Part shown: positions 1-27,742 of the stretch, piece after piece
Layout of the letters: each line of letters opens with the position of its first letter
How positions within the stretch are numbered: position 1 is the stretch's first letter
Source: a virus
UHGV virus genome: UHGV-0038079
DNA length: 27,742 nucleotides
Reading direction: 5' to 3' (one strand)
Translations under genes and position numbers: made by a program
The notes under the pieces: model-generated
The model's input: the letters and a program-made list of their open reading frames with translations, nothing else
The model's database searches: none
Told to the model about the DNA's origin: nothing

Positions 1-503
1 TCAGAAATATCAGCTCCATTAGCCGATTTCTGCATAGCTCCGGAGGCTTTATTTATCGTTTCTCCCAAACCAAGGTATGTGAGAATGTCAGCAATAGTCT
101 TTTTCCCGATAATGTCACGGCCAACAGAAGTCAAATCAGTCTGCGCAGCTGTATCATTTCCAGTGAAATACGGGAGTTTATTTGCACCGGTTTCCAGCCC
201 AGCTAATGCCGTCAGCGTGGCATCAAGGGCCTGGAAATCCTTCCCAAAAGCGGTTCCCATTTTGGAGATAAACCCGTTCAGGTCACCATCATCAAGCACG
301 TCCAGCCCACTTTTGTTGGCTGTATACTGCGCAAGCGCTGCCGCAATAAAGCTGGCCTGTCGAATAACCTTATTGACTTGCGCACTGGATGCTTTCCCTG
401 CTGTAAATCCGGATAAAAGCGCAGGCAACGCTTCCCATTCCTCCTGCGACATAACATTGGCATTTCGATCCGTTGCAAACGCTTTAAAGTCATTTTTCGC
501 CAT
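1..503 (-). CDS. Tail fibre protein, N-terminal part (3' end lies beyond window start)
   Basis: ATG at 503..501 overlaps the stop of the upstream gene (ATGA). Frame stays open to position 1, so it is missing from the ORF track. Translation MAKNDFKAFATDRNANVMSQEEW...DATLTALAGLETGANKLPYFTGNDTAAQTDLTSVGRDIIGKKTIADILTYLGLGE carries the conserved motif of the P2 gpH / lambda Stf tail-fibre family. Confidence 0.75.
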   Translation of the reverse strand, partial: MAKNDFKAFATDRNANVMSQEEWEALPALLSGFTAGKASSAQVNKVIRQASFIAAALAQYTANKSGLDVLDDGDLNGFISKMGTAFGKDFQALDATLTALAGLETGANKLPYFTGNDTAAQTDLTSVGRDIIGKKTIADILTYLGLGETINKASGAMQKSANGADIS

Positions 504-1183
504 CAGAGTAATACTCCCCATGCTCCTACATCAAAACCACTGATGAATTCGTTATCCATATCAAAACCAAAAAATTTTGAACCTTCCGATGGGGTTTCCA
601 CAGAAGGTGTTTCAATGCCACCCGCCCATACCCCGGCGGCTTTTACTGTGAGATACCCCTGTTTAATTGCCGCAATTAACTCACGCGATACATCTGAAAT
701 ATCAGTATCAGGAAAGACCCAGACCGATATCGTCATGTCCTGGTTATCGACTATCTGCATTCGTAGCCCGGATCCTGCTGTTGCCGCATCAAGAATTGCC
801 GGAAGCGAATCATTCCGTCCGTCCCAGTTATTAATCGCAATCTTCGCTTTAAGAATGACACGATAAGTTTCATCGCTGAGATACATGTATCCTGAATCAG
901 GATCGTATGGTCCCTGCCATACACCCTGATCATATCCAAGCCCGTCGGTATCCCAGCTGAAATAGACACCTGAGATAGGCTGGCTGACAACACGGCTACG
1001 TCCGATCCACAATCCCAGAATGTCAAGTTGCACACCAACCGCAGAGTCAATATCAAATGCAGTAATCAGCCCTCTGGTGGCAGCCGCAACATCAATAAGC
1101 GGCCGGGTCATCAGATCAACATGTGCAAGAAATTTAGGTTTGGTGGCGTGGTAGTTCGTGATTAGTTCGGTGTATTTGCTCAT
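503..1183 (-). CDS. Baseplate/tail protein (Mu gp48 / P2 gpI-like position), 226 aa
   Basis: ORF track; sits between a J-like baseplate gene and the tail-fibre gene; 4-nt overlap with the upstream gene. Confidence 0.5.
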   Translation of the reverse strand: MSKYTELITNYHATKPKFLAHVDLMTRPLIDVAAATRGLITAFDIDSAVGVQLDILGLWIGRSRVVSQPISGVYFSWDTDGLGYDQGVWQGPYDPDSGYMYLSDETYRVILKAKIAINNWDGRNDSLPAILDAATAGSGLRMQIVDNQDMTISVWVFPDTDISDVSRELIAAIKQGYLTVKAAGVWAGGIETPSVETPSEGSKFFGFDMDNEFISGFDVGAWGVLL

Positions 1184-2379
1184 GACTCCACCGTTATAAC
1201 GATATTTTCCGGGGTACAGGACGCAGATTCGTTGTATCTGATATCAATGTTTGATGACGACAAAGCCCCCGGGGATTTACCAATCGTCAGTTCCTGAATA
1301 TCGTAATAGCGTGCATTCCCGCCACTCACCACGCCAAGATTCGCCGGTGAGTAAATGCGACTTAAAAGGACCGAATCACCAATCATCAGACTATTGATAT
1401 AGTCGGAAATAGCCTGCTGGATCTGCTGCCCTATCTGTGAGGTATAACCCGTAAAAACTTTTAATTTAATCCGGGCATAAACAGGCACATCACTGGAACG
1501 CGAGAATTTGATTACATGGGGATTGCCGTATTTATCCGGAACCGTAACGGATGTTGTACCGTGAGTGGCTGTCCCCTGGCCTTTATTCCCTCTGATAGCC
1601 TGAGCAATATCCGTCACATCACCACCATCCACAATTACAGCAACAGAGTGTGGCGGCAACCCGTTACCGTCCTCCGAACCAGTATCGTTTTCATAGAGTT
1701 TGTGGCGGGTTACACCGGCAACATTAGAAACAGCACCATCCAGTGCTTCAAATGGGGTTATTGATGGCAACGCAACACTGTGTGACTGGCGGATACGTAA
1801 CTCAGCATCAGTTTCTGCCGGAGAGCCAACAGTAGCCGCAGCAGGATTAGTTACCGAAACCCAGCCACGGGTTGGCGTATTAATTTCAGTGATTGTTCCA
1901 GCCAGCGCCGCCACTGCACCACTGACGGAACATGTTGCGGTCGCCATCACTGTACCATCCACGCCGACCACCACTGAAGCAGGCAAACGCCATATCACAT
2001 TATTACTGTCTTTCACGCTGCCATTAATGATGGTTGTTCCGGCAGTTCCTGTAAGAAGCAAATCAACCGTAGAGTTCGTCGCGCCTTTACGTGAAATACC
2101 ATTTATTTTCACGTTACTGGTCAGTGCAGCCCCATAGCCGGTTGCCGGTGAAAAACAGTTGTAGACAGTTATCGCCATATTATTGGCATCATGAATCGCC
2201 AGCGCCATCAGAGCCACCATCTGGCCGTCTTTGCTGTCCGGTTCGAGGTAGGCATCACTGCCATAAATCTGCTGAAAATAGCTAATCAGGGTGCTGAGTA
2301 TCGTCTGATAATCAGGCGCACTGATCCCCTCTGCGGTTACCTTTGCAGATAAACCGAGAGAATCAAGGTTCAGAGCCAT
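1180..2379 (-). CDS. Baseplate wedge protein (gpJ / Mu gp47-like), 399 aa
   Basis: ORF track; size and position in the conserved spike-W-J-I-fibre order. Confidence 0.55.
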   Translation of the reverse strand: MALNLDSLGLSAKVTAEGISAPDYQTILSTLISYFQQIYGSDAYLEPDSKDGQMVALMALAIHDANNMAITVYNCFSPATGYGAALTSNVKINGISRKGATNSTVDLLLTGTAGTTIINGSVKDSNNVIWRLPASVVVGVDGTVMATATCSVSGAVAALAGTITEINTPTRGWVSVTNPAAATVGSPAETDAELRIRQSHSVALPSITPFEALDGAVSNVAGVTRHKLYENDTGSEDGNGLPPHSVAVIVDGGDVTDIAQAIRGNKGQGTATHGTTSVTVPDKYGNPHVIKFSRSSDVPVYARIKLKVFTGYTSQIGQQIQQAISDYINSLMIGDSVLLSRIYSPANLGVVSGGNARYYDIQELTIGKSPGALSSSNIDIRYNESASCTPENIVITVES

Positions 2380-2732
2380 TACGCCTCCGATGTAACAGTC
2401 GTTATTCCATAGAGAGTGTCGATTTCAGCGGAAAACATGACACGTCGGGTCGTTGTATCCACCGTCGTATTGAAAGAGAGGATTGATTTAACGCCCCGCG
2501 TTTCGAGGATGCGCTTACGGATCGCCAAGTTGTAGGTTTCCGGCTTCTGCTTACCGAGTACGGACTGGATCCACGGAGTCCCCTCAGTGGTGTCGAGAAA
2601 CCATTGCCCATACCACAATTCGAATCGCGTTTTTACCGCCTGCGCCACGGCCTCCGGTGAGTTAATCAGCCAGGTGTCATCACCGCTGCCAAAAGTGTAA
2701 TCGCCATCGGCGTCTTCACGTCTGTATCGCAT
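2379..2732 (-). CDS. Small baseplate protein (gpW / Mu gp46-like position), 117 aa
   Basis: ORF track; start overlaps the stop of the spike gene; conserved position. Confidence 0.45.
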   Translation of the reverse strand: MRYRREDADGDYTFGSGDDTWLINSPEAVAQAVKTRFELWYGQWFLDTTEGTPWIQSVLGKQKPETYNLAIRKRILETRGVKSILSFNTTVDTTTRRVMFSAEIDTLYGITTVTSEA

Positions 2733-3484
2733 CAGTTTACTCCGTCGGTATTGCTTCCACCGCGCTGAACACCACCATGAGTGTGCGTATCATCGATTGG
2801 CTTGCCGTTAGCCTTAACGCTCCCCAAGAACTCAACAGCACCAGTGATTTTTGAAGCCACACCAGAAACAACAGACCCCACCATGCCCCCCATCCAGGTT
2901 AACAGGCCATGAATGGTTACTTTCTCAGAAAAATCAGCCAGAGGGGCAACCACATCAAGACCACCCGGAGCGACAATTTTAATTTTCCTGGTATCAGGAT
3001 TAAGCTCAAAATAGGTGCTGCCGTCGTCACTACGCAACTGTGTGGCACTGGTATTAATACCGCTAATCTTCCTCGCCTGCGACTGGGGACCGGCAATACA
3101 AAACGCATCCGATAAATCATGCATTCTGTCATCGACCGGCTCCTGTATCCCACCGCTCTGCCACCAGAAATCAATACAACGATCGGCAAAAACGACAAGA
3201 CACTCATCCCCGGCTTTAACCGGAAAAGTCAACGTACAGCCTCCGCCGCGCGGGAATACCACTGGTACATCCACCAGCAGGGGTAATGTCGTCGACTGGT
3301 TGATTCCATTTGAGTCCGGCTCATAGCCTTTAATCGCAGGTTGAACAACCACTGTTACCGCGTCCGGATCAAATGACTGGACGATGCCGGGCATAGAAAC
3401 ACGCAGCGCCGACATGACAGAGCCAGCAAGTCTTACATCGGCCTGTTCTTTGTTACCAAGTTGAGCGCTTAAAGAAACTGGCAT
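2732..3484 (-). CDS. Baseplate central spike protein (P2 gpV / Mu gp45-like), 250 aa
   Basis: C-terminus KANGKPIDDTHTHGG resembles the gpV C-terminal tip and contains an HxH motif; RBS GGAGA upstream of ATG 3484. Confidence 0.6.
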   Translation of the reverse strand: MPVSLSAQLGNKEQADVRLAGSVMSALRVSMPGIVQSFDPDAVTVVVQPAIKGYEPDSNGINQSTTLPLLVDVPVVFPRGGGCTLTFPVKAGDECLVVFADRCIDFWWQSGGIQEPVDDRMHDLSDAFCIAGPQSQARKISGINTSATQLRSDDGSTYFELNPDTRKIKIVAPGGLDVVAPLADFSEKVTIHGLLTWMGGMVGSVVSGVASKITGAVEFLGSVKANGKPIDDTHTHGGVQRGGSNTDGVN

Positions 3485-3501
3485 TCATATGTCTCCAGAA
3501 A

Positions 3502-3527
3502 GTAAAAAACCCAACCGAAGCTGGGTT
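3502..3527 (-). terminator. Intrinsic terminator downstream of ant
   Basis: Minus-strand AACCCAGC-TTCG-GTTGGGTT stem (8 bp with one G-U, UUCG tetraloop) followed by TTTTTT. Confidence 0.55.
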
Positions 3528-3544
3528 GTCGCGTTGGTTATCTG

Positions 3545-4459
3545 TCAGTAGTTATGTACTGAAGGAGGTAATTCTTTATTCTTAAGTCTCATCCATGCGG
3601 AAAGATTCGTTGGTCCGTCTGGCTCATTGATATCAACATCTCGTGTGTGATTGATTAAAACGTCTCTCGCCATTCCGATAACATACGAGAATTCATGACC
3701 GTAGTCGTAGCATCTGCCGGAATAGTTCGATTGAATTTGTTTTAATGCCGGATACAGTTCGCGGAATAATGCCTGTGAGCGGTTGGCATAATCCCATAAC
3801 CATACAAGGCTGTTTGCTTCTTTTGCAGAAAACTCGTTTACTTTCTTCTCTTGTTTGCCAATGAACTCACCTTCAAGTGGAACTCGAGCTGCAAGTGACA
3901 GTGCTTCTGTAAACTGCTCCTCACTGATTTCTTTGTACGAACAGCCAAAATGAGATTTCAGTGACGACCACATGGTGATCATCGCCTTCGCCTGTTTTTC
4001 TTTTGGCAGAGACTGACCGCGACTCATGACGAGTTGTTTAATAGCTTCCTGCTGTTCAGTGGTGATTTTACCAGGCAACGCCTTTTTAGCTTTCGGTGTA
4101 TTTCCGTAAGACCCCGTTTTACGAATGGATGGCAAAACTTCAGCTGTTACCCATTTGCGGAATTTGTGCGGGACTGAACCTTTATTGACGGCATCACGGC
4201 AGCGCAGAACCAATGTATACATACCTGATTCGCTCACAATGCTTAAATTCTGCTCACCACCAAGGGTGTAACTTAAAGTTACTCCCTTCTCATCGTCATC
4301 AAGTGCAGTAAGCGCCTTGCGTGAGTTAGTCAGGGCTAAAGCATCACAAACATCTTTTGCTACAAACCACGGCTCGCCGCACTTGTTGATGACGCGGATT
4401 TCACTGTCGCCGAATTTGAAGATGGTGAAATCGTTTTGTGCCTTTGCTATACTTTTCAT
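3545..4459 (-). CDS. ant: Antirepressor Ant (P22 immI Ant-like), 304 aa
   Basis: Antirepressor-like N-terminal domain ([33 protein letters not shown]); lies directly downstream of an Arc-like gene, as in P22 immI. Confidence 0.75.
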
Positions 4460-4532
4460 GTCAATATTTCCCGATCAGATTTGTTGATGTAGAAGCCTCG
4501 CCAGTTCCCGCTGTCGGGGCTTCGTTATTTTT
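4460..4532 (+). ncRNA. Predicted sar-like antisense RNA covering the ant start region and arc-ant spacer
   Basis: Plus-strand extended -10 TGcTATACT (4445..4453) just inside the ant 5' end; plus-strand hairpin GAAGCC...GGCTTC (4493..4523) followed by GTTATTTTT; same topology as P22 sar. Confidence 0.4.
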
Positions 4533-4692
4533 AGAGAGCATTCCGCATTTTCTCCCGGTACTTCAACCACCAAGCTAATCCTTGAACCAACACTGAGTTT
4601 TCTGACATTCCCTCTTCCTCTGCAATGCGCTTAACTTCTTCCTTAAAGCGGTACGGGTAGCGAAGAGTTGTCTTTACTTCATTCTTTTCCAT
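4531..4692 (-). CDS. arc: Arc-like ribbon-helix-helix repressor, 53 aa (below the ORF-track size cutoff)
   Basis: Hand translation MEKNEVKTTLRYPYRFKEEVKRIAEEEGMSENSVLVQGLAWWLKYREKMRNAL; same length and RHH pattern as P22 Arc (LRWPREV...ENGRSVNSEIYQRV). Confidence 0.7.
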   Translation of the reverse strand: MEKNEVKTTLRYPYRFKEEVKRIAEEEGMSENSVLVQGLAWWLKYREKMRNAL

Positions 4693-4799
4693 GCTGTCTC
4701 CTTATTTCACAATGAAGGCAAATTGCCTTTAGAGTCAATTTACCATGATTGCACATGAAGTCAAGTTGCCTCTACAATGATTTTTATTTGAGGTGAGTT
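4693..4799. promoter_or_regulatory. Divergent promoter/operator region (Pant-like leftward, Pmnt-like rightward)
   Basis: Plus-strand -35 TTGCAC (4749..4754), 18-bp spacer, -10 TACAAT (4773..4778), SD GAGGTGAG before mnt ATG 4800; minus-strand -35 TTGACT; perfect 15-bp palindrome AAGGCAAATTGCCTT at 4715..4729. Confidence 0.5.
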
Positions 4800-5123
4800 A
4801 TGTCAGAAAAATTTCCCAGCCAAATGCAAGACAAGTTCACCGTGAGGTTTCCTGACGGATTGCGCGATGCTATAGCTGAACGAGCTAAACGTAATGGCAG
4901 ATCAATGAACTCAGAGATTGTGCAGATACTGGAAGATGCCTTGAATGCAGAAAATACTCTTGGGGAAATAGCAGATAAAATTAACAGCGTCTCGGTTCCG
5001 CTAAATGTTGATGCGCTAGTTCAACTTCAAGCCCAGGTTATCGCCATGCAAAAAGAAATACAGGAAAAGTTCAGAGAGCAGAACGAAAAGTTGAGAGAAC
5101 TGCTAAACAAAAAACCCACCTGA
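4800..5123 (+). CDS. mnt: Mnt-like ribbon-helix-helix repressor, 107 aa
   Basis: N-terminus FTVRFPDGLRDAIAERAKRNGRSMNSEIVQILEDAL matches the Arc/Mnt fold motif (P22 Mnt ...ANGRSMNSELLQIVQDAL); divergent from arc. Confidence 0.75.
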   Translation: MSEKFPSQMQDKFTVRFPDGLRDAIAERAKRNGRSMNSEIVQILEDALNAENTLGEIADKINSVSVPLNVDALVQLQAQVIAMQKEIQEKFREQNEKLRELLNKKPT

Positions 5124-5132
5124 CGGTGGGTT
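5104..5132 (-). terminator. Intrinsic terminator downstream of the secreted-protein gene (overlaps the mnt stop codon)
   Basis: Minus-strand AACCCACC-GTCA-GGTGGGTT hairpin followed by TTTTTTGTTT. Confidence 0.5.
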
Positions 5133-5147
5133 ACGGAGAGGGCAAGA

Positions 5148-5483
5148 TCATTTAACCTTTCGGCAATCGTACGTCCAAAATTCCCGAGGCTCGTCCATAT
5201 TTTTGCGGATAACTTCAACGTTGAGGATCGCTTTTTTGTTTCGTTTGATGTAGTCCATACCTAACCAACGTCCAGTATTAGGATCAGGTAACATCCATTG
5301 CATCATGACGTTATCGAAATCGTCTTTTTGTTTCAAAAAGGTCATTTTTTGTGTTTCTGGCTTTTGACCATTGATGTGCATGAGGCCATCATTACCAGCA
5401 TCAAAGCGGAATGGTCCGCACTGCGTTGCCGCCGAAACGGTTAACGGCAGGGCCAAGAATAAACAAAAAAATACTTTTTTCAC
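5148..5483 (-). CDS. Small secreted protein of unknown function, 111 aa (GTG start)
   Basis: N-terminal signal peptide MKKVFFCLFLALPLTVSA-ATQ; SD GGAG 9 nt upstream of GTG; start overlaps the stop of the upstream baseplate gene; own terminator. Confidence 0.6.
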   Translation of the reverse strand: MKKVFFCLFLALPLTVSAATQCGPFRFDAGNDGLMHINGQKPETQKMTFLKQKDDFDNVMMQWMLPDPNTGRWLGMDYIKRNKKAILNVEVIRKNMDEPREFWTYDCRKVK

Positions 5484-6514
5484 TCTACATCTCCGACTTT
5501 GTCCAAAGTGCCTTTTGCCAATAGTTCTTTGCCACCTTTAGCCAGGCAAAGCAGGTCCATATACCACGCCTGCCCTCGGGTGTCGCCAGTATAATCAATG
5601 CTGCCCACAATGTAATCACCGTCAGTACTAATACTGGCAGGCTGTGACATGCCTGGCAGACCGTTAACGTAGAGATTACCGTCGCTTTCAGACTCATCCA
5701 GTCGTGCTGGCGATTTCGCTACCTGGTCATTACTCAAAGAGGCACGGTATACAGATGCCTGATCCAGACGAATAAGCCCACCGAGCTTAATATTTGGATT
5801 AATCAGACATCTGACATTTACGCCAGCTCCCATCGTCTGCTGTGGCATACCGATAAGCCCGGTGTTAGCATTCAACACCGTAGCAACACCAATATATTTA
5901 TCTTCAGGAACAATATTTACCAGATTATTTTCATACCACCAGTTAGCCTTACACTGCCCTGCGATATGATTCATCAACCTTGATGTGTTTTGATAAACAA
6001 CGCGCCCCCGGGGAAATACCGTTTCAGGCATGTCAGGAACTGCGCCGGATTCGATGCCATATGGTTCGAATGATTTCATACCCAGACTGAAAAGATCTCT
6101 GTACTTCCAGCCAGCTGCCACTGTGGTTTTCACACTTGCGTTCAGGTGGCCTTCCCAGCTGTCAATACACTGCAACATGATCCAACTGTCTGTGGCATTA
6201 TCTTTACCAGTGACAGTAAAACGGATATCTCCATTGAATATCATGCCAACGTTTTCATCAGGATAATTACCTGCTACATCCGGTTGCCCCTTGTATCCGG
6301 CAATAACCTGTATACGCGAAAACTCCTTCTGCATAATCCGGTTCTGAGTGGTAGGAGACAGGTTATAAACCTTAAAATTTCCAACGAATCCATTAAATAT
6401 GGTCGCAGGCATTTTCTGAATATTGAAAGTGACTTTAAGCTCAGAAATTTTTATCCCGTCGCCCTTATCATCAACAAGCAATAATTCAAAGTGACGCATC
6501 CAGTTTTTCGACAT
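5480..6514 (-). CDS. Baseplate hub-like tail protein, 344 aa
   Basis: ORF track; position between tape-measure-proximal genes and the spike; assignment by synteny only. Confidence 0.45.
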   Translation of the reverse strand: MSKNWMRHFELLLVDDKGDGIKISELKVTFNIQKMPATIFNGFVGNFKVYNLSPTTQNRIMQKEFSRIQVIAGYKGQPDVAGNYPDENVGMIFNGDIRFTVTGKDNATDSWIMLQCIDSWEGHLNASVKTTVAAGWKYRDLFSLGMKSFEPYGIESGAVPDMPETVFPRGRVVYQNTSRLMNHIAGQCKANWWYENNLVNIVPEDKYIGVATVLNANTGLIGMPQQTMGAGVNVRCLINPNIKLGGLIRLDQASVYRASLSNDQVAKSPARLDESESDGNLYVNGLPGMSQPASISTDGDYIVGSIDYTGDTRGQAWYMDLLCLAKGGKELLAKGTLDKVGDVE

Positions 6515-6516
6515 TG

Positions 6517-6819
6517 TTACTCCGTGAAAACATAGAGGTGTGAGAGCGTTCCAAGATCGAATTGCGTCGGGTTTTCCTGCCCTGCCACGTCGCAGAGTAC
6601 CACCAGCGAAAACCCGAGATTCATATATCGATACTGCGCCAGCAGGTCAGCCCCCGTAATCATCGGAATGCCTGAGATAATGGCGGAACCATTGCTGTCA
6701 GCAAGATCCAGAACCCAGTACTCTCCGCGCCAGATGACAGACAGTTGATAAACCGTACCGTTAATTGTGGTGGCAAAAGTCTGATTATCAGCCACCAGTG
6801 GGATTTCTACGGCCTCCAT
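6517..6819 (-). CDS. Tail/baseplate protein, 100 aa
   Basis: ORF track; tightly packed in the tail operon. Confidence 0.4.
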   Translation of the reverse strand: MEAVEIPLVADNQTFATTINGTVYQLSVIWRGEYWVLDLADSNGSAIISGIPMITGADLLAQYRYMNLGFSLVVLCDVAGQENPTQFDLGTLSHLYVFTE

Positions 6820-6822
6820 GAA

Positions 6823-7473
6823 TCACCTTCCCAGAAATAAATTGCTCAGATACCCATCAACAGTGGAGATACCTTCTTGCGCCATCTGTGGCAGCGATTT
6901 CAGAATGGAATTATTCGGCGGCACCGTTGTTTTGGTGCCTGTATTCTGCACAGCAGACGTTCCGACCCCCTCGGTCATATTGTTTTTCGAGGCAACCCTG
7001 ATTGACTGCGTGGAGGTAATAATCACCTCCCTGAGGGTAAGGGTCGCCAGAAGCACATTCTCACTACTCTTGTCAGTCGTCACCTCCAGCGTTTTTATCA
7101 ACATATTGTTGTAAATACGCTTGCCGGTTGTCACATCGAAAGGAATACGATCCCGCTGCAGATTAAGCAACTCCTGATACAGTTCTTTCGGGCTCAGACC
7201 CAGTAAACTGGTAGCCGTCAGGTTACTGGCAAAATCAAGCAGCGATCCGCCTCCGGAAAAACCGGTTTCCATCACAACCTCAGAAGGCCGCCTGAATGCG
7301 TGTTCTGATATATAACCAGCGCCCTCACCACTGGCACCAGCATTCGTGGGCTGTTCAACCGGATGTTCCGTAATTTCCAGGGCGTCAGTGTGCTTTTCGG
7401 TAATAACCACATCAGGAATAATGATTCCTATTGAGCGGGTTCGCTGCTGCAGTAAAACAGATAAAAAGTCCAT
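6823..7473 (-). CDS. Tail/baseplate protein, 216 aa
   Basis: ORF track; start overlaps the stop of the upstream gene. Confidence 0.4.
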   Translation of the reverse strand: MDFLSVLLQQRTRSIGIIIPDVVITEKHTDALEITEHPVEQPTNAGASGEGAGYISEHAFRRPSEVVMETGFSGGGSLLDFASNLTATSLLGLSPKELYQELLNLQRDRIPFDVTTGKRIYNNMLIKTLEVTTDKSSENVLLATLTLREVIITSTQSIRVASKNNMTEGVGTSAVQNTGTKTTVPPNNSILKSLPQMAQEGISTVDGYLSNLFLGR

Positions 7474-8084
7474 TACGCAGGTCCTTTCAATTGCTGTACC
7501 GCCCTGGCATTTACAGCCCCCTGCTTGTCAGCGATCAGATTAGCCGCCTCCTGAGGGTTGTTAACTCCATGAACATTTATAACAGTCTGCTGGTTAAGGC
7601 TGCCAGCGGCGGCCTGATACGCCAGCGGGCTGTTCCAGTTTGAATAACCTTCTTTGCGCGCCATCGACTGCATCAATGCTCCCATAGTCTGGGGATCTGT
7701 AAGATTCAATATTGCATTCGGTGATACTCCCATCCATTTCGCAACATCCTGTGCATACTTTTTCGGATCGTTGTTATCACCTGCCGGGGCCCAGGTACTG
7801 ACAATATCCTGAATAGTCTGTAATGCCCGTCCGGTTGTTTTCCCGGTAAAGTAACGCATGAGTTGGTTTTTCATCGCCTCCCAGCCCTCAAGAGCTGATT
7901 CGAAAAACCGGAACCCTTTACCGCTCACCGGGCGAATGTTCCCGGGGTTATTGTTGCGATCAGCAAGAGTACCGCCGCCGGGGATGTCTGCCTGGACGTT
8001 GGAGCCATGCACTACACCGTTACTCTGTCCCTGCCGGATAACTTTACCGGGTCCCCGTGCAACCAGTCCATCCACGCAGGCCAT
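7473..8084 (-). CDS. Tail protein downstream of tape measure, 203 aa
   Basis: ORF track; GAGG SD 9 nt upstream of ATG 8084; 5' end overlaps the tape-measure 3' end by 73 nt. Confidence 0.4.
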   Translation of the reverse strand: MACVDGLVARGPGKVIRQGQSNGVVHGSNVQADIPGGGTLADRNNNPGNIRPVSGKGFRFFESALEGWEAMKNQLMRYFTGKTTGRALQTIQDIVSTWAPAGDNNDPKKYAQDVAKWMGVSPNAILNLTDPQTMGALMQSMARKEGYSNWNSPLAYQAAAGSLNQQTVINVHGVNNPQEAANLIADKQGAVNARAVQQLKGPA

Positions 8085-9478
8085 TCACGGACCTCACTGA
8101 CATCCCTGCGTCCGATATCTGTTTTTATACCAATAGCAGCCAGCGTGTCGCCGATAATTCGCTTCGTATACCTCAGTGAAGATTTTGCGCTATCGGCAAT
8201 ATTTTCTCTGTCACTAACAATATAACCCGCGTAAAGCGCCCACAATTTAAGCCAGGGTGGGACCGGCAAACCAGATATTTTCCCGAAAGCCCCCAGAACC
8301 TTGGATACCCAGACACCCGCGATGAATGTACCGAGGATTTCCAATGATTTTTGCCAGCCGCCAACACCATCTTTTAGTTCCAGAAGGTGATCACGAAGCC
8401 AGGTGATCGCATCCTTCGCTTTATCTATTGCCGGTTGCCATTTTTCCCAGTCGATAAGGCTGTTACCGCCTTCTTTCCATGTTTTGTAGTCTTCCCACAA
8501 GAGACCGAGAGCCACGATCAGACCAGTAATCAGCCCTATAGGTGACATCCAGAAAGTAGAGTTAAGTATCCGCATGGCGACAACCAGACCGCCGATAACC
8601 TCTATCAGGGTTTTCGTTTCGGCATCCAGTTTCCCCCACCACTCGATGATATCTCCGACACCATCGACTATCCGAAATGCAACCCGCCCGACTATCTCAC
8701 CCAGCCAGAGGATCCCCTTTATGACCTTTGTGATGGTGACTTCAATTTTGGGAAAATTTTCAATTATCTTTTTGCGCAGGTTATCAATCTGCCCCGCCAG
8801 TCCGTCCGCAAGATTCGATCCGATTTTGTCCCGCGCCATCCCGGCCATTTCACCGAGCGATTTCAGCGAGGTCATAAACCGGTTTGACGATAAGGCAGCC
8901 TGATCGGCATTAAATCCGATCGCTTTCACCATTTCTGAATACTGAGCGCTGAACTGCCCCACTCCGCGACGCATAGCCATCAGGGTATTTTCGTCAATGC
9001 CCAGCATCTGCGCATACTGGTTAGCCCGGTAATACGGCATGCCGCTGAGTTTCTGTCCAACGCCCGTAAAGATAGCGGCCATGTCACGCATGTTACCGCT
9101 GGCATCACGGGTCTGTACGCCCAGGCGATTCAGAAAGCCTTCTGCTCCGGGATTGTTACGAATAAACCGGGAGAGGTTTTCCAGAGAAGATCGCGCAGCG
9201 TCCACGCTGCCGCCAACCTGCGAAACCGCATAGCCAATAGACTGAATTCCCTGGACTGTCGCGCCGGTGCGCTGTGACGCCCAGTAAAGATTATCCAGGC
9301 CGGAGGCGATCTTAGCCGTGAAGGCCACCACGGACAGCGCAGCTCCTTCAACAGCCAGCCCCATTTTGATGACATTTGCAGTTGTACCGGCGAGGACAGA
9401 ACCGAATTTTTTCGCTCCTGCATCATCCACACTGAAGCCAAGCGAGACGAGGAAATCTTTAATAGTCTCGGCGTTCAT
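8012..9478 (-). CDS. Tail tape measure protein, about 488 aa
   Basis: Long protein with a hydrophobic central segment downstream of the tail chaperone; start moved to ATG 9478 (MNAETIKDF, SD GAGAGAGGA) instead of the track start 9499. Confidence 0.65.
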   Translation of the reverse strand: MNAETIKDFLVSLGFSVDDAGAKKFGSVLAGTTANVIKMGLAVEGAALSVVAFTAKIASGLDNLYWASQRTGATVQGIQSIGYAVSQVGGSVDAARSSLENLSRFIRNNPGAEGFLNRLGVQTRDASGNMRDMAAIFTGVGQKLSGMPYYRANQYAQMLGIDENTLMAMRRGVGQFSAQYSEMVKAIGFNADQAALSSNRFMTSLKSLGEMAGMARDKIGSNLADGLAGQIDNLRKKIIENFPKIEVTITKVIKGILWLGEIVGRVAFRIVDGVGDIIEWWGKLDAETKTLIEVIGGLVVAMRILNSTFWMSPIGLITGLIVALGLLWEDYKTWKEGGNSLIDWEKWQPAIDKAKDAITWLRDHLLELKDGVGGWQKSLEILGTFIAGVWVSKVLGAFGKISGLPVPPWLKLWALYAGYIVSDRENIADSAKSSLRYTKRIIGDTLAAIGIKTDIGRRDVSEVREWPAWMDWLHGDPVKLSGRDRVTV

Positions 9479-9713
9479 TATCCTCTCTCCATTTCTCAAT
9501 GCGCCGCTGGTTATCCGCTTTTACCGCCAGATGGTCATTCAAGAGAGCAATATCGTACAAATCGACAGAGCCATCTTTAAGTGCTGTATAAGGAATTAAC
9601 CCGGCATCAACCGGGTCAAGGAGATAAGACAGCCCGTCAGGCAGGCTGTTGAGGGTTAGCCCTGAAGCTGGTCCGGCGTCGCGCTGGTAGGGATCACGGG
9701 CAAAAAATTTCCC
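9459..9713 (-). other. Predicted -1 programmed frameshift site and C-terminal extension of the tail assembly chaperone (G/GT-like)
   Basis: Minus-strand run G GGA AAT TTT TTG (plus 9701..9713) near the 3' end of the chaperone ORF; the -1 frame stays open for about 80 codons across the chaperone-TMP spacer and stops at 9461..9459, just inside the TMP start. Confidence 0.55.
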
Positions 9714-10108
9714 AGCGAATCGGCGACCACCCGCGCCACCAGCTGCAGCATGACCAGCAGGTCAATATCATCAAACATCAGTTCGCCCTGGGTAAATACC
9801 GGCACCCATCCGTCCATATGACGCCGCAATACCACCGCAAGACAGGGATGAATAATCGCGTTGGTGTCTTCTTCGGTCAGGGAAGACAGTTCCTCAGCGA
9901 TACGCGGGAGCATGGTTTCAAACACCGGTTTTAACTGCTCGAATTTCACGGTGTCGATTTTGCCGTCAGCAGGCAAACGGGAGCGAATGCTCCCGAAATC
10001 TGACATCATTCCCGCCAGTACCGGCAGAAGTTTGAGGGTCACTTTCAGTTGGTCAAAAACGCTGAGTTTTGCCACGCGATATTTCACGCCTTTGATTTCG
10101 AATTCCAT
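9656..10108 (-). CDS. Tail assembly chaperone, 150 aa
   Basis: ORF between tail tube and tape measure; acidic; carries the slippery site near its 3' end. Confidence 0.6.
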   Translation of the reverse strand: MEFEIKGVKYRVAKLSVFDQLKVTLKLLPVLAGMMSDFGSIRSRLPADGKIDTVKFEQLKPVFETMLPRIAEELSSLTEEDTNAIIHPCLAVVLRRHMDGWVPVFTQGELMFDDIDLLVMLQLVARVVADSLGNFLPVIPTSATPDQLQG

Positions 10109-10111
10109 GTA

Positions 10112-10552
10112 TTAAAACTCCCCGAGAACCTGGTCAATCTTGCCGCAGTCAAACACCCACGGCATCGTATTACCGGTTTTAGCGTTGGCGTTATCCGGTT
10201 GTTTCTGGAACGCAACACTGCGTGCCGTGATGATGTCGCCGCTGACCTTGTTGCGGATCACGATAACGTTATTCCCCCATGTTGCAGAAGACTGGCTCTG
10301 TGCGTTATACGCCAGCGACAATTTTTTATTTGTCGGTGATGTCTTCAGAAGGTTAACGGTAATCGTCCCGCTTTTATCTGCATGGAGGCTGTGCATCACT
10401 TCGCCATCAGCACCGATGGTCATGGTGTTTTTAGGACCGCCCATCGCAACCACAATCCCCTCCTCAGAACTTGCCGAACCGTACCCGAGGTCAATCGAAC
10501 CGGTCGGCCCGGTCAGCGTCGCAGTGACATCCATAAAAGAATAGGTAGACAT
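10112..10552 (-). CDS. Tail tube protein, 146 aa
   Basis: Small protein immediately downstream of the sheath gene; conserved sheath-tube order. Confidence 0.6.
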   Translation of the reverse strand: MSTYSFMDVTATLTGPTGSIDLGYGSASSEEGIVVAMGGPKNTMTIGADGEVMHSLHADKSGTITVNLLKTSPTNKKLSLAYNAQSQSSATWGNNVIVIRNKVSGDIITARSVAFQKQPDNANAKTGNTMPWVFDCGKIDQVLGEF

Positions 10553-10562
10553 TCACTTCCCC

Positions 10563-11708
10563 TTAGCGAACAACGTTAATCTGTACGTCAGCGTAATGAA
10601 CCGCGCCTGCAAGTTTTATTGCAGCCTGAATCACCGGAGCCTTACGGGCTTCACGTTCTGATTGTGCCTGTTCATCCAGCGGCTGGGCGTATACGTAATA
10701 ACCTTTGGGCAGCGTGTCACCTGATGACAACTGACCAAGGTCGCCCCCGTTCCATACGCCCGGAGCAATCAGTCCATTCTGAACGGCCTGATCCAGTGAT
10801 TTTTCAACATTTGATAACAGTCGGGTAATACCGGCTTCAGTCTGGGGAACTTTCGTGGTGCTGGTATAAAGCAGGTTATAAAGGTTGGTCTGCACATAAT
10901 TCTGTAACCAGTCCAGGCCGTGGCGTTCATCAAAGAAATCGCCGTTAGCCATCACTCCCTGCTGGAGGATAGCTGTATCATTCTGGTAGTACACGAACAC
11001 ATTGCAGTTTTTTGCATCAAGTGCCGATGCCTGGCTGACTGTCAGTGTTTCATACCCGACACCCGGCTCCTGCTTAAACTTGAGCGTAATCGCGGTATTA
11101 CTGCCATTGAAATTAACCGTGAATGCCCGGCCAAATGCAGATAACGCAGCGTATTTATTACCCGATGAATACTGAATAAAACTGCGTGAATATCCGGCGG
11201 TTTTCAGTTTTGATGCCAAATCATCGCTGGATTCAGTCTGCAGGCATTTTTCATCGCTTGTCGTAATCGCCAGAATACGGCTTACAGAAGAGGATTCGAT
11301 CGCCGCAGCCACTTTCAACCAGTCTGCATCCGGAATATCTGCATCGTCTGCAATCCCCAGCCCATACCATGAAGTATAATCAAGCATGGCATTCACAGCC
11401 TGCTCCAGCGTCTCAGGCGTGGCCTGTTCGCTGTCTCCCTTCGTTTTCACCCAACGACCAACAAAAACCTCCTGAGGTTTCGGTGATTGAGAGAAAAACA
11501 CCTGCGCAGCCTTATATTCTGGTGATTCCAAGCCAAAATCTTTTCCAATATCTTCCGCGGCAGAATAACGGCGAATGCGCTCACTTACCGGAATAATTGT
11601 GGACGGGCCGAGAATGAGTAATGCACCAAAATTTCGCCCTGATGCTGCACGCGGCGACATGATCACATCAACATTAACAACGTTTGATACAGGCAAGCCC
11701 TGTGCCAT
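10563..11708 (-). CDS. Contractile tail sheath protein, 381 aa
   Basis: Size and position upstream of tube/chaperone/TMP. Confidence 0.65.
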
Positions 11709-11711
11709 AGC

Positions 11712-12278
11712 TTAATCTCCGAAAAAGATGACTGGTGCTTCCACCAGCGATTTAATACCGTACTCGCGCACAACCTTCCGGCGCAGACGCACCGTCATAT
11801 CGTAGCGGCGGACCCATTGCTGATTAATAAGTTCAGGGAAGGGAGTCAGACCTGTGTAATCGCCAAGAGACAGCCCCAGCGCATTCAGTGCTGCATTGTT
11901 CTGCGGTACAGATATACCGTCACGAAACCGGGACGCATACACCATCCCCGCCGGACCATAAAACGAAGCCATACACTCAATCGTTTCATGCCGCCAGAGC
12001 TGAGAGCCATCATCGGTCTGTCTGGTGAATGCCGGACTGTCATCACCTGACCATCCGATAACCCCAAACGCACACCAGTTCGTTTCAACCGGTAGCAGTG
12101 GCGGCTGCTCTTTCTGCCAGCGCGGGCGAACCATCCCGGCAGACAGACCGGAAACGTTACGCATCCACTGGCTTAACAGCCTGTCGAGCGCTTCGTCATA
12201 ATCCGGATCGCCACTGGTTGGTATTAACCATCCGCGCTCTGTACTGGTGTTATTGCTCAACCGGAGTTCCCCCATCAA
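11712..12278 (-). CDS. Neck / tail-completion protein, 188 aa
   Basis: ORF track; lies between head-completion genes and the sheath. Confidence 0.4.
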   Translation of the reverse strand: MMGELRLSNNTSTERGWLIPTSGDPDYDEALDRLLSQWMRNVSGLSAGMVRPRWQKEQPPLLPVETNWCAFGVIGWSGDDSPAFTRQTDDGSQLWRHETIECMASFYGPAGMVYASRFRDGISVPQNNAALNALGLSLGDYTGLTPFPELINQQWVRRYDMTVRLRRKVVREYGIKSLVEAPVIFFGD

Positions 12279-12639
12279 ACGGCATCAACTCACAATGCGC
12301 CTGAACGAATCCGGCCCCATAAGCTGTATACGGGTCGACGAAGGTCACACGATAATCACGGCCCTGATACGTCACGATATCGGCATCACGGCCAGTCTGT
12401 CCCTGCGTCAGTCGCTCAGTCGTCACAATCAGAATTGCACCGCTGATTACCTGCCCTGCCTGCATACGGCGGTTTTCCAGAGAGCGATCAACAGTTACGA
12501 CTCCGGCAAACTGCTTTTTAACTTCACTGTCTCTGCCGATCCCGTCCTCATCCACCGTTTGCACTCGGCGTGTTACCCACAAATTGAAGTCGCAAAAATC
12601 GGGGTCAAAAAGCACATCTGTTACATCAAGAGTCGGCAT
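12250..12639 (-). CDS. Head-tail joining protein, 129 aa
   Basis: ORF track; overlapping neighbours. Confidence 0.4.
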   Translation of the reverse strand: MPTLDVTDVLFDPDFCDFNLWVTRRVQTVDEDGIGRDSEVKKQFAGVVTVDRSLENRRMQAGQVISGAILIVTTERLTQGQTGRDADIVTYQGRDYRVTFVDPYTAYGAGFVQAHCELMPFDGGTPVEQ

Positions 12640-13180
12640 CTTTATCCCTCACAACATGGGTAATAGCTCTGCGATATTGCCCGGTATCAATTAATGGTTT
12701 CGCCAGATCGGTTCCCGGAGATTCGCCAGCAGAACGCCGGGCAAGTTCCGCTTTTGCCCCTTTGCGCCCACGGCGTGCACGTGCTTCAACGGTGCTATCA
12801 GCAAGCGGTGTAAAGCCGGTAATGGTCATGTAACGCCTGACGCCATTCGCGGCCAGCGTTCCGGCGCGGTTGAGTGCTCTTTCCGCCCCCGCCGCATTTC
12901 CATCAAGCGCAGCCTGCGCCGCTGTTTTGAGCTGCGGCAACGTCTGTTCTTCTACCGATTTAACGCCGGGGACCAGGTGAGGTCGTGGCGGGATGTTTTG
13001 CGCCGGTGAGCCGTATTCGTTGAGGTAACCGATCCCGGCATTACCAAACGGAACATCCTCACGCTCGCTGTCTGCTTCCGGGATACCCACCAGCACTTCT
13101 TTTTTACTGATGGATTTGAGCGCATCCAGAATGGCCTGAGCGTTATCCACCCTCGTTGTTACACCGCTTTTGAAGCTCAT
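12626..13180 (-). CDS. Head-tail connector/adaptor protein, 184 aa
   Basis: ORF track; position downstream of the capsid gene. Confidence 0.4.
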
Positions 13181-13584
13181 AGCTGGCGACCGCCTGCGCC
13201 AAACATCGTGATCAACTGATAAAATTCAGCGCCATATCGGGTGTTATTCCAGAAGCCTGCGTCAGGGTTTAGCGTCGCGCTGGTGTCATAGCTGACGCTT
13301 ACCTTATCCACGGACTTTGAGGACTGAACACCATTGGTTGAACCGCCCGGCCCGCCAGCCAGCATCGCCCGGCTGTCTGCCGCCCAGAGCGTCATGTAGT
13401 GTGCAACGAACAACTCGGCAAAGTACGGAAACAACTTTTTTCCGGTGACGTTTTCGCTCAGCAGCACATCGGCCAGGTTCAGACGAAACTGGATTTGCGC
13501 TTCGGGATATTTGGCAGGGTCAGCAAACTGCGGGAAGTCGCGGCGAAAATCACTTACCGCTGGCAGACTTTGATTCTTTGGCAT
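13177..13584 (-). CDS. Head completion protein, 135 aa
   Basis: ORF track; overlapping neighbours. Confidence 0.4.
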
Positions 13585-13771
13585 TTTTTACCTCGTTACG
13601 CGCGTCTGTGGCTTTGCCAACGGATACTTCAGCGTGCGCACGAGTGAACCAGTGCGTGGCAACGTCTTCCTCCACAGCATGACGGCCTTTAACAAACTCG
13701 CGCCGAGAACCGTCGGGAAGCGTGAGCACAAACGGGGTATGTACGTGTATTACTGCATCATTTTTTGCCAT
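13550..13771 (-). CDS. Small lysine-rich protein downstream of major capsid gene, 73 aa
   Basis: ORF track; SD AAGGA upstream of ATG 13771. Confidence 0.35.
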
Positions 13772-13815
13772 CGGGTCATCCTTAATGGCCCCGCCAGGGG
13801 GGGGCCATGTGGCTG

Positions 13816-14757
13816 TTAAATGCCATCAACGTACGAAATGGTTTCTTTGTACACTGGCTCGACTGCACCCAGCTTGCCGTAGTAAGTGACGATCTGATAC
13901 AGACCGCGATACTGCACCGGCACGCTCTGAAGCGGAACCAGCGGGTAGCGGACGTATTTTTTATCGTTGGTGTACGCAACCATGCGATCCTTATTCCCCA
14001 CACCACGGCCTTTCAGCCATTTAACCGCGCGGATATTCAGCGGAACACCGTTCTGGTGATAGCTGATGGTGTTGGTCTGAAGGTACGTCAACAGGGACTG
14101 GTTACCCGCAGATGAAACGATGATGCTGGACAACAGAGCAAACTGCTCAGGCGGGATCAGCAAATCACGCGGAACCACAGAGTAACCGGAAGCGGCCCAC
14201 GCATCAGACAGCACCTGGTTAATGCTTGCGCGGATTTCGTCCGGTGTTGAGGTTGCCCACGTTTTGGCAGCGTTGTTGACAGGAACACCGTTCAGGGTAA
14301 CAAGGCCTTTCAGGTTTAATGCTGAATCGCCAACATATACCTGTTCATCGTTATCCATCTGCCATTTCAGTTGCATCCCGTCATACTTCTGCGTATCGAT
14401 CGGGCGTCCGACCTGCTGAGCAGCCTGCAATTCTATGACCGTCCAGCCAAGTTCCATCCCCCACAGGTTCAGCGGGTTACCGGATTTGCCGATATCCACG
14501 TTCACGCCAGCAATAGCGGTTGAGTCTTTGCCTACCCAGTTTTTGCCATTCGGATTTGCGCCAGTACCCGCAGCGGCGAAGCTGGTATTCGTCCAGCTGG
14601 AAATGTCATCTGCGATGGAGACATCTTCACGCAGTTGGATATCGCGGGTCCAGGTGTACCCCACCAGTGGCAGGTTCAGCGTCTGGTCGAGTCGTTCCAG
14701 CTCCCCGATGAGAAAGGCACCAGAGCTGTCAACGGTTGCCTGATCAAAAGTAATCAT
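13816..14757 (-). CDS. Major capsid protein, 313 aa
   Basis: Position after scaffold and decoration genes; followed by a strong GC hairpin at 13785..13808. Confidence 0.65.
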   Translation of the reverse strand: MITFDQATVDSSGAFLIGELERLDQTLNLPLVGYTWTRDIQLREDVSIADDISSWTNTSFAAAGTGANPNGKNWVGKDSTAIAGVNVDIGKSGNPLNLWGMELGWTVIELQAAQQVGRPIDTQKYDGMQLKWQMDNDEQVYVGDSALNLKGLVTLNGVPVNNAAKTWATSTPDEIRASINQVLSDAWAASGYSVVPRDLLIPPEQFALLSSIIVSSAGNQSLLTYLQTNTISYHQNGVPLNIRAVKWLKGRGVGNKDRMVAYTNDKKYVRYPLVPLQSVPVQYRGLYQIVTYYGKLGAVEPVYKETISYVDGI

Positions 14758-14768
14758 TCGTCTGTTCC

Positions 14769-15275
14769 TTAAATCTTCCAGGAAATTTCTGCATTGCCGT
14801 TAGCATCACCGGCACCTGTGAATTCAGCGTTGGTCAGCACCACGTTTTTGCCACTGACTGACGTGGCCATGAATCCACCCAGCGGCACTTTGATGGATTC
14901 ATCAGTGGAGACGACAACGTATACCGGGTCGCCTTTTTTGATGGTGCTGGCATCAAAATCAGAACCGAGATTAACGGTCACGTAGCCACGCTTCATTGCG
15001 TCGCCCGGGAAGTTCTTGCCACTCCCCACCTGGCGAACCATGTCCGGCTGCGAAGTGGTCGGATAAGGGCGCACATAGATCCCCTTCACCTTGTCTGCGG
15101 TATCACCATCTGCCAGCGGCACGAAAAAACCGTCATCATCGTATTTACCAGCCAGCCCATAGGCAGCGAAGGCGTTATCGGATTTAAGGACCACCGGTTC
15201 GACGGTTAAGTCCTGCGGGCGAGAGACAGCCCCGGCAATGCCAACAGGCATCCGGTACAGAAATACATTATTCAT
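14769..15275 (-). CDS. Head structural/decoration protein, 168 aa
   Basis: ORF track; between the scaffold-like and major capsid genes. Confidence 0.5.
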   Translation of the reverse strand: MNNVFLYRMPVGIAGAVSRPQDLTVEPVVLKSDNAFAAYGLAGKYDDDGFFVPLADGDTADKVKGIYVRPYPTTSQPDMVRQVGSGKNFPGDAMKRGYVTVNLGSDFDASTIKKGDPVYVVVSTDESIKVPLGGFMATSVSGKNVVLTNAEFTGAGDANGNAEISWKI

Positions 15276-15278
15276 TTT

Positions 15279-16499
15279 TTACCCTTTACGGTTTGCCCAG
15301 AATTCAGCGTTTTGTTTGTTCAGGGAAGCGATACTGGTCATGCCCATGTTTGGGCGCTGTGCATCGCCGGTGGTGGCGCGGGTGTTTCGCCCTTTGGCAA
15401 TCTCAGACACGGCATTAAACGCCATGTCGACCGATTGTTTCGGCAATTTGCGGATATCCGCATCACCGACTATCTGGCGAACCAGCGTTTTATCTGCGGA
15501 AGCCAGAACCTCGCGTTTGAACGCGGTCGGTTTCATCTTACGGCTCAGATCGATACCCGGAACGATAACTTCGGCACGCCAGGCTGAGTCACCAGTAATC
15601 GTGGTTTCCTCTTCATCGTCCTCGCCGTCACCGGTCGGATTATCGTCAGGCTTATTGTCGTTATCGCCCGTCGCATTTCCTTCCAGCTTAGCCAGCAGGG
15701 CTTTCAGTAATGTTTTGAGGTCATCATCACTGTCGCCGGTTGGACCTCCACCCATCTCTGGTGCTTTGTCCGGTAGTGGTTGCTGCGGGGACAGGTTGAT
15801 GTTGAGATTAACGCCCTGCGGCAAATCCCCCTCATCTCCTGTAACCGATGCGGGAGCCGACTCCACCAGTTCGTTCATGGTGTCGGCATCTCCTGTCTTG
15901 ATGGCTGCACGCATGCGGTTCCACCAGTTTTTCTTTTGATTTGCCATTGTGTCTCTGTCTCCAATTGCACAACGATTTCCGGCTCTGCCTTTGGGGACAA
16001 GAGCCACATGGTTTCCGGTAATATCGACCTGCTCGGCTTTACCTGGCTCGGCCTGCTCGTACTCCGCGTCATAGCCGCACGACACTTCACGCAGGCCATC
16101 TTCGATAAGCTGAATGGCGTTTTCGTCTTTGACGATAAGGTCAGCCAGCATCAAATCAGACTGCTCACCCGTCCCGCGCCGGACATTCTGGAGGTGCCCG
16201 ACAGCAAGCTCTTTCCAGTTCTCGGGATTTACCAGCCGCACATTCCCGTTTTCATCTTCAGGATGCAGGATCGTGATGCTCATCCCTTCGAATGAGGCGA
16301 GCGTGGCCGGATGGAATACCTGCTCAGGAGAACGCGTTACGACTATCTCACCGAGCTTGTCGGGTTTGAGGTTTGGCAGATCGGCAGAGCCGTAGAGCTG
16401 CTTACCCGTTCGACCTATCGGCACGTCTTTGCACAGCAGCGAGCCGTCAGCCAGCTGATAGCGGGTTTCCCCCAGCCTGGTATTGAAAAAATATTTCAT
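15279..16499 (-). CDS. Scaffold / prohead protease-like protein, 406 aa
   Basis: Acidic low-complexity C-terminal half (DSDDDLK, GDGEDDEEE) typical of scaffolds; position after the head-morphogenesis gene. Confidence 0.55.
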   Translation of the reverse strand: MKYFFNTRLGETRYQLADGSLLCKDVPIGRTGKQLYGSADLPNLKPDKLGEIVVTRSPEQVFHPATLASFEGMSITILHPEDENGNVRLVNPENWKELAVGHLQNVRRGTGEQSDLMLADLIVKDENAIQLIEDGLREVSCGYDAEYEQAEPGKAEQVDITGNHVALVPKGRAGNRCAIGDRDTMANQKKNWWNRMRAAIKTGDADTMNELVESAPASVTGDEGDLPQGVNLNINLSPQQPLPDKAPEMGGGPTGDSDDDLKTLLKALLAKLEGNATGDNDNKPDDNPTGDGEDDEEETTITGDSAWRAEVIVPGIDLSRKMKPTAFKREVLASADKTLVRQIVGDADIRKLPKQSVDMAFNAVSEIAKGRNTRATTGDAQRPNMGMTSIASLNKQNAEFWANRKG

Positions 16500-16513
16500 G
16501 GTTTACCTGCGAT

Positions 16514-17287
16514 TCAGGCGAGATAAGAATGAGGGTTGGGAAAAACGATTTCTTTATAACAGCGACAATTCGGGAGCTCGCCAGCGTGACCGGTCATGCC
16601 ATCAAGCGTTGGAGGTTTGCCCCATTCGACAAACTTACCTTCCATCTCCCGATGAGAATGCCGGACGTCGCCATCTTCGGCTGTACGCCAGATATAACCA
16701 TTCGAGCCGATTGACAGCGCACGCGCCTGATCCAGCGCGCCGGTTGCACGTCCAAGCTCGGTACGGGCGATAAGGTTCGCTCGTGAGCGTGACACGTCAC
16801 CGGACGCTGCTATCTCTTTCGCGAATGGTTCAGCGCGGCCACCAGACACAACGGCCTCGATGGCCTTGTTCTGAATGTCATACACCCGATCGGCGGCCTC
16901 AAGAGGCAGCGATTTGATGTACTTAATTTGCTCGGCGACGATGGATTTCATCACCTGGCCTACCGGAGCGCGGTCGACCATGTTGCGCAGCTCTGAGCTG
17001 ATATTCCGGCTGTGCTGACGCCACTGCTTTTCATTCTGGCGCGCTATGTCTGCGGTGAAGTTCTCAGCTACCTTTGTCGCCCAGGGGGTGATGATTTCAC
17101 TGTAGCGTTCCAGCGCCTCAATAATTTCCGTGATACTGTCATTTGAACCATCGTAGCGACCATTTACGATGTCCCCGACCGCCCGCGCTATCTGCCGTAG
17201 GCTCGTTCGATATCGGATCTCCGCCTGGCGGCTCTGGCGGTTTGTCGTCAAGTTCGCCGATGCCTGGCGGCGCTTCGTCTTCGGCAT
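16514..17287 (-). CDS. Head morphogenesis protein (Mu F / SPP1 gp7-like), about 257 aa
   Basis: Position after portal; start set to ATG 17287 (MPKTKRRQ, SD GAGGA) rather than track start 17332, which has no SD. Confidence 0.6.
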   Translation of the reverse strand: MPKTKRRQASANLTTNRQSRQAEIRYRTSLRQIARAVGDIVNGRYDGSNDSITEIIEALERYSEIITPWATKVAENFTADIARQNEKQWRQHSRNISSELRNMVDRAPVGQVMKSIVAEQIKYIKSLPLEAADRVYDIQNKAIEAVVSGGRAEPFAKEIAASGDVSRSRANLIARTELGRATGALDQARALSIGSNGYIWRTAEDGDVRHSHREMEGKFVEWGKPPTLDGMTGHAGELPNCRCYKEIVFPNPHSYLA

Positions 17288-18605
17288 TCTCGATATCCTC
17301 GTCGGTAATAGATGCCCCGATGCCGGTGACATCAGAGTTTTCGCGTAGGTCGGTCATTGCCGCCTTACGCGTCATCAATCCGTCGCCCAGCGCGGTGCTG
17401 ATCGCGGTGGTGGTATTTACGGCCACCGTTGAGCGGTCAACGTCAGACATTTGCCAGAGCGGGTTAAACTCAAACGTGAAATCGTCCGGCAGCGGCTTGC
17501 CAAGCTCCGAACGATGCATGATGTCCAGTATCCGACGCATCGGCAGCCGTAAGCGGCGTTCCTGCAACGAGCTCACCCGGTCGTAATAGTTGGCGAGGTC
17601 TGCGTCACCGGTAGAGAAGCCTTTCGGGGACTGCCCGAAAAGGCGCACCAGCGGGATACCAACGGCACCGCTTATCTGCTCAGCGAACTGCGAAAGAATG
17701 TCATCCAGACCACTGAAGCTGTACTGGTGGGTTTCGAACTTATCCCGCGAGTCCATGAGCGTCATGCCTTCATTGCTCTGGAACTGGCGGATCAGGTCGA
17801 TGTTCTTCAGCAACGCTTCGAACGCTGGGCCACCAAGCGCGATAATCTCGCGCAGCTTCTCCACGCTGTAGGTGCGCAGATGCGCTTTGTAGACCAGCTG
17901 AGCCGCGCCGAGAGTGGCGCTGTCGAACGCAGTAAGCCGATCCCAGATTCGCTCTACAACCGACATTCCCCATTCGTTTTCGGTCATCTTCTGCTGGAAT
18001 GGCAGCGTCACCCCGTCGAAGCGAATAAGGCGGCTGTGATGGATGCGCCAGGCTGGAATGCCCGTGGCAGTGGTCACCACATCGTAAAACTCAGGTTTGC
18101 CGAGATCCGGCCCCATATCTTTAATGCGGCGGGTCAGCACCGGGTTAATCATCCAGCGGTCGAGTGGGAGAACGCCCTTAAACTTGCCTTCTCCAATGGT
18201 TTCGAGCCTCAGCGGGGTCATTGGTGCCTGCCCCTCAATCATGATGAAACCCACCGCGCCGCCGTAGAGACGCGACCATTTCAGCACGTCGTTCAGCGCA
18301 TCCCAGATTTGCAACTCATCCAGTTGTGATTCGAGAATGCCGCGATCTTTTGCATCAATTTCCGAAGTGATGCGAATGCCTTTGCGGGTCATATCATCCG
18401 GGATAGCATCGACCGCTTCGCCGATGATCCAGGACGAACGATAGGACCATTCCACCAGCATGCGGTTGCGACTGGTGAAGTTAGCCCGGTAGGTCGATGC
18501 TGAGTGCTGGTTAGGCGTCTGCATTCCCACGCGGGCGACAAAGTTCTCATAGCCATCAGCGGTGGCCTGCGCAGTTCTCCGCAGGGCTTGTTTGTTTCGT
18601 GCCAT
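17139..18605 (-). CDS. Portal protein, 488 aa
   Basis: Large protein immediately downstream of terminase large subunit; start overlaps the TerL stop. Confidence 0.7.
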   Translation of the reverse strand: MARNKQALRRTAQATADGYENFVARVGMQTPNQHSASTYRANFTSRNRMLVEWSYRSSWIIGEAVDAIPDDMTRKGIRITSEIDAKDRGILESQLDELQIWDALNDVLKWSRLYGGAVGFIMIEGQAPMTPLRLETIGEGKFKGVLPLDRWMINPVLTRRIKDMGPDLGKPEFYDVVTTATGIPAWRIHHSRLIRFDGVTLPFQQKMTENEWGMSVVERIWDRLTAFDSATLGAAQLVYKAHLRTYSVEKLREIIALGGPAFEALLKNIDLIRQFQSNEGMTLMDSRDKFETHQYSFSGLDDILSQFAEQISGAVGIPLVRLFGQSPKGFSTGDADLANYYDRVSSLQERRLRLPMRRILDIMHRSELGKPLPDDFTFEFNPLWQMSDVDRSTVAVNTTTAISTALGDGLMTRKAAMTDLRENSDVTGIGASITDEDIENAEDEAPPGIGELDDKPPEPPGGDPISNEPTADSAGGRGHRKWSLRWFK

Positions 18606-20227
18606 CAGGCCTGTCTCCCTAGCAGCTCCCAGATGTTCAGGGCTGAATTCATTGGCGCGTAGCTGATCATCACCGAGTCGGCAAGGTTTGGCGACCGGGT
18701 TCCATCAGGCTGTTTATCAATAACGATTTTTCCCACACCATTAATGGAATAGGTCGGCTGCGAAAGCTCGATGATGAGTTTATCTTTGAGTGCCATGCCA
18801 CTGCTGATTGAGATGATTTCGTCCGGGTTGTAAGCCATACCTTCAATCACGGCGCGCCAGGTATTCTGAAAAAGTTTACGTAACCGCCACCAGCTCTGGG
18901 CTTTGGCGTTAGCGAAGAAGTCCTTGTTCAGACGTGCGGCTTGCCCGTTGTCACCGCGCACCGCTTCGTCGTCCGGATCAAACACCGCGCCGCTACCGCG
19001 AAACGGTGTAGCGAGTATTGACGGTCGACGCGCAGCGTTACGCTGTTCGTTGATAGCGCGTGCATCGCCGCGAACGCCAGCGCCCAGCCCGTCCTCATCA
19101 AAGCGAAACTCTTCGAGGTTGTCCTGTTCGCAAAAACCGAAGACCTTCTCGACGGACTGATAAATGTCGCTGCCCACACCGGACCATTCCCGCACATTCT
19201 CCAGGAGGAAGCCATGACGGGTGGAAAAGGCATTTTTGTCCCTGCCTTCGTCGGCGACATCCATCGCGCCAAGTCGTTTGCCTGTTGGCTGGATCCCCAG
19301 TTTGATATGTGCATCAACGGCAGCCTGTACCCATTCGGATGGAATCAGGACGCCTTCCGCTGATGCGCTGTAGTTCAGGTCAAGTTCCTGTGCCACCACC
19401 ACCGGATTATCGATTTTCTCGCATTCCCTGCGATACCACTCTTCATCCTTGCGAGGATCATCCCGCCAGTGGAATGTGAATACCGGTATCTTCCCGCCAT
19501 GACGCTTCTGAGCGAACGGGTTCGCCATGCCGTTAACTGAACTCAGGTCGATACGGCAACGCGTCGTTTGTGACAACGCCGCATCAATCAGCAAAGGACG
19601 CTGAAGGAATGCAGCCTCATCAACCAGATAAAGCGTGGTACGGTCACCACGACCAATATTATCGCCAGCCTCGCCTTTGATAACGGCACCAGTTTCAGGA
19701 AACTCAACACGCATATATGGCGCGTGCTTCTTCTCGCTCCACGAACCGCGAAACTCTACAGGTAGCGTTTCCACGAACTTGCGCGCCTTCCAGAACAACG
19801 CTTTCGGGTCACCAGTGCTGTCGACGTATTCCTCTTTACGGGAGCCGAAACCGATAACCATTTCTTTGTTGAAGAGACAAAGCGAGCAGGCCAGTCCGAT
19901 CGCGGTCCAACTGAGCCCCATTTCACGGGATTTTTCGGTAATACCATTCTCCCGATTACCCCAGCGTTCCATAATCCAGTGGATCCACTCCTCCTGCTTA
20001 GGGAAGAGTAAAAACGGAATGGTCACCGGCAGGCCATAATCAATATTACGCGGGTCCGTTGTCATGCCCCAGTCGATGATGAACTGAGCCGGGTTGGTCC
20101 GGTAAAACTGCTTCAATACGGGCAATATTTCAGGATTCTGGCGAATGCGCTGTAGGCGTTCCATCCGCCATTCAAAAACTATCTGGTAATCAGGATGTTT
20201 AAAATCGAAGGGGAATGGTAACGGCAT
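18605..20227 (-). CDS. Terminase large subunit, 540 aa
   Basis: Size and position after the small subunit; ATPase-type N-terminal region and nuclease-type C-terminal region. Confidence 0.85.
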
Positions 20228-20229
20228 AC

Positions 20230-20781
20230 TTAGCCCATCATTTTTCTATACGCCTCTGCAGCCTGCTCCGGAGTTAAGTTGGTAATTTCTGTTCTGACTG
20301 GTCCTCCATCAGCGCCAGTCACTTCATTTTTGACGTTGTCTTTAAACGCCTGAACAGAAACATGACGCCCAAGCAACTCAAGGTTTTTAACCTTATCAGG
20401 CCATTTGATTTTCTTCAGGAGTGCGGCGCTATCTGCGGATGCCATCTCCACGACATCCATTCCCGATAACGTTGTGCGCCATACCTTAGGCCAGTCTTTA
20501 ATGGGTTTTAGCTCACCGTTTTGCAGGAGAATGTCAAGCACATCCATCTGGTCGATTTCAATAAGGCGATTAAGTACATATTCTGCATTAATACCAACAA
20601 GATCATTGCGTTGTGCTTTCAGTTCGGCGATTCTTAACTTGATGTCAGGTTTTGACAGGTTTTCGGATGCGGTACGGTTAGCTGTCTTTGCGCTGTACCC
20701 CGCCCGAATAGCCGCTTGCGTGGCGTTTAAATCGATGAGGTACTCGCGACAGAACATTTCTTGCTTGTCGGTGAGTGCCAT
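20230..20781 (-). CDS. Terminase small subunit, 183 aa
   Basis: N-terminus [30 protein letters not shown] is a typical small-terminase DNA-binding motif. Confidence 0.8.
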
Positions 20782-20803
20782 AAATTACCTTTAAGGATTT
20801 CAC

Positions 20804-21022
20804 ATGAGTGATGAATACAAACAGAAAATCGGCATTCCAGATGACCATACACTGGAGCTTGTCTCTTCTAACTGGAAAGGAGCTCGAAAAGGTCAGGATA
20901 CCGATGAATACCTTTACCGTGAGTTGGACACTGCGGGAAATGTAGTGGCCACTTATGAAATTAAAGATTCAACTTCTATATATCCACCATTCGGAAGATC
21001 TATCTCTTATAAGAAGGTCTAA
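20804..21022 (+). CDS. Hypothetical protein, 72 aa, divergent from the terminase operon
   Basis: SD AAGGA 7 nt upstream of ATG 20804; plus-strand gene embedded in a minus-strand operon; no family recognised. Confidence 0.5.
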   Translation: MSDEYKQKIGIPDDHTLELVSSNWKGARKGQDTDEYLYRELDTAGNVVATYEIKDSTSIYPPFGRSISYKKV

Positions 21023-21355
21023 GCAACCAGCTGACCAGCATGGCATTTCCGATTGAACATTTACACGTCCAGGATAATGCCATGTCTATTCCACAGTTCT
21101 ATCGTCACCTACCGATATTGGCGTGAACTACACGCACTTGACATCAGCAGGAGCGAAGTACGCCCCCTCCCGTCTAGGTCGCCAGCGGCACAAAGCCATT
21201 AACCAGCTCAGGCTGACGTCGTGACATCTTGCCCGTTTACTCGCCGCCGTCGTTCGTATTCAGTTTGATGATGTAGATGTCGGACATTGAGATCCTCTTT
21301 ATCCGCTTGTGGGGATATCAGTTAAGTTATCCCGTGTAGGGTATAAGCCATTATC

Positions 21356-21381
21356 AAAGCCATTCTGCAAGGAATGGCTTT
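21356..21381. terminator. Strong 10-bp stem hairpin, possible weak or bidirectional terminator
   Basis: AAAGCCATTC-TGCAAG-GAATGGCTTT; flanked by only short T stretches. Confidence 0.4.
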
Positions 21382-21411
21382 TGTGATGGCAATAAAAACA
21401 GCCGCAGGAGG

Positions 21412-21660
21412 TTAGATTAAGTCTTCACGTTTTACATATTCATCGATGTGATAAAGATGCATAAACTTTTCATCATGCCCACCAAATATCTGTGTTATCG
21501 ATTCGTCATCCCGGCCTTCAACAATTAAATGCTTTTCATGTGTTCCCGGCATAAATAACGCCCTTACAACATGTTCTAAGTGGTGTTTGAACTGTATGTG
21601 AAGCTCTCTTTCATCCTCAAAAGGAATATTTTCGGTAAGTTCAAAATAACGAAATGCCAT
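21412..21660 (-). CDS. Hypothetical His- and acid-rich protein, 82 aa
   Basis: SD GGGAGG 6 nt upstream of ATG 21660; own promoter-like region with palindromes; 9 His in 82 residues. Confidence 0.55.
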   Translation of the reverse strand: MAFRYFELTENIPFEDERELHIQFKHHLEHVVRALFMPGTHEKHLIVEGRDDESITQIFGGHDEKFMHLYHIDEYVKREDLI

Positions 21661-21686
21661 ATCTACCTCCCGTATAATGAGAGCTC

Positions 21687-21715
21687 ATCATTAATGAATT
21701 TTCTTGTCATGACAA
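21687..21715 (-). promoter_or_regulatory. Predicted promoter of the 82-aa gene with overlapping palindromic operator-like sites
   Basis: Minus-strand -35 TTGTCA, 17-bp spacer, -10 AATGAT; perfect 12-bp palindrome TTGTCATGACAA (plus 21704..21715) over the -35; near-palindrome TAATGAGAGCTCATCATTA (plus 21673..21691) over the -10/start region. Confidence 0.35.
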
Positions 21716-21911
21716 TGACAAATTATTTCAGGTTCCATTAGATATAGCTTTGTAATGAACAGGCACTTATCTCAACGCAGCCCCTTACCGCGCGCCAGAT
21801 GCTCAACTTCAAGCATCAGCAATGAGATGTTTAATCTGGATTCACTCCAGAAGTAATCACCACCCTGTCTACAGAGCCAGATGTGAAGAATGATGAGTAA
21901 AATTATCGCTA

Positions 21912-22379
21912 TCATCGAAGGCATTGCATCCTGATGTATTCCTGAAGCGCTCTCAGTGCTGTTTGGTCGCGGATAATTCCGTCCCGGATACCGAGAACGT
22001 TTCGTCCAGCACTTGGAGAGAGTTCGACGGTGGCATCATTGCCCATGCCGGAGGCGCTGGAGGTTTCGGCTGAGGATGGCACAGGGGATTTTCCTTTGAC
22101 GAGCACCCTGCCACCATCATCAAGCTTGCGCCGAAGAGCATCATTTTCAGCTTTCGCATCAGCTAACTCCTTCGTGTATTTAGCATCGAGTGCATCAGCA
22201 TCACGCTGGCGCTGCTGCATGTCAGTAATGGTGGCGTTCGCCTTCTCCAGTTCACTGGCCTTGTTATCGCGCTGCTCTTTGTAGGCGATTGCGTTATCAC
22301 GGTAATGATTAACAGCCCATGACAGGCAGACGATGATGCAGATAACCAGAGCGGAGATAATCGCGGTTACTCTGTTCAT
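21912..22379 (-). CDS. Rz: Rz i-spanin
   Basis: N-terminal TM helix ([23 protein letters not shown]) then coiled-coil; ATG 22379 overlaps the endolysin stop (ATGA). Confidence 0.8.
21953..22159 (-). CDS. Rz1: Rz1 o-spanin, embedded in Rz in the +1 frame
   Basis: Lipoprotein signal with lipobox ([16 protein letters not shown]) followed by a proline-rich segment; entirely inside Rz. Confidence 0.75.
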
Positions 22380-22873
22380 TGCTGACCCCACAAACAGATT
22401 TCACGCTCAATCTCACGACGAGTCATGAGACCTTTCCATTGCTTACCGCCAGCATATGTCCAGCGACGTAGCTGATCACATGCGCCTTTGATATCGCCCT
22501 GGTTTATTTTGCGAAGAAGCGTCGATGTTCTGAAATTGCCAGCACCCACGTTGTAAATGAATGAGTAAAGAGCGCCGCGCGTTGTTTCCGGTATATCGAC
22601 TTTGATGTACGGGTTAATTTGTCTGGCGACAGTGGCAAGATCTTTATTCAGGAGGGCTTTGCATTCTGCTTCGGTATACGTTTTACCGAGCATGATGTCT
22701 TTTCCGGTGTGTCCGTGACATACAGTCCATACGCCAACGATATCTTTGTATGGTATGTAGCTGACACCTTCCAGGCCATCGTCACCACTCGGACCAGTGA
22801 TGAGCACAGACGCTATGGCAACAGCCCCACCACCAATAGCAGCAGCAACAGCCTTGCGTAATGATGGCGACAT
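22376..22873 (-). CDS. R: SAR endolysin (phage 21 R-type lysozyme), 165 aa
   Basis: N-terminal signal-anchor-release segment [18 protein letters not shown] followed by a lysozyme domain; very close to the phage 21 R sequence as recalled. Confidence 0.9.
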
Positions 22874-23088
22874 TATTCACCTCTCGCAGCCTTACGCTTG
22901 TCTTCTCTGATTTTGAAATACAGATTTGTCAGATAAGTGAGAAAACCCAACACAAGGCTTCCAAGCACTCCAATCGCAGCCCACTGTGACGGACTGACCT
23001 GATCCAACCACTGCAAAAACCAGTATCCTGCACTACCAGCAGATGTTCCGTAGGCAATGCCAGTTGAGATTTTGTCCATTGATTTCAT
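22873..23088 (-). CDS. S: Class II pinholin (phage 21 S-type), 71 aa, dual start
   Basis: [30 protein letters not shown]... near-identical to S21 as recalled; Met1/Met4 dual-start motif; SD GGAGG. Confidence 0.9.
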
Positions 23089-23135
23089 AGCAACGCCTCC
23101 GCCAGTAACGGATTGCGTAGTTCTTATATTGGGAA

Positions 23136-23199
23136 GGGAGAAAAAGAAGGCCGTAGCATAACTATCACTGATGAGTTCAGGATAGCCAGTGGCTACGGC
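23136..23199 (-). other. Long hairpin followed by a T-rich run between the tRNAs and the holin gene
   Basis: GCCGTAGC ... GCTACGGC 8-bp arms around a 34-nt interior with an inner CACTG/CAGTG stem, then CTTCTTTTTCT on the minus strand. Confidence 0.3.
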
Positions 23200-23206
23200 T
23201 CAGTTT

Positions 23207-23282
23207 TGGTGCTGGTTAACGGACTTGACCCGCTACCAATTCGCTTACAAGGCGACCGCTCTACCATTGGAGCTAAACCAGC
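23207..23282 (-). tRNA. tRNA, anticodon UGU (Thr-like), 76 nt with encoded CCA
   Basis: Hand-folded cloverleaf: 7-bp acceptor stem GCTGGTT/AACCAGC, D arm GCTC-CAATGGTA-GAGC, anticodon loop CTTGTAA, discriminator A + CCA; T loop GTCAAGT has G at position 54 (non-canonical). Confidence 0.6.
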
Positions 23283-23287
23283 ATGTT

Positions 23288-23362
23288 TGGCGGGACAGCG
23301 TGGACTCGAACCACGATAAGAAGGTTAACAGCCTTCCGTAATGACCTTTATACGACTGACCC
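23288..23362 (-). tRNA. tRNA, anticodon GUU (Asn-like), 75 nt with encoded CCA
   Basis: Hand-folded cloverleaf: canonical T arm CGTGG-TTCGAGT-CCACG, anticodon arm GAAGG-CTGTTAA-CCTTC, acceptor GGGTCAG/CTGTCCC with one T:T mismatch, discriminator G + CCA. Confidence 0.6.
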
Positions 23363-23405
23363 AAATAAAAAAAAGCCACCGTTGCAACTTAAGAGTCACT
23401 AACGG
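23363..23405 (-). terminator. tR'-like terminator just downstream of the late promoter
   Basis: Minus-strand CCGTT...AACGG stem (with internal GTTGCAAC palindrome) followed by TGGC-TTTTTTTT; the loop is large, so strength is uncertain. Confidence 0.4.
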
Positions 23406-23419
23406 CAGCTTACCTTCTA

Positions 23420-23449
23420 ATTATGGCTAAATGGATAATTGCATGTCAA
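23420..23449 (-). promoter_or_regulatory. PR'-like late promoter (presumed Q target)
   Basis: Minus-strand perfect -35 TTGACA (plus 23444..23449, inside the last Q codons), 18-bp spacer, -10 CATAAT (plus 23420..23425). Confidence 0.5.
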
Positions 23450-23945
23450 GGCTTTTAACAGCAACATGCTTAACTTTCTCAACACGTTTACGCATTTTGA
23501 AAGCATTTTGCATTGGCTGGTACAAAACAAATAACGACGCTTTCAGGATGTCGTCAATTTCGTTTCTACAGGTTGCCAGTGAAGGTTTTCTCCATCCCTC
23601 GCCACCACGTCCACACATCTTGCGTGGCTTTGCAGTCGCGTGATAGTAGGATGCAATTGCTCGCTTAGATGAACCATGAGCGTAGTAGCTGAGGAGGATG
23701 CCAAAGGCTTTCTTGTCAATGTACATGACGGAATCGACGACCTGAGAAATCAACATTCCATCATCATCATTACACATTGGCCTTGTCATAACTCTTCCCG
23801 GCTCTACGCTCTCCATGAACTTCGCTATTACGCTGCTCATGCGCTTTTCCAGACGACCTGAATAAACCCATGCGCCCCACAGTTCAAGCCAGCCATTCAG
23901 CCACTCGTGCTGCTCTTTGGTGAGGTTTAGTTCTCTTATGCTCAT
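23427..23945 (-). CDS. Q: Late-gene antiterminator Q (phage 21/82-type family), 172 aa
   Basis: Position between ninH and the late promoter/lysis genes; motif WGAW...RPMCNDDDGMLI...LSYY as recalled for non-lambda Q families. Confidence 0.7.
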   Translation of the reverse strand: MSIRELNLTKEQHEWLNGWLELWGAWVYSGRLEKRMSSVIAKFMESVEPGRVMTRPMCNDDDGMLISQVVDSVMYIDKKAFGILLSYYAHGSSKRAIASYYHATAKPRKMCGRGGEGWRKPSLATCRNEIDDILKASLFVLYQPMQNAFKMRKRVEKVKHVAVKSLDMQLSI

Positions 23946-24130
23946 CGTCTTCCTCTCTTGCCCTGTTTGACCATCAGGACGCCGTTAACTATTACGTGAC
24001 GCTCGCCTTTGCTGTCTCGGTTGTACTTGAGCACTGTTCCTCTTGCACAGGAAAGCATCCTCGCCACTTCGGTCTGATTGCCTCGTGTCTGGATAAGAAG
24101 CTCTGGTATCGTTTGAATTGTGGCGTTCAT
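23942..24130 (-). CDS. ninH: NinH-like protein, 62 aa
   Basis: TIPELLIQTRGNQTEVARMLSCARGTVLKY matches lambda NinH as recalled (TIPDMLVETYGNQTEVARRLKCSRGTVRKY). Confidence 0.75.
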   Translation of the reverse strand: MNATIQTIPELLIQTRGNQTEVARMLSCARGTVLKYNRDSKGERHVIVNGVLMVKQGKRGRR

Positions 24131-24489
24131 ACGTTCTCCAGTTCGGTGATTTTTATTCCAAGCCTTCCGCCTGGTACTTTCACACCACGAATTACGCGAA
24201 TGTCATCGAATTGCTCGTCGTCTTCCGCAAATCCGGCGTGGATAAGGGAGTCGAGTAAACCTTTCAGGATGTTGTCGAGGTCGCGGCGGCGGGAGTCTGG
24301 AACGTCTGCGATGACTTTGATGCGGAGTCGTGATTTGGTGAAAATGTCTAACTTAAGTTGGCGGATGATTTGCTGAACGTCTTTTCGGTATTTCTGGCCT
24401 TTATCGCTTATGTAATATTGGCTTCCCCGTCTTCGCCAGTAGGTATTCACCGACGGCGGGTATGGAAGCACAAACTGATATTCGTTCAT
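24127..24489 (-). CDS. rusA: RusA Holliday-junction resolvase, 120 aa
   Basis: LPYPPSVN...DVPDSRRRDLDNILKGLLDSL...GGRLGIKITE matches RusA hallmark motifs. Confidence 0.85.
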   Translation of the reverse strand: MNEYQFVLPYPPSVNTYWRRRGSQYYISDKGQKYRKDVQQIIRQLKLDIFTKSRLRIKVIADVPDSRRRDLDNILKGLLDSLIHAGFAEDDEQFDDIRVIRGVKVPGGRLGIKITELENV

Positions 24490-24776
24490 GACTTAATCTT
24501 CCCCTCCTTCAGCAGTATCGCCTGCGTCCTGATTACGCCTTCGAGGTGGTAAAGTCTGGCGTCTTTGTTGTCGAGATTATGGGTGCGTCGGTCGATTTCA
24601 TCGTGGCAGTCACTACAAGCCCATGCGCCGATCAGGTCGTCAGGTTTCATTCCCGTTCCGCAAATTCCAGCCATCCGGTAATGTGCCAGAACTGTAGTTT
24701 CAGGATTACCATTGCATACGCCGTAAATACGTACCTGGCATTCTCTGCCGCGTGCTTCTTTGCGTAGGTTAGCCAT
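24486..24776 (-). CDS. YbcO-like putative nuclease (DUF1364), 96 aa
   Basis: MANLRKEARGRECQVRIYGVCNGNPETTVLAHYR...CSDCHDEIDRRTH closely resembles DLP12 YbcO as recalled. Confidence 0.75.
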   Translation of the reverse strand: MANLRKEARGRECQVRIYGVCNGNPETTVLAHYRMAGICGTGMKPDDLIGAWACSDCHDEIDRRTHNLDNKDARLYHLEGVIRTQAILLKEGKIKS

Positions 24777-25498
24777 TAAGCAGCCTCCCCGGTTACTTTC
24801 AGCATCCCGTTATCGAGCAGCTTTCTGGTCAGCCACTGTTGACCACGCCCGGTGATTTTTGTGGTGAACGATATCTGTATTCCGTGATTTGTGTTGACCG
24901 CTGTTTCTTTCACTGTGAAATAGCCGCGATCCATATATTCCTGCATTGGCACATTGCGCCGGGAACCTGAAGCAATTAGGATTTTGTGATCGCGCATCCA
25001 CGCAAACAGCTTGTTCGGACCAATACCGACAACCTTTGCAAAGTTTCCAATCAAAATTCCGCTGGCCTCGCCAACGCGATCGGCAAACTCAACTTTAGGT
25101 GCGGCAATTGCGAGCTGGTTTTCCAGTTGCATTTTCTGCTCAGCAAGATCAGCAGCAAGGCGCAACGCTTCCGGTAGCGTTTTGGGGATATTAACCGCAG
25201 CTTCTTCAAGCTCTCGCCAGCGGTCAACAAGGCGAGCGGTGAACTCTGGCGACAACTGAGCGACAACGACAATACTGTCTCGCTTACCTTGTTCGCCCTC
25301 GAAGACGTAATGCTCGTACTGAACATTGAACCCTAAGTTATTGATTCTTTCGGAAACCTCAATTTGAGGAAGCCGGATAACACCATTTTTAGCCAGCGTT
25401 TCGATGGTACGTTTCACATTGTCATGACGCTTACCCACCAACTCAGCGATTTCAATGCTTGTCATTTTGATGGCATTGCCATTTATTAACTCATTCAT
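24776..25498 (-). CDS. Antirepressor-like regulatory protein (Rha N-terminal domain + KilA-C/ANT C-terminal domain), 240 aa
   Basis: N-terminal SIEIAELVGKRHDNVKRTIETL (Rha-like), C-terminal ...GNFAKVVGIGPNKLFAWMRDHKIL (KilAC-like). Confidence 0.7.
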   Translation of the reverse strand: MNELINGNAIKMTSIEIAELVGKRHDNVKRTIETLAKNGVIRLPQIEVSERINNLGFNVQYEHYVFEGEQGKRDSIVVVAQLSPEFTARLVDRWRELEEAAVNIPKTLPEALRLAADLAEQKMQLENQLAIAAPKVEFADRVGEASGILIGNFAKVVGIGPNKLFAWMRDHKILIASGSRRNVPMQEYMDRGYFTVKETAVNTNHGIQISFTTKITGRGQQWLTRKLLDNGMLKVTGEAA

Positions 25499-25667
25499 CG
25501 TCTTCTTCCTCGTACATTGAGCTATTCGGATCGCTCATCAGTTCTGTACAGCACGCTTCACATACATGAACTTCCAGCACATGCAGCTTCTGACCGCAGT
25601 TAGCGCACGTTAAAGCCCGCTCGACGCTTTCTTTCTGGTATTGGAGGGATTGGGATGGGATAAGCAT
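25491..25667 (-). CDS. ninF: NinF-like protein, 58 aa
   Basis: [40 protein letters not shown] matches lambda NinF as recalled; start set at the internal Met of the track ORF. Confidence 0.75.
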   Translation of the reverse strand: MLIPSQSLQYQKESVERALTCANCGQKLHVLEVHVCEACCTELMSDPNSSMYEEEDDE

Positions 25668-26067
25668 GGCTTTCACCATTAAAAAGTCGCTTGTAAGCAT
25701 CAATGTCTCGTTTTGCTTCACCAAGCTTTCGTCTTAATTCCATGTTTTCTGATTCAAGCTTTTCCATGTCTTGCTGGTATCGATCGCGGTGTTCTTTCCA
25801 TGCTTTTTGATACGCCTTCATGTATGTCATGTTGGCCTTTCTCTTTGCCTGACGAACTGCGTGGTGGTTTTTAACAAACCAGTCAGGGTCGTTAAATGCT
25901 GCTCTGGCGCATGTATACCAATAATTTGTTGCCTCCCTGTTTAGCCAATAAATACTGATAAATGGCAACCGGATAGACACCATTTTTCGTTGTGACTCTT
26001 TCTCGCCAAACATGTGCCCTTTTTTGATGCTAAGGCCAAATCCAGGTTGAATTAAAAGCATTGTCAT
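25600..26067 (-). CDS. Hypothetical protein, about 155 aa, between ninE and ninF
   Basis: ATG 26067 overlaps the ninE stop (ATGA); predicted coiled-coil segment ([31 protein letters not shown]) and Pro-rich tail; 3' end overlaps ninF by 68 nt out of frame. Confidence 0.45.
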
Positions 26068-26240
26068 TTCCTCGCACGATGTCTTAGCCACCGGATATCC
26101 CACAGGTGAGCCGTGTAGTTGAAGGTTTTTACGTCAGATTCTTTTGGGATTGGCTTGCGTTTATTTCTGGAGCGCTTCGTTGGAAGGTATTTGCAGTTTT
26201 CGCAGATGATGTCGGTGATACTTCGTCGCTGTCGTCTCAT
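26064..26240 (-). CDS. ninE: NinE-like protein, 58 aa
   Basis: [47 protein letters not shown] matches lambda NinE as recalled; ATG overlaps the dam stop (ATGA). Confidence 0.75.
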
Positions 26241-26764
26241 GCTGCCCTCCTGACGCCCTGCCCGATCGCCATCAATGCCGCTTTGGATACGGTAGTAAAC
26301 ATCCGTCGAGGACTGATGAACGGTCGCCAAATCAGCAGCATGGAACCTTTGCTGTTTCCCTTCTTCTCCAGCCCTGTCGATGGTTCGATAAAATTAATCC
26401 GTCCATCAGTGATGATGCGAACTTCGTCAACACTCTCCAGAGCCTTGCTGAACCATCCGACAGACATATCCTCTGGCACAAGCATCACTACCGTCTGTCG
26501 CTGTTGCATGCACTGCTCAGCGGCTTTTTCCACCCACGGCCTGATATTGCTGTACGGTGGGTTATTCCAGATTGCACCGTGGCTTATCCACTCAGAATTT
26601 AGCGCGTCGTCAGCCTCAGTTAGCCAGTGAGCGCACAGAGCATTTTTGTCGCTCGCTGCCGAATCCAGCCAGAATCCAAACTCAATATCCAGTGCATCAA
26701 AAAGCCAAAGCGGCGTTTGCCAGCAGTCCTTGTCGTGTGCTGGCGTATTTGATTTGATAGTCAT
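26237..26764 (-). CDS. Phage-type DNA N6-adenine methyltransferase (orphan Dam family), about 175 aa
   Basis: [16 protein letters not shown]-terminus and NPPY catalytic motif (IWNNPPYSN); ATG 26764 overlaps the ninB stop. Confidence 0.8.
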
Positions 26765-27201
26765 GCAGCCCGATCTCCCCATCGCGCTTTCCATTCGAGA
26801 GCCAGTCGCGCTTCGTCTGACCACTTAACGCCACGCTCTGTACCGAATGCCTGTATAAGCTCTAATAGCTCCGCAAATTCGCTTACACGCATCCTGCTGG
26901 TTGACTGGCCTATTACCACAAAGCCATTCCCGGCAAGGTTAGGAACAACGTCCTGCTGCTTTAATGCTGCGGTAAACACACACTTCCAGCTTTCTGCATC
27001 CAGCCAGCGCCCATGCCATTCAACCTGACGAGAGACGTCACCAAGGCAAGCCCAAAGCTTTCGATTCTGGTCTAAGCTGCGGTTGCGTTCCTGAATGGTT
27101 ACTACGATTGGTTTGGTTGGGTCTGGAAGAATTTGCTGTACCGCGTGAATAGCGTTTTGCTGATGTGCTGGAGATCGAATTTCAAAGGTTAGTTTTTTCA
27201 T
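26761..27201 (-). CDS. ninB: NinB recombination protein, 146 aa
   Basis: MKKLTFEIRSPAHQQNAIHAVQQILPDPTKPIVVTIQERNRSLDQNRKLWACLGDV... essentially the lambda NinB sequence as recalled; start set at MKKLTF (27201). Confidence 0.9.
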   Translation of the reverse strand: MKKLTFEIRSPAHQQNAIHAVQQILPDPTKPIVVTIQERNRSLDQNRKLWACLGDVSRQVEWHGRWLDAESWKCVFTAALKQQDVVPNLAGNGFVVIGQSTSRMRVSEFAELLELIQAFGTERGVKWSDEARLALEWKARWGDRAA

Positions 27202-27278
27202 GACTTCCCTCTCCCCCAAATAAAAAGGCCTGCGATTACCAGCAGGCCTGTTATTAGCTCAGTGATGTAGATGGTCAT
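27198..27278 (-). CDS. Putative 26-codon hydrophobic peptide ORF, translationally coupled between ren and ninB
   Basis: MTIYITELITGLLVIAGLFIWGRGKS; SD GGAGG 8 nt upstream; ATG overlaps the ren stop and its stop overlaps the ninB ATG; encoded across the tR2-like hairpin, so it may be a chance translation. Confidence 0.3.
   Translation of the reverse strand: MTIYITELITGLLVIAGLFIWGRGKS
27216..27250 (-). terminator. tR2-like intrinsic terminator between ren and ninB
   Basis: Minus-strand AGGCCTGC-TGGTAATC-GCAGGCCT (8-bp stem) followed by TTTTTATTT. Confidence 0.6.
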
Positions 27279-27565
27279 TGCCTTACCTCCATAAGCGCCC
27301 TATTAATAAACGCCGTCATTGGATTTGCACATCCCCACCCCGTACCATCTGGATTTCTTTTAATTGGCTCCTTCTTCACTTTGCGTTTTGCATAAATAAC
27401 CGTCTTCCACTTACGCTCAACAACACTCAAATGTCCTTGTTTCACCATATGCCTTGCTGCTTGAGCGATTCTGTTATTTGGTATTCCGGTGATCAGTGCT
27501 AATTCATGTGGGGAGAATTGTTCATGAGTTTTCAGATATTCCAGGATGATTTCTTTTCCAGTCAC
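27275..27565 (-). CDS. ren: Ren-like protein, 96 aa (GTG start)
   Basis: MTGKEIILEYLKTHEQFSPHELALITG... matches the lambda Ren N-terminus as recalled (MTGKEAIIHYLGTH...); same length; SD GGAG 8 nt upstream. Confidence 0.7.
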   Translation of the reverse strand: MTGKEIILEYLKTHEQFSPHELALITGIPNNRIAQAARHMVKQGHLSVVERKWKTVIYAKRKVKKEPIKRNPDGTGWGCANPMTAFINRALMEVRQ

Positions 27566-27742
27566 GATCTGCTCCTGTAACTATCCCATGTAAACGCAAG
27601 AGTGCACCCGCCGCCATCATTCATCCTGTCAATAACACGCTCACCAATGAATGCAGACAGTTCATCTTGAGCTGGCCCCCTGAAATACCAGACAGTAGAT
27701 GTATCTTAAAATAAGAGATAGGCTTGGATATATGTCTAACAC

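Follow-up and report, generated by a model that had tools for sequence, protein, structure and literature searches.

A probable P22 immI-type immunity module carried as exchangeable cargo in the baseplate gene cluster of a contractile-tail prophage

The stretch of DNA analysed here (27,742 nucleotides of the virus genome UHGV-0038079, hereafter the window) contains at positions 3503..5132 a complete module of the immI type, consisting of a mnt-like gene, a control region, an arc-like gene, a sar-type RNA and ant (Table 1). Divergent 53-aa Arc-like and 107-aa Mnt-like ribbon-helix-helix repressors, followed by an Ant-like gene downstream of arc, had already been recognized in a first-pass annotation, and the ORF list returned all three reading frames at the same positions. 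Each is full length and preceded by a good ribosome-binding site, as judged from the ORF list and by sequence reading, and the sar promoter, the hairpins and both terminators likewise appear intact (Rfam, pattern scan, folding).

Table 1. Features of the cassette, its flanks and the late antiterminator gene (positions in the window)
Feature	Position	Strand	Description or basis
Central spike gene, flank	2732..3484	-	Pfam PF18352 6e-44, GpV Apex motif
Exit terminator	3508..3527	-	Pattern scan; reads AACCCAGCTTCGGTTGGGTT then TTTTTAC
ant	3545..4459	-	304 aa; Bro-N N-terminal and P22_AR_C C-terminal domains (Pfam)
Psar-like promoter	4425..4453	+	GTGAAA, 17 nt, TG-TATACT; inside first ant codons
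sar-type antisense RNA	4461..4527	+	Two hairpins; the second a terminator, then TTATTTTT
arc-like gene	4531..4692	-	53-aa ribbon-helix-helix; first gene of predicted Pant transcript
Divergent control region	4693..4799		Promoter scan, repeats D1 and I3, direct reading
Candidate Pmnt promoters, two	4706..4735 and 4750..4778	+	Promoter scan
S3 operator-like site	4715..4729		Perfect 7-1-7 palindrome at about +1 of Pant
S2 operator-like site	4734..4744		Over Pant -10
Pant-like promoter	-35 TTGACT 4764..4759, -10 TAAATT 4742..4737	-	Promoter scan
S1 operator-like site	4760..4770		Over Pant -35
mnt-like gene	4800..5123	+	107-aa ribbon-helix-helix repressor, long helical C-terminal tail
Entry terminator	5113..5132	-	Pattern scan; late-operon strand reads AACCCACCGTCAGGTGGGTT then TTTTTGTTT
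111-aa signal-peptide ORF, flank outside cassette	5148..5483	-	ORF list, sequence
Baseplate hub gene, flank	5480..6514	-	PHROG 196 'baseplate hub' 2.3e-79; Pfam E217_GP41 1.4e-07
Q-type late antiterminator	23427..23945	-	Pfam Phage_antitermQ 1.1e-25

All three proteins were matched to their expected families by profile as well as by pairwise comparison. The Mnt-like protein matches the Pfam Arc domain (1.5e-18), P22 Mnt (51% over 37 aa, E 1e-11) and the PDB entries 1mnt (2.7e-6) and AmrZ (3e-9), and its gene is separated from the divergent arc-like gene by a spacer of 107 nt. The Arc-like protein has the same length as P22 Arc; it scores 19.2 bits against Pfam Arc, slightly under the gathering score of 20.4, and is further related to PHROG 582 'Arc-like repressor' (3.8e-10), to P22 Arc by BLASTP (41% over 29 aa, E 8e-6) and to Arc variants in the PDB (E 0.002-0.1). 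Its ORF lies 71 nt upstream of ant, whose product belongs to PHROG 245 'anti-repressor Ant' (1.1e-110) and carries the Pfam domains Bro-N (5.8e-20) and P22_AR_C (3.8e-29). NCBIfam offered no useful model for Ant, for the Arc-like protein or for the 111-aa protein. At the level of sequence, the locus contains the genes that a P22 immI region requires, namely a divergently transcribed Mnt-type repressor gene, a small Arc-type gene directly upstream of ant in the same predicted transcription unit, and a putative antirepressor gene homologous to P22 ant with a different N-terminal domain. Furthermore, gene order and orientation are those of the annotated P22 immI region, in agreement with the topology first proposed.

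The relationship of Ant to its P22 counterpart is uneven along the protein: residues 115-304 share 62% identity with P22 Ant (190 aa), rising to about 90% over the C-terminal 110 residues, whereas pairwise comparison found no match between the two N-terminal parts. Given this Bro-N half, and because database 'Ant' names rest on homology alone, one could argue that the Bro-N/P22AR_C protein is not an antirepressor at all but a DNA-binding or host- or defence-directed factor, kept under tight control by two repressors and an antisense RNA because it is toxic. We regard this as improbable in view of the near-identical C-terminus, of the P22-like loci in IMG/VR, where the same Ant type adjoins 98%-identical P22 Arc and Mnt in a genuine immI region, and of the PADLOC models, none of which matched Ant. 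We prefer to read the gene as an antirepressor. A plausible target for it can be named, since a CI of the LexA family, together with Cro, CII and N, occurs in a near relative; the present prophage has its primary repressor outside the window. At 24776..25498 the window contains another antirepressor-like gene (Rha and KilAC).

Convergent with Pant lies a candidate sar antisense RNA, again as P22 immI requires, whose sequence is complementary to the ribosome-binding site of ant and to the spacer between arc and ant. Its match to Rfam RF00262 covers the full-length model with 28.5 bits (E 0.009), under the gathering score of 43; the region also aligns with annotated P22 sar and folds with -24.9 kcal/mol (z -4.76). 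Conservation of the RNA extends over 82 cassettes (26 distinct ones), with a consensus structure of 22 pairs, two of which show compensatory changes. None of the 26 distinct cassettes departs from the Psar -10 block TGCTATACT, which recurs unchanged in the annotated Psar region of P22. A match to Rfam ctRNA_pGA1 at 4451..4537 was discarded, being a weaker hit (23.2 bits, E 0.18) to the same hairpin. The sar-type RNA had been missed by the first-pass annotation.

Within the control region, three mutually related operator-like sites were recognized, which share the pattern GG(C/T)AA-N-TTG(A/C)C, and by sequence reading the -35, the -10 and the +1 of Pant are each covered by a palindromic or pseudo-palindromic putative operator. 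The third site, just downstream of the Pant -10, takes the position of P22 Omnt, and we propose that the mnt-like product is the maintenance repressor of Pant. When alleles were aligned, Mnt proteins differed solely in their first ~17 residues, the remainder being identical, and the N-terminal arm and beta-strand of Mnt co-vary with the operator-like sites across alleles; the arm reads KFTVRF in the window allele and KFVVRF in another. A distinct Arc operator, sought in the control region by sequence and allele comparison, was not assignable. LexA control of the cassette was rejected as well: the pattern CTGT-N8-ACAG with at most one mismatch has 11 matches in the window (8.5 expected), none of them within 3500-5140.

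The cassette had been described as bracketed by intrinsic terminators. Scanning and folding indicate that both hairpins are terminator-like (entry -14.0 kcal/mol, z -4.05; exit -11.3 kcal/mol, z -2.31), but both T-runs lie on the minus strand, that is, in the sense of the late operon, which places the right-hand hairpin in antisense to mnt, over its last codons and stop. Since the plus strand of this hairpin is followed by just TTACGG, it provides no proper T-run for mnt, and the cassette's own transcripts are not symmetrically bracketed. The exit terminator is a homologue of the annotated P22 ant terminator, as the P22 homology of 3504..3877 extends to P22 position 16034, within the terminator annotated at 16012..16035; the spike ribosome-binding site begins 9 nt past its T-run. 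The two hairpins moreover constitute the boundaries of the module: homology to cassettes in other contexts stops at 5130-5132 on the upstream side, and in four genomic contexts the module homology ends exactly at the two terminators.

The cassette does occupy the interval between hub and spike gene, as had been claimed, except that the 111-aa ORF separates it from the hub. The GTG start of this ORF overlaps the hub stop codon (GTGA), its product matches PHROG 3443 (function unknown, 7.4e-48) and is a STY1065/STY2022 family phage-derived protein in RefSeq, and it is kept in relatives with other cargo. In E. coli relatives whose flanks are 96-98% identical, the cassette is replaced by DUF4282, by Phd/Doc, by an IS, by a TPR gene with a hypothetical gene, or by two hypothetical genes. 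Because related prophages hold such other cargo between the same flanks, the cassette appears to be exchangeable cargo rather than ancestral tail DNA, which speaks for the insertion suggested earlier. The adjacency of hub and spike that this suggestion implied for relatives without the insert did not materialize: in those inspected the two genes never adjoin, some cargo always lying between them, and no empty slot was found among the inspected loci. One locus that looked short turned out to contain small secreted ORFs of another kind, which have no relation to the 111-aa gene. Base composition is not diagnostic of insertion either, since the hub gene (about 0.45 GC) resembles the cassette (0.41-0.46), with about 0.50 to the left. 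Nor does the slot seem to be a defence island, as the alternative cargo (the TPR pair, two hypothetical pairs, DUF4282 and a 113-aa protein), when scanned with PADLOC and Pfam, yielded no known defence system besides Phd/Doc; PADLOC matched neither the 111-aa protein nor most alternative cargo proteins, and gave weak matches of the Doc toxin to candidate defence (PDC) models.

Predictions and homology to annotated P22 elements give the cassette promoter-like sites of its own (Pant, Pmnt, Psar) and a terminator at each end, and it is swapped in relatives with the same flanks; by these features it would classify as a moron, cargo that sits in a phage operon but is expressed independently. Altogether, we consider it probable that 3503..5132 represents an intact P22 immI-type secondary immunity module, which resides between hub and spike of a contractile-tail lambdoid prophage of E. 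coli, in a slot with exchangeable cargo.

The same module is found in several other surroundings. At the DNA level, the cassette is 89-97% identical to immI modules of lambda-like Stx phages, of a second myovirus type and of P22-like phages, and 80 IMG/VR loci place the module in four unrelated tail clusters, in late-gene direction in all 80. These contexts are the podovirus interval between genes 16 and 9, the lambda-like interval between genes L and K, the myovirus hub-spike interval, and, in the second myovirus type, the interval from an SLT-domain tape-measure gene to a Dit-like gene. The view of the cassette as a self-contained island in a late operon stands insofar as it is a cargo module within such an operon, but the arrangement is not unusual, as P22 immI is located likewise. 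In the annotated P22 genome, mnt, Pmnt/Pant, arc, sar, ant and the ant terminator follow each other in the same order and orientation within the late operon, from gene 16 to the tailspike gene 9 and in the same direction. Further likeness lies in the homologous ant terminator, in sar, whose hairpins and -10 element correspond, and in the dependence, predicted for the present prophage, of downstream late genes on a Q/gp23-type antiterminator. In contrast to P22, the backbone here has a contractile tail and the slot reaches from hub to spike, the N-terminal domain of Ant is Bro-N, and the Mnt-like protein has 107 instead of 83 aa. The distinct Oarc and Omnt of P22 are represented here by three related putative operators of the GGCA-N3-TGNC type, the T-run of the mnt-end hairpin is in late sense and thus on the wrong strand to terminate mnt, and orf59a and sieA are missing.

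The occurrence of immI in the late operon of P22-like phages has been described as the 'ant moron', with late read-through into gene 9 in P22 (Villafane et al. 2008; PMC2629481). There too, the morphogenetic operon has a fast-changing cargo slot, often but not always filled by immI, directly ahead of a distal tail gene (PMC2629481). That description covered solely P22-like phages of the podovirus type, with the slot between genes 16 and 9, whereas the present slot belongs to a myovirus baseplate cluster with DUF4282, Phd/Doc or the TPR pair as alternative cargo; a literature search for the 'ant moron' outside P22-like phages found the original paper alone. In lambda-like Stx phages such as 2851, YYZ-2008 and 1717, mnt-arc-ant is flanked by gene L, a minor tail gene, and by gene K, in the tail operon and in the same direction, with about 93% nucleotide identity in the ant C-terminal part and the mnt body and with the same two boundary terminators. 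The tail context is instead that of a siphovirus, and phage 2851 carries another arc/operator/mnt N-terminal allele, without nucleotide match over window positions 4094..4829. The mnt gene has been overlooked in the annotation of phage 2851. More distantly, the LexA-controlled antirepressors Gifsy GfoA/GftA, Fels-1 FsoA and 186 Tum also control lysogeny through inactivation of the primary repressor by a protein (PMC3121763); however, those proteins are unrelated, and the cassette lacks a LexA box, having predicted ribbon-helix-helix repressors and an antisense RNA instead.

Could the selected feature be transcription through the slot rather than Ant? Terminators, convergent mnt and sar transcription and bound operators might throttle the dosage of spike, wedge and fibre genes, Ant being secondary. 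This would fit the constant late-gene direction in the 80 loci and the observation that every cargo variant of the slot has a hairpin and T-run just before the spike ribosome-binding site, and for P22 a modulating effect of the ant moron on read-through into the gene of the tailspike has been proposed (PMC2629481). Nevertheless, we deem it unlikely, since a single terminator would suffice, and it would be left unexplained why sar and three intact ORFs persist in different backbones with 89-100% identity. Still far less credible is that the cassette is an inert, decaying passenger, acquired by recombination with a Stx or P22-like phage. Although about five complete E. coli genomes hold it in this slot, among the matches listed, and degraded ant morons are known from HK620 and Scho1 (PMC2629481), its full-length ORFs with good ribosome-binding sites, the intact sar promoter, hairpins and terminators, and the proteins 97-100% identical in IMG/VR loci of the same arrangement all argue against this.

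If the cassette is such a working immunity module, its operation may be pictured by analogy to P22. While lysogeny lasts, the Mnt-like repressor would be supplied by a promoter of its own and would occupy the operator-like sites on the -35, -10 and start of Pant, and arc and ant would consequently be silent. Upon infection or induction, Pant would fire to produce Arc and Ant, whereby Ant might bind and inactivate repressors of the CI/C2 type, whether encoded by the phage itself or by lambdoid prophages residing in the same cell, and Arc would subsequently shut down Pant. The convergent Psar, recognized like its RNA by homology, would give rise to a 67-nt antisense RNA pairing with the ant ribosome-binding site, which may block Ant translation from late read-through transcripts. 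In the prophage state, the terminators would shield the module against transcription entering from its flanks and would end Pant transcripts ahead of the spike gene; between ant and spike, the promoter scan found no promoter-like site. The gene of the Q-type antiterminator is followed on the same strand by those for holin, lysozyme, Rz and terminase. During lytic growth, this protein plausibly takes late transcription past both terminators of the cassette, so that Q-modified RNA polymerase would reach the spike, wedge and fibre genes.

Whose repressor Ant would meet is a separate matter, and the biological role of P22 Ant is itself still debated (PMC3121763). It is conceivable, if on balance unlikely, that Ant acts mainly in trans on the repressors of other lambdoid prophages or superinfecting phages rather than on that of its carrier, which would make the module a device for cross-talk or for overcoming immunity instead of a self-regulation circuit. 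P22 Ant acts on C2 and also inactivates the L, lambda and 21 repressors, and is dispensable for P22's own induction (PMC3121763); moreover, one Ant allele (75-99% identical) is common to four unrelated backbones that must have different primary repressors, and the window already has the Rha and KilAC gene. Conversely, immI deletion in P22 lowers its own frequency of lysogeny (PMC11016777), and action in trans is compatible with the proposed working of the immunity module without excluding it.

Both the immI-type module and its tail-operon location are of already known kinds, the cassette is a further ordinary example, and the current understanding of how immI works is unchanged by these results. 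Annotation gains from the assignment of mnt, of both boundary terminators and of the hitherto unannotated sar RNA. We put forward, tentatively and as somewhat more than a bare speculation, that immI is a terminator-bounded mobile unit which has entered at least four non-homologous tail clusters in late-operon direction, its specificity being re-assorted through arc, the operator and the first ~15 codons of mnt. If it is true that the hairpins act as recombination joints and that late-sense placement is selected, for instance because sar then times the control of Ant or because distal tail genes are dosed in this way, a general rule would follow for the entry of regulatory morons into structural operons. 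The 'ant moron' idea of P22 is here extended past P22-like podoviruses to the tail operons of lambda-like siphoviruses and of two myovirus types, where the module has the same boundaries and orientation. In addition, natural Mnt alleles co-varying with putative operators could serve as a ready series for studying ribbon-helix-helix DNA specificity, and our comparison suggests that antirepressor cross-talk among E. coli prophages, Stx phages included, is spread by a portable unit.

The three open reading frames named ant, arc and mnt in the first-pass annotation lie at the positions it gave, and their comparison with the Ant, Arc and Mnt families bears out each assignment. Ant combines a Bro-N domain (Pfam, 5.8e-20) with the P22 antirepressor C-terminal domain (3.8e-29) and matches PHROG 245 “anti-repressor Ant” at 1.1e-110. 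Its identity to P22 Ant is 62% across residues 115-304 and roughly 90% in the final 110 residues, whereas this comparison found no P22 counterpart of the N-terminal half, where P22 Ant differs by lacking Bro-N. The arc-like product has the length of P22 Arc, which its ribbon-helix-helix core matches at 41% (E 8e-6); it also matches PHROG 582 (3.8e-10) and scores 19.2 bits with Pfam Arc, slightly below the gathering score of 20.4. The mnt-like product, longer than P22 Mnt, contains a domain that is clearly of the Arc/Mnt type (Pfam 1.5e-18; P22 Mnt E 1e-11; PDB 1mnt 2.7e-6). Gene order and orientations (mnt, divergent promoters, arc, sar, ant, ant terminator) agree with annotated P22 immI, as had been claimed. 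In the middle of ant, window 3878..4117 (codons ~115-194) forms a separate mosaic segment, across which many cassettes have no match while sharing 92-98% nucleotide identity on either side.

Features of the cassette and its surroundings (window coordinates)
Feature	Position	Strand	Basis or remark
Left hairpin terminator	3527..3508	T-run on -	-11.3 kcal/mol; after ant
ant	3545..4459	-	304 aa; Pfam, PHROG, P22 Ant comparison
Psar-like promoter site, extended -10	4425..4453		promoter-like sequence just upstream of sar
sar RNA (putative)	4461..4527	+	full-length Rfam match
arc-like	4531..4692	-	53 aa; P22 Arc, PHROG 582, Pfam Arc
Operator-like site over start region	4715..4729		third of three related GG(C/T)AA-N-TTG(A/C)C sites
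Operator-like site over -10	4734..4744		GG(C/T)AA-N-TTG(A/C)C form
Operator-like site over -35	4760..4770		GG(C/T)AA-N-TTG(A/C)C form
Pant-like promoter site	TTGACT 4764..4759, 16-nt spacer, TAAATT 4742..4737	- (arc strand)	promoter-like sequence
mnt-like	4800..5123	+	107 aa; Pfam, P22 Mnt, PDB 1mnt
Right hairpin terminator	5132..5113	T-run on -	-14.0 kcal/mol; antisense over last mnt codons
111-aa signal-peptide ORF	5148..5483	-	PHROG 3443 (function unknown); RefSeq STY1065/STY2022 family
Q-type antiterminator	23427..23945		
Rha/KilAC antirepressor-like gene	24776..25498	-	Pfam Rha + KilAC “ANT” domain; just upstream of Q
Dam methylase gene	26237..26824		

Overlooked in the first pass, and added here as a correction, is a predicted sar RNA, antisense both to the spacer between arc and ant and to the ribosome-binding site of ant. 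The Rfam match spans the full model at 28.5 bits (E 0.009), below the gathering score of 43, and this sub-threshold call is backed by independent lines of evidence: the promoter-like site preceding it; an alignment with P22, whose annotated Psar and sar line up with the block TGCTATACT, with the start codon of ant and with the stem of the terminator; the retention of the region in all 82 collected cassettes (26 distinct); and a consensus fold with the two expected hairpins, in which two of 22 pairs show compensatory changes. The window sequence itself folds at -24.9 kcal/mol (z -4.76).

Both hairpins proposed as terminators of the cassette are real, but their strand required correction, as both T-runs lie in the sense of the tail operon and the right one is antisense to mnt. 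The left hairpin has its homologue in the terminator annotated for ant in P22. On the mnt strand the right hairpin is followed merely by TTACGG and should thus be a poor terminator for mnt; in annotated P22, by contrast, the T-run of the mnt terminator is in the mnt sense. Against cassettes of other phages (BLASTN), homology ends, whatever the context, at 3503-3505 on one side and 5130-5132 on the other, and sequence beyond the hairpins differs by genomic context, which points to 3503..5132, terminator to terminator, as the mobile unit.

The view of the cassette as an insertion was strengthened by complete E. coli genomes whose flanks are 96-98% identical and which carry other cargo between hub and spike: most commonly a DUF4282 gene, otherwise Phd/Doc, a TPR gene plus a hypothetical gene, two hypothetical genes or an IS, with the immI cassette in about five among the genomes listed. 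An alignment with hub directly next to spike, also suggested as a check, was not found in any relative inspected. Each slot variant ends in a hairpin and T-run of its own, directly ahead of the ribosome-binding site of spike, and apart from Phd/Doc no slot cargo matched known defence models. The hypervariable slot covers window 3485..5147 and its equivalents in six comparison loci (L002, L003, L004, L009, L010 and L011). Conserved sequence restarts at about 5143, the stop codon of the 111-aa ORF, which lies outside the cassette and separates it from the hub, a correction to the earlier picture of the cassette between hub and spike. This ORF, with signal peptide MKKVFFCLFLALPLTVSA/AT and a GTG start overlapping the hub stop codon (GTGA), is kept beside the hub in most relatives, and is replaced in L011 by unrelated small secreted ORFs; its product may serve the tail as an accessory protein or be a moron directed to the periplasm. 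At the other flank, J, W and spike remain 95-98% identical only to window ~3287 and diverge beyond in ~300 of 351 E. coli genomes matching the flank query, which implies that the hub module upstream carries the first ~66 codons of spike along with it, placing a putative recombination joint inside the spike gene (2732..3484).

Where P22 has distinct Oarc and Omnt, the window has three related operator-like sites, one of them (4715..4729) a perfect 7-1-7 palindrome, AAGGCAA-T-TTGCCTT, at the P22 Omnt position. The intergenic region of sister cassettes is another one and carries three sites of its own (two copies of GGCATATTGC and one of GGCATAATGCC). Their Mnt is that of the window from about residue 17 on, the differences being confined to the N-terminal arm and beta-strand, which read KFTVRF in the window, KFVVRF in sister locus L015 and KFNLRF in L001. 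These differences co-vary with the repeated sites (window 4524..4829; L001 3608..3904; L015 5663..5770), so that the sites are most likely Mnt operators; Arc differs by one residue between window and L015. This prediction agrees with the work of Knight and Sauer in 1989, who reportedly found the DNA specificity of Arc and Mnt to be set by N-terminal residues. No separate Arc operator was assignable from the control-region sequence, and no LexA box was found within the cassette. BLASTN against cassettes of other phages placed mosaic joints near 3877, 4118, 4523-4543 and 4830, the last two delimiting arc, the operator-like sites and the mnt N-terminus; they suggest a small swappable segment, the probable determinant of immunity specificity.

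The late half of a lambdoid prophage fills the window, entirely on the minus strand, and runs from a nin region (Dam, RusA and the Rha/KilAC gene) through Q, holin, lysozyme, Rz, terminase and head genes to a contractile tail; a near relative encodes int, N, a LexA-family CI, Cro and CII. Counting the product of the Rha/KilAC gene, the prophage has two putative antirepressors, unrelated to each other. Scanning IMG/VR with Ant as query yielded 80 loci, all with the module within a late or tail cluster and ant on the strand of the flanking late genes: 53 P22-like, 17 in lambda-like tails, between L and K (phage 2851 likewise), seven in another myovirus type, where an SLT-domain tape-measure-like gene and a Dit-like gene flank it, and three in the present slot. 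In the RefSeq record of phage 2851 (NC_049943.1; comparison locus L005), mnt is unannotated at locus positions 5343..5643, where the DNA is 93.7% identical to window 4830..5130, and the Ant and Arc CDS are drawn overlapping.

P22 immI, which sits between late genes 16 and 9, is the same device, placed here in a new backbone. Its fast-changing slot was named the “ant moron”, which late transcription has to cross to reach the tailspike gene (Villafane et al., PMC2629481). P22 Ant inactivates not only C2 but several heterologous repressors as well, its natural role being not fully understood (PMC3121763), and immI deletion lowers the frequency of lysogeny (PMC11016777). From the observed homologies, boundaries, orientation and presence of Q, and by analogy with P22 for every binding and regulatory step, we propose that Mnt would hold Pant off in the lysogen. 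Upon infection or induction, Pant would yield Arc and Ant, the latter neutralising CI-type repressors, until Arc turned Pant off, while sar would stop Ant translation from late read-through RNA. The two terminators would insulate the module in the prophage state and, during lytic growth, be overridden by Q-modified polymerase, allowing expression of the spike and distal tail genes.

Thus, the first-pass observation is confirmed and its interpretation supported once the 111-aa gene, the terminator strand and the sar RNA are corrected. For the immI module, a site within a structural operon is the rule. Tentatively, and with rather more doubt than conviction, we envisage a portable unit delimited by its terminators, in which specificity would reside in a small swappable segment; this unit may have entered four unrelated tail operons.

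Follow-up and report, generated by a model that had tools for sequence, protein, structure and literature searches.

Positions 4460 to about 4532 on the plus strand of the window (the whole 27,742-nt stretch of viral DNA that was analysed, UHGV-0038079) very probably encode an orthologue of the sar RNA of phage P22, set within a complete immI module; this reading is built on sequence comparison and structure prediction. By pairing with ant mRNA, the 68–69-nt antisense RNA sar of P22 prevents the synthesis of Ant, and it works jointly with Mnt and Arc in immI (PMC2629481; PMC11016777; PMC13397905; PMC3134472). Its original descriptions, given here as they are cited in PMC2629481, are those of Liao et al., 1987, and Wu et al., 1987 (Genes Dev 1:197, 1:204), and of Schaefer and McClure, 1997 (RNA 3:141). 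A first-pass annotation of the window had likened a small RNA opposite the ant translation start to the sar of P22 immI, and this likeness proved well founded, since position, structure and sequence are homologous by the annotated P22 geometry, by alignment, by the top Rfam match and by 158 of 160 loci. We herein describe the gene context, the predicted promoter and the predicted fold of the element, compare it with P22 sar and with related loci, and weigh the other explanations that the same sequence allows.

The immI module of the window

The window is a myovirus prophage of the vB_EcoM-611R5 / SEN34 / GF-2 type, its early genes being lambdoid, and near copies of this prophage were found in E. 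coli chromosomes. The stretch 4425–4535 is 100% identical in E. coli LWY24 (NZ_CP054556), KCJ3K291 and FDAARGOS_1288. Judged from its predicted genes, the region 3545–5123 is a complete immI module (mnt / arc-ant), the features of which are collected in Table 1. The predicted Ant is 62% identical to P22 Ant in a pairwise comparison, the identity being confined to the C-terminal 190 aa; the protein is a chimera that regains homology to P22 Ant only in its C-terminal half, and it differs from P22 Ant in carrying a Bro-N domain at its N-terminus. The Arc-like protein scores 19.2 bits with Pfam Arc, slightly below the cut-off of 20.4; an alignment of Arc proteins gives 27% identity with P22 Arc, and the protein is 98% identical to a GF-2 protein whose GenBank name is Arc-like. 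The Mnt-like protein shares 51% identity with P22 Mnt across 37 aa. By these Pfam assignments and P22 similarities, the element at 4460–4532 (plus strand) lies antisense in the arc-ant junction, with mnt divergent. According to the list of open reading frames, the ant ATG is the complement of 4457–4459 and the arc stop codon is the complement of 4531–4533; in the 71-nt spacer between arc and ant, no promoter of ant's own was found. The module as a whole sits within a minus-strand cluster of tail and baseplate genes, and terminator-like sites on the minus strand occur on either side of it, at 5132–5113 and 3527–3508.

Table 1. Features predicted in the immI region of the window, followed by the annotated features of P22 (RefSeq annotation NC_002371, expressed in the coordinates of locus L002).
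Feature	Position	Strand	Remarks
ant (antirepressor, 304 aa)	3545–4459	−	Pfam: Bro-N N-terminal domain and P22_AR_C C-terminal domain
arc-like ribbon-helix-helix repressor gene (53 aa)	4531–4692	−	same strand as ant, upstream
mnt-like repressor gene (107 aa)	4800–5123	+	divergent from arc-ant; Pfam Arc domain, 1.5e-18
−35-like hexamer GTGAAA	4425–4430	+	weak (4 of 6); promoter scan, 17-bp spacer; P22 has GTGTTA at the same distance
Extended −10 TGcTATACT (TGCTATACT)	4445–4453	+	inside ant codons 2–5 (AAA AGT ATA GCA); identical to P22
Predicted sar-like antisense RNA	4460–~4532	+	about 70–73 nt; 3' end within U tract 4528–4532
Predicted 5' hairpin	4460–4488	+	stem 4460–4466 with 4482–4488; MFE structures
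Predicted terminator hairpin	4492–4523	+	14-pair: 9 + 4 pairs and one bulged pair position; loop UCCC
U-rich tail GUUAUUUUU (DNA GTTATTTTT)	4524–4532	+	last two bases within arc stop codon
Predicted target on ant mRNA	4457–4472	−	Shine-Dalgarno GGGAAA (complement of 4467–4472), spacer, AUG; from sequence
P22 Psar	L002 1466–1494		annotated; begins GTGTTA
P22 sar RNA	L002 1501–1570		annotated; begins directly behind the ant ATG and extends 2 nt into arc
P22 sar terminator	L002 1533–1570		annotated
P22 arc	L002 1569–1730		annotated
P22 ant	ends at L002 1500		annotated

A predicted promoter within the first codons of ant

The extended −10 element that the first-pass annotation had located just inside the 5' end of ant agrees with the sequence, and a consensus promoter scan reports it together with its −35 as GTGAAA-17-TATACT with TG, at 4425–4453 of the plus strand. 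At the sequence level, the candidate Psar thus has its extended −10 inside the ant 5' end, is directed away from ant, and has a start adjoining the ATG. Combining the P22 annotation with the canonical 7-nt distance to the −10, the transcript probably starts at G4460. The scan returned 5 promoter-like sites against 2.9 ± 1.3 expected, and the corresponding terminator scan splits the long stem into sub-stems, the terminator-like ones lying at 4503–4521; consensus matches of either kind are uninformative alone, because shuffled sequence yields similar counts.

A comparison among homologues is more telling, and it was made with 55 distinct 50-nt contexts upstream of sar-like elements. The motif TAnnnT stands exactly at −12 to −7, counted from the base after CAT, in 51 of the 55, in the versions TATACT, TACAAT, TAAACT, TACACT, TATAAT, TAAAAT, TATAGT, TAAATT and TAAGCT; in the remaining four the motif is present and the start given by the model is shifted (by one base in L063 and L061, two in L091 and three in L057). 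A TG at −15/−14 occurs in 40 of these contexts, and the −35 is variable and weak across loci, as it is in P22. The Ant N-termini encoded at the promoter are diverse (MKSIAK.., MNSIAI.., MNIVAK.., MTSLAI.., MKSVSK.., MNIVHN.. and others). Throughout the 55 contexts, codon 4 of ant is nevertheless always NTA (the rare ATA, GTA or TTA), which supplies T-12 and A-11, and the first base of codon 3 is always A, which supplies T-7. Since codons 3 and 4 are fixed in this way despite unrelated Ant N-termini, the predicted promoter constrains the first codons of the antirepressor.

Extent and fold of the predicted RNA

The sequence 4458–4532 folds at −27.5 kcal/mol, compared with −13.7 ± 2.7 kcal/mol for shuffled sequences (z = −5.18, none of 200 shuffles being as good). 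The fold prediction that had been suggested as a check of the terminator therefore came out in its favour, yielding a long terminator hairpin and a small 5' hairpin. In the loop of the latter, the predicted fold places an anti-Shine-Dalgarno sequence, UUUCCC, at 4467–4472; folded alone, the 5' hairpin of the window has −6.2 kcal/mol and is marginally better than shuffles (z = −1.65). The terminator hairpin reads GAAGCCTCG-C-CAGT/TCCC/GCTG-T-CGGGGCTTC. A hairpin in the arc-ant spacer had been claimed from 4493 to 4523; it is present, with a start one base short, the correct one being 4492, and no coordinate of that annotation is off by more than this one base. The tract said to come after it does follow directly. 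A stem succeeded by a U-rich tail on the plus strand, the minus strand lacking a T run beyond the hairpin, is what an intrinsic (Rho-independent) terminator of plus-strand transcription looks like, and no evidence was found for the hairpin as a terminator of arc transcription.

As for the target, it had been claimed that the transcript is fully complementary to the ant Shine-Dalgarno sequence and start codon and to the 3' end of arc. The predicted RNA would indeed cover the Shine-Dalgarno sequence and, as far as position −1, the leader, but it probably misses the ant AUG, because the predicted start, G4460, is the first base beyond CAT. An overlap with arc exists too, though it takes in at most the last 1–2 nt of the arc stop codon. 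Folds, together with the covariation and strand asymmetry described below, point to an RNA of ~68–70 nt that has one hairpin at its 5' end, a second, the terminator, at its 3' end, and complementarity to the ribosome-binding site of ant.

Comparison with P22 sar and the Rfam family

The window element and P22 sar have the same antisense location between ant and arc and the same neighbours, mnt, arc and ant. Their promoters share TTGCTATACT, a 17-bp spacer and a weak −35 of the form GTG..A, inside ant codons 2–5; in both, three bases follow the −10, then comes the CAT of ant, and the start lies at the next G. Both comprise two hairpins, the 5' one carrying the anti-Shine-Dalgarno sequence in its loop, both have terminator arms GAAGCC...GGGGCTTC, and in both the 3' end of the RNA overlaps the arc stop codon by 2 nt. 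An alignment of the window, P22 and GF-2 is invariant at TTGCTATA.T.TTCATGT and at the terminator arms GAAGCC / GGGGCTT, and the DNA deeper inside ant is unrelated. There are also differences. The 5' hairpin sequence is wholly unlike that of P22 (GUCAAUA/UGUUGAU in the window, GUUGGU/ACUGAC in P22), and the inner terminator stem differs; the U tract of the window is the stronger one (GUUAUUUUU vs AACUUUACG in P22); and the window phage is a myovirus of the SEN34 / GF-2 / vB_EcoM-611R5 type, whereas P22-like phages are podoviruses. At the position equivalent to the GGGAAA of the window, P22 ant has the Shine-Dalgarno sequence GGAG.

Among Rfam families, sar (RF00262) is the best match on the stretch, with 28.5 bits (E = 0.001) over model positions 1–68 of 68 at 4461–4527. 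This score falls below the gathering cut-off of 43 bits, an operational limit for a model derived from P22-like sequences, and it is low because the 5' hairpin and the inner terminator stem of the window differ from those of P22. A default Rfam run misses the element for the same shortfall in bits: at the gathering threshold, the window gives two tRNAs and no sar, which is seen only in E-value mode. The second-best family, ctRNA_pGA1 (RF00236), a plasmid copy-number RNA with which the element shares a generic small hairpin, a GC-rich terminator hairpin and a U tract, reaches 23.2 bits, far below its cut-off of 45, and was rejected as a match to terminator shape alone. Matches to snoR110, mir-7398, RMST_3 and BcKCsr2, far under their cut-offs, were likewise set aside as reflecting generic hairpin shape.

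The score of the window finds its place when positionally equivalent elements are scored with RF00262, as they form a continuum from 97.8 bits down to undetectable: P22 97.8, epsilon34 95.6, CUS-3 84.6, phiv205-1 83.9, L067 67.6, L054 50.0, L037 38.6, L026 38.4, L045 37.6, PhiR5_1 34.0, GF-2 32.1, Edno5 30.2, the window 28.5 and L033 27.5, with no sar match for L009, L015, L024, L059, L091 and L098 among the representatives scored. The ends of this series are linked by natural chimeras such as L103, in which the promoter and 5' hairpin of the window are joined to the P22 terminator.

Conservation across Arc-anchored loci

To describe the family, loci were gathered by searches with four different Arc proteins, so that the RNA itself played no part in their selection. 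There are 160 of these loci, 159 from IMG/VR and one in a Citrobacter genome, the Citrobacter locus being the only one given by a scan of genome contigs with the window Arc. A covariance model, R1, was built from 16 hand-picked sequences (alignment A2), the window among them. R1 has full-length matches of 29.6–83 bits in 158 of the 160 loci, counts that are not independent events because many loci are related, and the matches correspond to 79 distinct sequences. All of them are antisense to arc and lie between arc and the next gene; matches on the opposite strand reach 22.8 bits at most. The window, itself part of R1, scores 80.4 bits at 4460–4534. The two loci in which R1 has no full-length match are L029, a truncated locus, and L160.

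The 79 sequences were aligned as A4, which is fitted to the model structure and hence favours it. Paired cells amount to 88.1% in A4, to 78.8% after shuffling and to 27–51% when the structure is slid; the covariation score is 0.354, against 0.188 for shuffled alignments (none of 500 being as high) and no more than 0.099 for slid ones, and cells with changes on both sides number 148 vs 37 shuffled. In the terminator helix, pairing over the 79 sequences amounts to 96.7%, with both-side changes at 6 of the 12 pairs, and the 5' helix, which shows register shifts in A4, is 66–73% paired. The same hairpin is mis-registered in A2, and for that reason RNAalifold on this MAFFT-only alignment gave the terminator only.

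Because A4 is fitted to the model and the 5' helix is badly registered in it, each sequence was also folded individually. The full-length folds have the plain two-hairpin shape in 76 of 79 cases; GF-2 (L001) and L042 have extra pairs around the terminator, and L048 is without the 5' hairpin. The 5' segment folded alone forms a hairpin in 78 of the 79, and in 75 of those it begins at nucleotide 1. It does so with 20 different helix sequences, for example GUCAAUA/UGUUGAU, GUUGGU/ACUGAC, GUCGA/UCGAU, GUCGU/ACGAU, UCAGUU/AACUGG and GUCUA/UGGAC.

Alternative explanations

The conserved structure could in principle act in cis only, as a structured arc-ant intercistronic leader on the minus strand, such as an RNase site or a translational-coupling element, with no antisense RNA involved. 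A helix on either strand is partly mirrored by the other, so that the opposite strand also folds, at a mean of −19.5 kcal/mol, and the P22 ant mRNA is itself said to be structured. However, the sar strand, with a mean of −29.6 kcal/mol for the whole element, is more stable than the ant strand in all 79 sequences, by 10 kcal/mol on average, and its 5' part is better in 78 of the 79 (mean −6.9 vs −2.9 kcal/mol). Both helices contain many G-U pairs, which become A-C mismatches on the ant mRNA strand. Strand asymmetry and G-U pairs therefore favour selection on a plus-strand RNA and disfavour a purely cis structure of the ant leader; in addition, the hairpin runs into a U tract on the plus strand only, the same strand has a conserved extended −10 at the right distance upstream, and the opposite-strand scores with R1 stay at or below the maximum given above. 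We regard the cis-only explanation as very improbable.

Another view starts from the CUS-3 record, which labels the same stretch 'bsq2; boundary sequence': the segment may be a recombination joint between phage modules, or a decayed, silent remnant of sar, with an RNA that has no present regulatory role. This would suit the reassortment of 5' hairpin, terminator and ant N-terminus types among loci (24 × 14 types, 35 combinations, two four-gamete cases), as well as the chimeric Ant with its P22 homology only in the C-terminal half. On the other hand, a pure joint would keep sequence, not compensatory pairing or strand preference, the −10 keeps its critical T-12, A-11 and T-7 through differing amino-acid contexts, and in the window copy the promoter is intact, both hairpins are present and the U tract is better than that of P22. 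An RNA without a present role is accordingly improbable in our judgement, and sar function and recombination at the joint are mutually compatible. Hardly any credence is due to the last explanation, in which the hairpin and U tract terminate some other plus-strand transcript, or the 46-aa, GTG-initiated plus-strand open reading frame that the list has across the element (4438–4578) is the real product. No plausible plus-strand gene lies upstream, and across ant the plus strand has short open reading frames only; the stretch from the ant start codon to the terminator stem varies by 1–3 nt among homologues (e.g., the window, GF-2/L001 and L015), and the open reading frame is unsupported because such differences would shift its frame. 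What is conserved, moreover, is a promoter and helices with compensatory changes.

Proposed mechanism and related systems

For the preferred reading, a sar orthologue, the mechanism would run as follows. A sigma-70 promoter with a weak −35 and the extended −10 TGcTATACT, placed in the first ant codons, would direct transcription away from ant, beginning at G4460 by analogy with P22 and presumably ending at the hairpin and U tract that abut the arc stop codon, to give an RNA of ~70 nt. This RNA is predicted to form two hairpins, with the anti-Shine-Dalgarno UUUCCC displayed in the 5' loop. Perfectly complementary to the arc-ant intercistronic leader, it would pair with the ant ribosome-binding site (GGGAAA) on Pant or read-through transcripts, and the pairing would block ribosome loading and keep antirepressor synthesis low, as established in P22. 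One role may be the silencing of ant on late read-through transcripts, by comparison with the 'ant moron' of P22-like phages (PMC2629481).

A closely related system is that of Edwardsiella phage GF-2 (Gofduovirus), which is of the same phage type, has a near-identical arc (98%) and carries a sar-like element at the same place (L001 2069–2142, 70.1 bits with R1), although its 5' hairpin is of yet another type. More distant parallels exist. In phages P1 and P7, icd-ant is under the control of a small antisense RNA, c4, which keeps an antirepressor in check; the OOP RNA of lambda, also a small phage antisense RNA, does so with a regulator of the lysis-lysogeny decision. Both pair with their targets at a ribosome-binding site or close to one. 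Processing of a longer transcript yields c4, whose targets, reached in trans, are sites of its own operon; OOP overlaps the 3' end of cII. Neither is homologous to the window element, with which they have neither sequence nor position in common. OOP RNA is listed in PMC5415839 and PMC3134472.

Recombining types and significance

The 5' hairpin type of the window is found with three terminator types. One hypothesis, which we consider unlikely, is that sar is a two-part specificity cassette swapped by phages, in which the 5' hairpin stays linked to the ant leader, the terminator hairpin to the gene upstream, and the two recombine independently. If this were true and sar acted in trans between co-resident prophages, the types would be cross-repression groups: one prophage could silence the antirepressor of another, or escape such silencing. 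Immunity would then have a layer at the level of RNA that extends over podo- and myovirus lineages and is for the most part invisible to Rfam-based annotation.

The element of the window is a diverged orthologue of the classic RNA, and accounts of this phage lineage had mentioned no more of immI than its three proteins. In the paper on Edwardsiella phage Edno5 (Gofduovirus), ImmI consists of Ant, Mnt and Arc (PMC6372524); its description of immI, like those in GenBank records, names three proteins only, and sar RNA is absent from them. No new biological principle is involved, as a mechanism of 1987 is extended to more phages, which will be unsurprising to specialists, but the element illustrates how a promoter embedded in coding sequence constrains the first codons of unrelated antirepressors. 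Its practical value lies in annotation and in a broader sar model: the family is much wider than its P22-like end, which is all that the curated Rfam model covers, and with a model made from the 79 variants (R1 / A4) pipelines could mark the regulator wherever arc-ant (immI) occurs. Such loci include myovirus prophages of Escherichia, Citrobacter and Edwardsiella and one Klebsiella phage. The one RefSeq locus that was examined in detail carries no RNA annotation at this place, and its arc is listed as 'hypothetical protein'; stretches at least 80% identical to the promoter-plus-RNA segment are present in 456 of 5,426 complete E. coli genomes.

Breadth of the sar family and its annotation

The sar family is much wider than the curated Rfam model RF00262. 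When 20 positionally equivalent elements were scored, the 43-bit cut-off was reached only at the P22-like end of the family, represented by loci L002 (P22), L038, L040, L039, L067 and L054, against which stand L037, L026, L045, L035, L001 (GF-2), L063, L036, L033, L009, L015, L024, L059, L091 and L098. Scores of 27–39 bits were obtained for eight of the 20, and in a further six RF00262 gave no detection. A single long hypothetical CDS (locus L037, 1-1390) in the record of Klebsiella phage ST101-KPC2phi6.1 (MK448231) encloses a full sar-like element; this CDS is probably an over-extended call that spans an ant start and the upstream spacer. In the E. coli LWY24 locus (L161, NZ_CP054556), RefSeq calls the arc homologue (1607-1768) "hypothetical protein" and the mnt-like gene "Arc family DNA-binding protein", and annotates no RNA feature at the sar position.

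Association with ant and mosaic structure

The sar element keeps company with the 5′ end of ant and not with arc. In loci of the phiv205-1 type (L039 and L103–L160), which carry an additional small ORF between arc and ant, the sar-like element lies 160–250 nt downstream of arc and adjoins the additional ORF rather than arc, and sar thus stays with the ant 5′ end.

The sar gene itself is a mosaic. Among the sar-like elements of L003–L160, compared with that of the window (4460-4532), the 5′ hairpin comes in 24 types and the terminator hairpin in 14, and these occur in 35 combinations (examples in the table). The 5′ hairpin type of the window has three different terminator partners, the P22 terminator among them. 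These combinations, together with two four-gamete cases between 5′ hairpin and terminator types, suggest recombination between the two hairpins.

Compared with P22 Ant, the window Ant (3545-4459) is chimeric. The two proteins are 62% identical across the C-terminal 190 aa, with near-identity in the final 100 aa; the N-terminal half of the window protein is a Bro-N domain unrelated to that of P22 Ant. Codons 1–5 of ant are again common to both, because Psar, the predicted sar promoter, is carried there.

Neighboring features of the window

Between arc and mnt lies a direct repeat with a 43-bp period, ATGAAG(G/T)CAA(A/G)TTGCCT(T/C)TA.., each copy of which contains an imperfect palindrome (e.g., AAGGCAAATTGCCTT at 4715-4729). 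The repeat overlaps divergent promoter-like sites; repeat and sites are candidates for the Arc/Mnt operators and for Pant/Pmnt. The 111-aa ORF beyond the mnt-like gene, labeled hypothetical in RefSeq, has a hydrophobic, signal-like N-terminal sequence (MKKVFFCLFLALPLTVSAA..) and may be a cargo gene of the "ant moron". Two adjacent phage-borne tRNA genes are also present.

Coordinates of features in the window and in the collected arc–ant loci
Feature	Locus	Position	Strand	Remarks
Additional small ORF	L039	763-936		57 aa; between arc and ant
sar-like element	L039	701-775		
sar-like element	L103	1511-1585		mosaic comparison
sar-like element	L070	1326-1400		mosaic comparison
sar-like element	L026	1659-1733		mosaic comparison
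Full sar-like element	L037	719-792		71.2 bits with R1, covariance model from 16 hand-picked sar-like sequences
Direct repeat copies	window	4712-4734 and 4755-4777		between arc and mnt
Promoter-like site TTGACT-16-TAAATT	window	4764-4737	−	
Promoter-like site TGCACA-17-TACAAT	window	4750-4778	+	
111-aa ORF	window	5148-5483	−	between mnt-like gene and baseplate genes
tRNA-Thr(UGU) and tRNA-Asn(GUU)	window	23207-23362	−

Follow-up and report, generated by a model that had tools for sequence, protein, structure and literature searches.

The intergenic control region at positions 4693..4799 of the window (the whole 27,742-nucleotide stretch of the virus genome UHGV-0038079) is 107 bp long and contains overlapping divergent predicted promoters, three operator-like sites and, within one of these sites, a perfect 15-bp palindrome. 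The region separates a leftward arc-like gene from a rightward mnt-like gene. The questions raised by this locus are whether the palindrome is an operator and which of the two putative repressors would use it. The palindrome is very likely an operator of this switch for some ribbon-helix-helix (RHH) protein. The fuller answer, in which O1, with the palindrome at its core, ranks first among three related candidate operators of a P22 immI-type cassette and is bound by the Mnt-like protein, is probable on the comparisons described below.

The cassette is ordered as the mnt-like gene, the Pmnt-like and Pant-like promoters, the arc-like gene, the sar-like RNA and ant. Its regulated cargo is ant (3545..4459, minus strand), which encodes a 304-aa antirepressor with the Pfam domains Bro-N (5.8e-20) and P22AR_C (3.8e-29). 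The identity of this protein to P22 Ant is 62% over 190 aa, and the last ~100 aa of the two are almost the same. The arc-like gene (4531..4692, minus strand) encodes a 53-aa RHH protein, here called Arc family A, and is preceded by the Shine-Dalgarno sequence AAGGAG 5 nt 5' of its ATG. The protein scores 19.2 bits against Pfam Arc (E=1.1e-3), narrowly missing the cut-off of 20.4, and gives weak matches to the P22 Arc structures. In the ES3-type cassettes the equivalent position is taken by an annotated Arc-family protein, with which it shares 37% identity over 43 aa (E=1e-10). The predicted DNA-facing residues of its strand are K7, T9 and R11.

The mnt-like gene (4800..5123, plus strand) is divergent from the arc-like/ant operon and encodes a 107-aa protein that matches Pfam Arc at 1.5e-18. 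This protein is composed of an N-terminal arm (residues 1-11), an RHH domain (12-55) with the DNA-reading strand residues K12, T14 and R16, and a C-terminal helical domain. Its best solved homologue is AmrZ (3qoq, 3e-9), followed by P22 Mnt (1mnt, 2.7e-6) and then by Arc. The identity to P22 Mnt is 51% over the 37 aa of the RHH domain, and BLASTP detects no similarity to P22 Mnt past this domain, the tetramerisation domain included. A single-sequence AF2 model of the mnt-like protein has low overall confidence (pLDDT 61), with a helix at residues 70-103 at pLDDT ~86. A hairpin terminator found by the terminator scan at 5113..5132 (minus strand; 8-bp stem with 5 GC pairs, then a T run), just beyond the mnt-like stop codon, is the right edge of the cassette.

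The spacer between the arc-like gene and ant carries a sar-like antisense RNA (4461..4527, plus strand) with two stem-loops, the second of which is a terminator (4503-4521 and then a T run, terminator scan). The RNA matches the full length of the Rfam family RF00262 (sar) at a sub-threshold score of 28.5 bits (E=0.0023; gathering score 43), and its two hairpins fold at -24.9 kcal/mol (z=-4.3). A Psar-like promoter is predicted by the promoter scan at 4425..4453 on the plus strand, antisense to the ant start (GTGAAA-17-TATACT with a TG), and the RNA would begin near 4460. The element TTGCTATACTTTTCATG in this region is a close match to P22 TTGCTATACTATTCATG, and Psar-like elements also occur in F-type and ES3-type loci. 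Since ant, the arc-like gene, the divergent mnt-like gene and the sar-like RNA are found together, the cassette is, as judged from its sequence, a P22 immI-type secondary-immunity region or 'ant moron'. An E. coli prophage carries it as a moron within its tail/baseplate operon. The window is 99.7% identical to E. coli LWY24 across the region, and the counterpart block in that strain adjoins intS, amid tail-fibre and baseplate genes.

The palindrome reported by the earlier note at 4715..4729 is present as described. It is AAGGCAAATTGCCTT, that is AAGGCAA-A-TTGCCTT, with a central A:T pair flanked by perfect arms of 7 bp, and it lies inside the 107-bp gap between the arc-like gene (4531-4692) on its left and the mnt-like gene (4800-5123) on its right, as claimed. 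Taken by itself, the bare palindrome is of mild significance, because 1.1% of the dinucleotide shuffles of the 107-bp region also produce a perfect 7-1-7 palindrome, and four such palindromes are present in the window against 1.9 expected, the other three being intragenic. The repeated half-sites around it are far less common by chance. Four copies of an 11-mer half-site with at most two mismatches are found in the region, and none of 300 shuffles equals this number, which is an unbiased repeat statistic. The pattern TRRAGKCAA has five exact matches in the 27.7-kb window against 1.7 expected window-wide, and all five fall inside 62 bp (4713-4774); the pattern was taken from the sites themselves, so that the test is partly circular and it is the clustering that counts. 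A 19-bp pattern matches three times (at 4713, 4730 and 4756), and none of 100 shuffles yields three matches. The layout GGC-W5-GCC occurs a single time in the window, as GGCAAATTGCC at 4717-4727, with 0.16 expected. A scan of viral contigs finds the exact 18-nt stretch across the palindrome (GAAGGCAAATTGCCTTTA) only in cassettes of the window's own type (W-type) and in three unrelated contigs, and the latter copies are chance matches.

The three 19-bp matches define the operator-like sites. O1 (4713..4731), TGAAGGCAA-A-TTGCCTTTA, holds the palindrome and its core GGC-AAATT-GCC (4717-4727). O2 (4730..4748), TAGAGTCAA-T-TTACCATGA, is a degenerate copy with three mismatches to the 19-bp pattern, and O3 (4756..4774), TGAAGTCAA-G-TTGCCTCTA, has no mismatch to it. 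The palindrome halves TGAAGGCAA and TAAAGGCAA are built from the same 9-bp half-site as TAGAGTCAA. The sites differ in the quality of their GGC half-sites: O1 has two perfect ones, O3 has one (GTC..GCC) and O2 has none (GTC..ACC). O3 and O1 form a 30-nt direct repeat at a spacing of 43 bp, and O2 and O3 lie 26 bp apart. As a copy of O1, O2 alone is not significant, since 5 mismatches in 15 are expected ~0.2 times within +/-60 bp. The left half of O2 is a good half-site, and its right half is the leftward -10 (TAAATT, minus strand) together with an extended TG. The left half of O3 contains the leftward -35 (TTGACT, minus strand), and the whole of O3 lies between the -35 and the -10 of the predicted rightward promoter. 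The departures of O2 and O3 from a perfect palindrome are thus promoter-hexamer bases (GGCAA changed to GTCAA, giving TTGAC).

The earlier note had also likened a TAGAG segment (4730-4734) to the half-site of the P22 Arc operator. The likeness holds, as both TAGAGTCAA and TAGAGGCAA agree with the P22 Arc half-site TAGAAGCAC at 7/9 positions, but the segment is not a separate type of site: TAGAG is the outer part of the palindrome's own 9-bp half-site. A search for a second, unrelated symmetric element in the control region finds none, and all three sites belong to one half-site family. The picture of a palindrome plus an unrelated Arc site is replaced by three related sites derived from one half-site. 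Contrary to the implication of one site per repressor, sequence alone cannot assign the two repressors to the sites. Other regulatory signals looked for by eye in the control region were rejected: a LexA box (CTGT...ACAG) is absent, and a candidate sigma-54 promoter has a GG-to-GC distance of 8 instead of 12.

The promoters and their starts are consensus predictions from a promoter scan. The Pant-like promoter (4737..4764, minus strand) has the -35 TTGACT (4764-4759), a 16-nt spacer, a TG (4745-4744) and the -10 TAAATT (4742-4737), and would start transcription near 4730. The Pmnt-like promoter (4749..4778, plus strand) has the -35 TTGCAC/TGCACA (4749-4755), a spacer of 17-18 nt and the -10 TACAAT (4773-4778), with a predicted start near 4785. 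The scan is thus in agreement with the Pmnt-like -35 and -10 elements proposed previously for the plus strand. The overlapping consensus matches on both strands, in a cassette of the P22 immI kind, are likewise in line with the proposed divergent promoter region. On the other hand, the leftward -35 was placed by the earlier note at the TTGACT near the palindrome. A copy of this hexamer does exist beside the palindrome (4738-4733, minus strand), but the scan supports the distal copy at 4764-4759 as the -35. The proximal hexamer was rejected in this role, as the scan gives no acceptable -10 for it and the start that it implies would sit within the Shine-Dalgarno sequence of the arc-like gene. 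The same consensus scan finds the annotated Pant and Pmnt of P22. It gives TTGCCA-17-CATTAT with a TG as the Pant equivalent of the ES3 type, and the Pant equivalent of the F type falls under its threshold. With the putative start near 4730, O1 would cover about +1 to +18 of the Pant-like promoter.

The closest known system is P22 immI, in which mnt is also divergent from arc-(sar)-ant, in the same order and orientation and with overlapping divergent promoters, which in the window are predicted. In the orientation of the window, the P22 region reads CAT(arc), a leader ending in ...TCACAATAC, AGGTCCACCGTGGACCT, ATTGAGAATAT, AGTAGAGTGCTTCTATCAT, GTCAAT and, further on, ATG(mnt). The 17-bp palindrome AGGTCCACCGTGGACCT follows the leader TCACAATAC in P22 just as AGGCAAATTGCCT follows TCACAATGA in the window, and both palindromes begin at about +1 of Pant. 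The P22 palindrome AGGTCCACCGTGGACCT is the Mnt operator of Vershon et al. 1987, and the second element is the Arc operator of Raumann et al. 1994. The window palindrome shares with the P22 Mnt operator an odd length, a perfect symmetry, an AGG start and a CCT end, its place just past a ...TCACAAT arc leader and its span of about +1 to +17/18 of Pant. The sequences themselves are unrelated (AGGTCCAC-C-GTGGACCT in P22 versus TGAAGGCAA-A-TTGCCTTTA in the window).

The remainder of the control region also has its P22 counterpart, with differences. O2 and O3, which overlie the Pant -10/-35 and the Pmnt spacer, occupy the region of the P22 Arc operator, and the window segment TAGAGTCAATTTACCATG matches P22 TAGAGTGCTTCTATCATG at 13/18 positions. 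P22 Arc represses two overlapping divergent promoters; its target is a symmetric element with the dyad at a central base pair, and each half is bound by a dimer (PMC2724298). Within a single 21-bp operator, P22 has its TAGA boxes at a distance of 9-10 bp, whereas in the window they are the outer ends of the 19-bp sites. P22 has two unlike operators and the window has three copies built on one half-site; the repeat statistic shows no enrichment when applied to the P22 control region. The predicted transcription starts are ~55 bp apart in the window versus ~37 bp in P22, so that each -35 of the window lies inside the spacer of the other promoter. The reading strand differs as well, with K/T/R in the window Arc-like protein and Q/N/R in P22 Arc.

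The second useful comparison is AmrZ, which binds amrZ1 as a dimer of dimers (PMC3325190, PDB 3QOQ). This site has two 5'-GGC half-sites, which are read by the AmrZ residues K18 and R22, and between them an A/T-rich linker of 5 bp, AAAAC, whose minor groove is narrowed (PMC3325190). The layout of amrZ1, GGC-AAAAC-GCC, is the same as that of O1, GGC-AAATT-GCC. AmrZ and the mnt-like protein are also of similar size (108 versus 107 aa), and each has an N-terminal arm, an RHH domain and a C-terminal domain. The HMMER alignment (E=3e-9 over 50 residues) places K12/T14/R16 of the mnt-like protein opposite K18/V20/R22 of AmrZ. At the middle reading position, AmrZ and the F-type cassette have Val and the window protein has Thr. 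The arc-like protein, unlike the mnt-like one, has no match to the AmrZ structure. Further differences are that AmrZ is a chromosomal global regulator outside any phage antirepressor switch and that the amrZ1 sites are located at -93 and -161 of the amrZ promoter, whereas O1 lies over a predicted transcription start.

Conservation was analysed in ~120 related loci collected from prophages and viral contigs. Among the W-type loci the arc leader varies, and the segments O1-O2 and O3 to the Pmnt -10 are invariant. O1 is invariant in eight distinct W-type sequences, except for one central base. In the variant locus L068 both O1 flanks are altered symmetrically (AAGGC..GCCTT to GAGGC..GCCTC) and the dyad is kept. 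The Pmnt -35 of the W-type loci varies (TTGCAC, TTGCGC, TTGAAT, TTGAAC) and its -10 is invariant. GGC-W5-GCC is present at the O1 position in all W-type and F-type loci, the core being GGC-ATTAT-GCC in the latter. Other cassette types have three sites at matching positions with type-specific sequences: GGCATTATGCC plus two copies of AGCAATATGCC in the F type, and GGCCATAATGCC twice plus GCAATATGGC in GF-2/L116. The locus L074 has GGCCAAGTTAAC and GTCAAGTTGGCC, and L013 has ACCAACTTGGT. At the place equivalent to O2, the F-type and GF-2-type loci contain a clear site, with exact direct repeats of 17-18 bp. The conservation, the symmetric change of both flanks in one variant, the degenerate repeats over the promoter hexamers and the position of the P22 Mnt operator all argue for the palindrome as a candidate operator, as had been proposed.

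The sites differ between cassette types along with the N-terminus of the Mnt-like protein. Compared with the F, ES3 and L013 cassettes, the W-type Mnt-like protein is identical at 88-89/90 positions after residue 17 and at only 5-7/16 before it, and the sites of W differ from those of the same three types. In L068, on the other hand, the Mnt-like protein has the W N-terminus (17/17) and a different C-terminal domain (38/89 identical), and the sites are those of W. Across the cassette types, O2 and O3 are never split from the Mnt N-terminus. These comparisons suggest that the sites track the reading head of the Mnt-like protein (its first 17 residues), a co-variation that is confounded by physical adjacency, as both lie in one contiguous block of DNA.

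The behaviour of O1 is less uniform. Between W and F it moves with the mnt side, the recombination lying exactly at the arc start codon. Between ES3 and L116 it moves with arc: these cassettes share O2/O3 and the Mnt N-terminus and differ in the arc family. The Arc-like proteins of family A, with the invariant strand KTTLRYP, are found with the site sets W, F (of which L122 is a variant) and GF-2/L116. What W-type and F-type Arc-A cassettes (L122 included) conserve in O1 is exactly its GGC...GCC; to GF-2 and L116 this motif can be fitted only with a 6-bp linker. A comparison of Arc-A cassettes with different site sets reveals no private Arc site, because only the GGC..GCC of O1, promoter elements (CCAyNATTG) and the T-run/Shine-Dalgarno segment before mnt are common to them. 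The loci L082 and L083 were considered as a case of mnt without arc and set aside as uninformative: their arc looks degraded and their sites are of another type (ATGTCAT-T-ATGACAT).

In the mechanism that we favour, a dimer of dimers of the 107-aa Mnt-like RHH repressor would occupy O1. Its two-stranded beta-sheets (K12/T14/R16) would each be inserted in the major groove over one GGC of GGC-AAATT-GCC, and the A/T-rich 5-bp linker would be read by its shape, as in the AmrZ-amrZ1 complex. O1 is assigned to the Mnt-like protein because of its P22-like position, the kinship of the protein with AmrZ and the co-variation of the sites with the N-terminus. Occupancy of O1, over about +1 to +18 of Pant, would stop the transcription of arc and ant, and the antirepressor would stay silent in the lysogen. 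O2 and O3, each with one good half-site and the other half doubling as the Pant -10 or -35, would be filled at a higher repressor concentration or cooperatively. Pant would then be wholly occluded. Since O3 lies inside the Pmnt spacer, its occupancy may also limit the transcription of mnt, which is the autoregulation that we propose. The Arc-like protein, made together with Ant from Pant, would exert negative feedback on the same region, and it could read the same GGC half-sites since it has the same predicted residues (K7/T9/R11). The sar-like RNA would add an antisense control over the translation of ant. The analysis itself shows the sequence anatomy, the conservation and the homologies; within this scheme, we infer the transcription starts, the assignment of repressors to sites and the regulatory outcome.

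The principal alternative, which we consider unlikely, keeps the palindrome as an operator and exchanges the repressors. O1 would then serve mostly the 53-aa Arc-like protein, in a negative feedback on arc and ant, and the Mnt-like protein would use O2 and O3, which overlie the Pant -10 and -35; in P22 the layout is the other way round. The K/T/R of the Arc-like protein at the positions with which AmrZ reads GGC would allow this. So would its strand, which is invariant across Arc-A: the W and F types (including L122) retain GGC-N5-GCC, and the linker and O2/O3 vary. The ES3 and L116 cassettes also point in this direction, as they share the Mnt N-terminus and O2/O3 and differ in both arc family and O1, and the O1 of ES3 resembles that of L074, both having Arc family B. 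However, the ES3 O1 still matches its own O2 at 11/14 positions, and the recombination between W and F at the arc start codon took O1 along with mnt, its linker having changed alongside O2/O3. Moreover, the AmrZ-like protein is the Mnt-like one (3e-9) and the Arc-like one gives no match, and the perfect palindrome at the equivalent position of P22 is the Mnt operator. Rather doubtful too is an arrangement in which the Arc-like and Mnt-like proteins share or compete for one set of three GGC-N5-GCC-type sites, without private operators. If the sites were shared, the feedback by an Arc-like dimer and the maintenance by a Mnt-like oligomer would be told apart by the occupancy pattern and the cooperativity, not by the sequence.

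Two further explanations dispense with the operator and are both very improbable. The palindrome could act in the arc-ant mRNA, as a hairpin at its 5' end that affects stability or translation, and not bind a protein: a start near 4730 would place it at the very 5' end of the transcript, where a 5-bp stem with a 3-nt loop is possible. The leader, however, folds at -6.7 kcal/mol (z=-0.49), a stability equalled by 58 of 200 shuffles. A hairpin also leaves unexplained both the untranscribed degenerate copies over the -10 and the -35, upstream of the start, and the match to the protein-binding layout GGC-N5-GCC. Alternatively, the palindrome could be a product of chance, or it could simply fill the spacer of a further rightward promoter, TTCACA-18-TAGAGT (4706-4735), without operator function. 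The scan does list this promoter with such a spacer, perfect 7-1-7 palindromes are no rarity in the window, and unrelated viral contigs contain GAAGGCAAATTGCCTTTA. The clustering of the half-sites and the conservation of the site while the neighbouring leader varies speak against such an origin, as do the symmetric flank change in L068 and the parallel triplets of sites in other cassette types. The leader hexamer TTCACA is not conserved in L067 or L068.

The switch matters beyond this locus. Antirepressors decide prophage induction, and the repressor-operator pair would consequently control the stability of the prophage and its cross-talk with co-resident ones. Our literature search for the operators of these E. 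coli cassette types found no paper describing them, and the related cassettes are annotated by P22 analogy only (PMC6372524). The present analysis provides a map, with three candidate sites, two predicted promoters and a sar-like antisense RNA, of an antirepressor switch that is widespread in E. coli, Citrobacter and Edwardsiella prophages. As its architecture and its probable recognition mode are both of known kinds, the cassette extends a known class and does not found a new one; current understanding is not overturned, and the paradigms of P22 immI and AmrZ are extended to new sequences. The most useful by-product is the set of natural swaps, in which the 17-residue Mnt N-terminus and all three sites are exchanged in a protein that is otherwise 98% identical. 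These swaps of the reading head could serve as a ready-made series for the RHH recognition code.

The ant moron is an independently expressed block of mnt, arc, sar and ant inserted in a late (virion) operon (Villafane et al. 2008, PMC2629481), and in P22-like phages it is highly variable and mosaic between phages (PMC2629481). In the window the cassette is located amid baseplate genes, and the backbone is a myovirus-like prophage by intS, not a P22-like podovirus. A scan of a genome collection with the Arc-like protein yields one extra locus only, of the W type, in Citrobacter. Among the relatives, the neighbours of the cassette are genes for a transglycosylase, a tail protein L or a P63C protein.

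The cassette of mnt-like, arc-like, sar-like and ant elements (3545-5132 in the window; related loci L001 and L003-L009) occupies different insertion places in different phage backbones. Depending on the backbone, it is found between baseplate genes, beside a transglycosylase, flanked by tail protein L on one side and a C40 peptidase on the other, or beside a gene encoding a P63C domain. Since its insertion places differ in this way, the cassette behaves as a mobile moron. On its right flank, a 111-aa ORF (5148-5483, minus strand) with the signal-peptide-like N-terminus MKKVFFCLFLALPLTVSA separates it from the next gene of the baseplate region; this ORF has no match in Pfam or NCBIfam. This ORF is followed by a hairpin terminator (5113-5132, minus strand) detected by the terminator scan, which late transcription would need to read through to reach the baseplate genes downstream.

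The Mnt-like proteins are mosaic, with a junction near residue 17 (window 4800-4850; L003, L008, L013 and L068). The N-terminal arm and the beta-strand are exchanged as one unit, while residues 18-107 remain about 98% identical. The converse mosaic is also observed, a single N-terminus being found on unrelated C-terminal domains. The 53-aa Arc-like protein of family A (4531-4692, minus strand) is labelled 'hypothetical protein' in RefSeq. Its Pfam Arc score is slightly under the cut-off and NCBIfam gives no match, and family A looks like an unrecognised Arc subfamily.

The spacer between arc and ant contains a predicted sar-like antisense RNA, which together with its Psar-like promoter covers 4425-4530 (plus strand), as indicated by Rfam match, folding and promoter scan. 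The Rfam model RF00262 matches over its full length with 28.5 bits, under the gathering score of 43, and the element folds into two stable hairpins. The Psar-like promoter (TTGCTATACTTTTCATG) is almost identical to P22 Psar, and the element is kept in the F-type and ES3-type cassettes.

At the perfect 15-bp palindrome (4715-4729), the promoter scan also yields a rightward promoter-like pair, TTCACA-18-TAGAGT (4706-4735, plus strand), whose spacer is exactly the palindrome. This pair is probably a chance occurrence, because its -35 element is not kept in the related loci L067 or L068. Three further perfect 7-1-7 palindromes are present in the window (664-678, 889-903 and 4268-4282), all in coding regions: two within TTAATTGCCGCAATTAA and ATCCTGAATCAGGAT and the third inside ant. 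They show that such a palindrome is not by itself evidence of function.

An extra half-site-like copy, CTTTACTTCAT (4672-4682), lies within the arc coding region and is 91% complementary to ATGAAGTCAAG of the candidate operator site O3. Close to it stands a short inverted repeat, GAAGAGTTGTCTT. In the different cassette types both are kept along with the N-terminus of Arc-A, and thus could represent a site or merely coding conservation.

A more distant cassette (L082/L083, about 1280-1460) carries an apparently frameshifted arc remnant. Its sites are of another type, the perfect 7-1-7 ATGTCAT-T-ATGACAT and TGTCAATATGACA, and stand upstream of an Mnt-like gene (MSDKPVSAQDKFMLRLP).

Follow-up and report, generated by a model that had tools for sequence, protein, structure and literature searches.

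A putative moron-like gene for a small, apparently exported protein beside the baseplate hub gene of a temperate myovirus prophage

The virus genome UHGV-0038079, analyzed here as one stretch of 27,742 nucleotides (hereafter the window), carries on its minus strand a 111-codon open reading frame packed against the end of a baseplate hub gene. An inserted cassette lies downstream of the pair and the baseplate operon resumes beyond it, so that the region reads as follows in the direction of late transcription:

5480 to 6514, minus strand: baseplate hub gene of the E217 gp41 type, 344 residues (Pfam E217_GP41; phrog_196, E=2e-79)
5588 to 5616, minus strand: promoter-like site from a promoter scan, ATTACA, 17 nt, TATACT, within the hub gene and ~105 nt upstream of the GTG start of the small gene
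5491 to 5494, minus strand: Shine-Dalgarno motif GGAG read from the sequence, 7 nt before the GTG and within the last hub codons
5148 to 5483 (stop codon included), minus strand: gene for the 111-residue, putatively exported protein, defined by the list of open reading frames, PGAP and its homologues
5430 to 5483, minus strand: codons 1 to 18 of that gene, a Sec-type signal peptide, MKKVFFCLFLALPLTVSA, with predicted cleavage at VSA/ATQC, called from heuristics and family conservation
5151 to 5429, minus strand: the mature domain, residues 19 to 111, predicted by AlphaFold2 as an eight-stranded β-barrel with Cys22 at one end and Cys107 at the other
5103 to 5132, minus strand: intrinsic terminator (AACCCACCGTCAGGTGGGTT, then TTTTGTTTAG), 15 nt beyond the stop of the 111-residue gene
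4800 to 5123, plus strand: convergent gene for an Arc/Mnt-family repressor (mnt; Pfam), the first gene of an inserted immI-like cassette
4531 to 4692, minus strand: Arc-like gene (arc) of the same cassette
3545 to 4459, minus strand: antirepressor gene (ant) of the same cassette
2732 to 3484, minus strand: central spike gene, at which the baseplate operon resumes

The small gene opens with a GTG at 5483..5481 that overlaps the TGA of the hub gene (5482..5480) as GTGA, and both this start and the GGAG ahead of it, already remarked upon in an earlier note on this DNA, are present in the minus-strand sequence. The overlap would allow translational coupling to the hub gene. At ~43%, the GC content of the gene differs only slightly from the 45-51% of the neighboring tail genes.

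Its product is identical to WP_000755137.1, for which PGAP gives the name "STY1065/STY2022 family phage-derived protein"; the same ORF is annotated by PGAP in two nearly identical Escherichia coli prophages, with the family name given in another genome. It is likewise a full-length member of PHROG 3443 (E=7.4e-48, residues 2-111 against profile positions 2-114 of 115), with no differences from that family or the PGAP one, and neither label carries a function. A search of 5.8 billion proteins returned 134 homologues down to 47% identity, and those bearing organism names all come from Enterobacterales; since a profile search of 1.84 billion cluster representatives matched only 57 clusters, the family is a narrow one. 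Two repeat proteins that surfaced in the profile search (P0157 and P0172, 632 and 909 residues) were discarded as low-complexity repeat matches rather than relatives. Relatives with as little as 28% identity are also found in 20 phage genomes, including those of Klebsiella phage Mulock, Salmonella phage SEN34 and Yersinia phage YP3. At least 1000 contigs carry the exact protein, and out of 5426 complete E. coli genomes 53 contain the DNA of the gene. Across 100 full-length aligned homologues ten residues are invariant (C22, G23, F25, G33, N38, Q45, F49, G75, L87 and N88). The earlier note would have dropped its proposal had the ORF been neither expressed nor conserved in related prophages; conservation there is strong, and by every sign in these alignments the gene is real and under selection. 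Pfam, NCBIfam and PADLOC contain no match for the protein, a Pfam scan of all 100 family members yields scattered noise only, and the literature searched does not mention the family under any of its names.

The N-terminus, MKKVFFCLFLALPLTVSA followed by ATQC, combines two lysines, an uncharged stretch of 18 residues and a V-S-A site. The signal-peptide call is built on heuristics (charge, hydropathy and the -3/-1 site) together with conservation across the 100 aligned homologues: a lysine or arginine falls within the first 8 residues in 98, the 10-residue Kyte-Doolittle mean reaches at least 1.6 in 99, and a small-x-small (-3/-1) site sits just ahead of the first conserved residue, a cysteine, in 99, which gives 97-99 of the 100 the overall look of a Sec signal peptide. 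The first 20-30 residues vary in sequence while this architecture is kept. Exactly two cysteines are found in the mature part of 97 of the 100, Cys22 being invariant and Cys107 conserved in at least 90%, and distant Mulock-type relatives retain both cysteines as well as the signal peptide. The product thus appears to be exported from a precursor with a Sec-type signal peptide, with cleavage predicted after VSA, in agreement with what had been proposed at the outset for the signal peptide, its cleavage site and the cysteines near both ends of the mature part. A lipobox (L-x-x-C) was looked for and found neither in the 111-residue protein nor in the 100 aligned homologues. Relatives of 284-303 residues, on the other hand, carry a lipobox of the form L/V-S/T-G-C (L-S-G-C) with a residue other than Asp at +2, followed by an extra domain of ~175 residues with its own conserved cysteine pair and then by the barrel; by these features they would be outer-membrane-type lipoproteins. 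Their N-terminal domain has no match in Pfam, PADLOC or the PDB, its sole PHROG match being a 17-residue stretch to an unannotated family, and a profile of the fusion proteins finds no match among PDB sequences.

AlphaFold2, run with the 100-sequence alignment, returns a model with a mean pLDDT of 88.4, exceeding 90 across a barrel of eight strands, and an N-terminal helix that has low pLDDT and stands apart from the barrel. The mature part of ~93 residues is accordingly predicted to form a streptavidin-like, eight-stranded β-barrel. Of the structure prediction and fold search that had been suggested as a check, the prediction delivered this barrel, but Foldseek found nothing in the PDB or BFVD at E≤0.001; a sequence-profile search of the PDB returned only nanobody noise at E>0.03. 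The fold class thus looks clear in the model, yet it assigns no function.

The position of the gene is conserved too. Of 26 loci taken from both genomes and phages, 25 show the order Dit-like gene, plug, hub, 111-residue-type gene, variable slot, spike, and the lipoprotein fusions occupy exactly the same place after the hub. The slot that separates the small gene from the spike ranges from 59 to ~2200 bp. In the window it is filled by the immI-like cassette, with mnt reading rightward and arc and ant leftward; in E. coli TUM1880 it holds a gene for a DUF4282 membrane protein, and in other loci unrelated ORFs. Identities of the small protein and of the hub run together (99/99, ~72/74, ~53/50 and ~29/47%), and spike identity does not follow them, which places a recombination boundary just downstream of the 111-residue gene. 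In two relatives with an identical 111-residue protein, tail-fibre homology ends at window position 326 and the sequences diverge leftward. Two otherwise intact tail modules (L026 and L027) retain only C-terminal stumps of the gene, and a further locus (L002) carries an intact gene followed by 25 residues left over from a second allele type. Exclusion and conversion genes show this pattern, in which a gene is acquired, lost or exchanged for another allele while its site stays the same. The description of the gene as "appended" to the hub-like gene is apt in that it follows the hub directly, but the family-wide conservation of this position makes it no casual appendage.

Comparison with other phages places the gene outside the baseplate proper. 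It is absent in Providencia phage PSTCR3, where the hub stop overlaps the spike start. The Pam3 baseplate inventory, as quoted in PMC11633184, comprises plug, hub, spike, wedges and fibre, with hub gp19 followed by spike gp20; other window genes match this quoted inventory one-for-one, and it includes no counterpart of the 111-residue protein. In E217 the same position is taken by gp42, which the E217 structure paper does not name among the baseplate subunits; we rejected it as a positional analogue because it is an unrelated, cytoplasmic-looking protein of 177 residues without a signal peptide. Hafnia phage yong1, EKP1 and Burkholderia phage Magia have other genes in the slot, those of EKP1 and Magia encoding unrelated small proteins with signal peptides and cysteines. 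The absence in PSTCR3 and from the Pam3 inventory as quoted bears out the early expectation that the protein has no structural role, and its sequence context indicates a non-structural add-on to the tail genes.

Two terminators and a late antiterminator frame the question of how the gene might be transcribed. Besides the terminator behind the 111-residue gene, they are:

3508 to 3527, minus strand: second intrinsic terminator, immediately ahead of the spike gene, where the accessory slot has its conserved right border
23427 to 23945, minus strand: gene for a Q-type late antiterminator

The hairpin nearest the small gene (5132..5113, minus strand) has 8 pairs followed by TTTTGTTT, and its loop holds the stop codon (5121..5123) of the convergent mnt gene. 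A 93.7% match to Stx phages covers 4830..5130, and a relative that lacks mnt shows homology to the window only from 5148 onward; by homology, therefore, the terminator arrived with the mnt cassette. The earlier claim that the gene has its own terminator over the mnt stop is thus right as to the place of the hairpin, but the hairpin has its homologue in the mnt cassette carried by Stx phages. A terminator nevertheless lies 15-21 nt after the stop of the gene in the window, in a Pantoea dispersa locus (L018), in a fusion locus (L035) and in a stand-alone locus (L023). A simple scan of the 220 nt downstream of the gene finds none in most relatives, where it may follow further accessory genes, as it does in L002. 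The equivalent of the pre-spike terminator in L002 lies at 5606..5585. The Q gene is accompanied by genes for NinB, RusA, lysozyme and Rz in a lambdoid layout, all on the same strand, and with Q encoded, it is understandable that a late operon should contain terminators: polymerase modified by Q would run through both of those in the tail operon, and transcripts from local promoters would stop there.

A candidate for such a local promoter lies inside the hub gene. The scan that picked it up found 7 sites against 3.8 expected, which is near background, and its -35 element is weak (4/6); its -10 hexamer, TATACT at 5593..5588, coincides with hub codons 308-309. At the homologous position of the P. 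dispersa locus, whose hub is 50% identical, the sole match in the 800 nt scanned is TTTATA-17-TATACT. We further examined synonymous constraint in a codon alignment of 26 non-redundant hub genes with 54 conserved fourfold-degenerate columns. Thr309 is encoded by ACT in 23 of 24 sequences, with an entropy of 0.25, the lowest of the 54 columns; codon 310 is second lowest at 0.89, all remaining columns lie at 1.18 or above, and Tyr308 is TAT in 22 of 25 sequences. ACT is a rare threonine codon in these hosts, so codon bias fails to explain the frozen Thr309. Stand-alone copies of the gene, to which we turn below, carry CTATACT ~90 nt before their start codon, although the promoter scan upstream of them found no full promoter. 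Together, these observations make a promoter inside the hub gene plausible, while the frozen TATACT could serve another purpose.

The stand-alone copies come from several Pantoea lineages, in which a homologue ~50% identical to the window protein occupies a fixed locus adjoining fliE. Its neighbors are a cI-like repressor gene, DinI and, in varying combinations, genes for acyltransferase-3, GtrA and glycosyltransferases, joined in one such locus by terminase and tailspike fragments. This composition marks the locus as a prophage remnant that has kept conversion genes for O-antigen modification, and the gene has thus been kept where no virions can form.

In light of its conserved place behind the hub, its absence where hub and spike abut, the terminator, the promoter-like site, the Pantoea remnants, the lipoprotein fusions and the presence of Q, we propose that the ORF is a moron-like gene for an exported accessory protein, carried by a lambdoid-regulated temperate myovirus prophage. 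Salmonella phage SEN34 and the STY1065/STY2022 prophages of S. Typhi belong to the same group as this prophage. Lambda-type morons are exemplified by bor, lom and HK97 gene 15. The present gene resembles them in its insertion between genes that are adjacent in relatives (PSTCR3), in its terminator within a Q-antiterminated late operon and in its envelope-directed product; it differs in that a separate promoter is here only inferred and in a placement far more stable than that of typical morons. During lytic growth the late transcript, antiterminated by Q, would yield the protein, its translation coupled to that of the hub, whereas in the lysogen a weak σ70 promoter in the hub gene (TATACT, 5593..5588) would drive a transcript ending at the terminator. 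In the periplasm, a disulfide would then form between Cys22 and Cys107. The family had been catalogued earlier without a function, and tail operons that harbor an accessory gene for an exported product are familiar; what is new here is the strict linkage to the hub, the existence of lipoprotein and stand-alone forms, and a candidate promoter held by synonymous constraint.

As to function, we favor, tentatively and at somewhat less than even chances, interference with incoming phage at the envelope, that is, superinfection exclusion inherited with the hub module. Related phages with contractile tails could be bound by the periplasmic protein at the tube tip (hub, tape measure), or the protein could bind a part of the envelope on which they depend; the tube tip of the matching module, including a tape measure that in the window carries an SLT domain, would be the most attractive target. 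Counted in favor of exclusion is the way in which allele types of the family travel with hub types and not with spike identity, although this co-variation may be simple linkage. The many conserved polar residues count against it, as they point to a target that is itself conserved and not to a partner in the phage that evolves rapidly, and the tight coupling to the hub means that expression could be late only, a poor fit to exclusion in a lysogen. Family, fold and literature searches returned no match that points to exclusion, to the lysogenic conversion or periplasmic inhibition also put forward in the earlier note, or to any other function, and a correlation of the SLT domain with gene presence was uninformative, the domain being general in the lineage and one fusion-bearing locus lacking an SLT call. 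A more specific, homotypic form of exclusion, in which the periplasmic barrel recognizes the tube tip of a matching hub and tape measure and blocks DNA delivery after sheath contraction, is expressed in the lysogen from the hub-embedded promoter and in some lineages would be tethered to the outer membrane, strikes us as rather unlikely in all its parts; it would make the family a new class of exclusion proteins for temperate phages with contractile tails.

Precedents for the preferred reading, envelope-level exclusion, come from several quarters. T4 Spackle (Sp) is a small, helical, exported periplasmic inhibitor of the tail lysozyme gp5, made from an early gene of a virulent phage and directed against the penetration device of a contractile-tailed phage as it arrives; the window protein is likewise small, phage-encoded and apparently exported by a signal peptide, and the tape-measure SLT domain could be its target, but here we have a predicted β-barrel, a late operon and a temperate phage, with no relation in sequence or fold. 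The lipoprotein Ltp of Streptococcus phage TP-J34 and the tail-operon moron product HK97 gp15 are exclusion proteins that block DNA entry via the tape measure; these too are envelope products of prophage accessory genes, Ltp being a lipoprotein like the fused relatives here, and they differ in fold, membrane anchoring and host. T5 Llp and the Cor proteins of phi80-, N15- and T1-type phages inactivate the receptor FhuA, Llp being disulfide-bonded and tethered to the outer membrane. They share with the present protein their small size, export and location beside tail genes, whereas the 111-residue protein lacks a lipobox, is linked to the hub and not to a receptor-binding protein, and shows no co-variation with the fibre.

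Llp also inspires one of three alternative accounts, since it is held to spare released virions from debris and already infected cells. On this account the window protein would be a helper of the lytic cycle, made late only, together with the tail proteins; exported into the periplasm of the dying cell, it would mask or inactivate an envelope structure needed for adsorption or penetration, so that progeny are not lost to debris or infected cells. The start codon overlapping the hub stop, the ribosome-binding site within the hub gene, the direct packing against the hub in all relatives and the want of a strong canonical promoter in the scan all suit such a role, as does the outer-membrane type of the lipoprotein fusions, which is that of Llp. 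We nonetheless regard it as improbable: copies persist in Pantoea remnants without tail genes, the adjoining terminator and the frozen TATACT in the hub fit independent transcription, and the same protein occurs beside different fibre genes. Similar odds, which we would put at a clear minority, attach to a conversion factor for host fitness or virulence that has nothing to do with phage exclusion, whether a periplasmic binder or inhibitor (for instance of foreign peptidoglycan hydrolases such as lysozyme or type VI amidases, or of a lytic transglycosylase) or a barrel for a small ligand. Retention in prophage remnants would follow naturally from such a factor, the conserved polar residues suggest a conserved target, the SLT domain in the tape measure is in keeping with it, and the MliC/PliC lysozyme inhibitors offer a precedent. 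The latter are small, disulfide-bonded periplasmic barrels of the streptavidin-like fold class (SCOP), and both they (Pfam PF09864) and the present family, whose barrel is predicted, combine periplasmic eight-stranded barrels of this kind with soluble and lipoprotein forms. No MliC match (PF09864) is found among the 100 members, however, and a general fitness factor would hardly be expected to be confined to the hub module of one phage lineage in Enterobacterales. Kinship with MliC itself we reject, as hhalign against E. coli MliC (with an approximate sequence) aligns the signal peptides only, with a probability of 26%.

That the protein might instead be a tail or baseplate component, or an assembly factor whose hydrophobic N-terminus is no secretion signal, we consider very improbable. 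Its invariant position between hub and spike and the overlapping stop and start codons would be natural for a structural gene. The N-terminus, variable as it is, always looks like a signal peptide and is followed by the conserved cysteine pair, though, and lipobox-bearing fusions fill the same slot; PSTCR3 does without the gene, the Pam3 baseplate inventory as quoted in PMC11633184 offers no counterpart, and both stand-alone copies and truncated copies in otherwise intact tail modules exist.

Prophages of this type are common in E. coli, Salmonella (including S. Typhi), Klebsiella, Pantoea and their relatives. If the promoter within the hub gene is real, it would illustrate neatly how morons can be expressed from inside a structural gene, with synonymous constraint preserving the promoter. 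Should the protein instead turn out to inhibit or bind an envelope component, its compact and, by prediction, well-folded domain of 93 residues would be easy to test. If it does exclude phages, the host range of therapeutic phages in Klebsiella and E. coli would be affected, and it would add a periplasmic exclusion mechanism for temperate myoviruses, of which, to our knowledge, few are known.

The slot between the baseplate hub and spike genes in the window's myovirus tail operon holds an inserted cassette resembling P22 immI (window 3545..5132), with a Mnt-like repressor gene reading rightward and an Arc-like gene and a Bro-N/P22AR antirepressor gene reading leftward. Stx-converting phages share 93.7% identity with the mnt part and its hairpin, and L001, the closest E. 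coli relative, carries an ant allele differing from the window's (78% amino acid identity). Beyond the cassette, transcription toward the spike gene meets a strong signal, sited midway along the baseplate operon and kept among relatives:

window 3508..3527 (-), strong intrinsic terminator directly upstream of the spike gene
L002 (relative's locus) 5585..5606, counterpart of this terminator

Given this placement, the spike, wedge and fibre genes would need antitermination to be expressed, and the window encodes a Q-type late antiterminator (Q gene, 23427..23945).

Synonymous variation points to a further possible nucleic-acid signal, here inside the hub gene itself:

window 5588..5593, TATACT, hub codons 308-309

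In a set of 26 hub genes that are 32-100% identical, the synonymous sites of this hexamer are frozen, the strongest such constraint in the gene. The frozen TATACT may be a promoter, or could conceivably serve another function at the nucleic-acid level.

Two records and the window itself contain interrupted frames. In Escherichia phage vB_EcoM-683R1 (L005 3437..4501) an internal stop falls within the hub reading frame, which is annotated as two ORFs, and the L009 hub frame is likewise flagged for an internal stop; both are possible pseudogenes or sequencing errors. The window's tape-measure gene is also split:

window 7473..9499 (-), tape-measure gene with SLT domain, split around 8039..8054

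Two reading frames cover it (ORFs 8012..9499 and 7473..8084, both on the minus strand), and the 98% identical gene of E. coli TUM1880 is a single intact ORF of 668 codons. The split is a frameshift, and therefore reflects either a defective prophage or a sequencing error.

The small exported-protein gene next to the hub bears its own marks of exchange:

L002 5905..6000 (-), 25-codon remnant (GVQLLQNSMDAPKIIGSFPCKKIVD*) of the Mulock/683R1-type allele

Lying directly after an intact small gene of the other allele type, this remnant is a trace of allele replacement through recombination within the gene. Elsewhere, a group of prophages, of which Serratia liquefaciens supplies the sole named member, encodes the barrel as a fusion preceded by a lipoprotein domain of ~175 residues (loci L032-L035; proteins P0126 and P0178-P0189). 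This N-terminal domain contains a conserved Cys pair of its own plus the invariant motif YAAYH.YG; Pfam, PADLOC and the PDB gave no match to it. In Pantoea (L023, L036-L043), stand-alone homologues occupy a prophage remnant at a fixed locus adjoining fliE, where a cI-like repressor and DinI are also encoded and the genes for O-antigen modification (Acyl_transf_3, GtrA, GT2) vary.

Other phages fill the hub-spike slot with small ORFs unrelated to the window's:

L029 3799..4122, slot ORF of phage EKP1
L031 3457..3828 (-), slot ORF of Burkholderia phage Magia

The host assignment of the former (OM284015.1, 'Elizabethkingia phage EKP1') looks doubtful, because its hub protein shares 74% identity with the E. 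coli hub, nearly as much as the 78% of the Klebsiella prophages, which one would not expect if the host were a member of the Bacteroidota. Both ORFs encode signal peptides and Cys residues, which suggests that the slot is a preferred home of exported accessory proteins.

Follow-up and report, generated by a model that had tools for sequence, protein, structure and literature searches.

The minus strand of this prophage carries an apparently empty interval between its tail assembly chaperone gene and its tape-measure gene, which raises the question of whether the interval belongs to a protein and, if so, how ribosomes reach it. [quoted passage not shown] We examined this proposal in the window (the whole stretch of DNA analyzed, 27,742 nucleotides of the virus genome UHGV-0038079) and in relatives of the locus. 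Matches to Pfam and phrog families place the genes on the minus strand in the order sheath, tube, chaperone, and tape measure (Table 1). The chaperone matched Pfam Phage_TAC_15 (PF21822) with an E-value of 4.2e-30 and 105.3 bits (cut-off 22) over model positions 1–121 of 127, as well as phrog_1688, “tail assembly chaperone,” with an E-value of 8e-63; its 0-frame TAA occupies 9658–9656. The tape-measure ATG at 9478, which follows a GGAGAGAGGA ribosome-binding site at 9490–9481, is identical to the start annotated by NCBI in a related locus (L001). The tape-measure gene of this particular prophage copy contains a 1-nt deletion, associated with a G run at about 8057, and the copy may consequently make no tails. 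Of 5426 complete E. coli genomes, 338 carry the locus, the best match being 98.9% identical. Salmonella SEN34, Yersinia YP3, and several Klebsiella phages are among the relatives of this common, widespread enterobacterial prophage family.

[quoted passage not shown] The two heptamers of the X_XXY_YYZ type named in the earlier note are both real, but the count was one short. Three heptamers overlap in frame, namely G_GGA_AAT (9713–9707), the overlooked A_AAT_TTT (9710–9704), and T_TTT_TTG (9707–9701), and the last 150 nt of the chaperone ORF contain no in-frame heptamers besides these. Across the minus-strand genes of the window, in-frame heptamers occur at a rate of 0.003 per codon (26 in 8647 codons), and the slip run is the sole three-heptamer cluster in that scan. 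The same scan returned three places where a heptamer is accompanied by a −1 frame open beyond the 0-frame stop. One is the slip run; the other two, at 6574 and 26360, apparently do no more than continue into the following ORF. With the residues G-N-F-L fixed, the codon usage of the window itself gives GGA-AAT-TTT-TTG a probability of 0.006. The triple-heptamer layout exceeds chance.

The −1 frame that could be entered from this run is open and coding. Its last upstream stop lies at 9764–9762, and it remains open over 9761..9462 until a TAA at 9461–9459, sharing about 100 nt with the chaperone ORF and 20 nt with the tape-measure gene. The +1 frame of the window contains many stops and is closed. 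An opening of about 80 codons after the slip had been claimed, and 82 were counted; the stop falls within codons 6/7 of the tape-measure gene, in agreement with the six or so codons expected. The spacer has the length previously assigned to it (177 nt, from the chaperone end at 9656 to the ATG at 9478), but the description of it as non-coding does not hold, as it encodes DUF6889. The −1 translation matched this family (PF21829) with an E-value of 1.6e-20 and 73 bits (cut-off 23.9) over model positions 2–40 of 40, and residues 27–79 of the extension matched phrog_4364 with an E-value of 2.2e-23.

We are highly confident that the locus specifies a programmed −1 ribosomal frameshift of the kind seen in lambda G/GT and P2 E/E+E′, a reading built on sequence comparison. 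Most ribosomes would read the chaperone to the TAA at 9658–9656 and yield the 150-aa protein. A minority would slip back one base on G GGA AAU UUU UUG (9713–9701), translate about 80 codons in the −1 frame across the apparent intergenic spacer, and terminate after the first 20 nt of the tape-measure gene. The predicted outcome is a 216-aa fusion that joins the chaperone body to the DUF6889 domain, and this prophage very likely makes such a second, longer version of its chaperone. Slippage at heptamer 1 or 2 would give ...GNFFARD..., and slippage at heptamer 3 would give ...GNFLARD...; both products would be 216 aa long.

Table 1. Coordinates of the tail genes and of the predicted frameshift elements in the window.
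Feature	Position	Strand	Assignment or basis
Tail sheath gene	11708..10563	-	DUF3383, phrog_205
Tube gene	10552..10112	-	KPP10_Orf10/DUF3277
Tail assembly chaperone, 0 frame, 150 aa, “G-like” product	10108..9656	-	ATG start; Phage_TAC_15, phrog_1688
GGTGG, Shine-Dalgarno-like, candidate upstream stimulator	9727..9731	-	Inferred role
Slippery run G GGA AAT TTT TTG, three overlapping in-frame heptamers	9701..9713	-	Direct read
−1 extension, 82 codons plus TAA, “T-like” part of the predicted 216-aa fusion	9459..9707	-	Translation
DUF6889 domain inside the −1 extension	9477..9593	-	Pfam PF21829, residues 39–77 of the extension
Tape-measure gene, first ORF piece	8012..9478	-	phrog_2276, “tail length tape measure protein,” E 1.6e-187

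To place the locus among its relatives, 138 related loci were gathered from annotated phage and E. coli records, a set of one genome per species, and IMG/VR. The analysis used 134 loci with the motif, 82 distinct 150-nt contexts, and 61 distinct full-length −1 products; chaperone identity among the 82 contexts extends down to 51%. The GGGAAATTTTTTG run is shared with these relatives and is essentially invariant at synonymous sites. In the 82 contexts, third-position conservation of GGA, AAT, TTT, and TTG is 1.00, 1.00, 1.00, and 0.98, respectively, versus a mean of 0.735 over 31 upstream codons. Adjacent codons for Ala (GCC/GCT/GCG), Asp (GAT/GAC), Ser (TCG/TCA/AGT/AGC), and Leu (CTG/CTA/CTC/TTG) are freely variable. 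A few lineages depart from the run: the G preceding GGA is missing in some, which have CTA, CTC, or CTT there, while the last codon is TTA in L049 and TTC in L055. One locus, L027, reads AAT ATT TTG, such that the T run is broken and G_GGA_AAT is the sole heptamer left, with a −1 ORF that is intact and conserved. Taken as a whole, the pattern indicates that selection is acting on the slip run at the nucleotide level.

The earlier note had also named conservation of the −1 frame in relatives as a check. In 132 of 134 loci, that frame is open for 185–197 nt beyond the stop of the 0 frame; only L102 and L035, which have indels, depart from this. The +1 frame closes early in the relatives. Among the 61 products, conservation sets in directly behind the run (FFAR-T/D/E-P-Y/R-Q-R-D...), before the 0-frame stop is reached. 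For the 10 codons that follow the run, pairwise identity averages 0.575 in the −1 frame versus 0.367 in the 0 frame. At codon positions 1, 2, and 3 of the −1 frame, variability amounts to 0.21, 0.21, and 0.44 within the overlap and to 0.20, 0.18, and 0.40 downstream. Because third-position variability tracks the −1 frame within the overlap, selection on the −1 frame is already in force there.

The most direct competitor to the frameshift is a separate small gene, in which the DUF6889 frame would have a start of its own, possibly a non-canonical one, or would be read by ribosomes re-initiating past the chaperone stop. Existing annotation leans this way: the NCBI pipeline treats the domain as its own 54-aa gene, “DUF6889 family protein,” beginning at a CTG, a CDS found in most of the listed E. 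coli genomes among the 338, and the L005 record contains a 50-aa ORF called at the DUF6889 position. Several phage records leave the gap between chaperone and tape measure empty. The annotated start is a CTG, however, and a search of the window's −1 ORF returned no ATG or GTG, with the first TTG located within the DUF6889 domain. No start codon is conserved among the relatives; 10 of the 61 distinct sequences have none at all, and most others have their only start codon at residue 55 or later of the −1 product. The 177-nt spacer yielded no promoter-like site. Moreover, both the conservation of the −1 frame and its codon-position pattern start at the run, upstream of the 0-frame stop, and a separate gene leaves the synonymous-site invariance of the slip run unexplained. 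In L005 and L030, the −1 frame contains a TAG two codons ahead of the run (GAT AGT CTG GGA), which makes a shift upstream of the run impossible. Conservation of the −1 product, the lack of a conserved start, and these two TAG codons together require that the −1 frame be entered at the run. A separate gene is thus very unlikely, and the comparative evidence says that DUF6889 is the C-terminal domain of a predicted frameshift fusion rather than a stand-alone gene.

Entry at the run might instead be prepared during transcription, if RNA polymerase slips on T6 and adds one U, with the edited mRNA then giving the fusion by normal translation. A homopolymer run is indeed present, and a T7 DNA variant from one Logan assembly (L139) yields exactly the predicted kind of product, the 213-aa in-frame fusion P0001 reading ...GNFFAYTPYQ..., from which it follows that a one-base insertion at the run is productive. 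A run of six T is nonetheless short, as efficient slippage in E. coli typically takes some eight or nine of them. GGA AAT forms part of the conserved unit, yet a mechanism acting on the T run does not require it, and L027 breaks the T run while retaining G_GGA_AAT and an intact, conserved −1 ORF. Transcriptional slippage on T6 consequently appears very unlikely. We also considered P0001 as “Rosetta stone” evidence for a fusion and set it aside as weak, as it comes from a single Logan contig whose T7 is possibly a homopolymer error. It could further be argued that the frame is open by accident, or that it is a leftover of evolution without current function, given that the unstimulated heptamers are barely above background in E. 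coli reporters and that the tape-measure gene is broken in this copy. This explanation has a negligible probability in our judgment, as it is contradicted by purifying selection on the −1 frame among the 61 distinct full-length products, by the invariant slip run, and by the match of the −1 frame to a curated Pfam family (E 1.6e-20). The frameshifted chaperone pair proposed at the outset is instead supported by a coding −1 frame with no conserved start, the invariant run, the gene order, and the annotation of the homologous locus in Klebsiella phage Mulock.

Within the programmed frameshift, the three heptamers differ in their expected behavior. A_AAU_UUU permits cognate re-pairing in the A site (UUU to UUU). 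Cognate A-site re-pairing is best for frameshifting, and R_RR.U_UU.Y motifs are listed as good (PMC4066793). In the E. coli reporters of that study, −1 frameshifting at AAAUUUU was 0.070% with no stimulator, 0.355% with IS911 signals, and 11.4% with the IS3 pseudoknot; the corresponding values were 0.069, 0.112, and 1.05% for GGGAAAU, 0.118, 0.247, and 0.77% for UUUUUUG, and 0.277, 3.80, and 43.0% for the lambda heptamer GGGAAAG (PMC4066793, Table S3). Without stimulators, all three heptamers of the run are therefore near the background of ~0.055% (E. coli reporters, PMC4066793), and the re-pairing rule and the measured values mark A_AAU_UUU as the one that responds most. Variants found in nature (loss of the G, L027, L049, and L055) single out no one heptamer. 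From their sequences, the three slip sites look redundant or additive.

Stimulatory elements were sought on both sides of the run. Folds of the 61 and 101 nt after the run were no better than shuffles (z of +1.39 and −0.65, respectively), a consensus fold of 20 diverse relatives reached −0.45 kcal/mol with no covariation, and an Rfam search returned no match. One hairpin, at 9619..9596, was rejected as a stimulator, being ~85 nt downstream, absent from some lineages, and within chance expectation. With no conserved downstream structure, frameshifting efficiency may be low or context-dependent. On the upstream side, the GGTGG in Table 1 lies 14 nt ahead of heptamer 1 and 17 nt ahead of heptamer 2, and the motif is present 11–14 nt upstream in 80 of the 82 distinct contexts. 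Its conservation is confounded by that of the residues R-V-V, which leaves GGTGG a putative stimulator, one that might promote slippage through base pairing of GGUGG with 16S rRNA.

These elements suggest a tentative and somewhat doubtful extension of the frameshift model. The conserved 13-nt run could be a composite slip site, in which each of the three heptamers offers a shift, aided by GGUGG:16S pairing and operating without downstream structure. The product ratio would then be the sum of weak events, and two isoforms, GNFF... and GNFL..., would be formed. If true, the composite site would represent a distinct architecture of bacterial −1 frameshift signal, and DUF6889 would acquire a function as the “T” domain of a frameshifted chaperone.

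By analogy with lambda and P2, the fusion would be produced at a low fixed ratio. The chaperone part would presumably bind the tape-measure protein, and the C-terminal domain would recruit the tail tube protein; both products would be required for tail assembly and absent from the virion. A PDB sequence search returned no match, and the AlphaFold model of P0001 had a mean pLDDT of 58, with the T part below 50. When this low-confidence model was compared with PDB structures by Foldseek, no hit had an E-value under 1, and NCBIfam contained no model matching the fusion. In the literature, we found no paper on DUF6889 and none tying DUF3383/DUF3277 phages to a frameshift. Our results add little to biology, and their practical value lies in annotation, as the standard pipeline usually reports the −1 part as an independent gene with a non-canonical start or leaves a gap. 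A frameshift had already been annotated in one homologue (Mulock); what the analysis contributes is the reassignment of DUF6889, the conserved triple-heptamer run, and the candidate upstream Shine-Dalgarno-like stimulator. An invariant triple-heptamer run without downstream structure is also a clean natural test case, which could reveal how weak heptamers attain useful frameshift levels in their native context.

The frameshifted chaperone is a well-known trick of long-tailed phages, known for decades. As the slip mechanism very likely used here is that same one, the present example is real but ordinary. In lambda, G and GT are produced at a ratio of ~30:1. Binding to the tape-measure protein is a property of the G parts and binding to the major tail protein one of the T domain, and both proteins are absent from the virion (PMC5009743). 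As with lambda G/GT, the genes in this prophage lie between tail tube and tape measure, and the −1 extension lacks its own start and ends at the tape-measure gene. The lambda slip site, G_GGA_AAG, is one base apart from the first heptamer here, G_GGA_AAU. That base places AAU in the A site instead of the highly shift-prone AAG of lambda (1.05% vs 43% in IS3 pseudoknot reporters in E. coli). Unlike in lambda, the slip site is extended by two more heptamers, the phage is contractile-tailed (a sheath gene is present), and the protein families are Phage_TAC_15 and DUF6889.

Phage P2 offers a parallel for the other end of the run. Its E/E+E′ pair shifts at TTTTTTG without a hairpin, and translation of the fusion begins at a single start (PMC3091744), with a frameshift efficiency 2–3 fold above that of lambda (PMC5009743). 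Both P2 and the present locus have a myovirus tail gene cluster, the third heptamer here is identical to TTTTTTG, and no downstream hairpin was found. The protein families differ, as do the product lengths (91 aa for E and 142 aa for E+E′, compared with 150 and 216 aa here). Whereas the T run of P2 stands alone, the one described here is preceded by an equally conserved GGGAAA. Outside of phage tails, the E. coli dnaX and IS911/IS3 signals likewise combine a heptamer with an upstream Shine-Dalgarno-like element, the counterpart here being the possible GGUGG of class GGNGG. At 14 nt, it lies within the experimentally effective 6–17 nt range. The dnaX, IS911, and IS3 signals occur with or without downstream structure; neither hairpin nor pseudoknot was found here.

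Klebsiella phage Mulock (MN098327) is a true homologue whose chaperone is ~58% identical. It shares the GGGAAATTTTTTG run, and its −1 DUF6889 extension likewise terminates where the tape-measure gene begins. The Mulock genome announcement makes no mention of a frameshift. In its database record, CPT_Mulock_014/015 are annotated as a “tape measure chaperone” and a joined “frameshift product,” an assignment that stands as database annotation only. At the sequence level, the locus studied here displays all the hallmarks of a G/GT pair: the position, the −1 overlap, a conserved in-frame heptamer, and a −1 frame with no independent start.

[quoted passage not shown] In these loci (L102 and L035), the −1 ORF reaches 59 and 68 nt, respectively, beyond the 0-frame stop. 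Both truncations are apparently caused by indels, and each locus likely represents either a prophage in decay or an error of sequencing. A change in the slip run itself was present in one Logan assembly (L139), in which an additional T places the chaperone and DUF6889 in a single frame, yielding a 213-aa fusion (P0001). This variant is either a true fusion-only mutant or an assembly error. The C-terminus of the extension also varies: in most relatives, the −1 ORF is closed by TGA (…EDNER*) at the position equivalent to 9470-9468 on the minus strand of the window. The window instead carries CGA, and its extension is therefore three residues longer (…ERRDY*), as it is in a minority of relatives.

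Among the matches listed, most E. coli genomes are annotated with a separate DUF6889 CDS with a CTG start (see table). Such stand-alone entries are probably a systematic mis-annotation of the frameshift extension.

Features of the frameshift region, its relatives, and other sites in the window
Feature	Position	Strand	Details
Hairpin, 10 bp, TTGACCCGG...CCGGGTTAA, then T-rich stretch	9619..9596	minus	inside the −1 ORF
Tape-measure gene, two ORFs	9478..8012 + 8084..7473	minus	488 aa + 203 aa; break at ~8057
T7 replacing T6 in slip run	L139 1895-1912		Logan SRR23924998 contig
54-aa 'DUF6889 family protein', CTG start	L001 2569-2733; L141 269-433 (= window 9632..9468)		independent CDS, NCBI pipeline
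In-frame GGGAAAC heptamer	26360	minus	within ORF 26824..26237; also ORF 26330..26064

The hairpin within the −1 ORF lies ~85 nt downstream of the slip run and is kept only in lineages that retain the residues D-P-V-D-A-G. Together with its T-rich stretch, it matches a terminator-like pattern at a frequency expected by chance.

At the GGGAAAC heptamer (26360), the −1 frame runs for 96 codons, 57 of which lie beyond the 0-frame stop, and it coincides with an 88-aa ORF. This frame probably represents nothing more than a downstream gene that overlaps. The product of the heptamer-bearing gene contains an NPPY motif that, judged by eye only, suggests a DNA methyltransferase.

The split in the window's tape-measure gene reflects either a homopolymer sequencing error or a mutation inactivating the prophage copy. 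In a pairwise comparison with E. coli EC20017429, where the gene is intact (668 aa) and 98% identical to that of the window, the sole indel is one G missing from the window's copy, reducing a GGGGG run to GGGG at the break.

Follow-up and report, generated by a model that had tools for sequence, protein, structure and literature searches.

What is encoded between the packaging genes and the lysis genes of the virus genome UHGV-0038079, and does this DNA amount to an undescribed system? Within the 27,742-nt stretch analysed here (hereafter "the window"), a preliminary description made from the letters alone had singled out the interval at positions 20782-21911 as its leading candidate for such a system, and had placed it between the genes for the terminase small subunit (TerS) and Rz. 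That placement is borne out by Pfam matches of both borders. On the left, the minus-strand TerS gene (20230..20781) matches Terminase_2 (E 7e-40) and is annotated by PGAP as "terminase small subunit" in a 99.6%-identical genome; on the right, the minus-strand gene for the i-spanin Rz (21912..22391), in which Rz1 is embedded (21953-22159), matches Phage_lysis (E 2e-28) and is supported by annotations in related genomes. We conclude, with a probability of about 80%, that the interval is the usual variable accessory ("moron") slot that separates lysis from packaging genes in lambdoid and P22-like prophages, shaped by recombination at short conserved boundary blocks, and that it holds four functionally independent units and not one system. 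The slot, here in an E. coli prophage, is of an already known kind, and its content is three unrelated small genes, encoding proteins of 50, 82 and 72 aa, and one dead gene. The locus is thus a textbook case of the shuffling of lambdoid prophage cargo at conserved boundary blocks; it reveals no new system.

The view that this position commonly carries cargo, already put forward in the preliminary description, agrees with what is found in related phages and prophages, where wholly different genes lie at the same place. These include Sf6 genes 66, 67 and 68, genes for Rha, KilA-N, a PP2C fragment, GIY-YIG and DUF2441 proteins, YlcI/YnfO with DUF1398, YodC/DUF2158 with DUF6953, a HolE-like protein, and IS1. 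A PADLOC scan of slot genes from other phages (DUF2158, DUF6953, Sf6 gp66 and gp67, and a 161-aa neighbour) gave no match. Sf6 genes 65-68, the HK620 hkbM/hkbN region and the "post-Rz" genes of P22-like phages all occupy the slot seen in the window, and for Sf6 the correspondence can be followed unit by unit: the 50-aa gene is a homologue of gene 65; the 82-aa gene and its surrounding cassette sit at the position of gene 66; a conserved hairpin block, 90% identical in the two, lies in Sf6 between genes 66 and 67; and the positions of gene 67 (DUF2560) and gene 68 are taken in the window by a pseudogene of the phrog_6581 family and the plus-strand 72-aa gene. The terminase module of Sf6 differs from that of the window, which consists of Terminase_2, a 540-aa TerL and a DUF1073 portal.

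The mosaic make-up of the interval emerges from the extents over which its parts are shared. Positions 20700-21414, spanning TerS, the 72-aa gene and the pseudogene, recur at 98-99% identity in E. coli prophages with different cargo on the lysis side (Rha, or KilA-N with a PP2C fragment). Positions 21312-21948 recur at 94-97.5% identity in other E. coli genomes that do not have the 72-aa gene, and phages of the Sf6/epsilon34 type have in common with this second segment only two blocks at its ends, the hairpin block and a block containing gene 65. The similarity ranges of the terminase-side and lysis-side modules overlap only at the hairpin block (21312-21414). The block is where the modules meet, on the downstream side of the lysis genes, and could for that reason aid the automatic delimiting of cargo slots.

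Between the two genes that it recognised, the preliminary description reported about 390 bp with no ORF above 60 aa, and took this for structured non-coding DNA. The size and the lack of a longer ORF stand (389 bp, 21023-21411), and both genes stand as well; the label does not, since most of the gap is a dead gene followed by a widespread, terminator-like hairpin block, and a third gene, encoding 50 aa (21772-21924), had been overlooked in the inventory of two. The dead gene lies on the minus strand at 21090..21300 and aligns codon for codon, at 85-87% nucleotide identity, with intact copies encoding a protein of ~67-72 aa that matches phrog_6581 (E 1e-35). Its ribosome-binding sequence, AAAGAGGA (21300-21293), and ATG (21287-21285) are kept, and its lesions are TAC>TAA at 21239-21237, GAG>TAG at 21176-21174, a 2-nt deletion, and CAG>TAG at 21130-21128; these were scored against the intact genes of E. 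coli 210205630 and of the Enterobacter phages CobraSix and ENT1, and were read in the window copy. The alignment shows a gene of the phrog_6581 family that has been killed by three stop codons and a frameshift; the third unit along the late operon is the remnant of this ~70-aa gene. Copies at least 95% identical to the pseudogene are present in 16 E. coli genomes, where no minus-strand gene is annotated at this place among the matches listed; in the other 53 matching genomes the copies are ~72-90% identical and are mostly annotated as encoding a hypothetical protein. The restored product gave no match in PADLOC-DB v2 at E <=1.

The hairpin that the preliminary description saw in the gap is real and strong. 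It extends over 21347-21390 with 19-nt arms, and its predicted folding energy is -27.7 kcal/mol on the plus strand (z = -5.6 relative to shuffled sequences) and -21.5 kcal/mol on the minus strand (z = -3.1). Folding and genome counts together define an intergenic block at 21312..21403 that is conserved, terminator-like in both directions, and forms the joint between the terminase-side and lysis-side modules. More than 40% of complete E. coli genomes (2293 of 5426) and 111 phage records carry this ~90-bp block; it is unannotated and is not specific to this locus. The homologous site in phage Ayreon is annotated "terminator". A strict terminator scan called no terminator anywhere in the interval, and missed this hairpin because it has no run of five T residues. 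A second structure, between the 72-aa gene and the dead gene (21039..21084), is a 9-bp inverted repeat, CATGGCATT / AATGCCATG, with 28 nt between its arms; it folds at -19 kcal/mol (z = -2.6), has no U-tract after it, and is of uncertain significance. The remaining inverted and direct repeats are 9-16 nt long, a length that the repeat tool flags as often due to chance. Over the whole window, the only Rfam 15 matches at gathering score are two tRNAs (23210-23362); when matches up to E <=1 are considered over the interval, the sole one is a sub-threshold miRNA model on the hairpin (E 0.026; 24 bits versus a gathering score of 59), which we take to be a chance match.

Proceeding from the lysis side, the gene overlooked earlier is on the minus strand (21772-21924) and overlaps the Rz stop codon by 13 nt. 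It belongs to the Sf6 gene 65 family (phrog_11822, E 6e-37) and is annotated as a CDS in Sf6, epsilon34 and Ayreon, and by PGAP. Its product matched nothing in Pfam, NCBIfam or PADLOC, and has a single N-terminal hydrophobic helix in its hydropathy profile, suggesting a membrane protein; since its start overlaps the stop codon of Rz, its translation probably proceeds together with that of the lysis genes.

The 82-aa gene, which founds the family we call fam82, lies on the minus strand at 21412-21660. The preliminary description had called its product His-rich, and indeed nine of the 82 residues are histidines; the protein is acidic (net charge -8.7, pI 5.3) and has neither a signal peptide nor a hydrophobic segment. 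It matches phrog_35226 (E 3e-55), a PHROG family to which no function is assigned, and has no match in Pfam, NCBIfam or PADLOC. The family comprises 33 clusters; those named by organism are all from Enterobacterales, with the exception of one Acinetobacter MAG. dN/dS values of 0.07-0.16 were obtained, and three histidines on helix 1 (H21, H27 and H30) are conserved. An AF2 model (pLDDT 85.4) predicts a ferredoxin-like beta-alpha-beta-beta-alpha-beta fold, and shares this order of elements with small ferredoxin-like proteins such as GhoS, Cas2/VapD, ACT domains and NikR C-terminal domains, with which it aligns over 60-72 residues. The profile of the protein found nothing significant among PDB sequences, and a Foldseek search of the model against viral structures found no match at E <=0.001. 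The product may most readily be pictured as binding another protein or a metal, and not as a known enzyme.

Several features set the 82-aa gene apart from its surroundings as an insertion of ~345 bp (21399..21748, minus strand) that comprises a promoter-like site, the coding sequence and a short, degenerate putative terminator. Only ~27-30 bp separate the gene-65 block from the hairpin block in typical lambdoid prophages (L070 and L071), compared with ~345 bp in the window, and GC content is 38-39% over 21300-21800, lower than in Rz (51-54%) and in the pseudogene (50-53%). We propose that the gene is a self-contained, low-GC cassette that was inserted between the 50-aa gene and the usual hairpin block. 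Promoter and terminator assignments throughout the interval are made at the level of motifs. The promoter that the preliminary description attributed to this gene is found at 21715-21687 (21687..21715, minus strand) as a sigma-70 promoter-like site, TTGTCA-17-AATGAT, with a 9/12 match in a consensus scan. Across the interval that scan returned one site, fewer than expected by chance (mean of 2.7 in shuffled sequence); the promoter-like geometry, TTGNCN-17-(A/G)ATGAT or GAATAT, is kept in 11 of 12 divergent loci despite diverged flanks. Relatives have a canonical GC stem and T-run right after the stop codon, and the first stem is degenerate in the window. In the window copy, the -35 element overlaps a palindrome, TTGTCATGACAA. 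We considered this palindrome as an operator, such as the box of a metal regulator given the His-rich product, but its restriction to E. coli-type copies, and its absence from the Serratia, Scandinavium and most other loci, led us to reject it as a feature of the family. An own promoter of the sigma-70 type would permit expression of the 82-aa gene in a lysogen, and late transcription antiterminated by Q would also read through it.

Morons of lambdoid phages, a concept of Hendrix and Juhala, are exemplified by lambda bor and lom. Like them, the 82-aa cassette separates elements that are adjacent in related phages and has a lower GC content than its surroundings, and it has a promoter-like site ahead and terminator-like hairpins behind, as far as motifs can indicate. 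Neither its product nor that of the 72-aa gene is related in sequence or fold to any characterised moron product.

The 72-aa gene (20804-21022, from the ORF list and PGAP annotation), founder of the family we call fam72, lies on the plus strand. Its orientation opposite to all neighbours, pointed out in the preliminary description, is confirmed in a 28-kb prophage stretch of 99.6% identity, where it is the sole plus-strand gene that PGAP annotates. It is divergent from TerS and begins 22 bp from the TerS start. In 16 genomes of E. coli, as also in Pantoea and the Cronobacter phage phiES15, it accompanies the TerS module. Searches found 26 close clusters and, at 50% identity, 116 representatives of the family, which is under purifying selection (pN 0.07-0.34 versus pS 0.68-1.0). 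The protein has no match in Pfam, NCBIfam or PADLOC, its best PHROG match is non-significant (E 0.2), and the fam72 profile found nothing significant among PDB sequences. With no signal peptide and no cysteines, it is predicted to be cytoplasmic.

Being on the opposite strand, the 72-aa gene cannot join the late transcript, and expression from its own promoter is therefore expected. The consensus scan of the interval found no plus-strand promoter for it; reading the sequence directly, we note a weak candidate for an extended -10 element, TGcCATAAA (20776..20784, plus strand), which covers the start codon of TerS. In another prophage (L012), where the context differs, a fam72 homologue encoded against the direction of the late operon comes with a promoter-like TTGAAA-17-TACATT site of its own and with a canonical terminator, an arrangement that again resembles that of morons. 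We infer that the gene would be expressed in lysogens from its own promoter and silenced after induction by antisense late transcription.

The structural model of the 72-aa protein (pLDDT 85) consists of a helix at the N-terminus and then four long antiparallel strands, and suggests a cystatin/NTF2-like fold. The best-conserved motifs of the family, RKGQDTD and DSTSxYPPFGR, would lie at or around the beta1-beta2 and beta3-beta4 hairpin turns, placing them at the same end of the meander sheet according to the secondary structure of the model. Identity to cystatin/NTF2-like binding proteins (protease inhibitors, immunity proteins and the NTF2-like anti-CRISPR 7jta) is 5-15%. Membership of the cystatin superfamily finds no backing in a PDB sequence profile match, and the QxVxG motif is not visible in the alignment. 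Both this fold and that of the 82-aa protein are very common, and their matches have modest Z scores (5.5 and 7.8), such that the fold matches say little about function.

The preliminary description did not recognise a family for either of its two proteins, and searches of Pfam, NCBIfam and PADLOC are of the same opinion; with PADLOC-DB v2 at E <=1, none of the 72-aa, 82-aa and 50-aa proteins has a match, and the PHROG families that the small proteins of the interval do match have no assigned function. That the two genes are orphans, and that they are adjacent in the window, in three complete E. coli genomes and on one IMG/VR contig, might suggest that together with the intervening DNA they form one undescribed two-gene system, for example in defence or as a toxin-antitoxin pair. 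We regard this idea, which had made the interval a candidate at the outset, as very improbable, and as largely refuted by co-occurrence counts. Of 5426 complete E. coli genomes, 10 have the 82-aa gene, 16 have the 72-aa gene, and only three have both; the 82-aa gene thus occurs without the 72-aa gene in 7/10 genomes, and the reverse is true of 13/16. The 72-aa gene is present at one of 16 IMG/VR loci with fam82 and absent from the other 15. The two genes belong to different mosaic modules, and they are convergent, 389 bp apart, with the dead gene and the terminator-like block between them, and so do not form an operon; the lack of a PADLOC match also counts against a joint defence system. Least credible of all is that one or both ORFs are chance or decaying leftovers in a defective prophage. 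A neighbouring gene of the slot has indeed decayed, and both families are rare in E. coli, but absence of conservation, which the preliminary description had allowed for, is not what we observe: both are real genes under strong purifying selection, they are conserved over their full length across genera, down to 56-58% identity, they yield confident fold predictions (pLDDT 85), and the 72-aa gene is intact in phiES15, a UV-inducible phage.

Two further explanations concern single parts of the interval. The 390-bp gap could be a functional non-coding element, whether a small RNA, a regulatory structure, or a cos or pac site used by the neighbouring terminase. The cos sites of lambda-type phages lie just upstream of TerS, as does this DNA; homologous DNA is found at the end of the linear CobraSix record; and the hairpin is both strong (z = -5.6) and, as part of an unannotated block, extremely widespread. 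Nonetheless, we consider such an element improbable. Positions 21090-21300 align with an intact protein gene whose ribosome-binding sequence and ATG are retained, no Rfam family reaches its gathering score there, and the hairpin block precedes unrelated terminases (lambda Nu1/NohD, DUF1441 and P22-like types), and is therefore not a terminase-specific recognition site. The cos/pac reading suggested by the CobraSix record was rejected because the homologous DNA falls within an annotated CDS and the record simply begins at TerS. The other explanation gives the 82-aa protein an accessory role in lysis or head assembly: it would be produced from the late operon together with the spanins and act at the envelope or on the packaging machinery, and would not be a moron product expressed in lysogens. 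At all loci with identifiable flanks, fam82 genes separate the lysis genes from a terminase, of which there are four types, and are on the late-operon strand; the gene always directly follows the spanin gene, a position that fits a late accessory role, in lysis or assembly, equally well; and, by analogy with lambdoid late transcription, Q-modified polymerase would read through it. We nevertheless judge this role rather unlikely. Most phages with the same Rz/gene-65 module lack the gene: it is present in the 10 genomes mentioned above, whereas 2634 genomes match some part of a 1.3-kb query, mostly on the Rz/gene-65 side. Its own conserved promoter-like site, its low GC content and the lack of a signal peptide or hydrophobic segment also argue against it. 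We therefore retain the reading of the interval as a cargo slot with independent occupants.

Among these occupants, the 72-aa gene has the most informative relatives. Within 31 species-representative (GTDB) loci, 24, from more than 12 genera, have the fixed order hsdS-DUF2188-fam72-hsdM...hsdR. The fam72 proteins of these type I restriction-modification (R-M) loci are 54-66% identical to the 72-aa protein and are encoded ~10 bp downstream of the DUF2188 gene, the pair lying between hsdS and hsdM. The DUF2188 partner matches the PADLOC candidate PDC-S16 (E 3e-29), and DUF2188 has been predicted to be defence-linked (Burroughs & Aravind 2020, as cited in bioRxiv 10.1101/2022.04.27.489752). fam72 itself is not in PADLOC. 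The contexts identified among the 31 loci are type I restriction, integron-like, and one terminase-adjacent prophage locus; two loci adjoin IntI-like (integron-type) integrases, as read from the integrase sequence. The pair is shared by these relatives and not by the window: there, the neighbours of the 72-aa gene are TerS and the pseudogene, not DUF2188 and hsdM; PGAP annotates no R-M or DUF2188 gene in the near-identical 28-kb prophage stretch, and the window has no PIN gene. Tandem paralogy of DUF2188 and the 72-aa protein was also considered; reading both alignments by eye, we saw no evident resemblance.

From the contexts of its relatives, namely type I R-M loci with DUF2188, integrases, and fusions to PIN domains, we propose that the 72-aa protein is most likely a small protein-binding modulator in a phage-host or mobile-element conflict, be it in defence, anti-restriction or regulation. 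Its association with defence islands is guilt by association at 58-67% identity, and its function may differ in the window. A more specific scheme, which we put forward tentatively and at well below even odds, is that the protein is a free-standing copy of an undescribed mobile domain of conflict systems, with a cystatin/NTF2-like fold, a domain that elsewhere is paired with DUF2188 (PDC-S16) in a type I R-M cassette that spreads horizontally, adjoins integron-type integrases and is fused to PIN-like nucleases. In the prophage it would be made in lysogens from the strand opposite to the late genes, and would modulate a host or incoming nuclease or restriction complex, through superinfection defence or Ral-like alleviation. 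Lambda Ral and Rac Lar are small (~65-aa) prophage proteins that act on type I R-M enzymes. The parallel would be one of analogy only, the likeness being that of a small prophage protein whose family is found most often within type I R-M loci; ral and lar belong to the early region, unlike the 72-aa gene in its slot between lysis and terminase genes. The protein of this family is small, well conserved and widely mobile, and its commonest habitat, a fixed place in type I R-M loci beside DUF2188, recommends it as a candidate R-M accessory or anti-restriction factor that can be tested cheaply. In domain fusions, fam72 is joined to a Zn-ribbon or, as the C-terminal domain of PIN-like nucleases, to PIN_8. 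Matches of the fam72 profile to long proteins (2016 aa and 6416 aa, several short stretches in each) were set aside on the assumption that they are partial matches of a repeat type; an 843-aa protein that the profile also matches contains MucBP repeats in a Pfam scan.

In the lambdoid E. coli prophage that makes up the window, every gene from cII to the tail fibres is on the minus strand. A prophage in strain QML220601, annotated by PGAP, is 99.6% identical, and there a 72-aa gene is the sole plus-strand CDS across 28 kb. The late-strand order is Q (23427-23945, minus strand), two tRNA genes, holin, lysozyme, Rz/Rz1 (21912-22391, minus strand), the interval under study (20782-21911, bordered on its right by Rz/Rz1), TerS (20230-20781, minus strand; Terminase_2) and, beyond TerS, the rest of the packaging module, comprising a 540-aa TerL and then a DUF1073 portal. 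Near-identical records annotate the tRNA genes between Q and holin (23210-23362, minus strand) as tRNA-Asn and tRNA-Thr; Sf6 and phage 21 have a matching arrangement. The preliminary description saw the interval as a cargo slot, and it is indeed one example of the well-known cargo slot that follows the lysis cassette; the locus is real as sequence and ordinary as biology. The two small genes listed there, encoding 72 aa (20804-21022, plus strand) and 82 aa (21412-21660, minus strand), are present at their expected positions, but the inventory overlooked a third ORF of 50 aa (21772-21924, minus strand), which overlaps the Rz stop codon by 13 nt. This ORF has an N-terminal hydrophobic helix and is a homologue of Sf6 gene 65 (phrog_11822, E 6e-37); homologues are annotated as CDSs in Sf6, epsilon34 and Ayreon, and PGAP calls one too. 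The family is very widespread straight after Rz in lambdoid prophages, and the protein could be a lysis-cassette accessory.

The suggestion that the 72-aa and 82-aa genes together form an undescribed system did not survive comparison across genomes. Among 5426 complete E. coli genomes, the 82-aa gene is found in 10 and the 72-aa gene in 16, with both in only three; in IMG/VR, the 72-aa gene is present in one of the 16 loci carrying the 82-aa gene. The two genes also converge, with a dead gene and a terminator-like block between them, and each is part of a different module. Given these counts and this layout, they are not one system. Neither protein could be assigned to a characterised family, because the resemblances of their predicted folds are to very common scaffolds.

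As described, 389 bp without long ORFs (21023-21411) separate the two genes. This gap had been taken for structured non-coding DNA, but it consists of a pseudogene together with a ubiquitous hairpin block. In a sensitive DNA search, 21109-21346 matched coding sequence of Enterobacter phages CobraSix and ENT1, and the alignment revealed a minus-strand gene that retains its ribosome-binding sequence, AAAGAGGA (21300-21293), and an ATG at 21287. Its translation in the window reads MSDIYIIKLNTNDGGE and then meets a stop, past which homology runs on through a TAG at 21176, a 2-nt deletion and a TAG at 21130. When intact, the protein has 67-72 aa and is a member of phrog_6581 (E 1e-35), a family with no assigned function, and E. 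coli 210205630 has an intact 67-aa copy in the same slot. Copies with at least 95% identity occur in 16 complete E. coli genomes, with no minus-strand gene annotated over the copy in those listed; copies in 53 other matching genomes are roughly 72-90% identical and are mostly annotated as "hypothetical protein". Two existing annotations touch this family. CobraSix gp73 (L006, 4-489) is annotated as a 161-aa CDS that is probably over-extended, with a true product of about 72 aa, since the homologues in ENT1, E. coli 210205630 and the window start at an internal MSD(T/I)YIIKL with a good ribosome-binding sequence. A PGAP 55-aa "hypothetical protein" in E. coli DETEC-P80 (WP_187767215.1; L015, 2084-2251, plus strand) spans the pseudogene, and is likely a spurious ORF antisense to the dead gene.

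The rest of the gap is an intergenic block of ~90 bp (21312-21403) that includes the hairpin noted in the preliminary description, which folds where it was placed (21347-21390, -27.7 kcal/mol, z = -5.6). The block occurs in 2293 of the 5426 complete E. coli genomes (2993 places), with no gene annotated over it in any of these occurrences, and in 111 phage records; the homologous site in phage Ayreon is annotated as a terminator. An Rfam search of the interval found nothing real. The block usually lies ~30 bp downstream of a gene-65-like ORF, before unrelated terminase modules, and appears to behave as a module boundary and terminator. Copies of the left part of the locus (20700-21414: TerS start, 72-aa gene, pseudogene and hairpin block) that are 98-99% identical are found in E. 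coli prophages carrying Rha, or KilA-N and a PP2C fragment, as cargo on the lysis side. The right part (21312-21948), from the hairpin block through the 82-aa gene and gene 65 to the Rz end, has copies of 94-97.5% identity in other E. coli genomes without the 72-aa gene. The hairpin block is all that these two ranges have in common, and this makes it the recombination joint.

Of the right part, only the two end blocks, the hairpin and gene 65, are found in Sf6- and epsilon34-type phages. In ordinary lambdoid prophages (O157:H7 86-24; ST648), these blocks are ~27-30 bp apart and precede unrelated packaging modules, as against ~345 bp in the window. The extra DNA, at about 21399-21748, is the 82-aa gene and its upstream region, with 38-39% GC compared to 51-54% in Rz; in Sf6, gene 66 is at this insertion point. 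The 82-aa family, clustered at 90% identity, comprises 33 clusters, and all those with a named organism are from Enterobacterales except one Acinetobacter MAG. In keeping with the earlier statement that the protein belongs to no recognised family, searches of Pfam, NCBIfam and PADLOC gave no match; it does match a PHROG family without an assigned function. Comparison with divergent members gave dN/dS of 0.07-0.16. In 18 further loci, identifiable flanking genes always place the gene on the late strand between lysis genes and a terminase, and the adjoining terminases are of four different types. The promoter previously proposed for this gene stands at the level of a motif: 11 of 12 divergent loci have a promoter-like site, TTGNCN-17-(A/G)ATGAT, at the corresponding position, and in several of these loci a terminator-like hairpin lies 5' of it. 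Relatives have a canonical GC stem and T-run directly after the stop codon; in the window this stem is degenerate, and the large hairpin comes next. The protein is acidic (net charge -8.7), and at least 90% of 29 members share H21, H27 and H30 in helix 1. We read the 82-aa gene as a putative moron, since its cassette is inserted between otherwise adjacent elements, deviates in GC and has promoter and terminator motifs, as expected structurally of a moron; the product is predicted to bind a partner protein or a metal. Hexamers at 21695-21730 (TTGTCA TTGTCA TGACAA, a direct repeat and then a palindrome) overlap the -35 of the promoter-like site; they are restricted to E. coli-type copies of the cassette, and are either a lineage-specific operator or chance.

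The 72-aa family has 26 close clusters, and 116 representatives at 50% identity in a full HMMER profile search, with pN (0.07-0.34) far below pS (0.68-1.0). Two motifs, RKGQDTD and DSTSxYPPFGR, contain its invariant residues; the predicted strand order would place both at one end of the sheet, at and around the turns beta1-beta2 and beta3-beta4. Prophage copies are always on the strand opposite the late operon. A spacing of 21-22 bp from the TerS start is seen in the window, in 16 E. coli genomes, in Pantoea and in phiES15, a UV-inducible Cronobacter phage whose copy is intact, opposite in strand to TerS and 21 bp from its start, and absent from the public annotation (L072, 2104-2322; NC_018454.1). 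Other prophages have the gene at another place in the slot, next to other small genes on the opposite strand (DUF2158/YodC, DUF6953), and one copy (L012) has its own TTGAAA-17-TACATT site and canonical terminator. Recurring small genes opposite the late operon in the Rz-TerS slots of L004, L010, L012, L013 and L014 are YodC/DUF2158, DUF6953 and a 78-aa ORF, accompanied on the late strand by a HolE-like DNA_pol3_theta gene; PADLOC matched none of these. The opposite-strand sub-slot between Rz and TerS may merit a systematic survey.

The residual novelty of the locus is the link of the 72-aa family to type I R-M/DUF2188 cassettes, integron-type integrases and PIN nucleases. Family members occupy a fixed place in type I R-M cassettes (L022-L043, L050, L051, L011 and L019; locus coordinates ~4050-10200), in the order half-size hsdS, DUF2188, 72-aa-family gene, hsdM, variable cargo, hsdS, hsdR, an order found in 24 of 31 species-representative genomes. 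These loci span more than 12 genera, mostly marine Gammaproteobacteria, and their HsdM is 86-91% identical across genera, which points to a recent horizontal spread of the cassette. A PADLOC search with the DUF2188 partner gave a match to the candidate PDC-S16 (E 3e-29); DUF2188 is predicted to be defence-linked, as cited in a bioRxiv preprint (10.1101/2022.04.27.489752). In two genomes (L027, 2194-5213; L047, 3343-5213), a few cassettes separate the 72-aa-family gene from an IntI-like tyrosine recombinase, and for this reason the gene looks like an integron gene cassette, the integrase type being our own reading of the sequence. The domain is likewise found as the C-terminal part of PIN_8 nucleases and, in other proteins, after a Zn-ribbon. 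None of these partners is present in the window. The recurrent association with R-M/DUF2188, integron integrases and PIN domains suggests a possible role for the family in phage-host conflict. Further downstream in the R-M cassettes, the variable cargo includes SLATT and SMODS in L019, and Bro-N in L011.

Follow-up and report, generated by a model that had tools for sequence, protein, structure and literature searches.

A conserved predicted sigma-70 promoter and symmetric sites as weak operator candidates upstream of a small moron-like gene in a lambdoid late region

The question raised by this locus is whether two symmetric sequences, placed over the promoter of a gene coding for a protein of 82 amino acids (aa), are operators at which a repressor acts, as proposed in the original prediction, or whether they are incidental to a promoter of more ordinary design. 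The window, that is, the whole stretch of DNA analysed (27,742 nucleotides, nt), corresponds to the late region of a lambdoid prophage, whose genes are read on the minus strand. The flagged interval (21661-21720) is located directly upstream of the 82-aa gene on that strand. The surrounding genes, in the order in which they are read, are as follows:

23427-23945, minus strand: gene of the Q antiterminator
23207-23362, minus strand: genes of tRNA-Asn and tRNA-Thr
holin gene, then lysozyme gene, then Rz/Rz1 (21912-22391), minus strand
21772-21924, minus strand: open reading frame of 50 aa, phrog_11822
21412-21660, minus strand: 82-aa gene, with its ATG at 21660-21658; acidic product with 9 His, cargo of the cassette described below
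20230-20781, minus strand: gene of the small terminase subunit (Terminase_2)
18605-20227, minus strand: gene of the large terminase subunit

The comparison of the interval 21250-21950 with 50,697 phage records by megablast gave matches to its two flanks only (query positions 63 onwards and 490-700), and a tblastn search of phage records with the 82-aa protein yielded no match. In phage mEp460 both flanks are adjacent and, according to a realignment by eye, a terminator alone stands between them, while in phage epsilon34 the same slot is occupied by an annotated rho-independent terminator and an unrelated gene. Given that the flanks are contiguous in the former and enclose other cargo in the latter, the segment from approximately 21399 to 21747 is an insertion, with a size of about 350 bp. 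Its guanine plus cytosine (GC) content is 36.6% (21401-21747), compared with 50.1% for the whole window, and this value is the minimum of all 347-bp stretches. The insertion and its borders comprise the following elements:

21399-21747, minus strand: inserted cassette (promoter, gene and terminator remnant), extra with respect to mEp460 and other cassette-lacking phages
21391-21411, minus strand: remnant of an intrinsic terminator, with the T-tract kept and the stem destroyed
21347-21390, unstranded: long imperfect hairpin or "linker", reading GCCATCACAAAAGCC...GGCTTTGATAATGGC in the sense direction; 3' border of the cassette
21735-21757, unstranded: linker remnant without the hairpin, reading CATTACAAAGCTATATCTAATGG in the sense direction; 5' border of the cassette

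The cassette was found in 10 of the 5426 complete Escherichia coli genomes. Its carriers include E. coli S1 (NZ_CP010226.1, with the gene at 1339277-1339525) and strain 20. It is carried by prophages with at least four different modules of terminase and neighbouring genes, and it lies between the lysis and the terminase genes where both could be seen; in one locus (L023) it adjoins late-region genes. Wherever the context was visible, the 82-aa gene was oriented like the late genes, and no regulator gene was linked to the cassette in any context examined. In most orthologues the sequence AACCGCCTCCGGGCGGTTTTTT appears directly after the stop codon and provides a GC-rich stem followed by a run of at least six T. 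The terminator stems of two of them (L009 and L022) fold well, while the copy in the window does not form that stem and the long hairpin found beyond its terminator remnant has a poor U-tail. The terminator of the window has decayed, which leaves this copy short of a clean autonomous unit.

The term moron designates insertions that bring a promoter and a terminator of their own, deviate in GC content and are expressed from the repressed prophage (PMC3594210, PMC2629481). With respect to its insertion, its putative promoter, its low GC content and the terminator present in orthologues, the cassette looks like a textbook moron.

The sequences at its borders deserve attention in their own right. 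A fold of 82 nt is dominated by the linker hairpin (−21.5 kcal/mol, z = −3.3), and the same element is present in mEp460 and also flanks the cassette in other loci. At the 5' border, homology with mEp460 and epsilon34 ends at CATTACAAA. Recombination at these hairpin linkers of about 45 bp may carry the cassette from one lambdoid phage to another, across genera, but the element could just as well be a bidirectional terminator or a site of RNA processing. In the adjacent region, paired dyads of the form TATCC-N8-GGATA were observed 28 bp apart, with arms that are conserved and spacers that vary among phages. The linker hairpins and these dyads are the better-conserved candidates for functional DNA or RNA sites at this locus.

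A scan of 20600-22100 for sigma-70-like sites returned a single one, TTGTCA-17-AATGAT, on the minus strand, which agrees with the consensus in 9 of 12 positions. It must be noted that such matches are common by chance, since 2.7 would be expected in 1.5 kb and one was found. The elements of the predicted promoter and leader are these:

21710-21715, minus strand: −35 hexamer TTGTCA (consensus scan), whose bases double as the conserved half of the 12-bp palindrome discussed below
21687-21692, minus strand: −10 hexamer AATGAT (consensus scan), 17 bp from the −35
21678-21682, about 21680, minus strand: predicted transcription start, from the usual distance between −10 and +1
21666-21671, minus strand: Shine-Dalgarno sequence GGGAGG, 5 nt before the ATG

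The start is predicted about 7 nt past the −10, so that the leader would measure about 20 nt. Upstream regions were gathered from 14 IMG/VR loci, eight contigs with more distant homologues and four metagenome loci; they collapse to about 11-13 distinct lineages and were laid out on the −35 and aligned (alignment A3). Thirteen orthologue upstream regions were compared, from several genera of Enterobacterales; for the seven that could be paired with a protein of the homologue list, protein identity to the window was 65-87%. Invariant in all 13 were the −35 TTG, three A residues in the spacer and the fifth position of the −10, while positions 2 and 6 of the −10 were almost invariant (A45, A48 and T49 of the alignment are positions 2, 5 and 6). 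The spacer between −35 and −10 had 17 bp in 13 of 13 orthologues, with neighbouring bases that vary freely, while the distance from the −10 to the ATG ranged from 25 to 27 nt and every leader had a GGAG-type motif in the same place. For recognition by sigma-70, the bases that count most are TTG in the −35 and those at positions 2 and 6 of the −10. Since the invariant positions are the key ones for sigma-70, they constitute good evidence, at the level of sequence, for a real promoter upstream of the 82-aa gene, from which we infer its activity and its start site. The −35 and −10 implied by the original prediction are the very positions conserved across these 13 diverged regions. In addition, a spacer motif AAAT.C (−21 to −16) is conserved, for which contacts with sigma-70 alone do not give a full explanation. 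By eye, no alternative −10, extended −10 or plus-strand promoter built from the same hexamers was conserved.

Taken together, these data are best accounted for if 21661-21747 comprises a sigma-70 promoter, followed by a short leader, that belongs to a moron inserted in a Q-dependent late operon, in the slot between Rz/Rz1 and the small terminase gene, a reading to which we assign a probability of roughly two in three (0.68). According to it, the promoter TTGTCA-17 bp-AATGAT would start a transcript near 21680 with a leader of some 20 nt and a strong ribosome-binding site (GGGAGG). In the lysogen, host RNA polymerase would produce the 82-aa protein from this moron promoter, and after induction read-through from the late promoter would also cover the gene, since it points in the direction of the late operon. 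Thus, of the proposal that control is independent of late transcription, the promoter part gains from the conservation found in the orthologues, while for the part that concerns a repressor the first palindrome does not qualify as a conserved operator and the second dyad is a weak candidate at most.

Among the alternatives, the one that survives best is that the symmetric sites are real operators, at which a dimeric or multimeric repressor encoded by the host or elsewhere in the phage would shut the promoter, possibly according to metal status. We consider it unlikely, for reasons that emerge from the sites themselves. In its favour, the sites lie over the −35 and over the −10 and +1, where repressors normally act:

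21704-21715, plus-strand reading: perfect 12-bp palindrome TTGTCATGACAA
21704-21721: three abutting hexamers TTGTCA, TGACAA and TGACAA, the first two of which form the 12-bp palindrome; E. coli lineage only
21675-21693, plus strand reading TAATGAGAGCTCATCATTA: dyad TAATGA-N7-TCATTA, a candidate operator that spans the −10 and the predicted start

The 12-bp palindrome exists and is perfect, as had been stated. With the −35 TTGTCA at 21715-21710, it spans this hexamer and the first six bases of the spacer. However, the window contains five perfect palindromes of 12 bp and first-order Markov simulations gave 7.1 ± 2.5, so that chance suffices to account for the palindrome by itself. The left half, identical with the −35, is conserved across lineages, but the right half (TGACAA) is replaced elsewhere by TGCTAC, TGTTAC, TGTGAA, CCACCT, GGCATA and others and is kept in no other lineage. 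The palindrome is therefore specific to the E. coli lineage, and its retention within that lineage is uninformative, as the copies share at least 97% identity over the entire region. As a conserved operator, then, this site fails, and only the half that serves as −35 is maintained. Such a site could come about without selection through one template-switch mutation in which a quasi-palindrome is made perfect. Most likely, the palindrome is a lineage-specific accident in which the −35 is followed by its own reverse complement. In general, a palindromic sequence that coincides with a promoter element argues only weakly for an operator if its two halves are not both conserved.

On the sense strand the three hexamers read TTGTCA, TTGTCA, TGACAA, a contiguous direct-direct-inverted array over the −35 that appears as a gain of the E. 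coli lineage and is absent from the orthologues of the Enterobacter, Cedecea, Scandinavium and Serratia lineages. It occurs once in the window and in 10 of 1500 simulated windows (0.7%), with the qualification that the pattern was defined post hoc, and this rarity speaks for an operator. The same can be said of the two substitutions that the E. coli lineage has in its promoter core, both of which miss the hexamers and the arms of the dyad.

The second near-palindrome is also present and covers the −10 and the predicted start, with the correction that GAGCTC is slightly off its centre and that its 6-bp arms are separated by a spacer of 7 nt. When the 30 nt around the −10 were shuffled, 2.4% of the shuffles produced arms of at least 6 bp with a spacer of 3-10 nt. 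At least two such dyads were found in 1.2% of the 60-bp windows of this DNA, so that several such places per 27.7 kb are expected by chance, and in 3.4% of the shuffles of the 87-nt intergenic stretch. Arguments for an operator also come from the orthologues. In an Enterobacter-type group (L009, L028 and L029) the arms TAATGA and TCATT(A/G) are kept while the 7-nt spacer varies (TGACTTC, TGACTCC, TGATTTC). Other arms are found in L022 (ATATGG-N7-CCATAT), with near versions in L017 and L015, and in L021 (ATAGTG-N5-CACTAT). Four lineages have dyads with arms of at least 6 bp over the −10 and +1, and among them the arms are of three unrelated sequences (shuffle P of 0.02-0.04 each). On the alignment, 65% of the cells were paired compared with 19-46% for slid partners, although the structure used had been supplied by one of the aligned sequences.

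Against these points, the dyad is degraded by two non-compensating changes in L024, whose protein has 87% identity, and about five lineages have it weakly or not at all, with 3-4 bp at most in L014, L018, L019, L023 and L025. From group to group the register moves by 3-4 nt, and a second register tested on the alignment gave no signal. Furthermore, the promoter itself imposes part of this symmetry, given that the left arm shares sequence with the −10 (ATGA lies within RATGAT) and the right arm takes in CTCAT, a likely start motif. On these grounds the dyad may be a weak candidate for a regulatory site, and the evidence does not require one.

The search for a regulator of the sites also counts against operators. 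Neither the window nor the early region of the prophage has a further copy of either site within one mismatch, weaker matches being at the level of chance, and a second hexamer array is missing from both. A scan of genome contigs (596 Gb) for an exact 16-mer gave about 120 unrelated matches, as predicted by chance, and nothing relevant was found in the literature on the 12-mer or on the protein accessions. Consensus strings for Fur, Zur, MntR, NikR, RcnR, LexA and CRP were scored over 21641-21770, and none of them matched on either palindrome. With these strings the best scores were 12/19 for Fur, 13/23 for Zur, 13/22 for MntR, 7/12 for NikR and 9/14 for RcnR. The best matches of Fur, MntR and RcnR fell outside both palindromes, and those of Zur and NikR overlapped them partly without matching their symmetry.

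Control by the repressor of the prophage itself was considered too. The prophage of E. coli S1, which is nearly identical (99.8%), has lambda-type operators of the TATCACCGCAAGGGATA type between its cI-like and cro-like genes, and the 17-bp operators of that immunity region are unrelated to either palindrome, which speaks against control by a lambda-type CI/Cro. Together with the presence of the cassette in prophages with different terminase modules and neighbours, this makes control by a prophage repressor seem unlikely.

The product of the gene was examined in the same regard. The composition that had been described is correct, with 9 His in 82 residues and an acidic character (18 Asp plus Glu, 9 Lys plus Arg). 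It belongs to PHROG family phrog_35226, whose function is not annotated, and no family was assigned to it in Pfam, PADLOC or NCBIfam. Homologues are scarce: 13 proteins were retrieved among 5.8 billion clusters, all from Enterobacterales where the organism was named, and a profile search of 1.84 billion representatives gave eight proteins, one of them spurious (a repetitive sequence of 1042 aa). The named members come from E. coli, Enterobacter, Scandinavium, Cedecea and Serratia. A scan of genome contigs with a peptide pattern detected no relatives, and a scan of viral contigs for the family returned one spurious short match.

The AlphaFold2 model (pLDDT 86.4) has the order beta-alpha-beta-beta-alpha-beta, which as modelled is a generic ferredoxin-like fold, and at E ≤ 0.001 a Foldseek search of viral models had no match. 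Since the product lacks a DNA-binding fold, autoregulation is unlikely, and both this and the lack of a regulator gene travelling with the cassette weigh against operators. About four of the nine His are conserved in the family: H71 is invariant, H21 nearly so, H30 is present in all members but one and at least one His is always kept at position 26/27, while H44 is partly conserved and H41, H62 and H68 are lineage-specific. Metal binding by the protein is possible but unsupported. The speculation about metal-responsive control found no support, given the lack of a consensus on the palindromes, the conservation of only about four of nine His and the generic fold.

A related proposal accepts both sites as control sites for an as-yet-unassigned regulator, with the hexamer array over the −35 and a co-varying dyad over the −10 and +1, and adds to them the movement of the cassette by means of its linkers. 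The array resembles the abutting repeats to which ribbon-helix-helix repressors such as omega bind. If this were true, the locus would represent a horizontally mobile moron under a host or prophage repressor, but we judge the combination quite improbable. Nevertheless, given that the triple array is rare and that dyads recur over the −10, some regulation may be added on top of the moron promoter.

It could also be argued that there is no functional promoter and that the gene is expressed solely in the Q-antiterminated late transcript, so that the conserved positions would reflect translation signals, RNA processing or shared descent. The constant co-orientation with the late operon, a hexamer score that is frequent by chance and a copy in the window without a working terminator would all fit this explanation. 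However, the invariant positions are those most important for sigma-70, the 17-bp spacer is fixed while its neighbouring bases are free to vary, and a terminator directly after the gene in most orthologues fits an autonomous unit within the late operon. We regard this explanation as very improbable.

Finally, the proposal that the dyad or a CUCUC-GGGAG pairing acts in RNA, forming in the late read-through transcript a hairpin that lowers translation while a short transcript without the 5' arm is translated freely, has in its favour that single-sequence folds pair the Shine-Dalgarno with a pyrimidine stretch past the −10 (window, L009 and L024) and that several arm changes are compatible with G-U pairs (L012 and L017), but it is highly implausible, given that RNAalifold gave no consensus structure (0 pairs), that fold z-scores (−1.24 to +0.5) were not significant, that accessibility of the Shine-Dalgarno in long transcripts was not consistently below that with shuffled upstream sequence (fractions of 0.05-0.92 in 14 orthologues) and that with wobble pairs allowed the dyads were no better than shuffles except in L021.

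With the promoter-overlapping boxes of Fur and related metalloregulators, the locus shares an AT-rich dyad over the −10 upstream of a His-rich protein. Each arm of the second dyad resembles a Fur half-site (7/9, by eye), but their spacing is 9-5-9 and not 9-1-9, and the best Fur match in 21641-21770 (12/19) sits over the start codon, off both palindromes.

Another parallel is the ant moron of phage P22 (immunity I), in which operators for Arc and Mnt govern promoters located inside the late operon; the likeness consists of a late-operon promoter with short symmetric sequences at the −35 and at the −10 and +1. The P22 moron carries its own repressor genes, arc and mnt, and binding to the operators has been demonstrated (PMC2629481). 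In contrast, the cassette described here is without a regulator gene, one of its palindromes is not conserved and the other is weakly supported.

With regard to its borders, the cassette can be compared with the boundary or linker sequences of lambdoid phages, a concept of module exchange cited in PMC3029335. As in those, copies of a hairpin element of about 45 bp bracket the cassette, and the homology with phages that lack it stops inside the copies.

The lambdoid morons are the known systems of the kind proposed here, represented by gene 15 of HK97 and by bor and lom of lambda, following the definition of Juhala and Hendrix summarised in PMC3594210 and PMC2629481. Unlike these, the cargo in our case is an acidic, cytoplasmic-looking protein with a ferredoxin-like fold rather than an exclusion factor of the membrane or lipoprotein type, the slot lies between Rz and the small terminase gene, the copy in the window is without a terminator stem and expression from the prophage is what we infer. 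The features in common are the insertion of one small gene in the late operon with respect to related phages, a promoter of sigma-70 type as judged from its sequence, an intrinsic terminator in orthologues, a GC content far under that of the neighbours and a patchy, horizontally spread distribution. If our reading is correct, the locus would be one more case of a well-understood design, by which a small gene can be expressed from an otherwise silent prophage. In this regard, the clean cassette of about 350 bp and its very small protein family make the gene a candidate for lysogen phenotypes such as exclusion, anti-defence or stress tolerance.

The conserved 50-aa ORF downstream of Rz is followed by a slot whose cargo varies by phage, a hot spot of recurrent insertion. 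The window carries there the 82-aa gene cassette, epsilon34 a terminator and a gene of the GIY-YIG family (locus L031, 1023-1678), and mEp460 a terminator alone (locus L003, 520-640). On either side, the cassette in the window is flanked by a copy of a long, imperfect hairpin (approximately 45 bp, hereafter the linker), and further copies occur at other loci:

Window, 21347-21390 and 21735-21757: linker hairpin copies
Orthologue loci: L012, 3889; L014, 1716 and 2115; L015, 3882 and 4267; L017, 581 and 2444; L022, 2883; L024, 448: linker hairpin copies
mEp460 (L003), 548: linker hairpin copy

The sense strand of the linker reads GCCAT[CT]ACAAA(A)GCC-stem/loop-GGCTT[TG]ATAATGGC. It must be noted that homology to the cassette-less phages mEp460 and epsilon34 stops inside the linker copies, and that mEp460 has two copies with only a terminator between them. 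The 82-nt fold around the window linker copy had a free energy of -21.5 kcal/mol (z = -3.3). The linker looks like either a bidirectional terminator or a boundary element that serves the exchange of cassettes.

Most orthologues have an intrinsic terminator after the gene, in which a GC stem precedes six or more consecutive T. The E. coli lineage has lost this stem and kept the T-tract (window 21391-21411, minus strand). Therefore, transcripts from the cassette promoter may continue into the linker hairpin and past it.

With respect to this promoter, the alignment of the 13 orthologue upstream regions revealed a conserved AAAT.C in the spacer (window 21693-21698; -21 to -16 on the sense strand; alignment columns 35-40), in which the three A's were invariant and the C nearly invariant. 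This conservation is not accounted for by sigma-70 hexamer contacts, and the extended -10 TG is absent from the spacer. Additionally, a scan of genome contigs with the 16-mer TGTCATTGTCATGACA gave matches at chance level (L033-L112), many of them in Flavobacteriaceae (Flagellimonas, Maribacter, Gillisia, and Allomuricauda). Given that some of these genomes had two or three matches, they suggest a repeated element of that family with no relation to the cassette promoter.

Three other genes of the late region were located as follows:

20804-21022, plus strand: 72-aa ORF, flanked by the cassette and the small terminase gene
23207-23282, minus strand: tRNA-Thr (TGT)
23288-23362, minus strand: tRNA-Asn (GTT)

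The 72-aa ORF, with a GC content of 40%, is oriented opposite to the entire late operon and may be a second moron. It had no match in Pfam, PHROG, PADLOC or NCBIfam. The E. coli S1 annotation lists it as a hypothetical protein, and it is missing in the context of strain 20. Both tRNA genes lie in the late-operon leader, flanked by the Q antiterminator gene on one side and the holin gene on the other.

Finally, two TATCC-N8-GGATA dyads adjoin the linker hairpin, spaced exactly 28 bp from start to start and the only matches in the window. Pairs were also present at other comparison loci:

Window, 21300-21317 and 21328-21345, plus strand: dyad pair
L002, 2922/2950; L003 (mEp460), 500/528; L009, 3841/3869; L024, 867/895; L031 (epsilon34), 789/817: dyad pairs

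The arms were kept across phages and the 8-nt spacers varied (CCACAAGC, CCTACACG, GTTAAAAG, CCTGGAGG, and TCACCAGC, among others). This is the pattern expected for real protein-binding sites or small hairpins, for which the dyads are candidates. Their consensus matches the one reported for HipB operators.

Follow-up and report, generated by a model that had tools for sequence, protein, structure and literature searches.

Two tRNA genes lie between the late promoter and the lysis genes of the virus genome analysed here (UHGV-0038079; the window hereafter is the whole stretch of 27,742 nucleotides). The question is what they bring to the phage: additional decoding capacity for its late genes, a substitute for host tRNAs destroyed by defence nucleases, or no benefit, the genes being decaying copies.

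Two tRNA genes downstream of the late terminator

In the 27.7-kb window ARAGORN calls two tRNA genes and no others, and both are minus-strand genes: a 75-nt tRNA-Asn(GUU) gene (23288..23362, anticodon gtt) and a 76-nt tRNA-Thr(UGU) gene (23207..23282, anticodon tgt), separated by a 5-nt spacer, AACAU (23283..23287, minus strand). These are the coordinates at which a first-pass annotation, made from the sequence alone, had placed an Asn-like (GUU) and a Thr-like (UGU) tRNA; it mentioned neither the minus strand nor the G27:A43 and C14 of tRNA-Thr described below. With the Rfam model RF00005, tRNA-Asn scores 55.3 bits and tRNA-Thr 54.7 bits against a gathering score of 29 (E-values 2e-9), so the result that had been named as fatal to the annotation, both genes scoring below the threshold of the prediction tools, was not obtained. 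Both are far above chance, about 25 bits over the Rfam threshold, and are real tRNA genes. The encoded CCA announced for each gene is present, the plus strand reading 'tgg' at 23207-23209 and 23288-23290.

The T:T acceptor-stem mismatch noticed earlier in the Asn-like tRNA is flagged by the Infernal alignment as U4:U69, together with U13:U22. This tRNA has an anticodon stem GAAGG/CCUUC, an anticodon loop CUGUUAA, A16, C39, no CNG motifs, and a G73 that directly precedes CCA. The same alignment places the unusual G of the Thr-like tRNA at position 54, in agreement with the first reading, the T loop being G54-U-C-A-A-G-U in place of U54-U-C-R-A-N-U. In tRNA-Thr, G27:A43 is unpaired, which cuts the anticodon stem to 4 bp (GUCGC/GCGAA), position 14 is C and A16 is present; the acceptor reads GCUGGUU...AACCAGC-A-CCA, with A73, and the anticodon is UGU. 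A14 is near-universal in tRNAs and U54 is a near-invariant T-loop base. The canonical T loop (U54-U55-C56-R57-A58) and the U8-A14 tertiary pair are both found in tRNA-Asn, and tRNA-Thr departs from both (G54, C14). As tRNA-Thr still scores well above threshold, G54 and C14 lower the expected fitness of the molecule and not the tRNA-gene call.

In E. coli, the identity set of AsnRS consists of the G34-U35-U36 anticodon and the G73 discriminator, and that of ThrRS of G1-C72, C2-G71, G35 and U36. All elements of the first set are present in the sequence of tRNA-Asn and all elements of the second in that of tRNA-Thr, so both should serve as ordinary elongator tRNAs. Recent capture of host tRNA genes was considered as an origin and rejected: host thrU gave 53 matches and host asn 48, each over a 78-column alignment.

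The location first proposed, between the late promoter and the lysis genes, agrees with the minus-strand order Q, PR', tR', tRNA-Asn, tRNA-Thr, P21-type holin S, lysozyme, Rz. The Q antiterminator gene (23427..23945, minus strand, 172 aa; PF06530 Phage_antitermQ, 1.1e-25) is of the Sf6 gp59/phage 21 Q type, and homologues are annotated in both phages. The late promoter PR' (23420..23449, minus strand; -35 TTGACA, 18-nt spacer, -10 CATAAT) matches the consensus at 11 of 12 positions, overlaps the 3' end of Q and is almost the same as the promoter annotated as PR' in Sf6. It was the only promoter given by the upstream consensus scan, in which no separate tRNA promoter was found. The late leader RNA (23363..23413, minus strand), whose start at about 23413 is placed by homology with the phage 21 start site, contains tR', a 17-bp interrupted hairpin followed by U8AUUU (dG -20.2 kcal/mol, z -4.7) that is the same as the late terminator tR' annotated in phage 21 (PMID 1704887) and Sf6. 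Its U-tract adjoins G1 of tRNA-Asn.

Past tRNA-Thr, a long hairpin (23199..23150) is followed by a U-rich tract (whole element 23138..23199, minus strand; dG -27.7 kcal/mol, z -5.95). A terminator scan of 22000-24500 gave no site, the stems of the two hairpins being long or interrupted; both are clear on folding. The first downstream lysis gene encodes an S21-type pinholin (22873..23088, minus strand; PF04971 'Bacteriophage P21 holin S', 1.4e-35) and has two ACA codons. It is followed by the genes for the endolysin, a lysozyme (22376..22873, minus strand; PF00959), and the Rz/Rz1 spanins (21912..22391, with Rz1 at 21953..22159, minus strand; PF03245), in the same order as in phage 21.

This late-leader slot is, as had been stated, one in which lambdoid phages, Stx phages included, carry tRNA genes. 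In Stx phage 933W, ileZ-argN-argO occupy the same slot, between Q/PR'/tR' and the first late genes, and the classical view is that they serve rare codons in stx and the late genes. The 933W tRNAs differ from those of the window in being rare-codon Ile/Arg isoacceptors of unrelated sequence, associated with another Q/PR' type. Three tRNA genes are present in 933W-type phages (PMC4631060).

The phage 21/Sf6 cassette

The pair is the long-annotated tRNA-Asn/tRNA-Thr cassette of phages 21, Sf6, SfI and BTP1; it is already known, and as a feature it is ordinary, having been annotated since the work on Sf6 and phage 21. It belongs to this cassette by its position, after the Q-dependent terminator tR' and before the S21 pinholin, its sequence identity, the Asn-then-Thr order, the 5-nt spacer and the conserved 3' hairpin. 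The tRNA pair has been described in SfI, Sf6, ST64T, PS3 and P21 (PMC3636060), and the cassette in P22-like phages (PMC8022706); the homologous genes of SfI, phage L and phage 21 were called by tRNAscan-SE in published runs. For the transcriptome of the BTP1 lysogen, the authors' account of the prophage genes with high expression excepts the two tRNA genes (PMC7067206).

Phage 21 (OL657228, CPT_21_64/65) has the same order of PR', tR', tRNA-Asn, 5-nt spacer, tRNA-Thr, hairpin and S21 pinholin, with the tR' and post-Thr hairpins as in the window. Its tRNA-Asn is identical to that of the window (75/75), as is the Sf6 tRNA-Asn (100%). The tRNA-Thr genes are 96% identical (73/76), the window differing from phage 21 by A26G, G45U and U54G; the anticodon arm (positions 27-43) is the same. 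In contrast, the PR'/Q-binding region of the window is of the Sf6 type and not of the phage 21 type, and its virion genes are those of an E. coli myovirus (vB_EcoM-611R5-like), whereas phage 21 is a lambda-like siphovirus. The module formed by PR', qut, tR', tRNA-Asn (AAC) and tRNA-Thr (ACA) is 96.6-98% identical in Sf6 (AF547987), SfI, BTP1 and ST64T, all of which, unlike the window, have U54. Annotations of Sf6 and phage 21 place PR', qut/QBE and tR' immediately upstream of the cassette. Unlike the window, Sf6 has a lambda-type S holin with a longer downstream spacer. Like the window, SfI belongs to the lambdoid myoviruses and has the pair placed after Q (PMC3636060), and phage L/ST64T differs in having tRNA-Asn plus tRNA-Leu(UAA), without tRNA-Thr (PMC8022706).

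The Asn(gtt)-Thr(tgt) pair was found in 117 of 122 related loci, with the spacer AACAT in 53 loci and AATAT in 61. Of 118 related loci, 113 have U4:U69, a count that includes an alternative tRNA-Asn body with five double compensatory stem changes; position 14 of tRNA-Thr is C in 111 loci and U in 7. Throughout the family U4:U69, C14 and G27:A43 are fixed, not scattered. On this comparison U4:U69 is the family norm and not decay, and its reading as a sign of a decaying copy did not hold. Column diversity is 0.034 in tRNA-Asn versus 0.24-0.40 in the flanks, and one Thr copy shows a compensatory change of G5:C68 to U5:A68; purifying selection on the cassette tRNAs is evident from these alignments. 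The hairpin that follows tRNA-Thr keeps 98% of its pair cells over 118 loci, with one compensatory change, and conservation falls only 3' of about 23150. This hairpin travels with the cassette and resembles a second terminator or a hairpin used in 3' processing.

Loci with the same Q (at least 98% identity) carry the pair in 33 cases, tRNA-Asn only in 2 and neither gene in 45, and the breakpoint between cassette-bearing and cassette-free loci is G1 of tRNA-Asn. The pattern is that of an optional, mosaic segment placed precisely behind tR'. Phages of podo-, sipho- and myovirus type whose late genes are unrelated carry the cassette, and the pair is found in 369 of 5426 complete E. coli genomes (about 7%).

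The start of tRNA-Asn right at the end of the tR' U-tract and the conserved hairpin after tRNA-Thr would fit an RNA-processing element, that is, an RNase P/RNase E entry that detaches the leader/terminator RNA from the lysis mRNA or stabilises the late transcript, decoding being secondary. We consider this highly improbable: conservation extends to the anticodons, the identity elements and the encoded CCA, none of which a pure processing signal would need; late genes are expressed without the cassette in relatives that share PR', tR' and Q; and the tRNA-Thr of phage 21 was able to restore ACA decoding in vivo (PMC12445682).

Two proposed roles: codon supply and replacement of cleaved host tRNAs

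Codon supply, one of the two explanations offered by the first-pass annotation, would mean that the tRNAs top up the ACA and AAC/AAU pools for the late genes, with no anti-nuclease role. The part of it that concerns ACA found some support. ACA is used 11.0 times per 1000 codons in the 28 late genes; the figure for E. coli genes, taken over 50 kb, is 6.7 (odds ratio 1.63, p = 0.002). E. coli has a single copy of thrU (a median of 1 place per genome); ACA is likewise elevated in SfI (17.3% versus 7.1%; PMC3636060), and in the phage L capsid gene AAC makes up 24 of the 25 Asn codons (PMC8022706). However, the window shows no Asn bias, the AAC share of Asn codons being 54% in late genes versus 58% in host genes and the Asn frequency 48.5 versus 43.0 per 1000 (p = 0.07), and E. 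coli already has four asn genes; for the Asn tRNA, the authors of the SfI study too called the significance 'not clear' (PMC3636060). Even for ACA, the major capsid gene (13816..14757) has only one such codon, and the ACA share is alike in early genes (18% versus 19%), whose translation would precede the making of the tRNAs. The association of one cassette with unrelated late genes in three virion types, its lack in 45 of the 80 loci with the same Q, and a published t-test in which tRNA carriage was unlinked to codon adaptation in lambdoid phages (PMC4631060) also argue against this explanation. Codon supply was rejected as the main explanation of the pair, since ACA is only modestly enriched and Asn is not, and we think it rather unlikely that it is the sole role.

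As the most likely value of this phage 21/Sf6-type cassette we favour, with moderate confidence, the replacement of host tRNAs that are lost to cleavage by OLD-family Toprim defence nucleases. This explanation, which has direct experimental support (PMC12445682), was absent from the alternatives first proposed. The phage 21 tRNA-Thr ('Thr21'; Govande et al., 2025) protected cells from P2-OLD, rescuing them from Old toxicity at least 1000-fold, and resisted cleavage in vitro, a resistance attributed to its shorter anticodon stem and to the loss of the CNG motif by C28U/G42A (PMC12445682). P2-OLD also cuts tRNA-Asn(GUU), more slowly than thrU. The AriB nuclease of PARIS targets Lys(UUU), Thr(UGU) and Asn(GUU), which it nicks after C40 (U36AAUC|N41); cleavage is abolished by mutation of U39 and impaired by A41C and U16C (PMC12409363; Belukhina et al., 2025).

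Host thrU has a paired CNG motif (CUG/CAG), five stem pairs, U39 and U16, and host asn has a paired CNG motif (CGG/CCG), U39 and U16. The window tRNA-Thr has UCG/CGA, four stem pairs, G39 and A16, and the window tRNA-Asn has AAG/CUU, C39 and A16; the contrast with the host holds across the cassette family. Positions 36-41 read UAAGCG (Thr) and UAACCU (Asn) in the window, and UAAUCA and UAAUCC in the host. The features linked to P2-OLD resistance are all found in the window tRNA-Thr: the UGU anticodon, no paired CNG at 28-30/40-42, and 27:43 unpaired. Both tRNAs have altered U39/N41 and U16, and would on sequence grounds alone be insensitive to AriB. In the anti-PARIS set of phage tRNAs (Belukhina et al., 2025), rescue also requires an AriB-insensitive tRNA-Lys(UUU), and neither of the two window tRNAs is a tRNA-Lys. 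Because tRNA-Lys(UUU) is the prime AriB target, the cassette cannot alone defeat PARIS; on its gene content, it should not be filed as a complete anti-PARIS set. Phage T5, whose tRNA-Lys(UUU), Thr(UGU) and Asn(GUU) variants neutralise PARIS, has the same isoacceptors, Thr UGU and Asn GUU, substituted at or around the AriB site (39-41) and at U16 (PMC12409363); it differs in being virulent and in encoding 24 tRNAs, including an essential Lys(UUU) variant.

By analogy with the phage 21 homologue, from which it differs at positions 26, 45 and 54, we infer that the window tRNA-Thr would resist P2-OLD and rescue Old+Gam+ cells; the sequence of tRNA-Asn suggests that it too would be nuclease resistant. 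In a literature search, no study was found in which a tRNA-Asn of the phage 21 type had been challenged with AriB or Old. A lack of CNG, U39 and U16 would be unremarkable in an arbitrary foreign tRNA, so these features are consistent with a replacement role and not diagnostic of it.

In the proposed mechanism, both tRNAs would be transcribed from PR', at full level once Q acts as antiterminator and perhaps weakly before that by read-through of tR'. Host tRNA-processing enzymes would cut them out of the late leader, the processing and the timing of expression being presumed, and, as CCA is encoded, no CCA addition would be needed. When P2 Old or PARIS AriB destroys host tRNAs, Thr(UGU) and Asn(GUU) among them, the phage tRNAs, which have none of the published recognition features in their anticodon arms and D loops, would survive, and ACA and AAY codons would stay readable. 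A modest ACA codon-supply benefit may add to this replacement role.

Some observations count against a replacement role. Since the tRNA genes lie downstream of tR', they depend on Q to be fully expressed, but Old responds to Gam, an early protein; the Q gene itself has one ACA codon. More than half of the otherwise identical late regions lack the cassette.

If the replacement reading is correct, the cassette is a natural temperate-phage example of a theme experimentally grounded in 2025, phage tRNAs replacing nuclease-cut host tRNAs. Both P2 Old and PARIS AriB attack the host counterpart of tRNA-Asn, which provides a simple testable reason why the Asn and Thr isoacceptors travel together. We also put forward, as a tentative possibility, that tR', tRNA-Asn, tRNA-Thr and the second hairpin form a dedicated mobile counter-defence module of temperate enterobacterial phages, directed against P2 Old and PARIS AriB. 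Two new points would follow from such a module. First, tRNA-Asn, in which U4:U69, A16, C39 and an arm free of CNG are fixed, would stand in for its host counterpart as a nuclease-resistant tRNA, in the manner of tRNA-Thr21. Second, placement between two terminators would let leaky constitutive read-through from PR' provide resistant tRNAs before, or without, expression of the lysis genes.

The G54 allele of tRNA-Thr

G54 occurs in none of the 122 loci first sampled, and U54 is present in 117 of 118 relatives. A dedicated search of IMG/VR found G54 in only two contigs, L124 and L123. L124 is near-identical to the window (99.3-99.9%), not identical, and has the same G54 allele; L123 is a different phage with G54 on another tRNA-Thr background, plus an A5:C68 acceptor-stem mismatch that hints at relaxed constraint. 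In the Q-anchored set, G54 is found in only 1 of 33 copies, and that copy comes from the contig of L124. No complete E. coli genome has the allele (best match 74/76). A 28-mer carrying G54 gave no match in GTDB or metagenome scans, whose power is low, the U54 form itself having only four GTDB matches. On this distribution G54 is a rare derived allele; that it marks a common lineage was rejected on the same counts in the first loci, the Q-anchored copies and the complete E. coli genomes.

U54G abolishes the conserved U54-A58 T-loop pair; in the predicted fold G54 pairs with U60 and the T loop shrinks from 7 to 5 nt. The Rfam score of the window tRNA-Thr is 54.7 bits versus 61.5 for that of phage 21, a loss of about 7 bits to which U54G contributes jointly with two other changes. 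The activity of the U54G tRNA-Thr is probably neutral to mildly impaired. The lower score and smaller predicted T loop, with the extra mismatch of L123, also count against a replacement role.

The same bases bear on the second explanation first offered, that the tRNA genes, or at least the G54 tRNA-Thr, are decaying or neutral passengers, non-functional relics that hitch-hike with the late regulatory region. A rare substitution of a near-invariant T-loop base with its lower Rfam score, the joint occurrence of G54 and A5:C68 in L123, and the combinations C14 plus G27:A43 in tRNA-Thr and U4:U69 plus U13:U22 in tRNA-Asn would all fit such relics. However, both genes score some 25 bits over threshold, U4:U69, C14 and G27:A43 are family-wide, and G27:A43 is a demonstrated resistance determinant in the phage 21 homologue, which is biologically active in vivo (PMC12445682). 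Moreover, the tRNAs are far more conserved than their flanks, their stems change by compensation, and G54 is shared with L124. We consider decay of the pair improbable; tRNA-Asn is the same as that of phage 21 and Sf6, and mild decay is plausible for the single base G54 only. If a counter-defence module exists, the recurrence of U54G on two tRNA-Thr backgrounds could be a further escape change and not decay, which would be new. In either case, this rare U54G is a ready natural mutant for asking how much T-loop integrity rescue tRNAs need.

A sequencing artefact was rejected as the origin of G54, since the allele is shared by an independent near-identical contig (L124) and L123 has G54 on another background. 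As the window and L124 are near-identical yet distinct, G54 has persisted for at least a short time.

Gene order and relatives of the tRNA pair

Exactly two tRNA genes were found in the window by ARAGORN, both on the minus strand: a tRNA-Asn (anticodon gtt, 23288..23362) and, after a 5-nt spacer, a tRNA-Thr (anticodon tgt, 23207..23282). They scored 55.3 and 54.7 bits, respectively, with the Rfam tRNA model (gathering score 29, E-values of about 2e-9 for both), and CCA is encoded at the 3' end of each. The first-pass annotation had proposed these genes over 23207-23362, with the same anticodons and CCA ends, between a late promoter and lysis genes, and this placement holds. The Q antiterminator gene (23945..23427, minus strand, PF06530) and a near-consensus promoter (TTGACA-18-CATAAT, 23449..23420, minus strand) are followed by a 51-nt leader, in which a strong hairpin precedes U8AUUU (fold dG -20.2, z -4.7); the start of tRNA-Asn abuts this U-tract. 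A second long hairpin with a U-rich tail (23199..23150, minus strand, dG -27.7, z -5.95) is followed on the same strand by the genes for a P21-type holin S (PF04971), lysozyme and Rz/Rz1. The virion genes in the rest of the window are those of an E. coli myovirus that has vB_EcoM-611R5 and SEN34 as relatives.

The pair forms a cassette that was known before. A 401-nt query spanning the tRNAs matched 94 phage records, and tRNA-Asn and tRNA-Thr are annotated at the same spot in BTP1, Sf6, SPN9CC, vB_SosS_Oslo and phage 21. The Sf6 record annotates PR' (the late promoter), qut, tR' (the Q-dependent late terminator), tRNA-Asn ('similar to phage 21') and tRNA-Thr; that of phage 21 annotates PR', the Q-binding element, the start site, the terminator (PMID 1704887) and both tRNAs. 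The same tandem pair was reported 3' of Q in SfI, Sf6, ST64T, PS3 and P21 (SfI paper, PMC3636060), and P22-like phages have tRNAs at the corresponding position (phage L paper, PMC8022706). In an alignment of the window, phage 21 and Sf6, the tR' hairpin, tRNA-Asn, spacer, tRNA-Thr and downstream hairpin were nearly identical, whereas the promoter/Q-binding and holin regions were mosaic. A 191-nt block was present in 369 of 5426 complete E. coli genomes, annotated there as tRNA-Thr and tRNA-Asn.

The Q-anchored set (L130-L209) comprises 80 loci with a Q protein at least 98% identical to that of the window; of these, 33 carried Asn-Thr, two Asn only and 45 no tRNA. The tRNA-less relatives keep PR', the leader and the tR' hairpin with its U-tract, and diverge exactly from G1 of tRNA-Asn (23362/23363). 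Because it is present or absent next to the same Q, with an exact breakpoint, the cassette is an optional, sharply bounded mosaic unit, and it is not obligatory for late transcription. Column diversity was 0.034 in tRNA-Asn, compared with 0.24-0.40 in the promoter/leader and holin-ward region. The diversity of tRNA-Thr in that set was biased by the search pattern; in the unbiased Q-anchored set, 18 of the 33 tRNA-Thr copies were the phage 21 sequence, and one carried a compensatory change (G5:C68 to U5:A68).

Other arrays among the related loci L003-L122 also have this tRNA-Thr(tgt) as their last gene (Ile(gat)-Thr, Met-Arg(tct)-Gly(tcc)-Thr, Ala(cgc)-Asn-Thr and Thr(cgt)-Asn-Thr), and Thr(UGU) is the one member common to all of them. 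An exact enterobacterial-phage tRNA-Thr 28-mer was also found in two short GTDB MAG contigs of 3.9 and 6.9 kb (L125, Segatella copri; L127, Collinsella sp.); mis-binning of contigs from Enterobacteriaceae phages is the likeliest explanation.

Irregular bases of the two tRNAs

Both anomalies noticed in the first-pass annotation, the T:T mismatch in the Asn acceptor stem (U4:U69) and G54 in tRNA-Thr, were present in the Infernal alignment, together with U13:U22 in tRNA-Asn and C14 in place of A14 in tRNA-Thr. In addition, a G27:A43 mismatch reduces the anticodon stem of tRNA-Thr to 4 bp. The tRNA-Asn is identical, base for base, in the window, phage 21 and Sf6, and its 4:69 pair was U:U in 113 of 118 related loci (U:C in three, U:G in one). 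Four of the L003-L122 loci have an alternative, mosaic tRNA-Asn with five double compensatory stem changes, its D and anticodon arms being different (11:24, 27:43, 28:42, 29:41, 50:62), which keeps the T-arm ends and an unchanged acceptor stem, U4:U69 included. Since it is nearly constant and was retained in this alternative body, U4:U69 is a fixed family trait; its reading as a sign of decay is ruled out. In tRNA-Thr, G27:A43 was found in 118/118 loci, and position 14 (23269) was C in 111 and U in seven, never the near-universal A.

G54 is of another kind: tRNA-Thr of phage 21 and Sf6 has U54, none of the first 122 loci had G54, and no complete E. coli genome had the window allele (best match 74/76). 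When G54 was searched for specifically, it turned up in just two IMG/VR contigs. One, L124, shares 99.3-99.9% identity with the window and has its tRNA-Thr; the other (L123, IMGVR_UViG_2744054675_000007, tRNA-Thr at 641-716) belongs to another phage, where G54 lies on a phage 21-like background (A26, G45) with an additional acceptor-stem mismatch, A5:C68. This second occurrence reflects either recurrent mutation or recombination. GTDB and metagenome scans gave no G54, with low power, as the U54 form itself had only four GTDB matches. Phage 21 tRNA-Thr reached an Rfam score of 61.5 bits, the window copy 54.7 and that of L123 52.1. The minimum-energy fold pairs G54 with U60, leaving a T loop of 5 nt instead of 7. 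G54 is thus a real, heritable, derived, low-frequency change at a near-invariant base; its effect is uncertain but probably slightly negative, the simplest reading being a neutral to mildly deleterious change.

Codon supply and proposed resistance to tRNA nucleases

The first-pass annotation offered a choice between codon supply and decay that holds only in part, and codon supply is at most a partial explanation. Comparing 28 late genes (6843 codons) with 31 E. coli genes, ACA was raised (11.0 versus 6.7 per 1000 codons, p = 0.002; 18% versus 13% of Thr codons), but Asn codons were not clearly so (48.5 versus 43.0 per 1000, p = 0.07) and the AAC share was 54% versus 58%. Moreover, the ACA share is equal in early and late genes, and the major capsid gene has one ACA codon. 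A small ACA-supply benefit is what may stand of this proposal.

Two 2025 papers change the view of the cassette. P2-OLD, a Toprim nuclease that is the effector of P2-lambda interference, kills through cleavage of host tRNA-Thr(UGU), after the C of paired CNG motifs in the anticodon stem (28-30 and 40-42), and cleaves tRNA-Asn(GUU) more slowly (Govande et al., 2025, PMC12445682). Cells were rescued by phage tRNA-Thr(UGU) genes; that of phage 21, Thr21, 'also protected against P2-OLD' and resisted cleavage in vitro, resistance of the rescue tRNAs being ascribed to a shortened anticodon stem and CNG alteration, C28U/G42A in Thr21 (PMC12445682). The PARIS nuclease AriB targets host Lys(UUU), Thr(UGU) and Asn(GUU) at U36AAUC|N41; cleavage is abolished by U39 mutation and impaired by A41C and U16C, and T5 variants of the three tRNAs together neutralise PARIS (Belukhina et al., 2025, PMC12409363). 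HepS of Gifsy-1 likewise cleaves Thr isoacceptors, with Ile(GAU) and Thr(CGU), both of them members of the other arrays above, among its reported secondary targets. Threonine tRNAs are thus recurrent nuclease targets.

The arms were compared with those of host thrU and asn, whose sequences were verified against about 5420 genomes. Host thrU has CUG/CAG at 28-30/40-42, a 5-bp anticodon stem, UAAUCA at 36-41 and U16; tRNA-Thr of the window and phage 21 has UCG/CGA, 4 bp, UAAGCG and A16. Host asn has CGG/CCG, 5 bp, UAAUCC and U16; the window tRNA-Asn has AAG/CUU, 5 bp, UAACCU and A16. The window tRNA-Thr differs from Thr21 at 26, 45 and 54 only, all outside the anticodon arm, and its apparent G27:A43 defect matches the shortened stem named as a resistance determinant in the OLD study. 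The A16 bases lie at 23267 (Thr) and 23347 (Asn); U16 is the host base recognised by AriB. The arm and position-16 states are fixed across the cassette family. Absence of CNG, U39 and U16 is expected of many unrelated tRNAs too and is consistent with counter-defence rather than diagnostic. That Thr(UGU) travels together with Asn(GUU) is also understandable, as each of the two Toprim nucleases attacks the host version of either tRNA. The cassette lacks the tRNA-Lys(UUU) required against PARIS and so is not a complete anti-PARIS set.

The best-supported function of the cassette is replacement of nuclease-sensitive host tRNAs, possibly with the small ACA-supply benefit. Such replacement was demonstrated for phage 21 tRNA-Thr (PMC12445682) and is inferred for tRNA-Asn; we found no report in the literature of a phage 21-type tRNA-Asn tested against these nucleases.

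Expression and the second hairpin

Full expression of the tRNAs needs Q, because they are 3' of tR'. This poses a timing difficulty, as Old is triggered early by Gam. ACA occurs once in the Q gene and twice in that of the holin. A way round it may lie in PR' being a strong, constitutive-type promoter and in the tRNAs starting immediately after tR'. For the BTP1 lysogen transcriptome, the two tRNA genes were set aside by the authors as they listed highly expressed prophage genes (PMC7067206), a remark that is suggestive, not decisive.

The hairpin and U-rich tail directly 3' of tRNA-Thr (23138..23199, minus strand, CUUCUUUUUCUC) accompany the cassette across relatives and carry no annotation in the Sf6 or phage 21 records. 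Across 118 loci, 98% of cells retained the pairing, and a single compensatory change, from G-C to A-U, was seen. The hairpin could act as a second terminator that limits tR' read-through to the tRNAs, or it could serve in 3' processing or stabilisation. As a terminator, it could halt read-through transcripts ahead of the holin, which would give tRNAs without lysis. The part played by tRNA-Asn and by this putative two-terminator architecture is the one testable extension beyond the known cassette.

Elsewhere in the window, a phage Dam N6-adenine methyltransferase (PF05869, 7e-65) and an antirepressor that has both Rha and KilAC (ANT) domains are encoded in the nin-like region upstream of Q (26237..26824 and 24776..25498, minus strand). 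A gap with little coding sequence (20800..21900) separates the small terminase subunit from Rz; it contains two small ORFs with no Pfam match (20804..21022, plus strand; 21412..21660, minus strand) and may be a moron or accessory slot.

Follow-up and report, generated by a model that had tools for sequence, protein, structure and literature searches.

The window, by which is meant the whole 27,742-nucleotide stretch of viral DNA analysed here, carries on its minus strand an open reading frame of 240 amino acids with an ATG start (24776..25498, stop codon included), which the ORF list, the sequence and identity to annotated Roi proteins mark as the coding sequence of roi. The gene is the HK620/E212 allele of roi, which belongs to the accessory delayed-early genes of the lambdoid nin region, and its product shares 99.2% amino acid identity with the Roi of HK620, 98.8% with that of E212 and 88.4% with that of HK022, to which it is homologous over its full length (88% over 240/241 amino acids, E 4e-159). 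The 2.3 kb around roi shares 93–97% identity with the nin regions of E212, Gally, HK629, mEpX2, HK620, HK97 and HK022, and the gene is annotated (as Roi or 'DNA-binding protein Roi') in HK022, HK97, HK620 and E212, and also in H-19B/Stx phages and CUS-3. It is a long-known gene of HK022/HK97/HK620-type phages and a widespread one, being present in 1110 of the 5426 complete genomes of E. coli (about one-fifth) and in many Stx phages.

The nin region of the window reads ninB, dam, orf, ninF, roi, ybcO-like, rusA, ninH and Q, the same order and the same position between P and Q as in HK022, HK97, HK620 and E212. The first-pass annotation had placed a gene of the nin region at these coordinates, and both the coordinates, with the stop codon included, and the gene order agree with it. 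Directly upstream of roi on the same strand is ninF (25491..25667, minus), identified from Pfam NinF and PHROG 672 matches, which cover amino acids 20–77 of the listed ORF, and from the E212 annotation; its end overlaps the beginning of roi, start codon included, by 8 nt. Directly downstream is the ybcO-like gene (DUF1364/HNH; 24486..24776, minus; Pfam YbcO, E 3.4e-44), the ATG of which shares the sequence TAATG with the roi stop. With overlaps on both sides, roi appears to be translationally coupled to ninF and the ybcO-like gene.

The nin operon to which roi belongs begins at a tR2-like intrinsic terminator upstream of ninB, found by terminator scan (27226..27249, minus), and tR2 is annotated at the equivalent position in HK620. 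A promoter scan of 23000..27742, which works by consensus matching and which a non-canonical promoter would escape, returned only two promoter-like sites, neither of them upstream of or within roi; at the end of Q there is a PR'-like late promoter (23420..23449, minus), which matches the consensus at 11 of 12 positions. No Mnt/Arc-type or other control cassette for roi is present at the locus. Transcription of roi would thus be expected only within the PR operon, once antitermination allows read-through of tR2, and the gene would stay silent as long as PR is held by the prophage repressor, in which case Roi could not start the induction of its own prophage.

Roi is composed of two domains, both of which had been proposed from the sequence in the first-pass annotation and both of which score above the curated Pfam cut-offs. 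The N-terminal, Rha-type winged helix-turn-helix domain (amino acids 12–99; 25202..25465, minus) matches PF09669 Phage_pRha over the full profile, positions 1–91 (E 6.3e-9, 36.7 bits against a cut-off of 29.9), and the C-terminal KilAC/ANT domain (amino acids 126–228; 24815..25123, minus) matches PF03374 ANT over profile positions 1–106 of 108 (E 7.7e-33, 113.5 bits against a cut-off of 25.3), an assignment that the AlphaFold model and the invariance of the domain also bear on. The NCBIfam subfamily model TIGR02681 phage_pRha stayed below its cut-off on Roi (17.9 against 45.95 bits, 25 residues matched). The Rha proteins of phi80 and P22 share the Phage_pRha N-terminal domain but are without KilAC and are encoded elsewhere in the genome.

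An AlphaFold model built on an alignment of 73 diverse KilAC proteins reached a mean pLDDT of 88.5 and superseded an earlier model from a shallow alignment of close alleles, which had a mean pLDDT of 57 and a poor C-terminal domain. In the model the N-terminal winged helix consists of helices 14–21 and 25–37, a hairpin at 45–67 and helices within 68–101, and the KilAC domain consists of helices 150–157, 161–170, 186–190 and 217–229 with strands 194–203 and 206–215, mostly at pLDDT 94–97, giving a predicted second helix-turn-helix (amino acids 150–170) and a beta-hairpin (amino acids 194–215). The two domains are joined by a long modelled helix of 37 residues (amino acids 108–144; 25067..25177, minus), which may serve as a dimerisation helix; residues 99–133 occur in two alternative sequence forms in the alignment. 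A sequence search of the PDB with Roi gave no match and a Foldseek search of the PDB with the model gave nothing significant; the likeness to MerR-type domains was weak, and Roi resembles MerR-family regulators in architecture only. Of the 73 KilAC proteins taken as representatives, 30 have KilAC fused to Rha, 15 to AntA, nine to Bro-N and three to KilA-N, and this variety of partners indicates that KilAC is a mobile effector module.

Variation among roi alleles is concentrated in a short hypervariable cassette, delimited from allele alignments to gene nt 63–190 (amino acids 22–64; 25309..25436, minus), in which nucleotide identity between alleles falls to 51–69%, compared with 66–100% in nt 1–62, 79–92% in nt 191–294 and 94–98% in nt 401–723; the immediate flanks of the cassette are usually 87–100% identical. 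At least nine allele classes of amino acids 22–64 occur among roi homologues, whereas the KilAC domain is nearly invariant among close homologues. The HK022/HK97 gene, which has the same neighbours (ninF on one side; ybcO-like, rusA, ninH and Q on the other), differs from the copy described here in carrying another cassette allele, with 55% nucleotide identity over that region. In the AlphaFold model, the cassette corresponds to the second helix of the helix-turn-helix, the predicted recognition helix, together with the beta-wing. The N-terminal winged helix is therefore expected from the model to carry the DNA specificity of Roi, the cassette comprising the parts expected to read DNA.

The cassette also contains a perfect match, AATCAATAACTTA, to the IHF core consensus (WATCAANNNNTTR), found by consensus scan at gene nt 153–165 (25334..25346, minus), where it encodes the residues I-N-N-L of the wing loop. 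The window as a whole has two perfect matches to this core in 27.7 kb, one of which is the match inside roi, and the HK022 gene has an IHF core at the same gene position (nt 153–165), the sole match in 4.85 kb. In all eight of the eight allele classes with the motif I-N-x-L-G, the specified bases of the core are unchanged, and the N positions vary across the same eight classes, amino acid changes included. With the encoded peptide and local codon usage taken as given, an IHF consensus would be expected with a probability of about 0.04–0.05 per allele.

Dyad search and allele comparison located, 17 bases upstream of the IHF core, the sequence CCTCAAaTTGAGG (25357..25369), a perfect 6+6 dyad with its centre at gene nt 136. 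Around this centre, other alleles carry dyads that differ in sequence and in the residues encoded, namely CCTGCAtTGCAGG, CGCCAaTGGCG and, in HK022 and HK97, CTGCAtTGCAG. Near copies of the locus are 99–100% identical and were uninformative for covariation, and were replaced by a scan for the pattern of conserved flanks. Four further classes of divergent alleles were retrieved for an out-of-sample test, and two of these show perfect dyads of new sequence, ACTCCGcCGGAGT and TCCCCCAaTGGGGGA, the remaining two having 5/6 pairs. One of the earlier allele classes has neither the dyad nor the IHF core, and one class has the dyad and no IHF core. Allele comparison also revealed, in the stretch that separates the dyad from the IHF core, a small palindrome, TTTCcGAAA (25348..25356), which takes the form TTTTCGAAAA or ATTTCGAAAT in other alleles.

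Resampling of synonymous codons gave P 0.006 for the dyad of this allele and P 0.003–0.02 in seven of ten classes, and Fisher's combination gave P 0.001 for the four out-of-sample alleles and 8e-7 for all classes, combined values that err on the optimistic side, since three to four of the six pairs are favoured by the peptide itself and the allele classes share ancestry. In 1.48 Mb of retrieved loci, all 139 occurrences of the dyad of this allele are at the roi site, and for four of five classes the dyad was found only at the roi site in this flanking DNA. No additional copies that could serve as Roi targets were found in the flanking loci, and the two matches with two mismatches in the window are not above chance. 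An RNA hairpin is an unlikely reason for the dyad, since its 1-nt centre cannot form a loop, and for three of four alleles the z-score of folding was between -0.3 and -0.9. A second 6+6 palindrome (25470..25482) was set aside, being lost in L205 and L206, diverged alleles that differ there. An inverted repeat at 25209–25257 lies within the conserved part of roi.

In its simplest reading, the dyad at 25357..25369 is a candidate operator for Roi. The Roi of HK022 is reportedly a helix-turn-helix DNA-binding protein with a site inside its own gene beside an IHF site, its binding is said to be stabilised by IHF, and on IHF mutants lytic growth is reportedly blocked by wild-type Roi. Both the dyad and the IHF core described here agree with such an intragenic Roi site with IHF alongside. 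The Rha protein was reportedly also found through inhibition of phage growth in IHF mutants, a phenotype like that of Roi.

The explanation that best accounts for these observations jointly, and which we consider probable, is that the gene is roi, that it is expressed from the PR operon and that its product binds, with the assistance of IHF, to a dyad inside its own coding sequence. A dimer of Roi would bind the short dyad (25357..25369), and IHF bound at the adjacent core (25334..25346) would stabilise the Roi–dyad complex. The resulting complex would limit the amount or the action of Roi and so be autoregulatory; without IHF this control would fail, and Roi would block lytic growth. The invariant KilAC domain would probably act on a conserved host component, for which SOS/RecA and cell division offer precedents. 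The binding to the dyad, the dimeric state and the autoregulation are put forward as candidate steps. An allele-specific dyad beside a conserved IHF core in a swappable cassette gives a concrete hypothesis on the mode of action of Roi, and this arrangement is the one point at the locus that may repay a simple experiment.

Since the dyad and the IHF site share DNA with the codons of the recognition helix and the wing, the part of the protein that reads DNA and its target would move together when alleles recombine. The module exchanged may consist of 128 bp, comprising the codons of the recognition helix and wing, the dyad operator and the IHF site, and at least nine classes of it may circulate in enterobacterial prophages. 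It is possible, though we put this forward tentatively and with some doubt, that roi contains a self-contained, exchangeable specificity module of this kind, and that an IHF-gated complex sets the dose of an invariant KilAC effector, the target of which would be a conserved one in the host and not the phage repressor.

Other readings of the KilAC half have to be weighed against this. One is a dual function like that of AriS from Listeria phage phi10403S, in which the N-terminal domain of Roi would regulate the genes of its phage and KilAC would act on a conserved host target and dampen the SOS response, probably via RecA, tuning induction among co-resident prophages. AriS has AntA/AntB joined to KilAC, and so resembles Roi in its two-domain plan, with a regulatory N-terminal part that varies and a C-terminal KilAC part that is conserved; its N-terminal domain belongs to another family, and its likeness to Roi is one of KilAC family membership only. 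The KilAC domain of AriS suppresses SOS, probably via RecA, and the regulation of the phage's genes falls to the N-terminal domain. The KilAC domain alone, from AriS and from two homologues, blocks SOS and lysis, proteins combining pRha and KilAC are listed among the AriS-like proteins in the AriS paper, and the occurrence of KilAC as a mobile module fused to Rha, AntA, Bro-N and KilA-N is in line with such a role, as is the near-invariance of the Roi KilAC domain across heteroimmune phages, which fits a host target. However, this evidence comes from distantly related proteins of Firmicutes, SOS was not inhibited at native AriS levels in that study, and nothing ties Roi to RecA or LexA. An AriS-like function is, on balance, unlikely; it is compatible with IHF-assisted binding by the N-terminal half and is a refinement of that explanation more than an alternative to it.

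It is quite improbable that Roi is a host-toxic effector like KilA, with a KilAC domain that arrests growth or division during lytic development and a Roi/IHF complex that keeps its dose low. The P1 proteins Ant1/Ant2 and KilA share the KilAC domain with Roi but differ in their N-terminal domains, which are AntA/AntB or KilA-N, and the C-terminal half of Roi reportedly resembles P1 Ant1 and KilA. KilA of P1 is lethal, CreP, which consists of KilAC only, is bacteriostatic and inhibits division, and Gp07 of phi11 causes filamentation via its KilA-C domain. The toxicity of an overdose would also account for the growth block that wild-type Roi is said to impose without IHF. Against this, the residues conserved between CreP and the C-terminus of P1 KilA are limited, and Roi matches no defence or toxin model of PADLOC, the sole hit being a chance-level one to Csa3 (E 0.022).

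The first-pass annotation had described roi as a second antirepressor beside the ant gene of the window, implying a further layer of immunity or anti-immunity control. In that case, KilAC would bind and inactivate a CI-type repressor, whether of its own phage or of a co-resident prophage, a reading to which we give little probability. The label itself is consistent across databases: the family is named 'antirepressor' in Pfam, PHROG and RefSeq, and Roi matches PHROG 63, 'anti-repressor Ant', at 1e-99. The KilAC domain is also found in Ant1/Ant2 of P1 and P7, which are true antirepressors in P1, and a delayed-early Roi could target heteroimmune prophages in trans or strengthen the commitment to lysis. 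The KilAC activities that have been demonstrated experimentally are nevertheless mixed, including antirepression, inhibition of SOS and arrest of growth or division, and the AriS authors call the function of these domains still unclear.

A comparison of phages also bears on this question. The KilAC domain is 97–100% identical in HK022, HK97, HK620, E212 and the window, and HK022 and HK97 have the whole Roi allele in common (98.8% identity), whereas the CI repressor of HK022 has no detectable similarity to those of HK97 or HK620, and the latter two are 43% identical to each other. Near-identical KilAC domains, and even whole Roi alleles, in phages with unrelated CI repressors argue against a cognate antirepressor, the specificity of which would follow immunity type, as that of Roi does not in the comparison of HK022 with HK97. 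P22 Ant is a promiscuous antirepressor, so an invariant KilAC domain would be compatible with one of broad spectrum. The promoter scan, the terminator and the gene overlaps give roi no control separate from that of the main repressor, such as would mark an antirepressor, and place it, with neither a dedicated cassette nor a promoter of its own, behind tR2 in the PR operon. The published phenotype of Roi also runs the other way, in that Roi inhibits lytic growth and does not promote it. Published accounts either implicate Roi in lytic growth or describe it as inhibiting lytic activation, and roi has been found disrupted by IS629 in resident Stx2a prophages; no report of antirepressor activity of Roi was found in the literature searched, which consisted of secondary accounts of Roi. 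The antirepressor reading of roi is not supported by this evidence, and Roi is probably not an antirepressor.

A genuine cassette of immI type, with an Ant of P22 type, is present elsewhere in the window (3545..5123). Its ant gene (3545..4459), which the first-pass annotation had recognised as such, encodes Bro-N and P22AR_C domains by Pfam. An Arc-like gene (4531..4692; 19.2 bits, slightly short of the 20.4 cut-off) precedes it, and a divergent Mnt/Arc-like gene (4800..5123; E 1.5e-18) accompanies it. The P22 immI system of Mnt, Arc and Ant resembles Roi in its 'antirepressor' annotation, but it differs in having Bro-N and P22AR_C domains, a cassette with its own promoter and operator and two dedicated repressors, none of which is a feature of Roi. 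The ant gene of P1 is under the control of c4, an antisense RNA in immI. Roi and the Ant of the window have no Pfam domain in common, and a BLASTP comparison of the two gave a local match of 37 residues between the KilAC helix-turn-helix and P22AR_C, with an E value of 9e-4 that applies to a single comparison. The view of two antirepressors from different families is accordingly borne out as far as the difference in domain families is concerned and falls short in the antirepressor role assigned to Roi. The placing of a repressor target outside the window agrees with its gene content, no repressor gene being present within it, but the further layer of control had rested on a domain name, and the shared operon control of roi and the spread of its KilAC domain among phages with unrelated CI speak against it. 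The 'antirepressor' label on KilAC and Rha proteins is an inherited domain name, not a function, and counting such genes as layers of anti-immunity would mislead the annotation of prophages.

The remainder of the window is mosaic. Its structural genes are like those of myoviruses, among them vB_EcoM-611R5 and the Salmonella phage SEN34, and this myovirus-type structural module distinguishes the phage from HK022 and HK97.

The window is a mosaic, as read from its sequence relationships, with 1..23000 forming one part and 23000..27742 the other. Its structural genes share 95-96% identity with their counterparts in two Escherichia myoviruses, vB_EcoM-611R5 and 606R2, and about 82% with those in Salmonella phage SEN34, whereas the nearest relatives of the nin region are P22-like and HK97-like phages (E212, HK620 and HK629). 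Between dam on one side and ninF on the other, this region contains an ORF of at most 167 aa (25600..26103, minus strand), in the place occupied by ninE in HK620 and HK022. The ORF, to which the annotation of phage E212 gives 135 aa, matches PHROG 1511, a group of unknown function, and no family in Pfam.

In Roi, the Rha/KilAC protein encoded in the nin region (24776..25498), residues 99-133 (25100..25204), where the long linker helix begins, take two alternative forms across alleles, AAVNIPKTLPEALRLAADLAEQKMQLENQLAIAAP and ATAKIPQTFSEALRLAADLEDQKAELEKQLALATP. As judged from these sequences, this stretch forms a second mosaic segment and is independent of the hypervariable cassette at residues 22-64. 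The metagenomic relative L206 carries two Rha-domain genes in tandem, with a 142-aa protein whose only domain is Rha (176..604 of that locus) encoded directly upstream of, and overlapping, the roi-like gene.

The first-pass annotation had described Roi and Ant (3545..4459), the antirepressor-like protein of the immI-type cassette, as unrelated. BLASTP gave a short local match between residues 137-169 of Roi, the helix-turn-helix part of KilAC, and residues 256-291 of Ant, in P22AR_C (16/37 identical; E 9e-4, calculated for a single comparison), suggesting that the C-terminal domains of the two proteins may instead be distant kin.

The immI cassette also includes an Arc-like gene (4531..4692, minus strand) and a divergent Mnt/Arc-like gene (4800..5123, plus strand), and the intergenic sequence between them contains a perfect 7+7 palindrome, AAGGCAAaTTGCCTT (4715..4729), which is a candidate operator of the cassette. 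Beside the Mnt-like gene, with the cassette on one side and the tail genes on the other, lies a 111-aa ORF (5148..5483, minus strand), which has no match in Pfam and whose product has a signal-peptide-like N-terminus (MKKVFFCLFLALPLTVSA). This ORF may be a moron.

The whole window has 17 perfect palindromes whose arms measure 6 nt or more and whose centre is 0-1 nt. The roi gene (723 bp) holds three of them, where about 0.4 would be expected, at 24908..24920, 25357..25369 (the roi dyad, a candidate Roi operator) and 25470..25482, each with a 1-nt centre. The last is lost in L205 and L206, two diverged alleles, and the first sits within invariant sequence. In one rare allele the roi dyad is the palindrome CCCCCAWTGGGGG, which was found again away from the dyad position in loci L107, L118, L138, L146, L154, L156, L157, L185 and L190. 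These extra sites lie 3.1-6.8 kb from the roi anchor, whichever roi allele the locus has, and probably represent an unrelated replication-region element.
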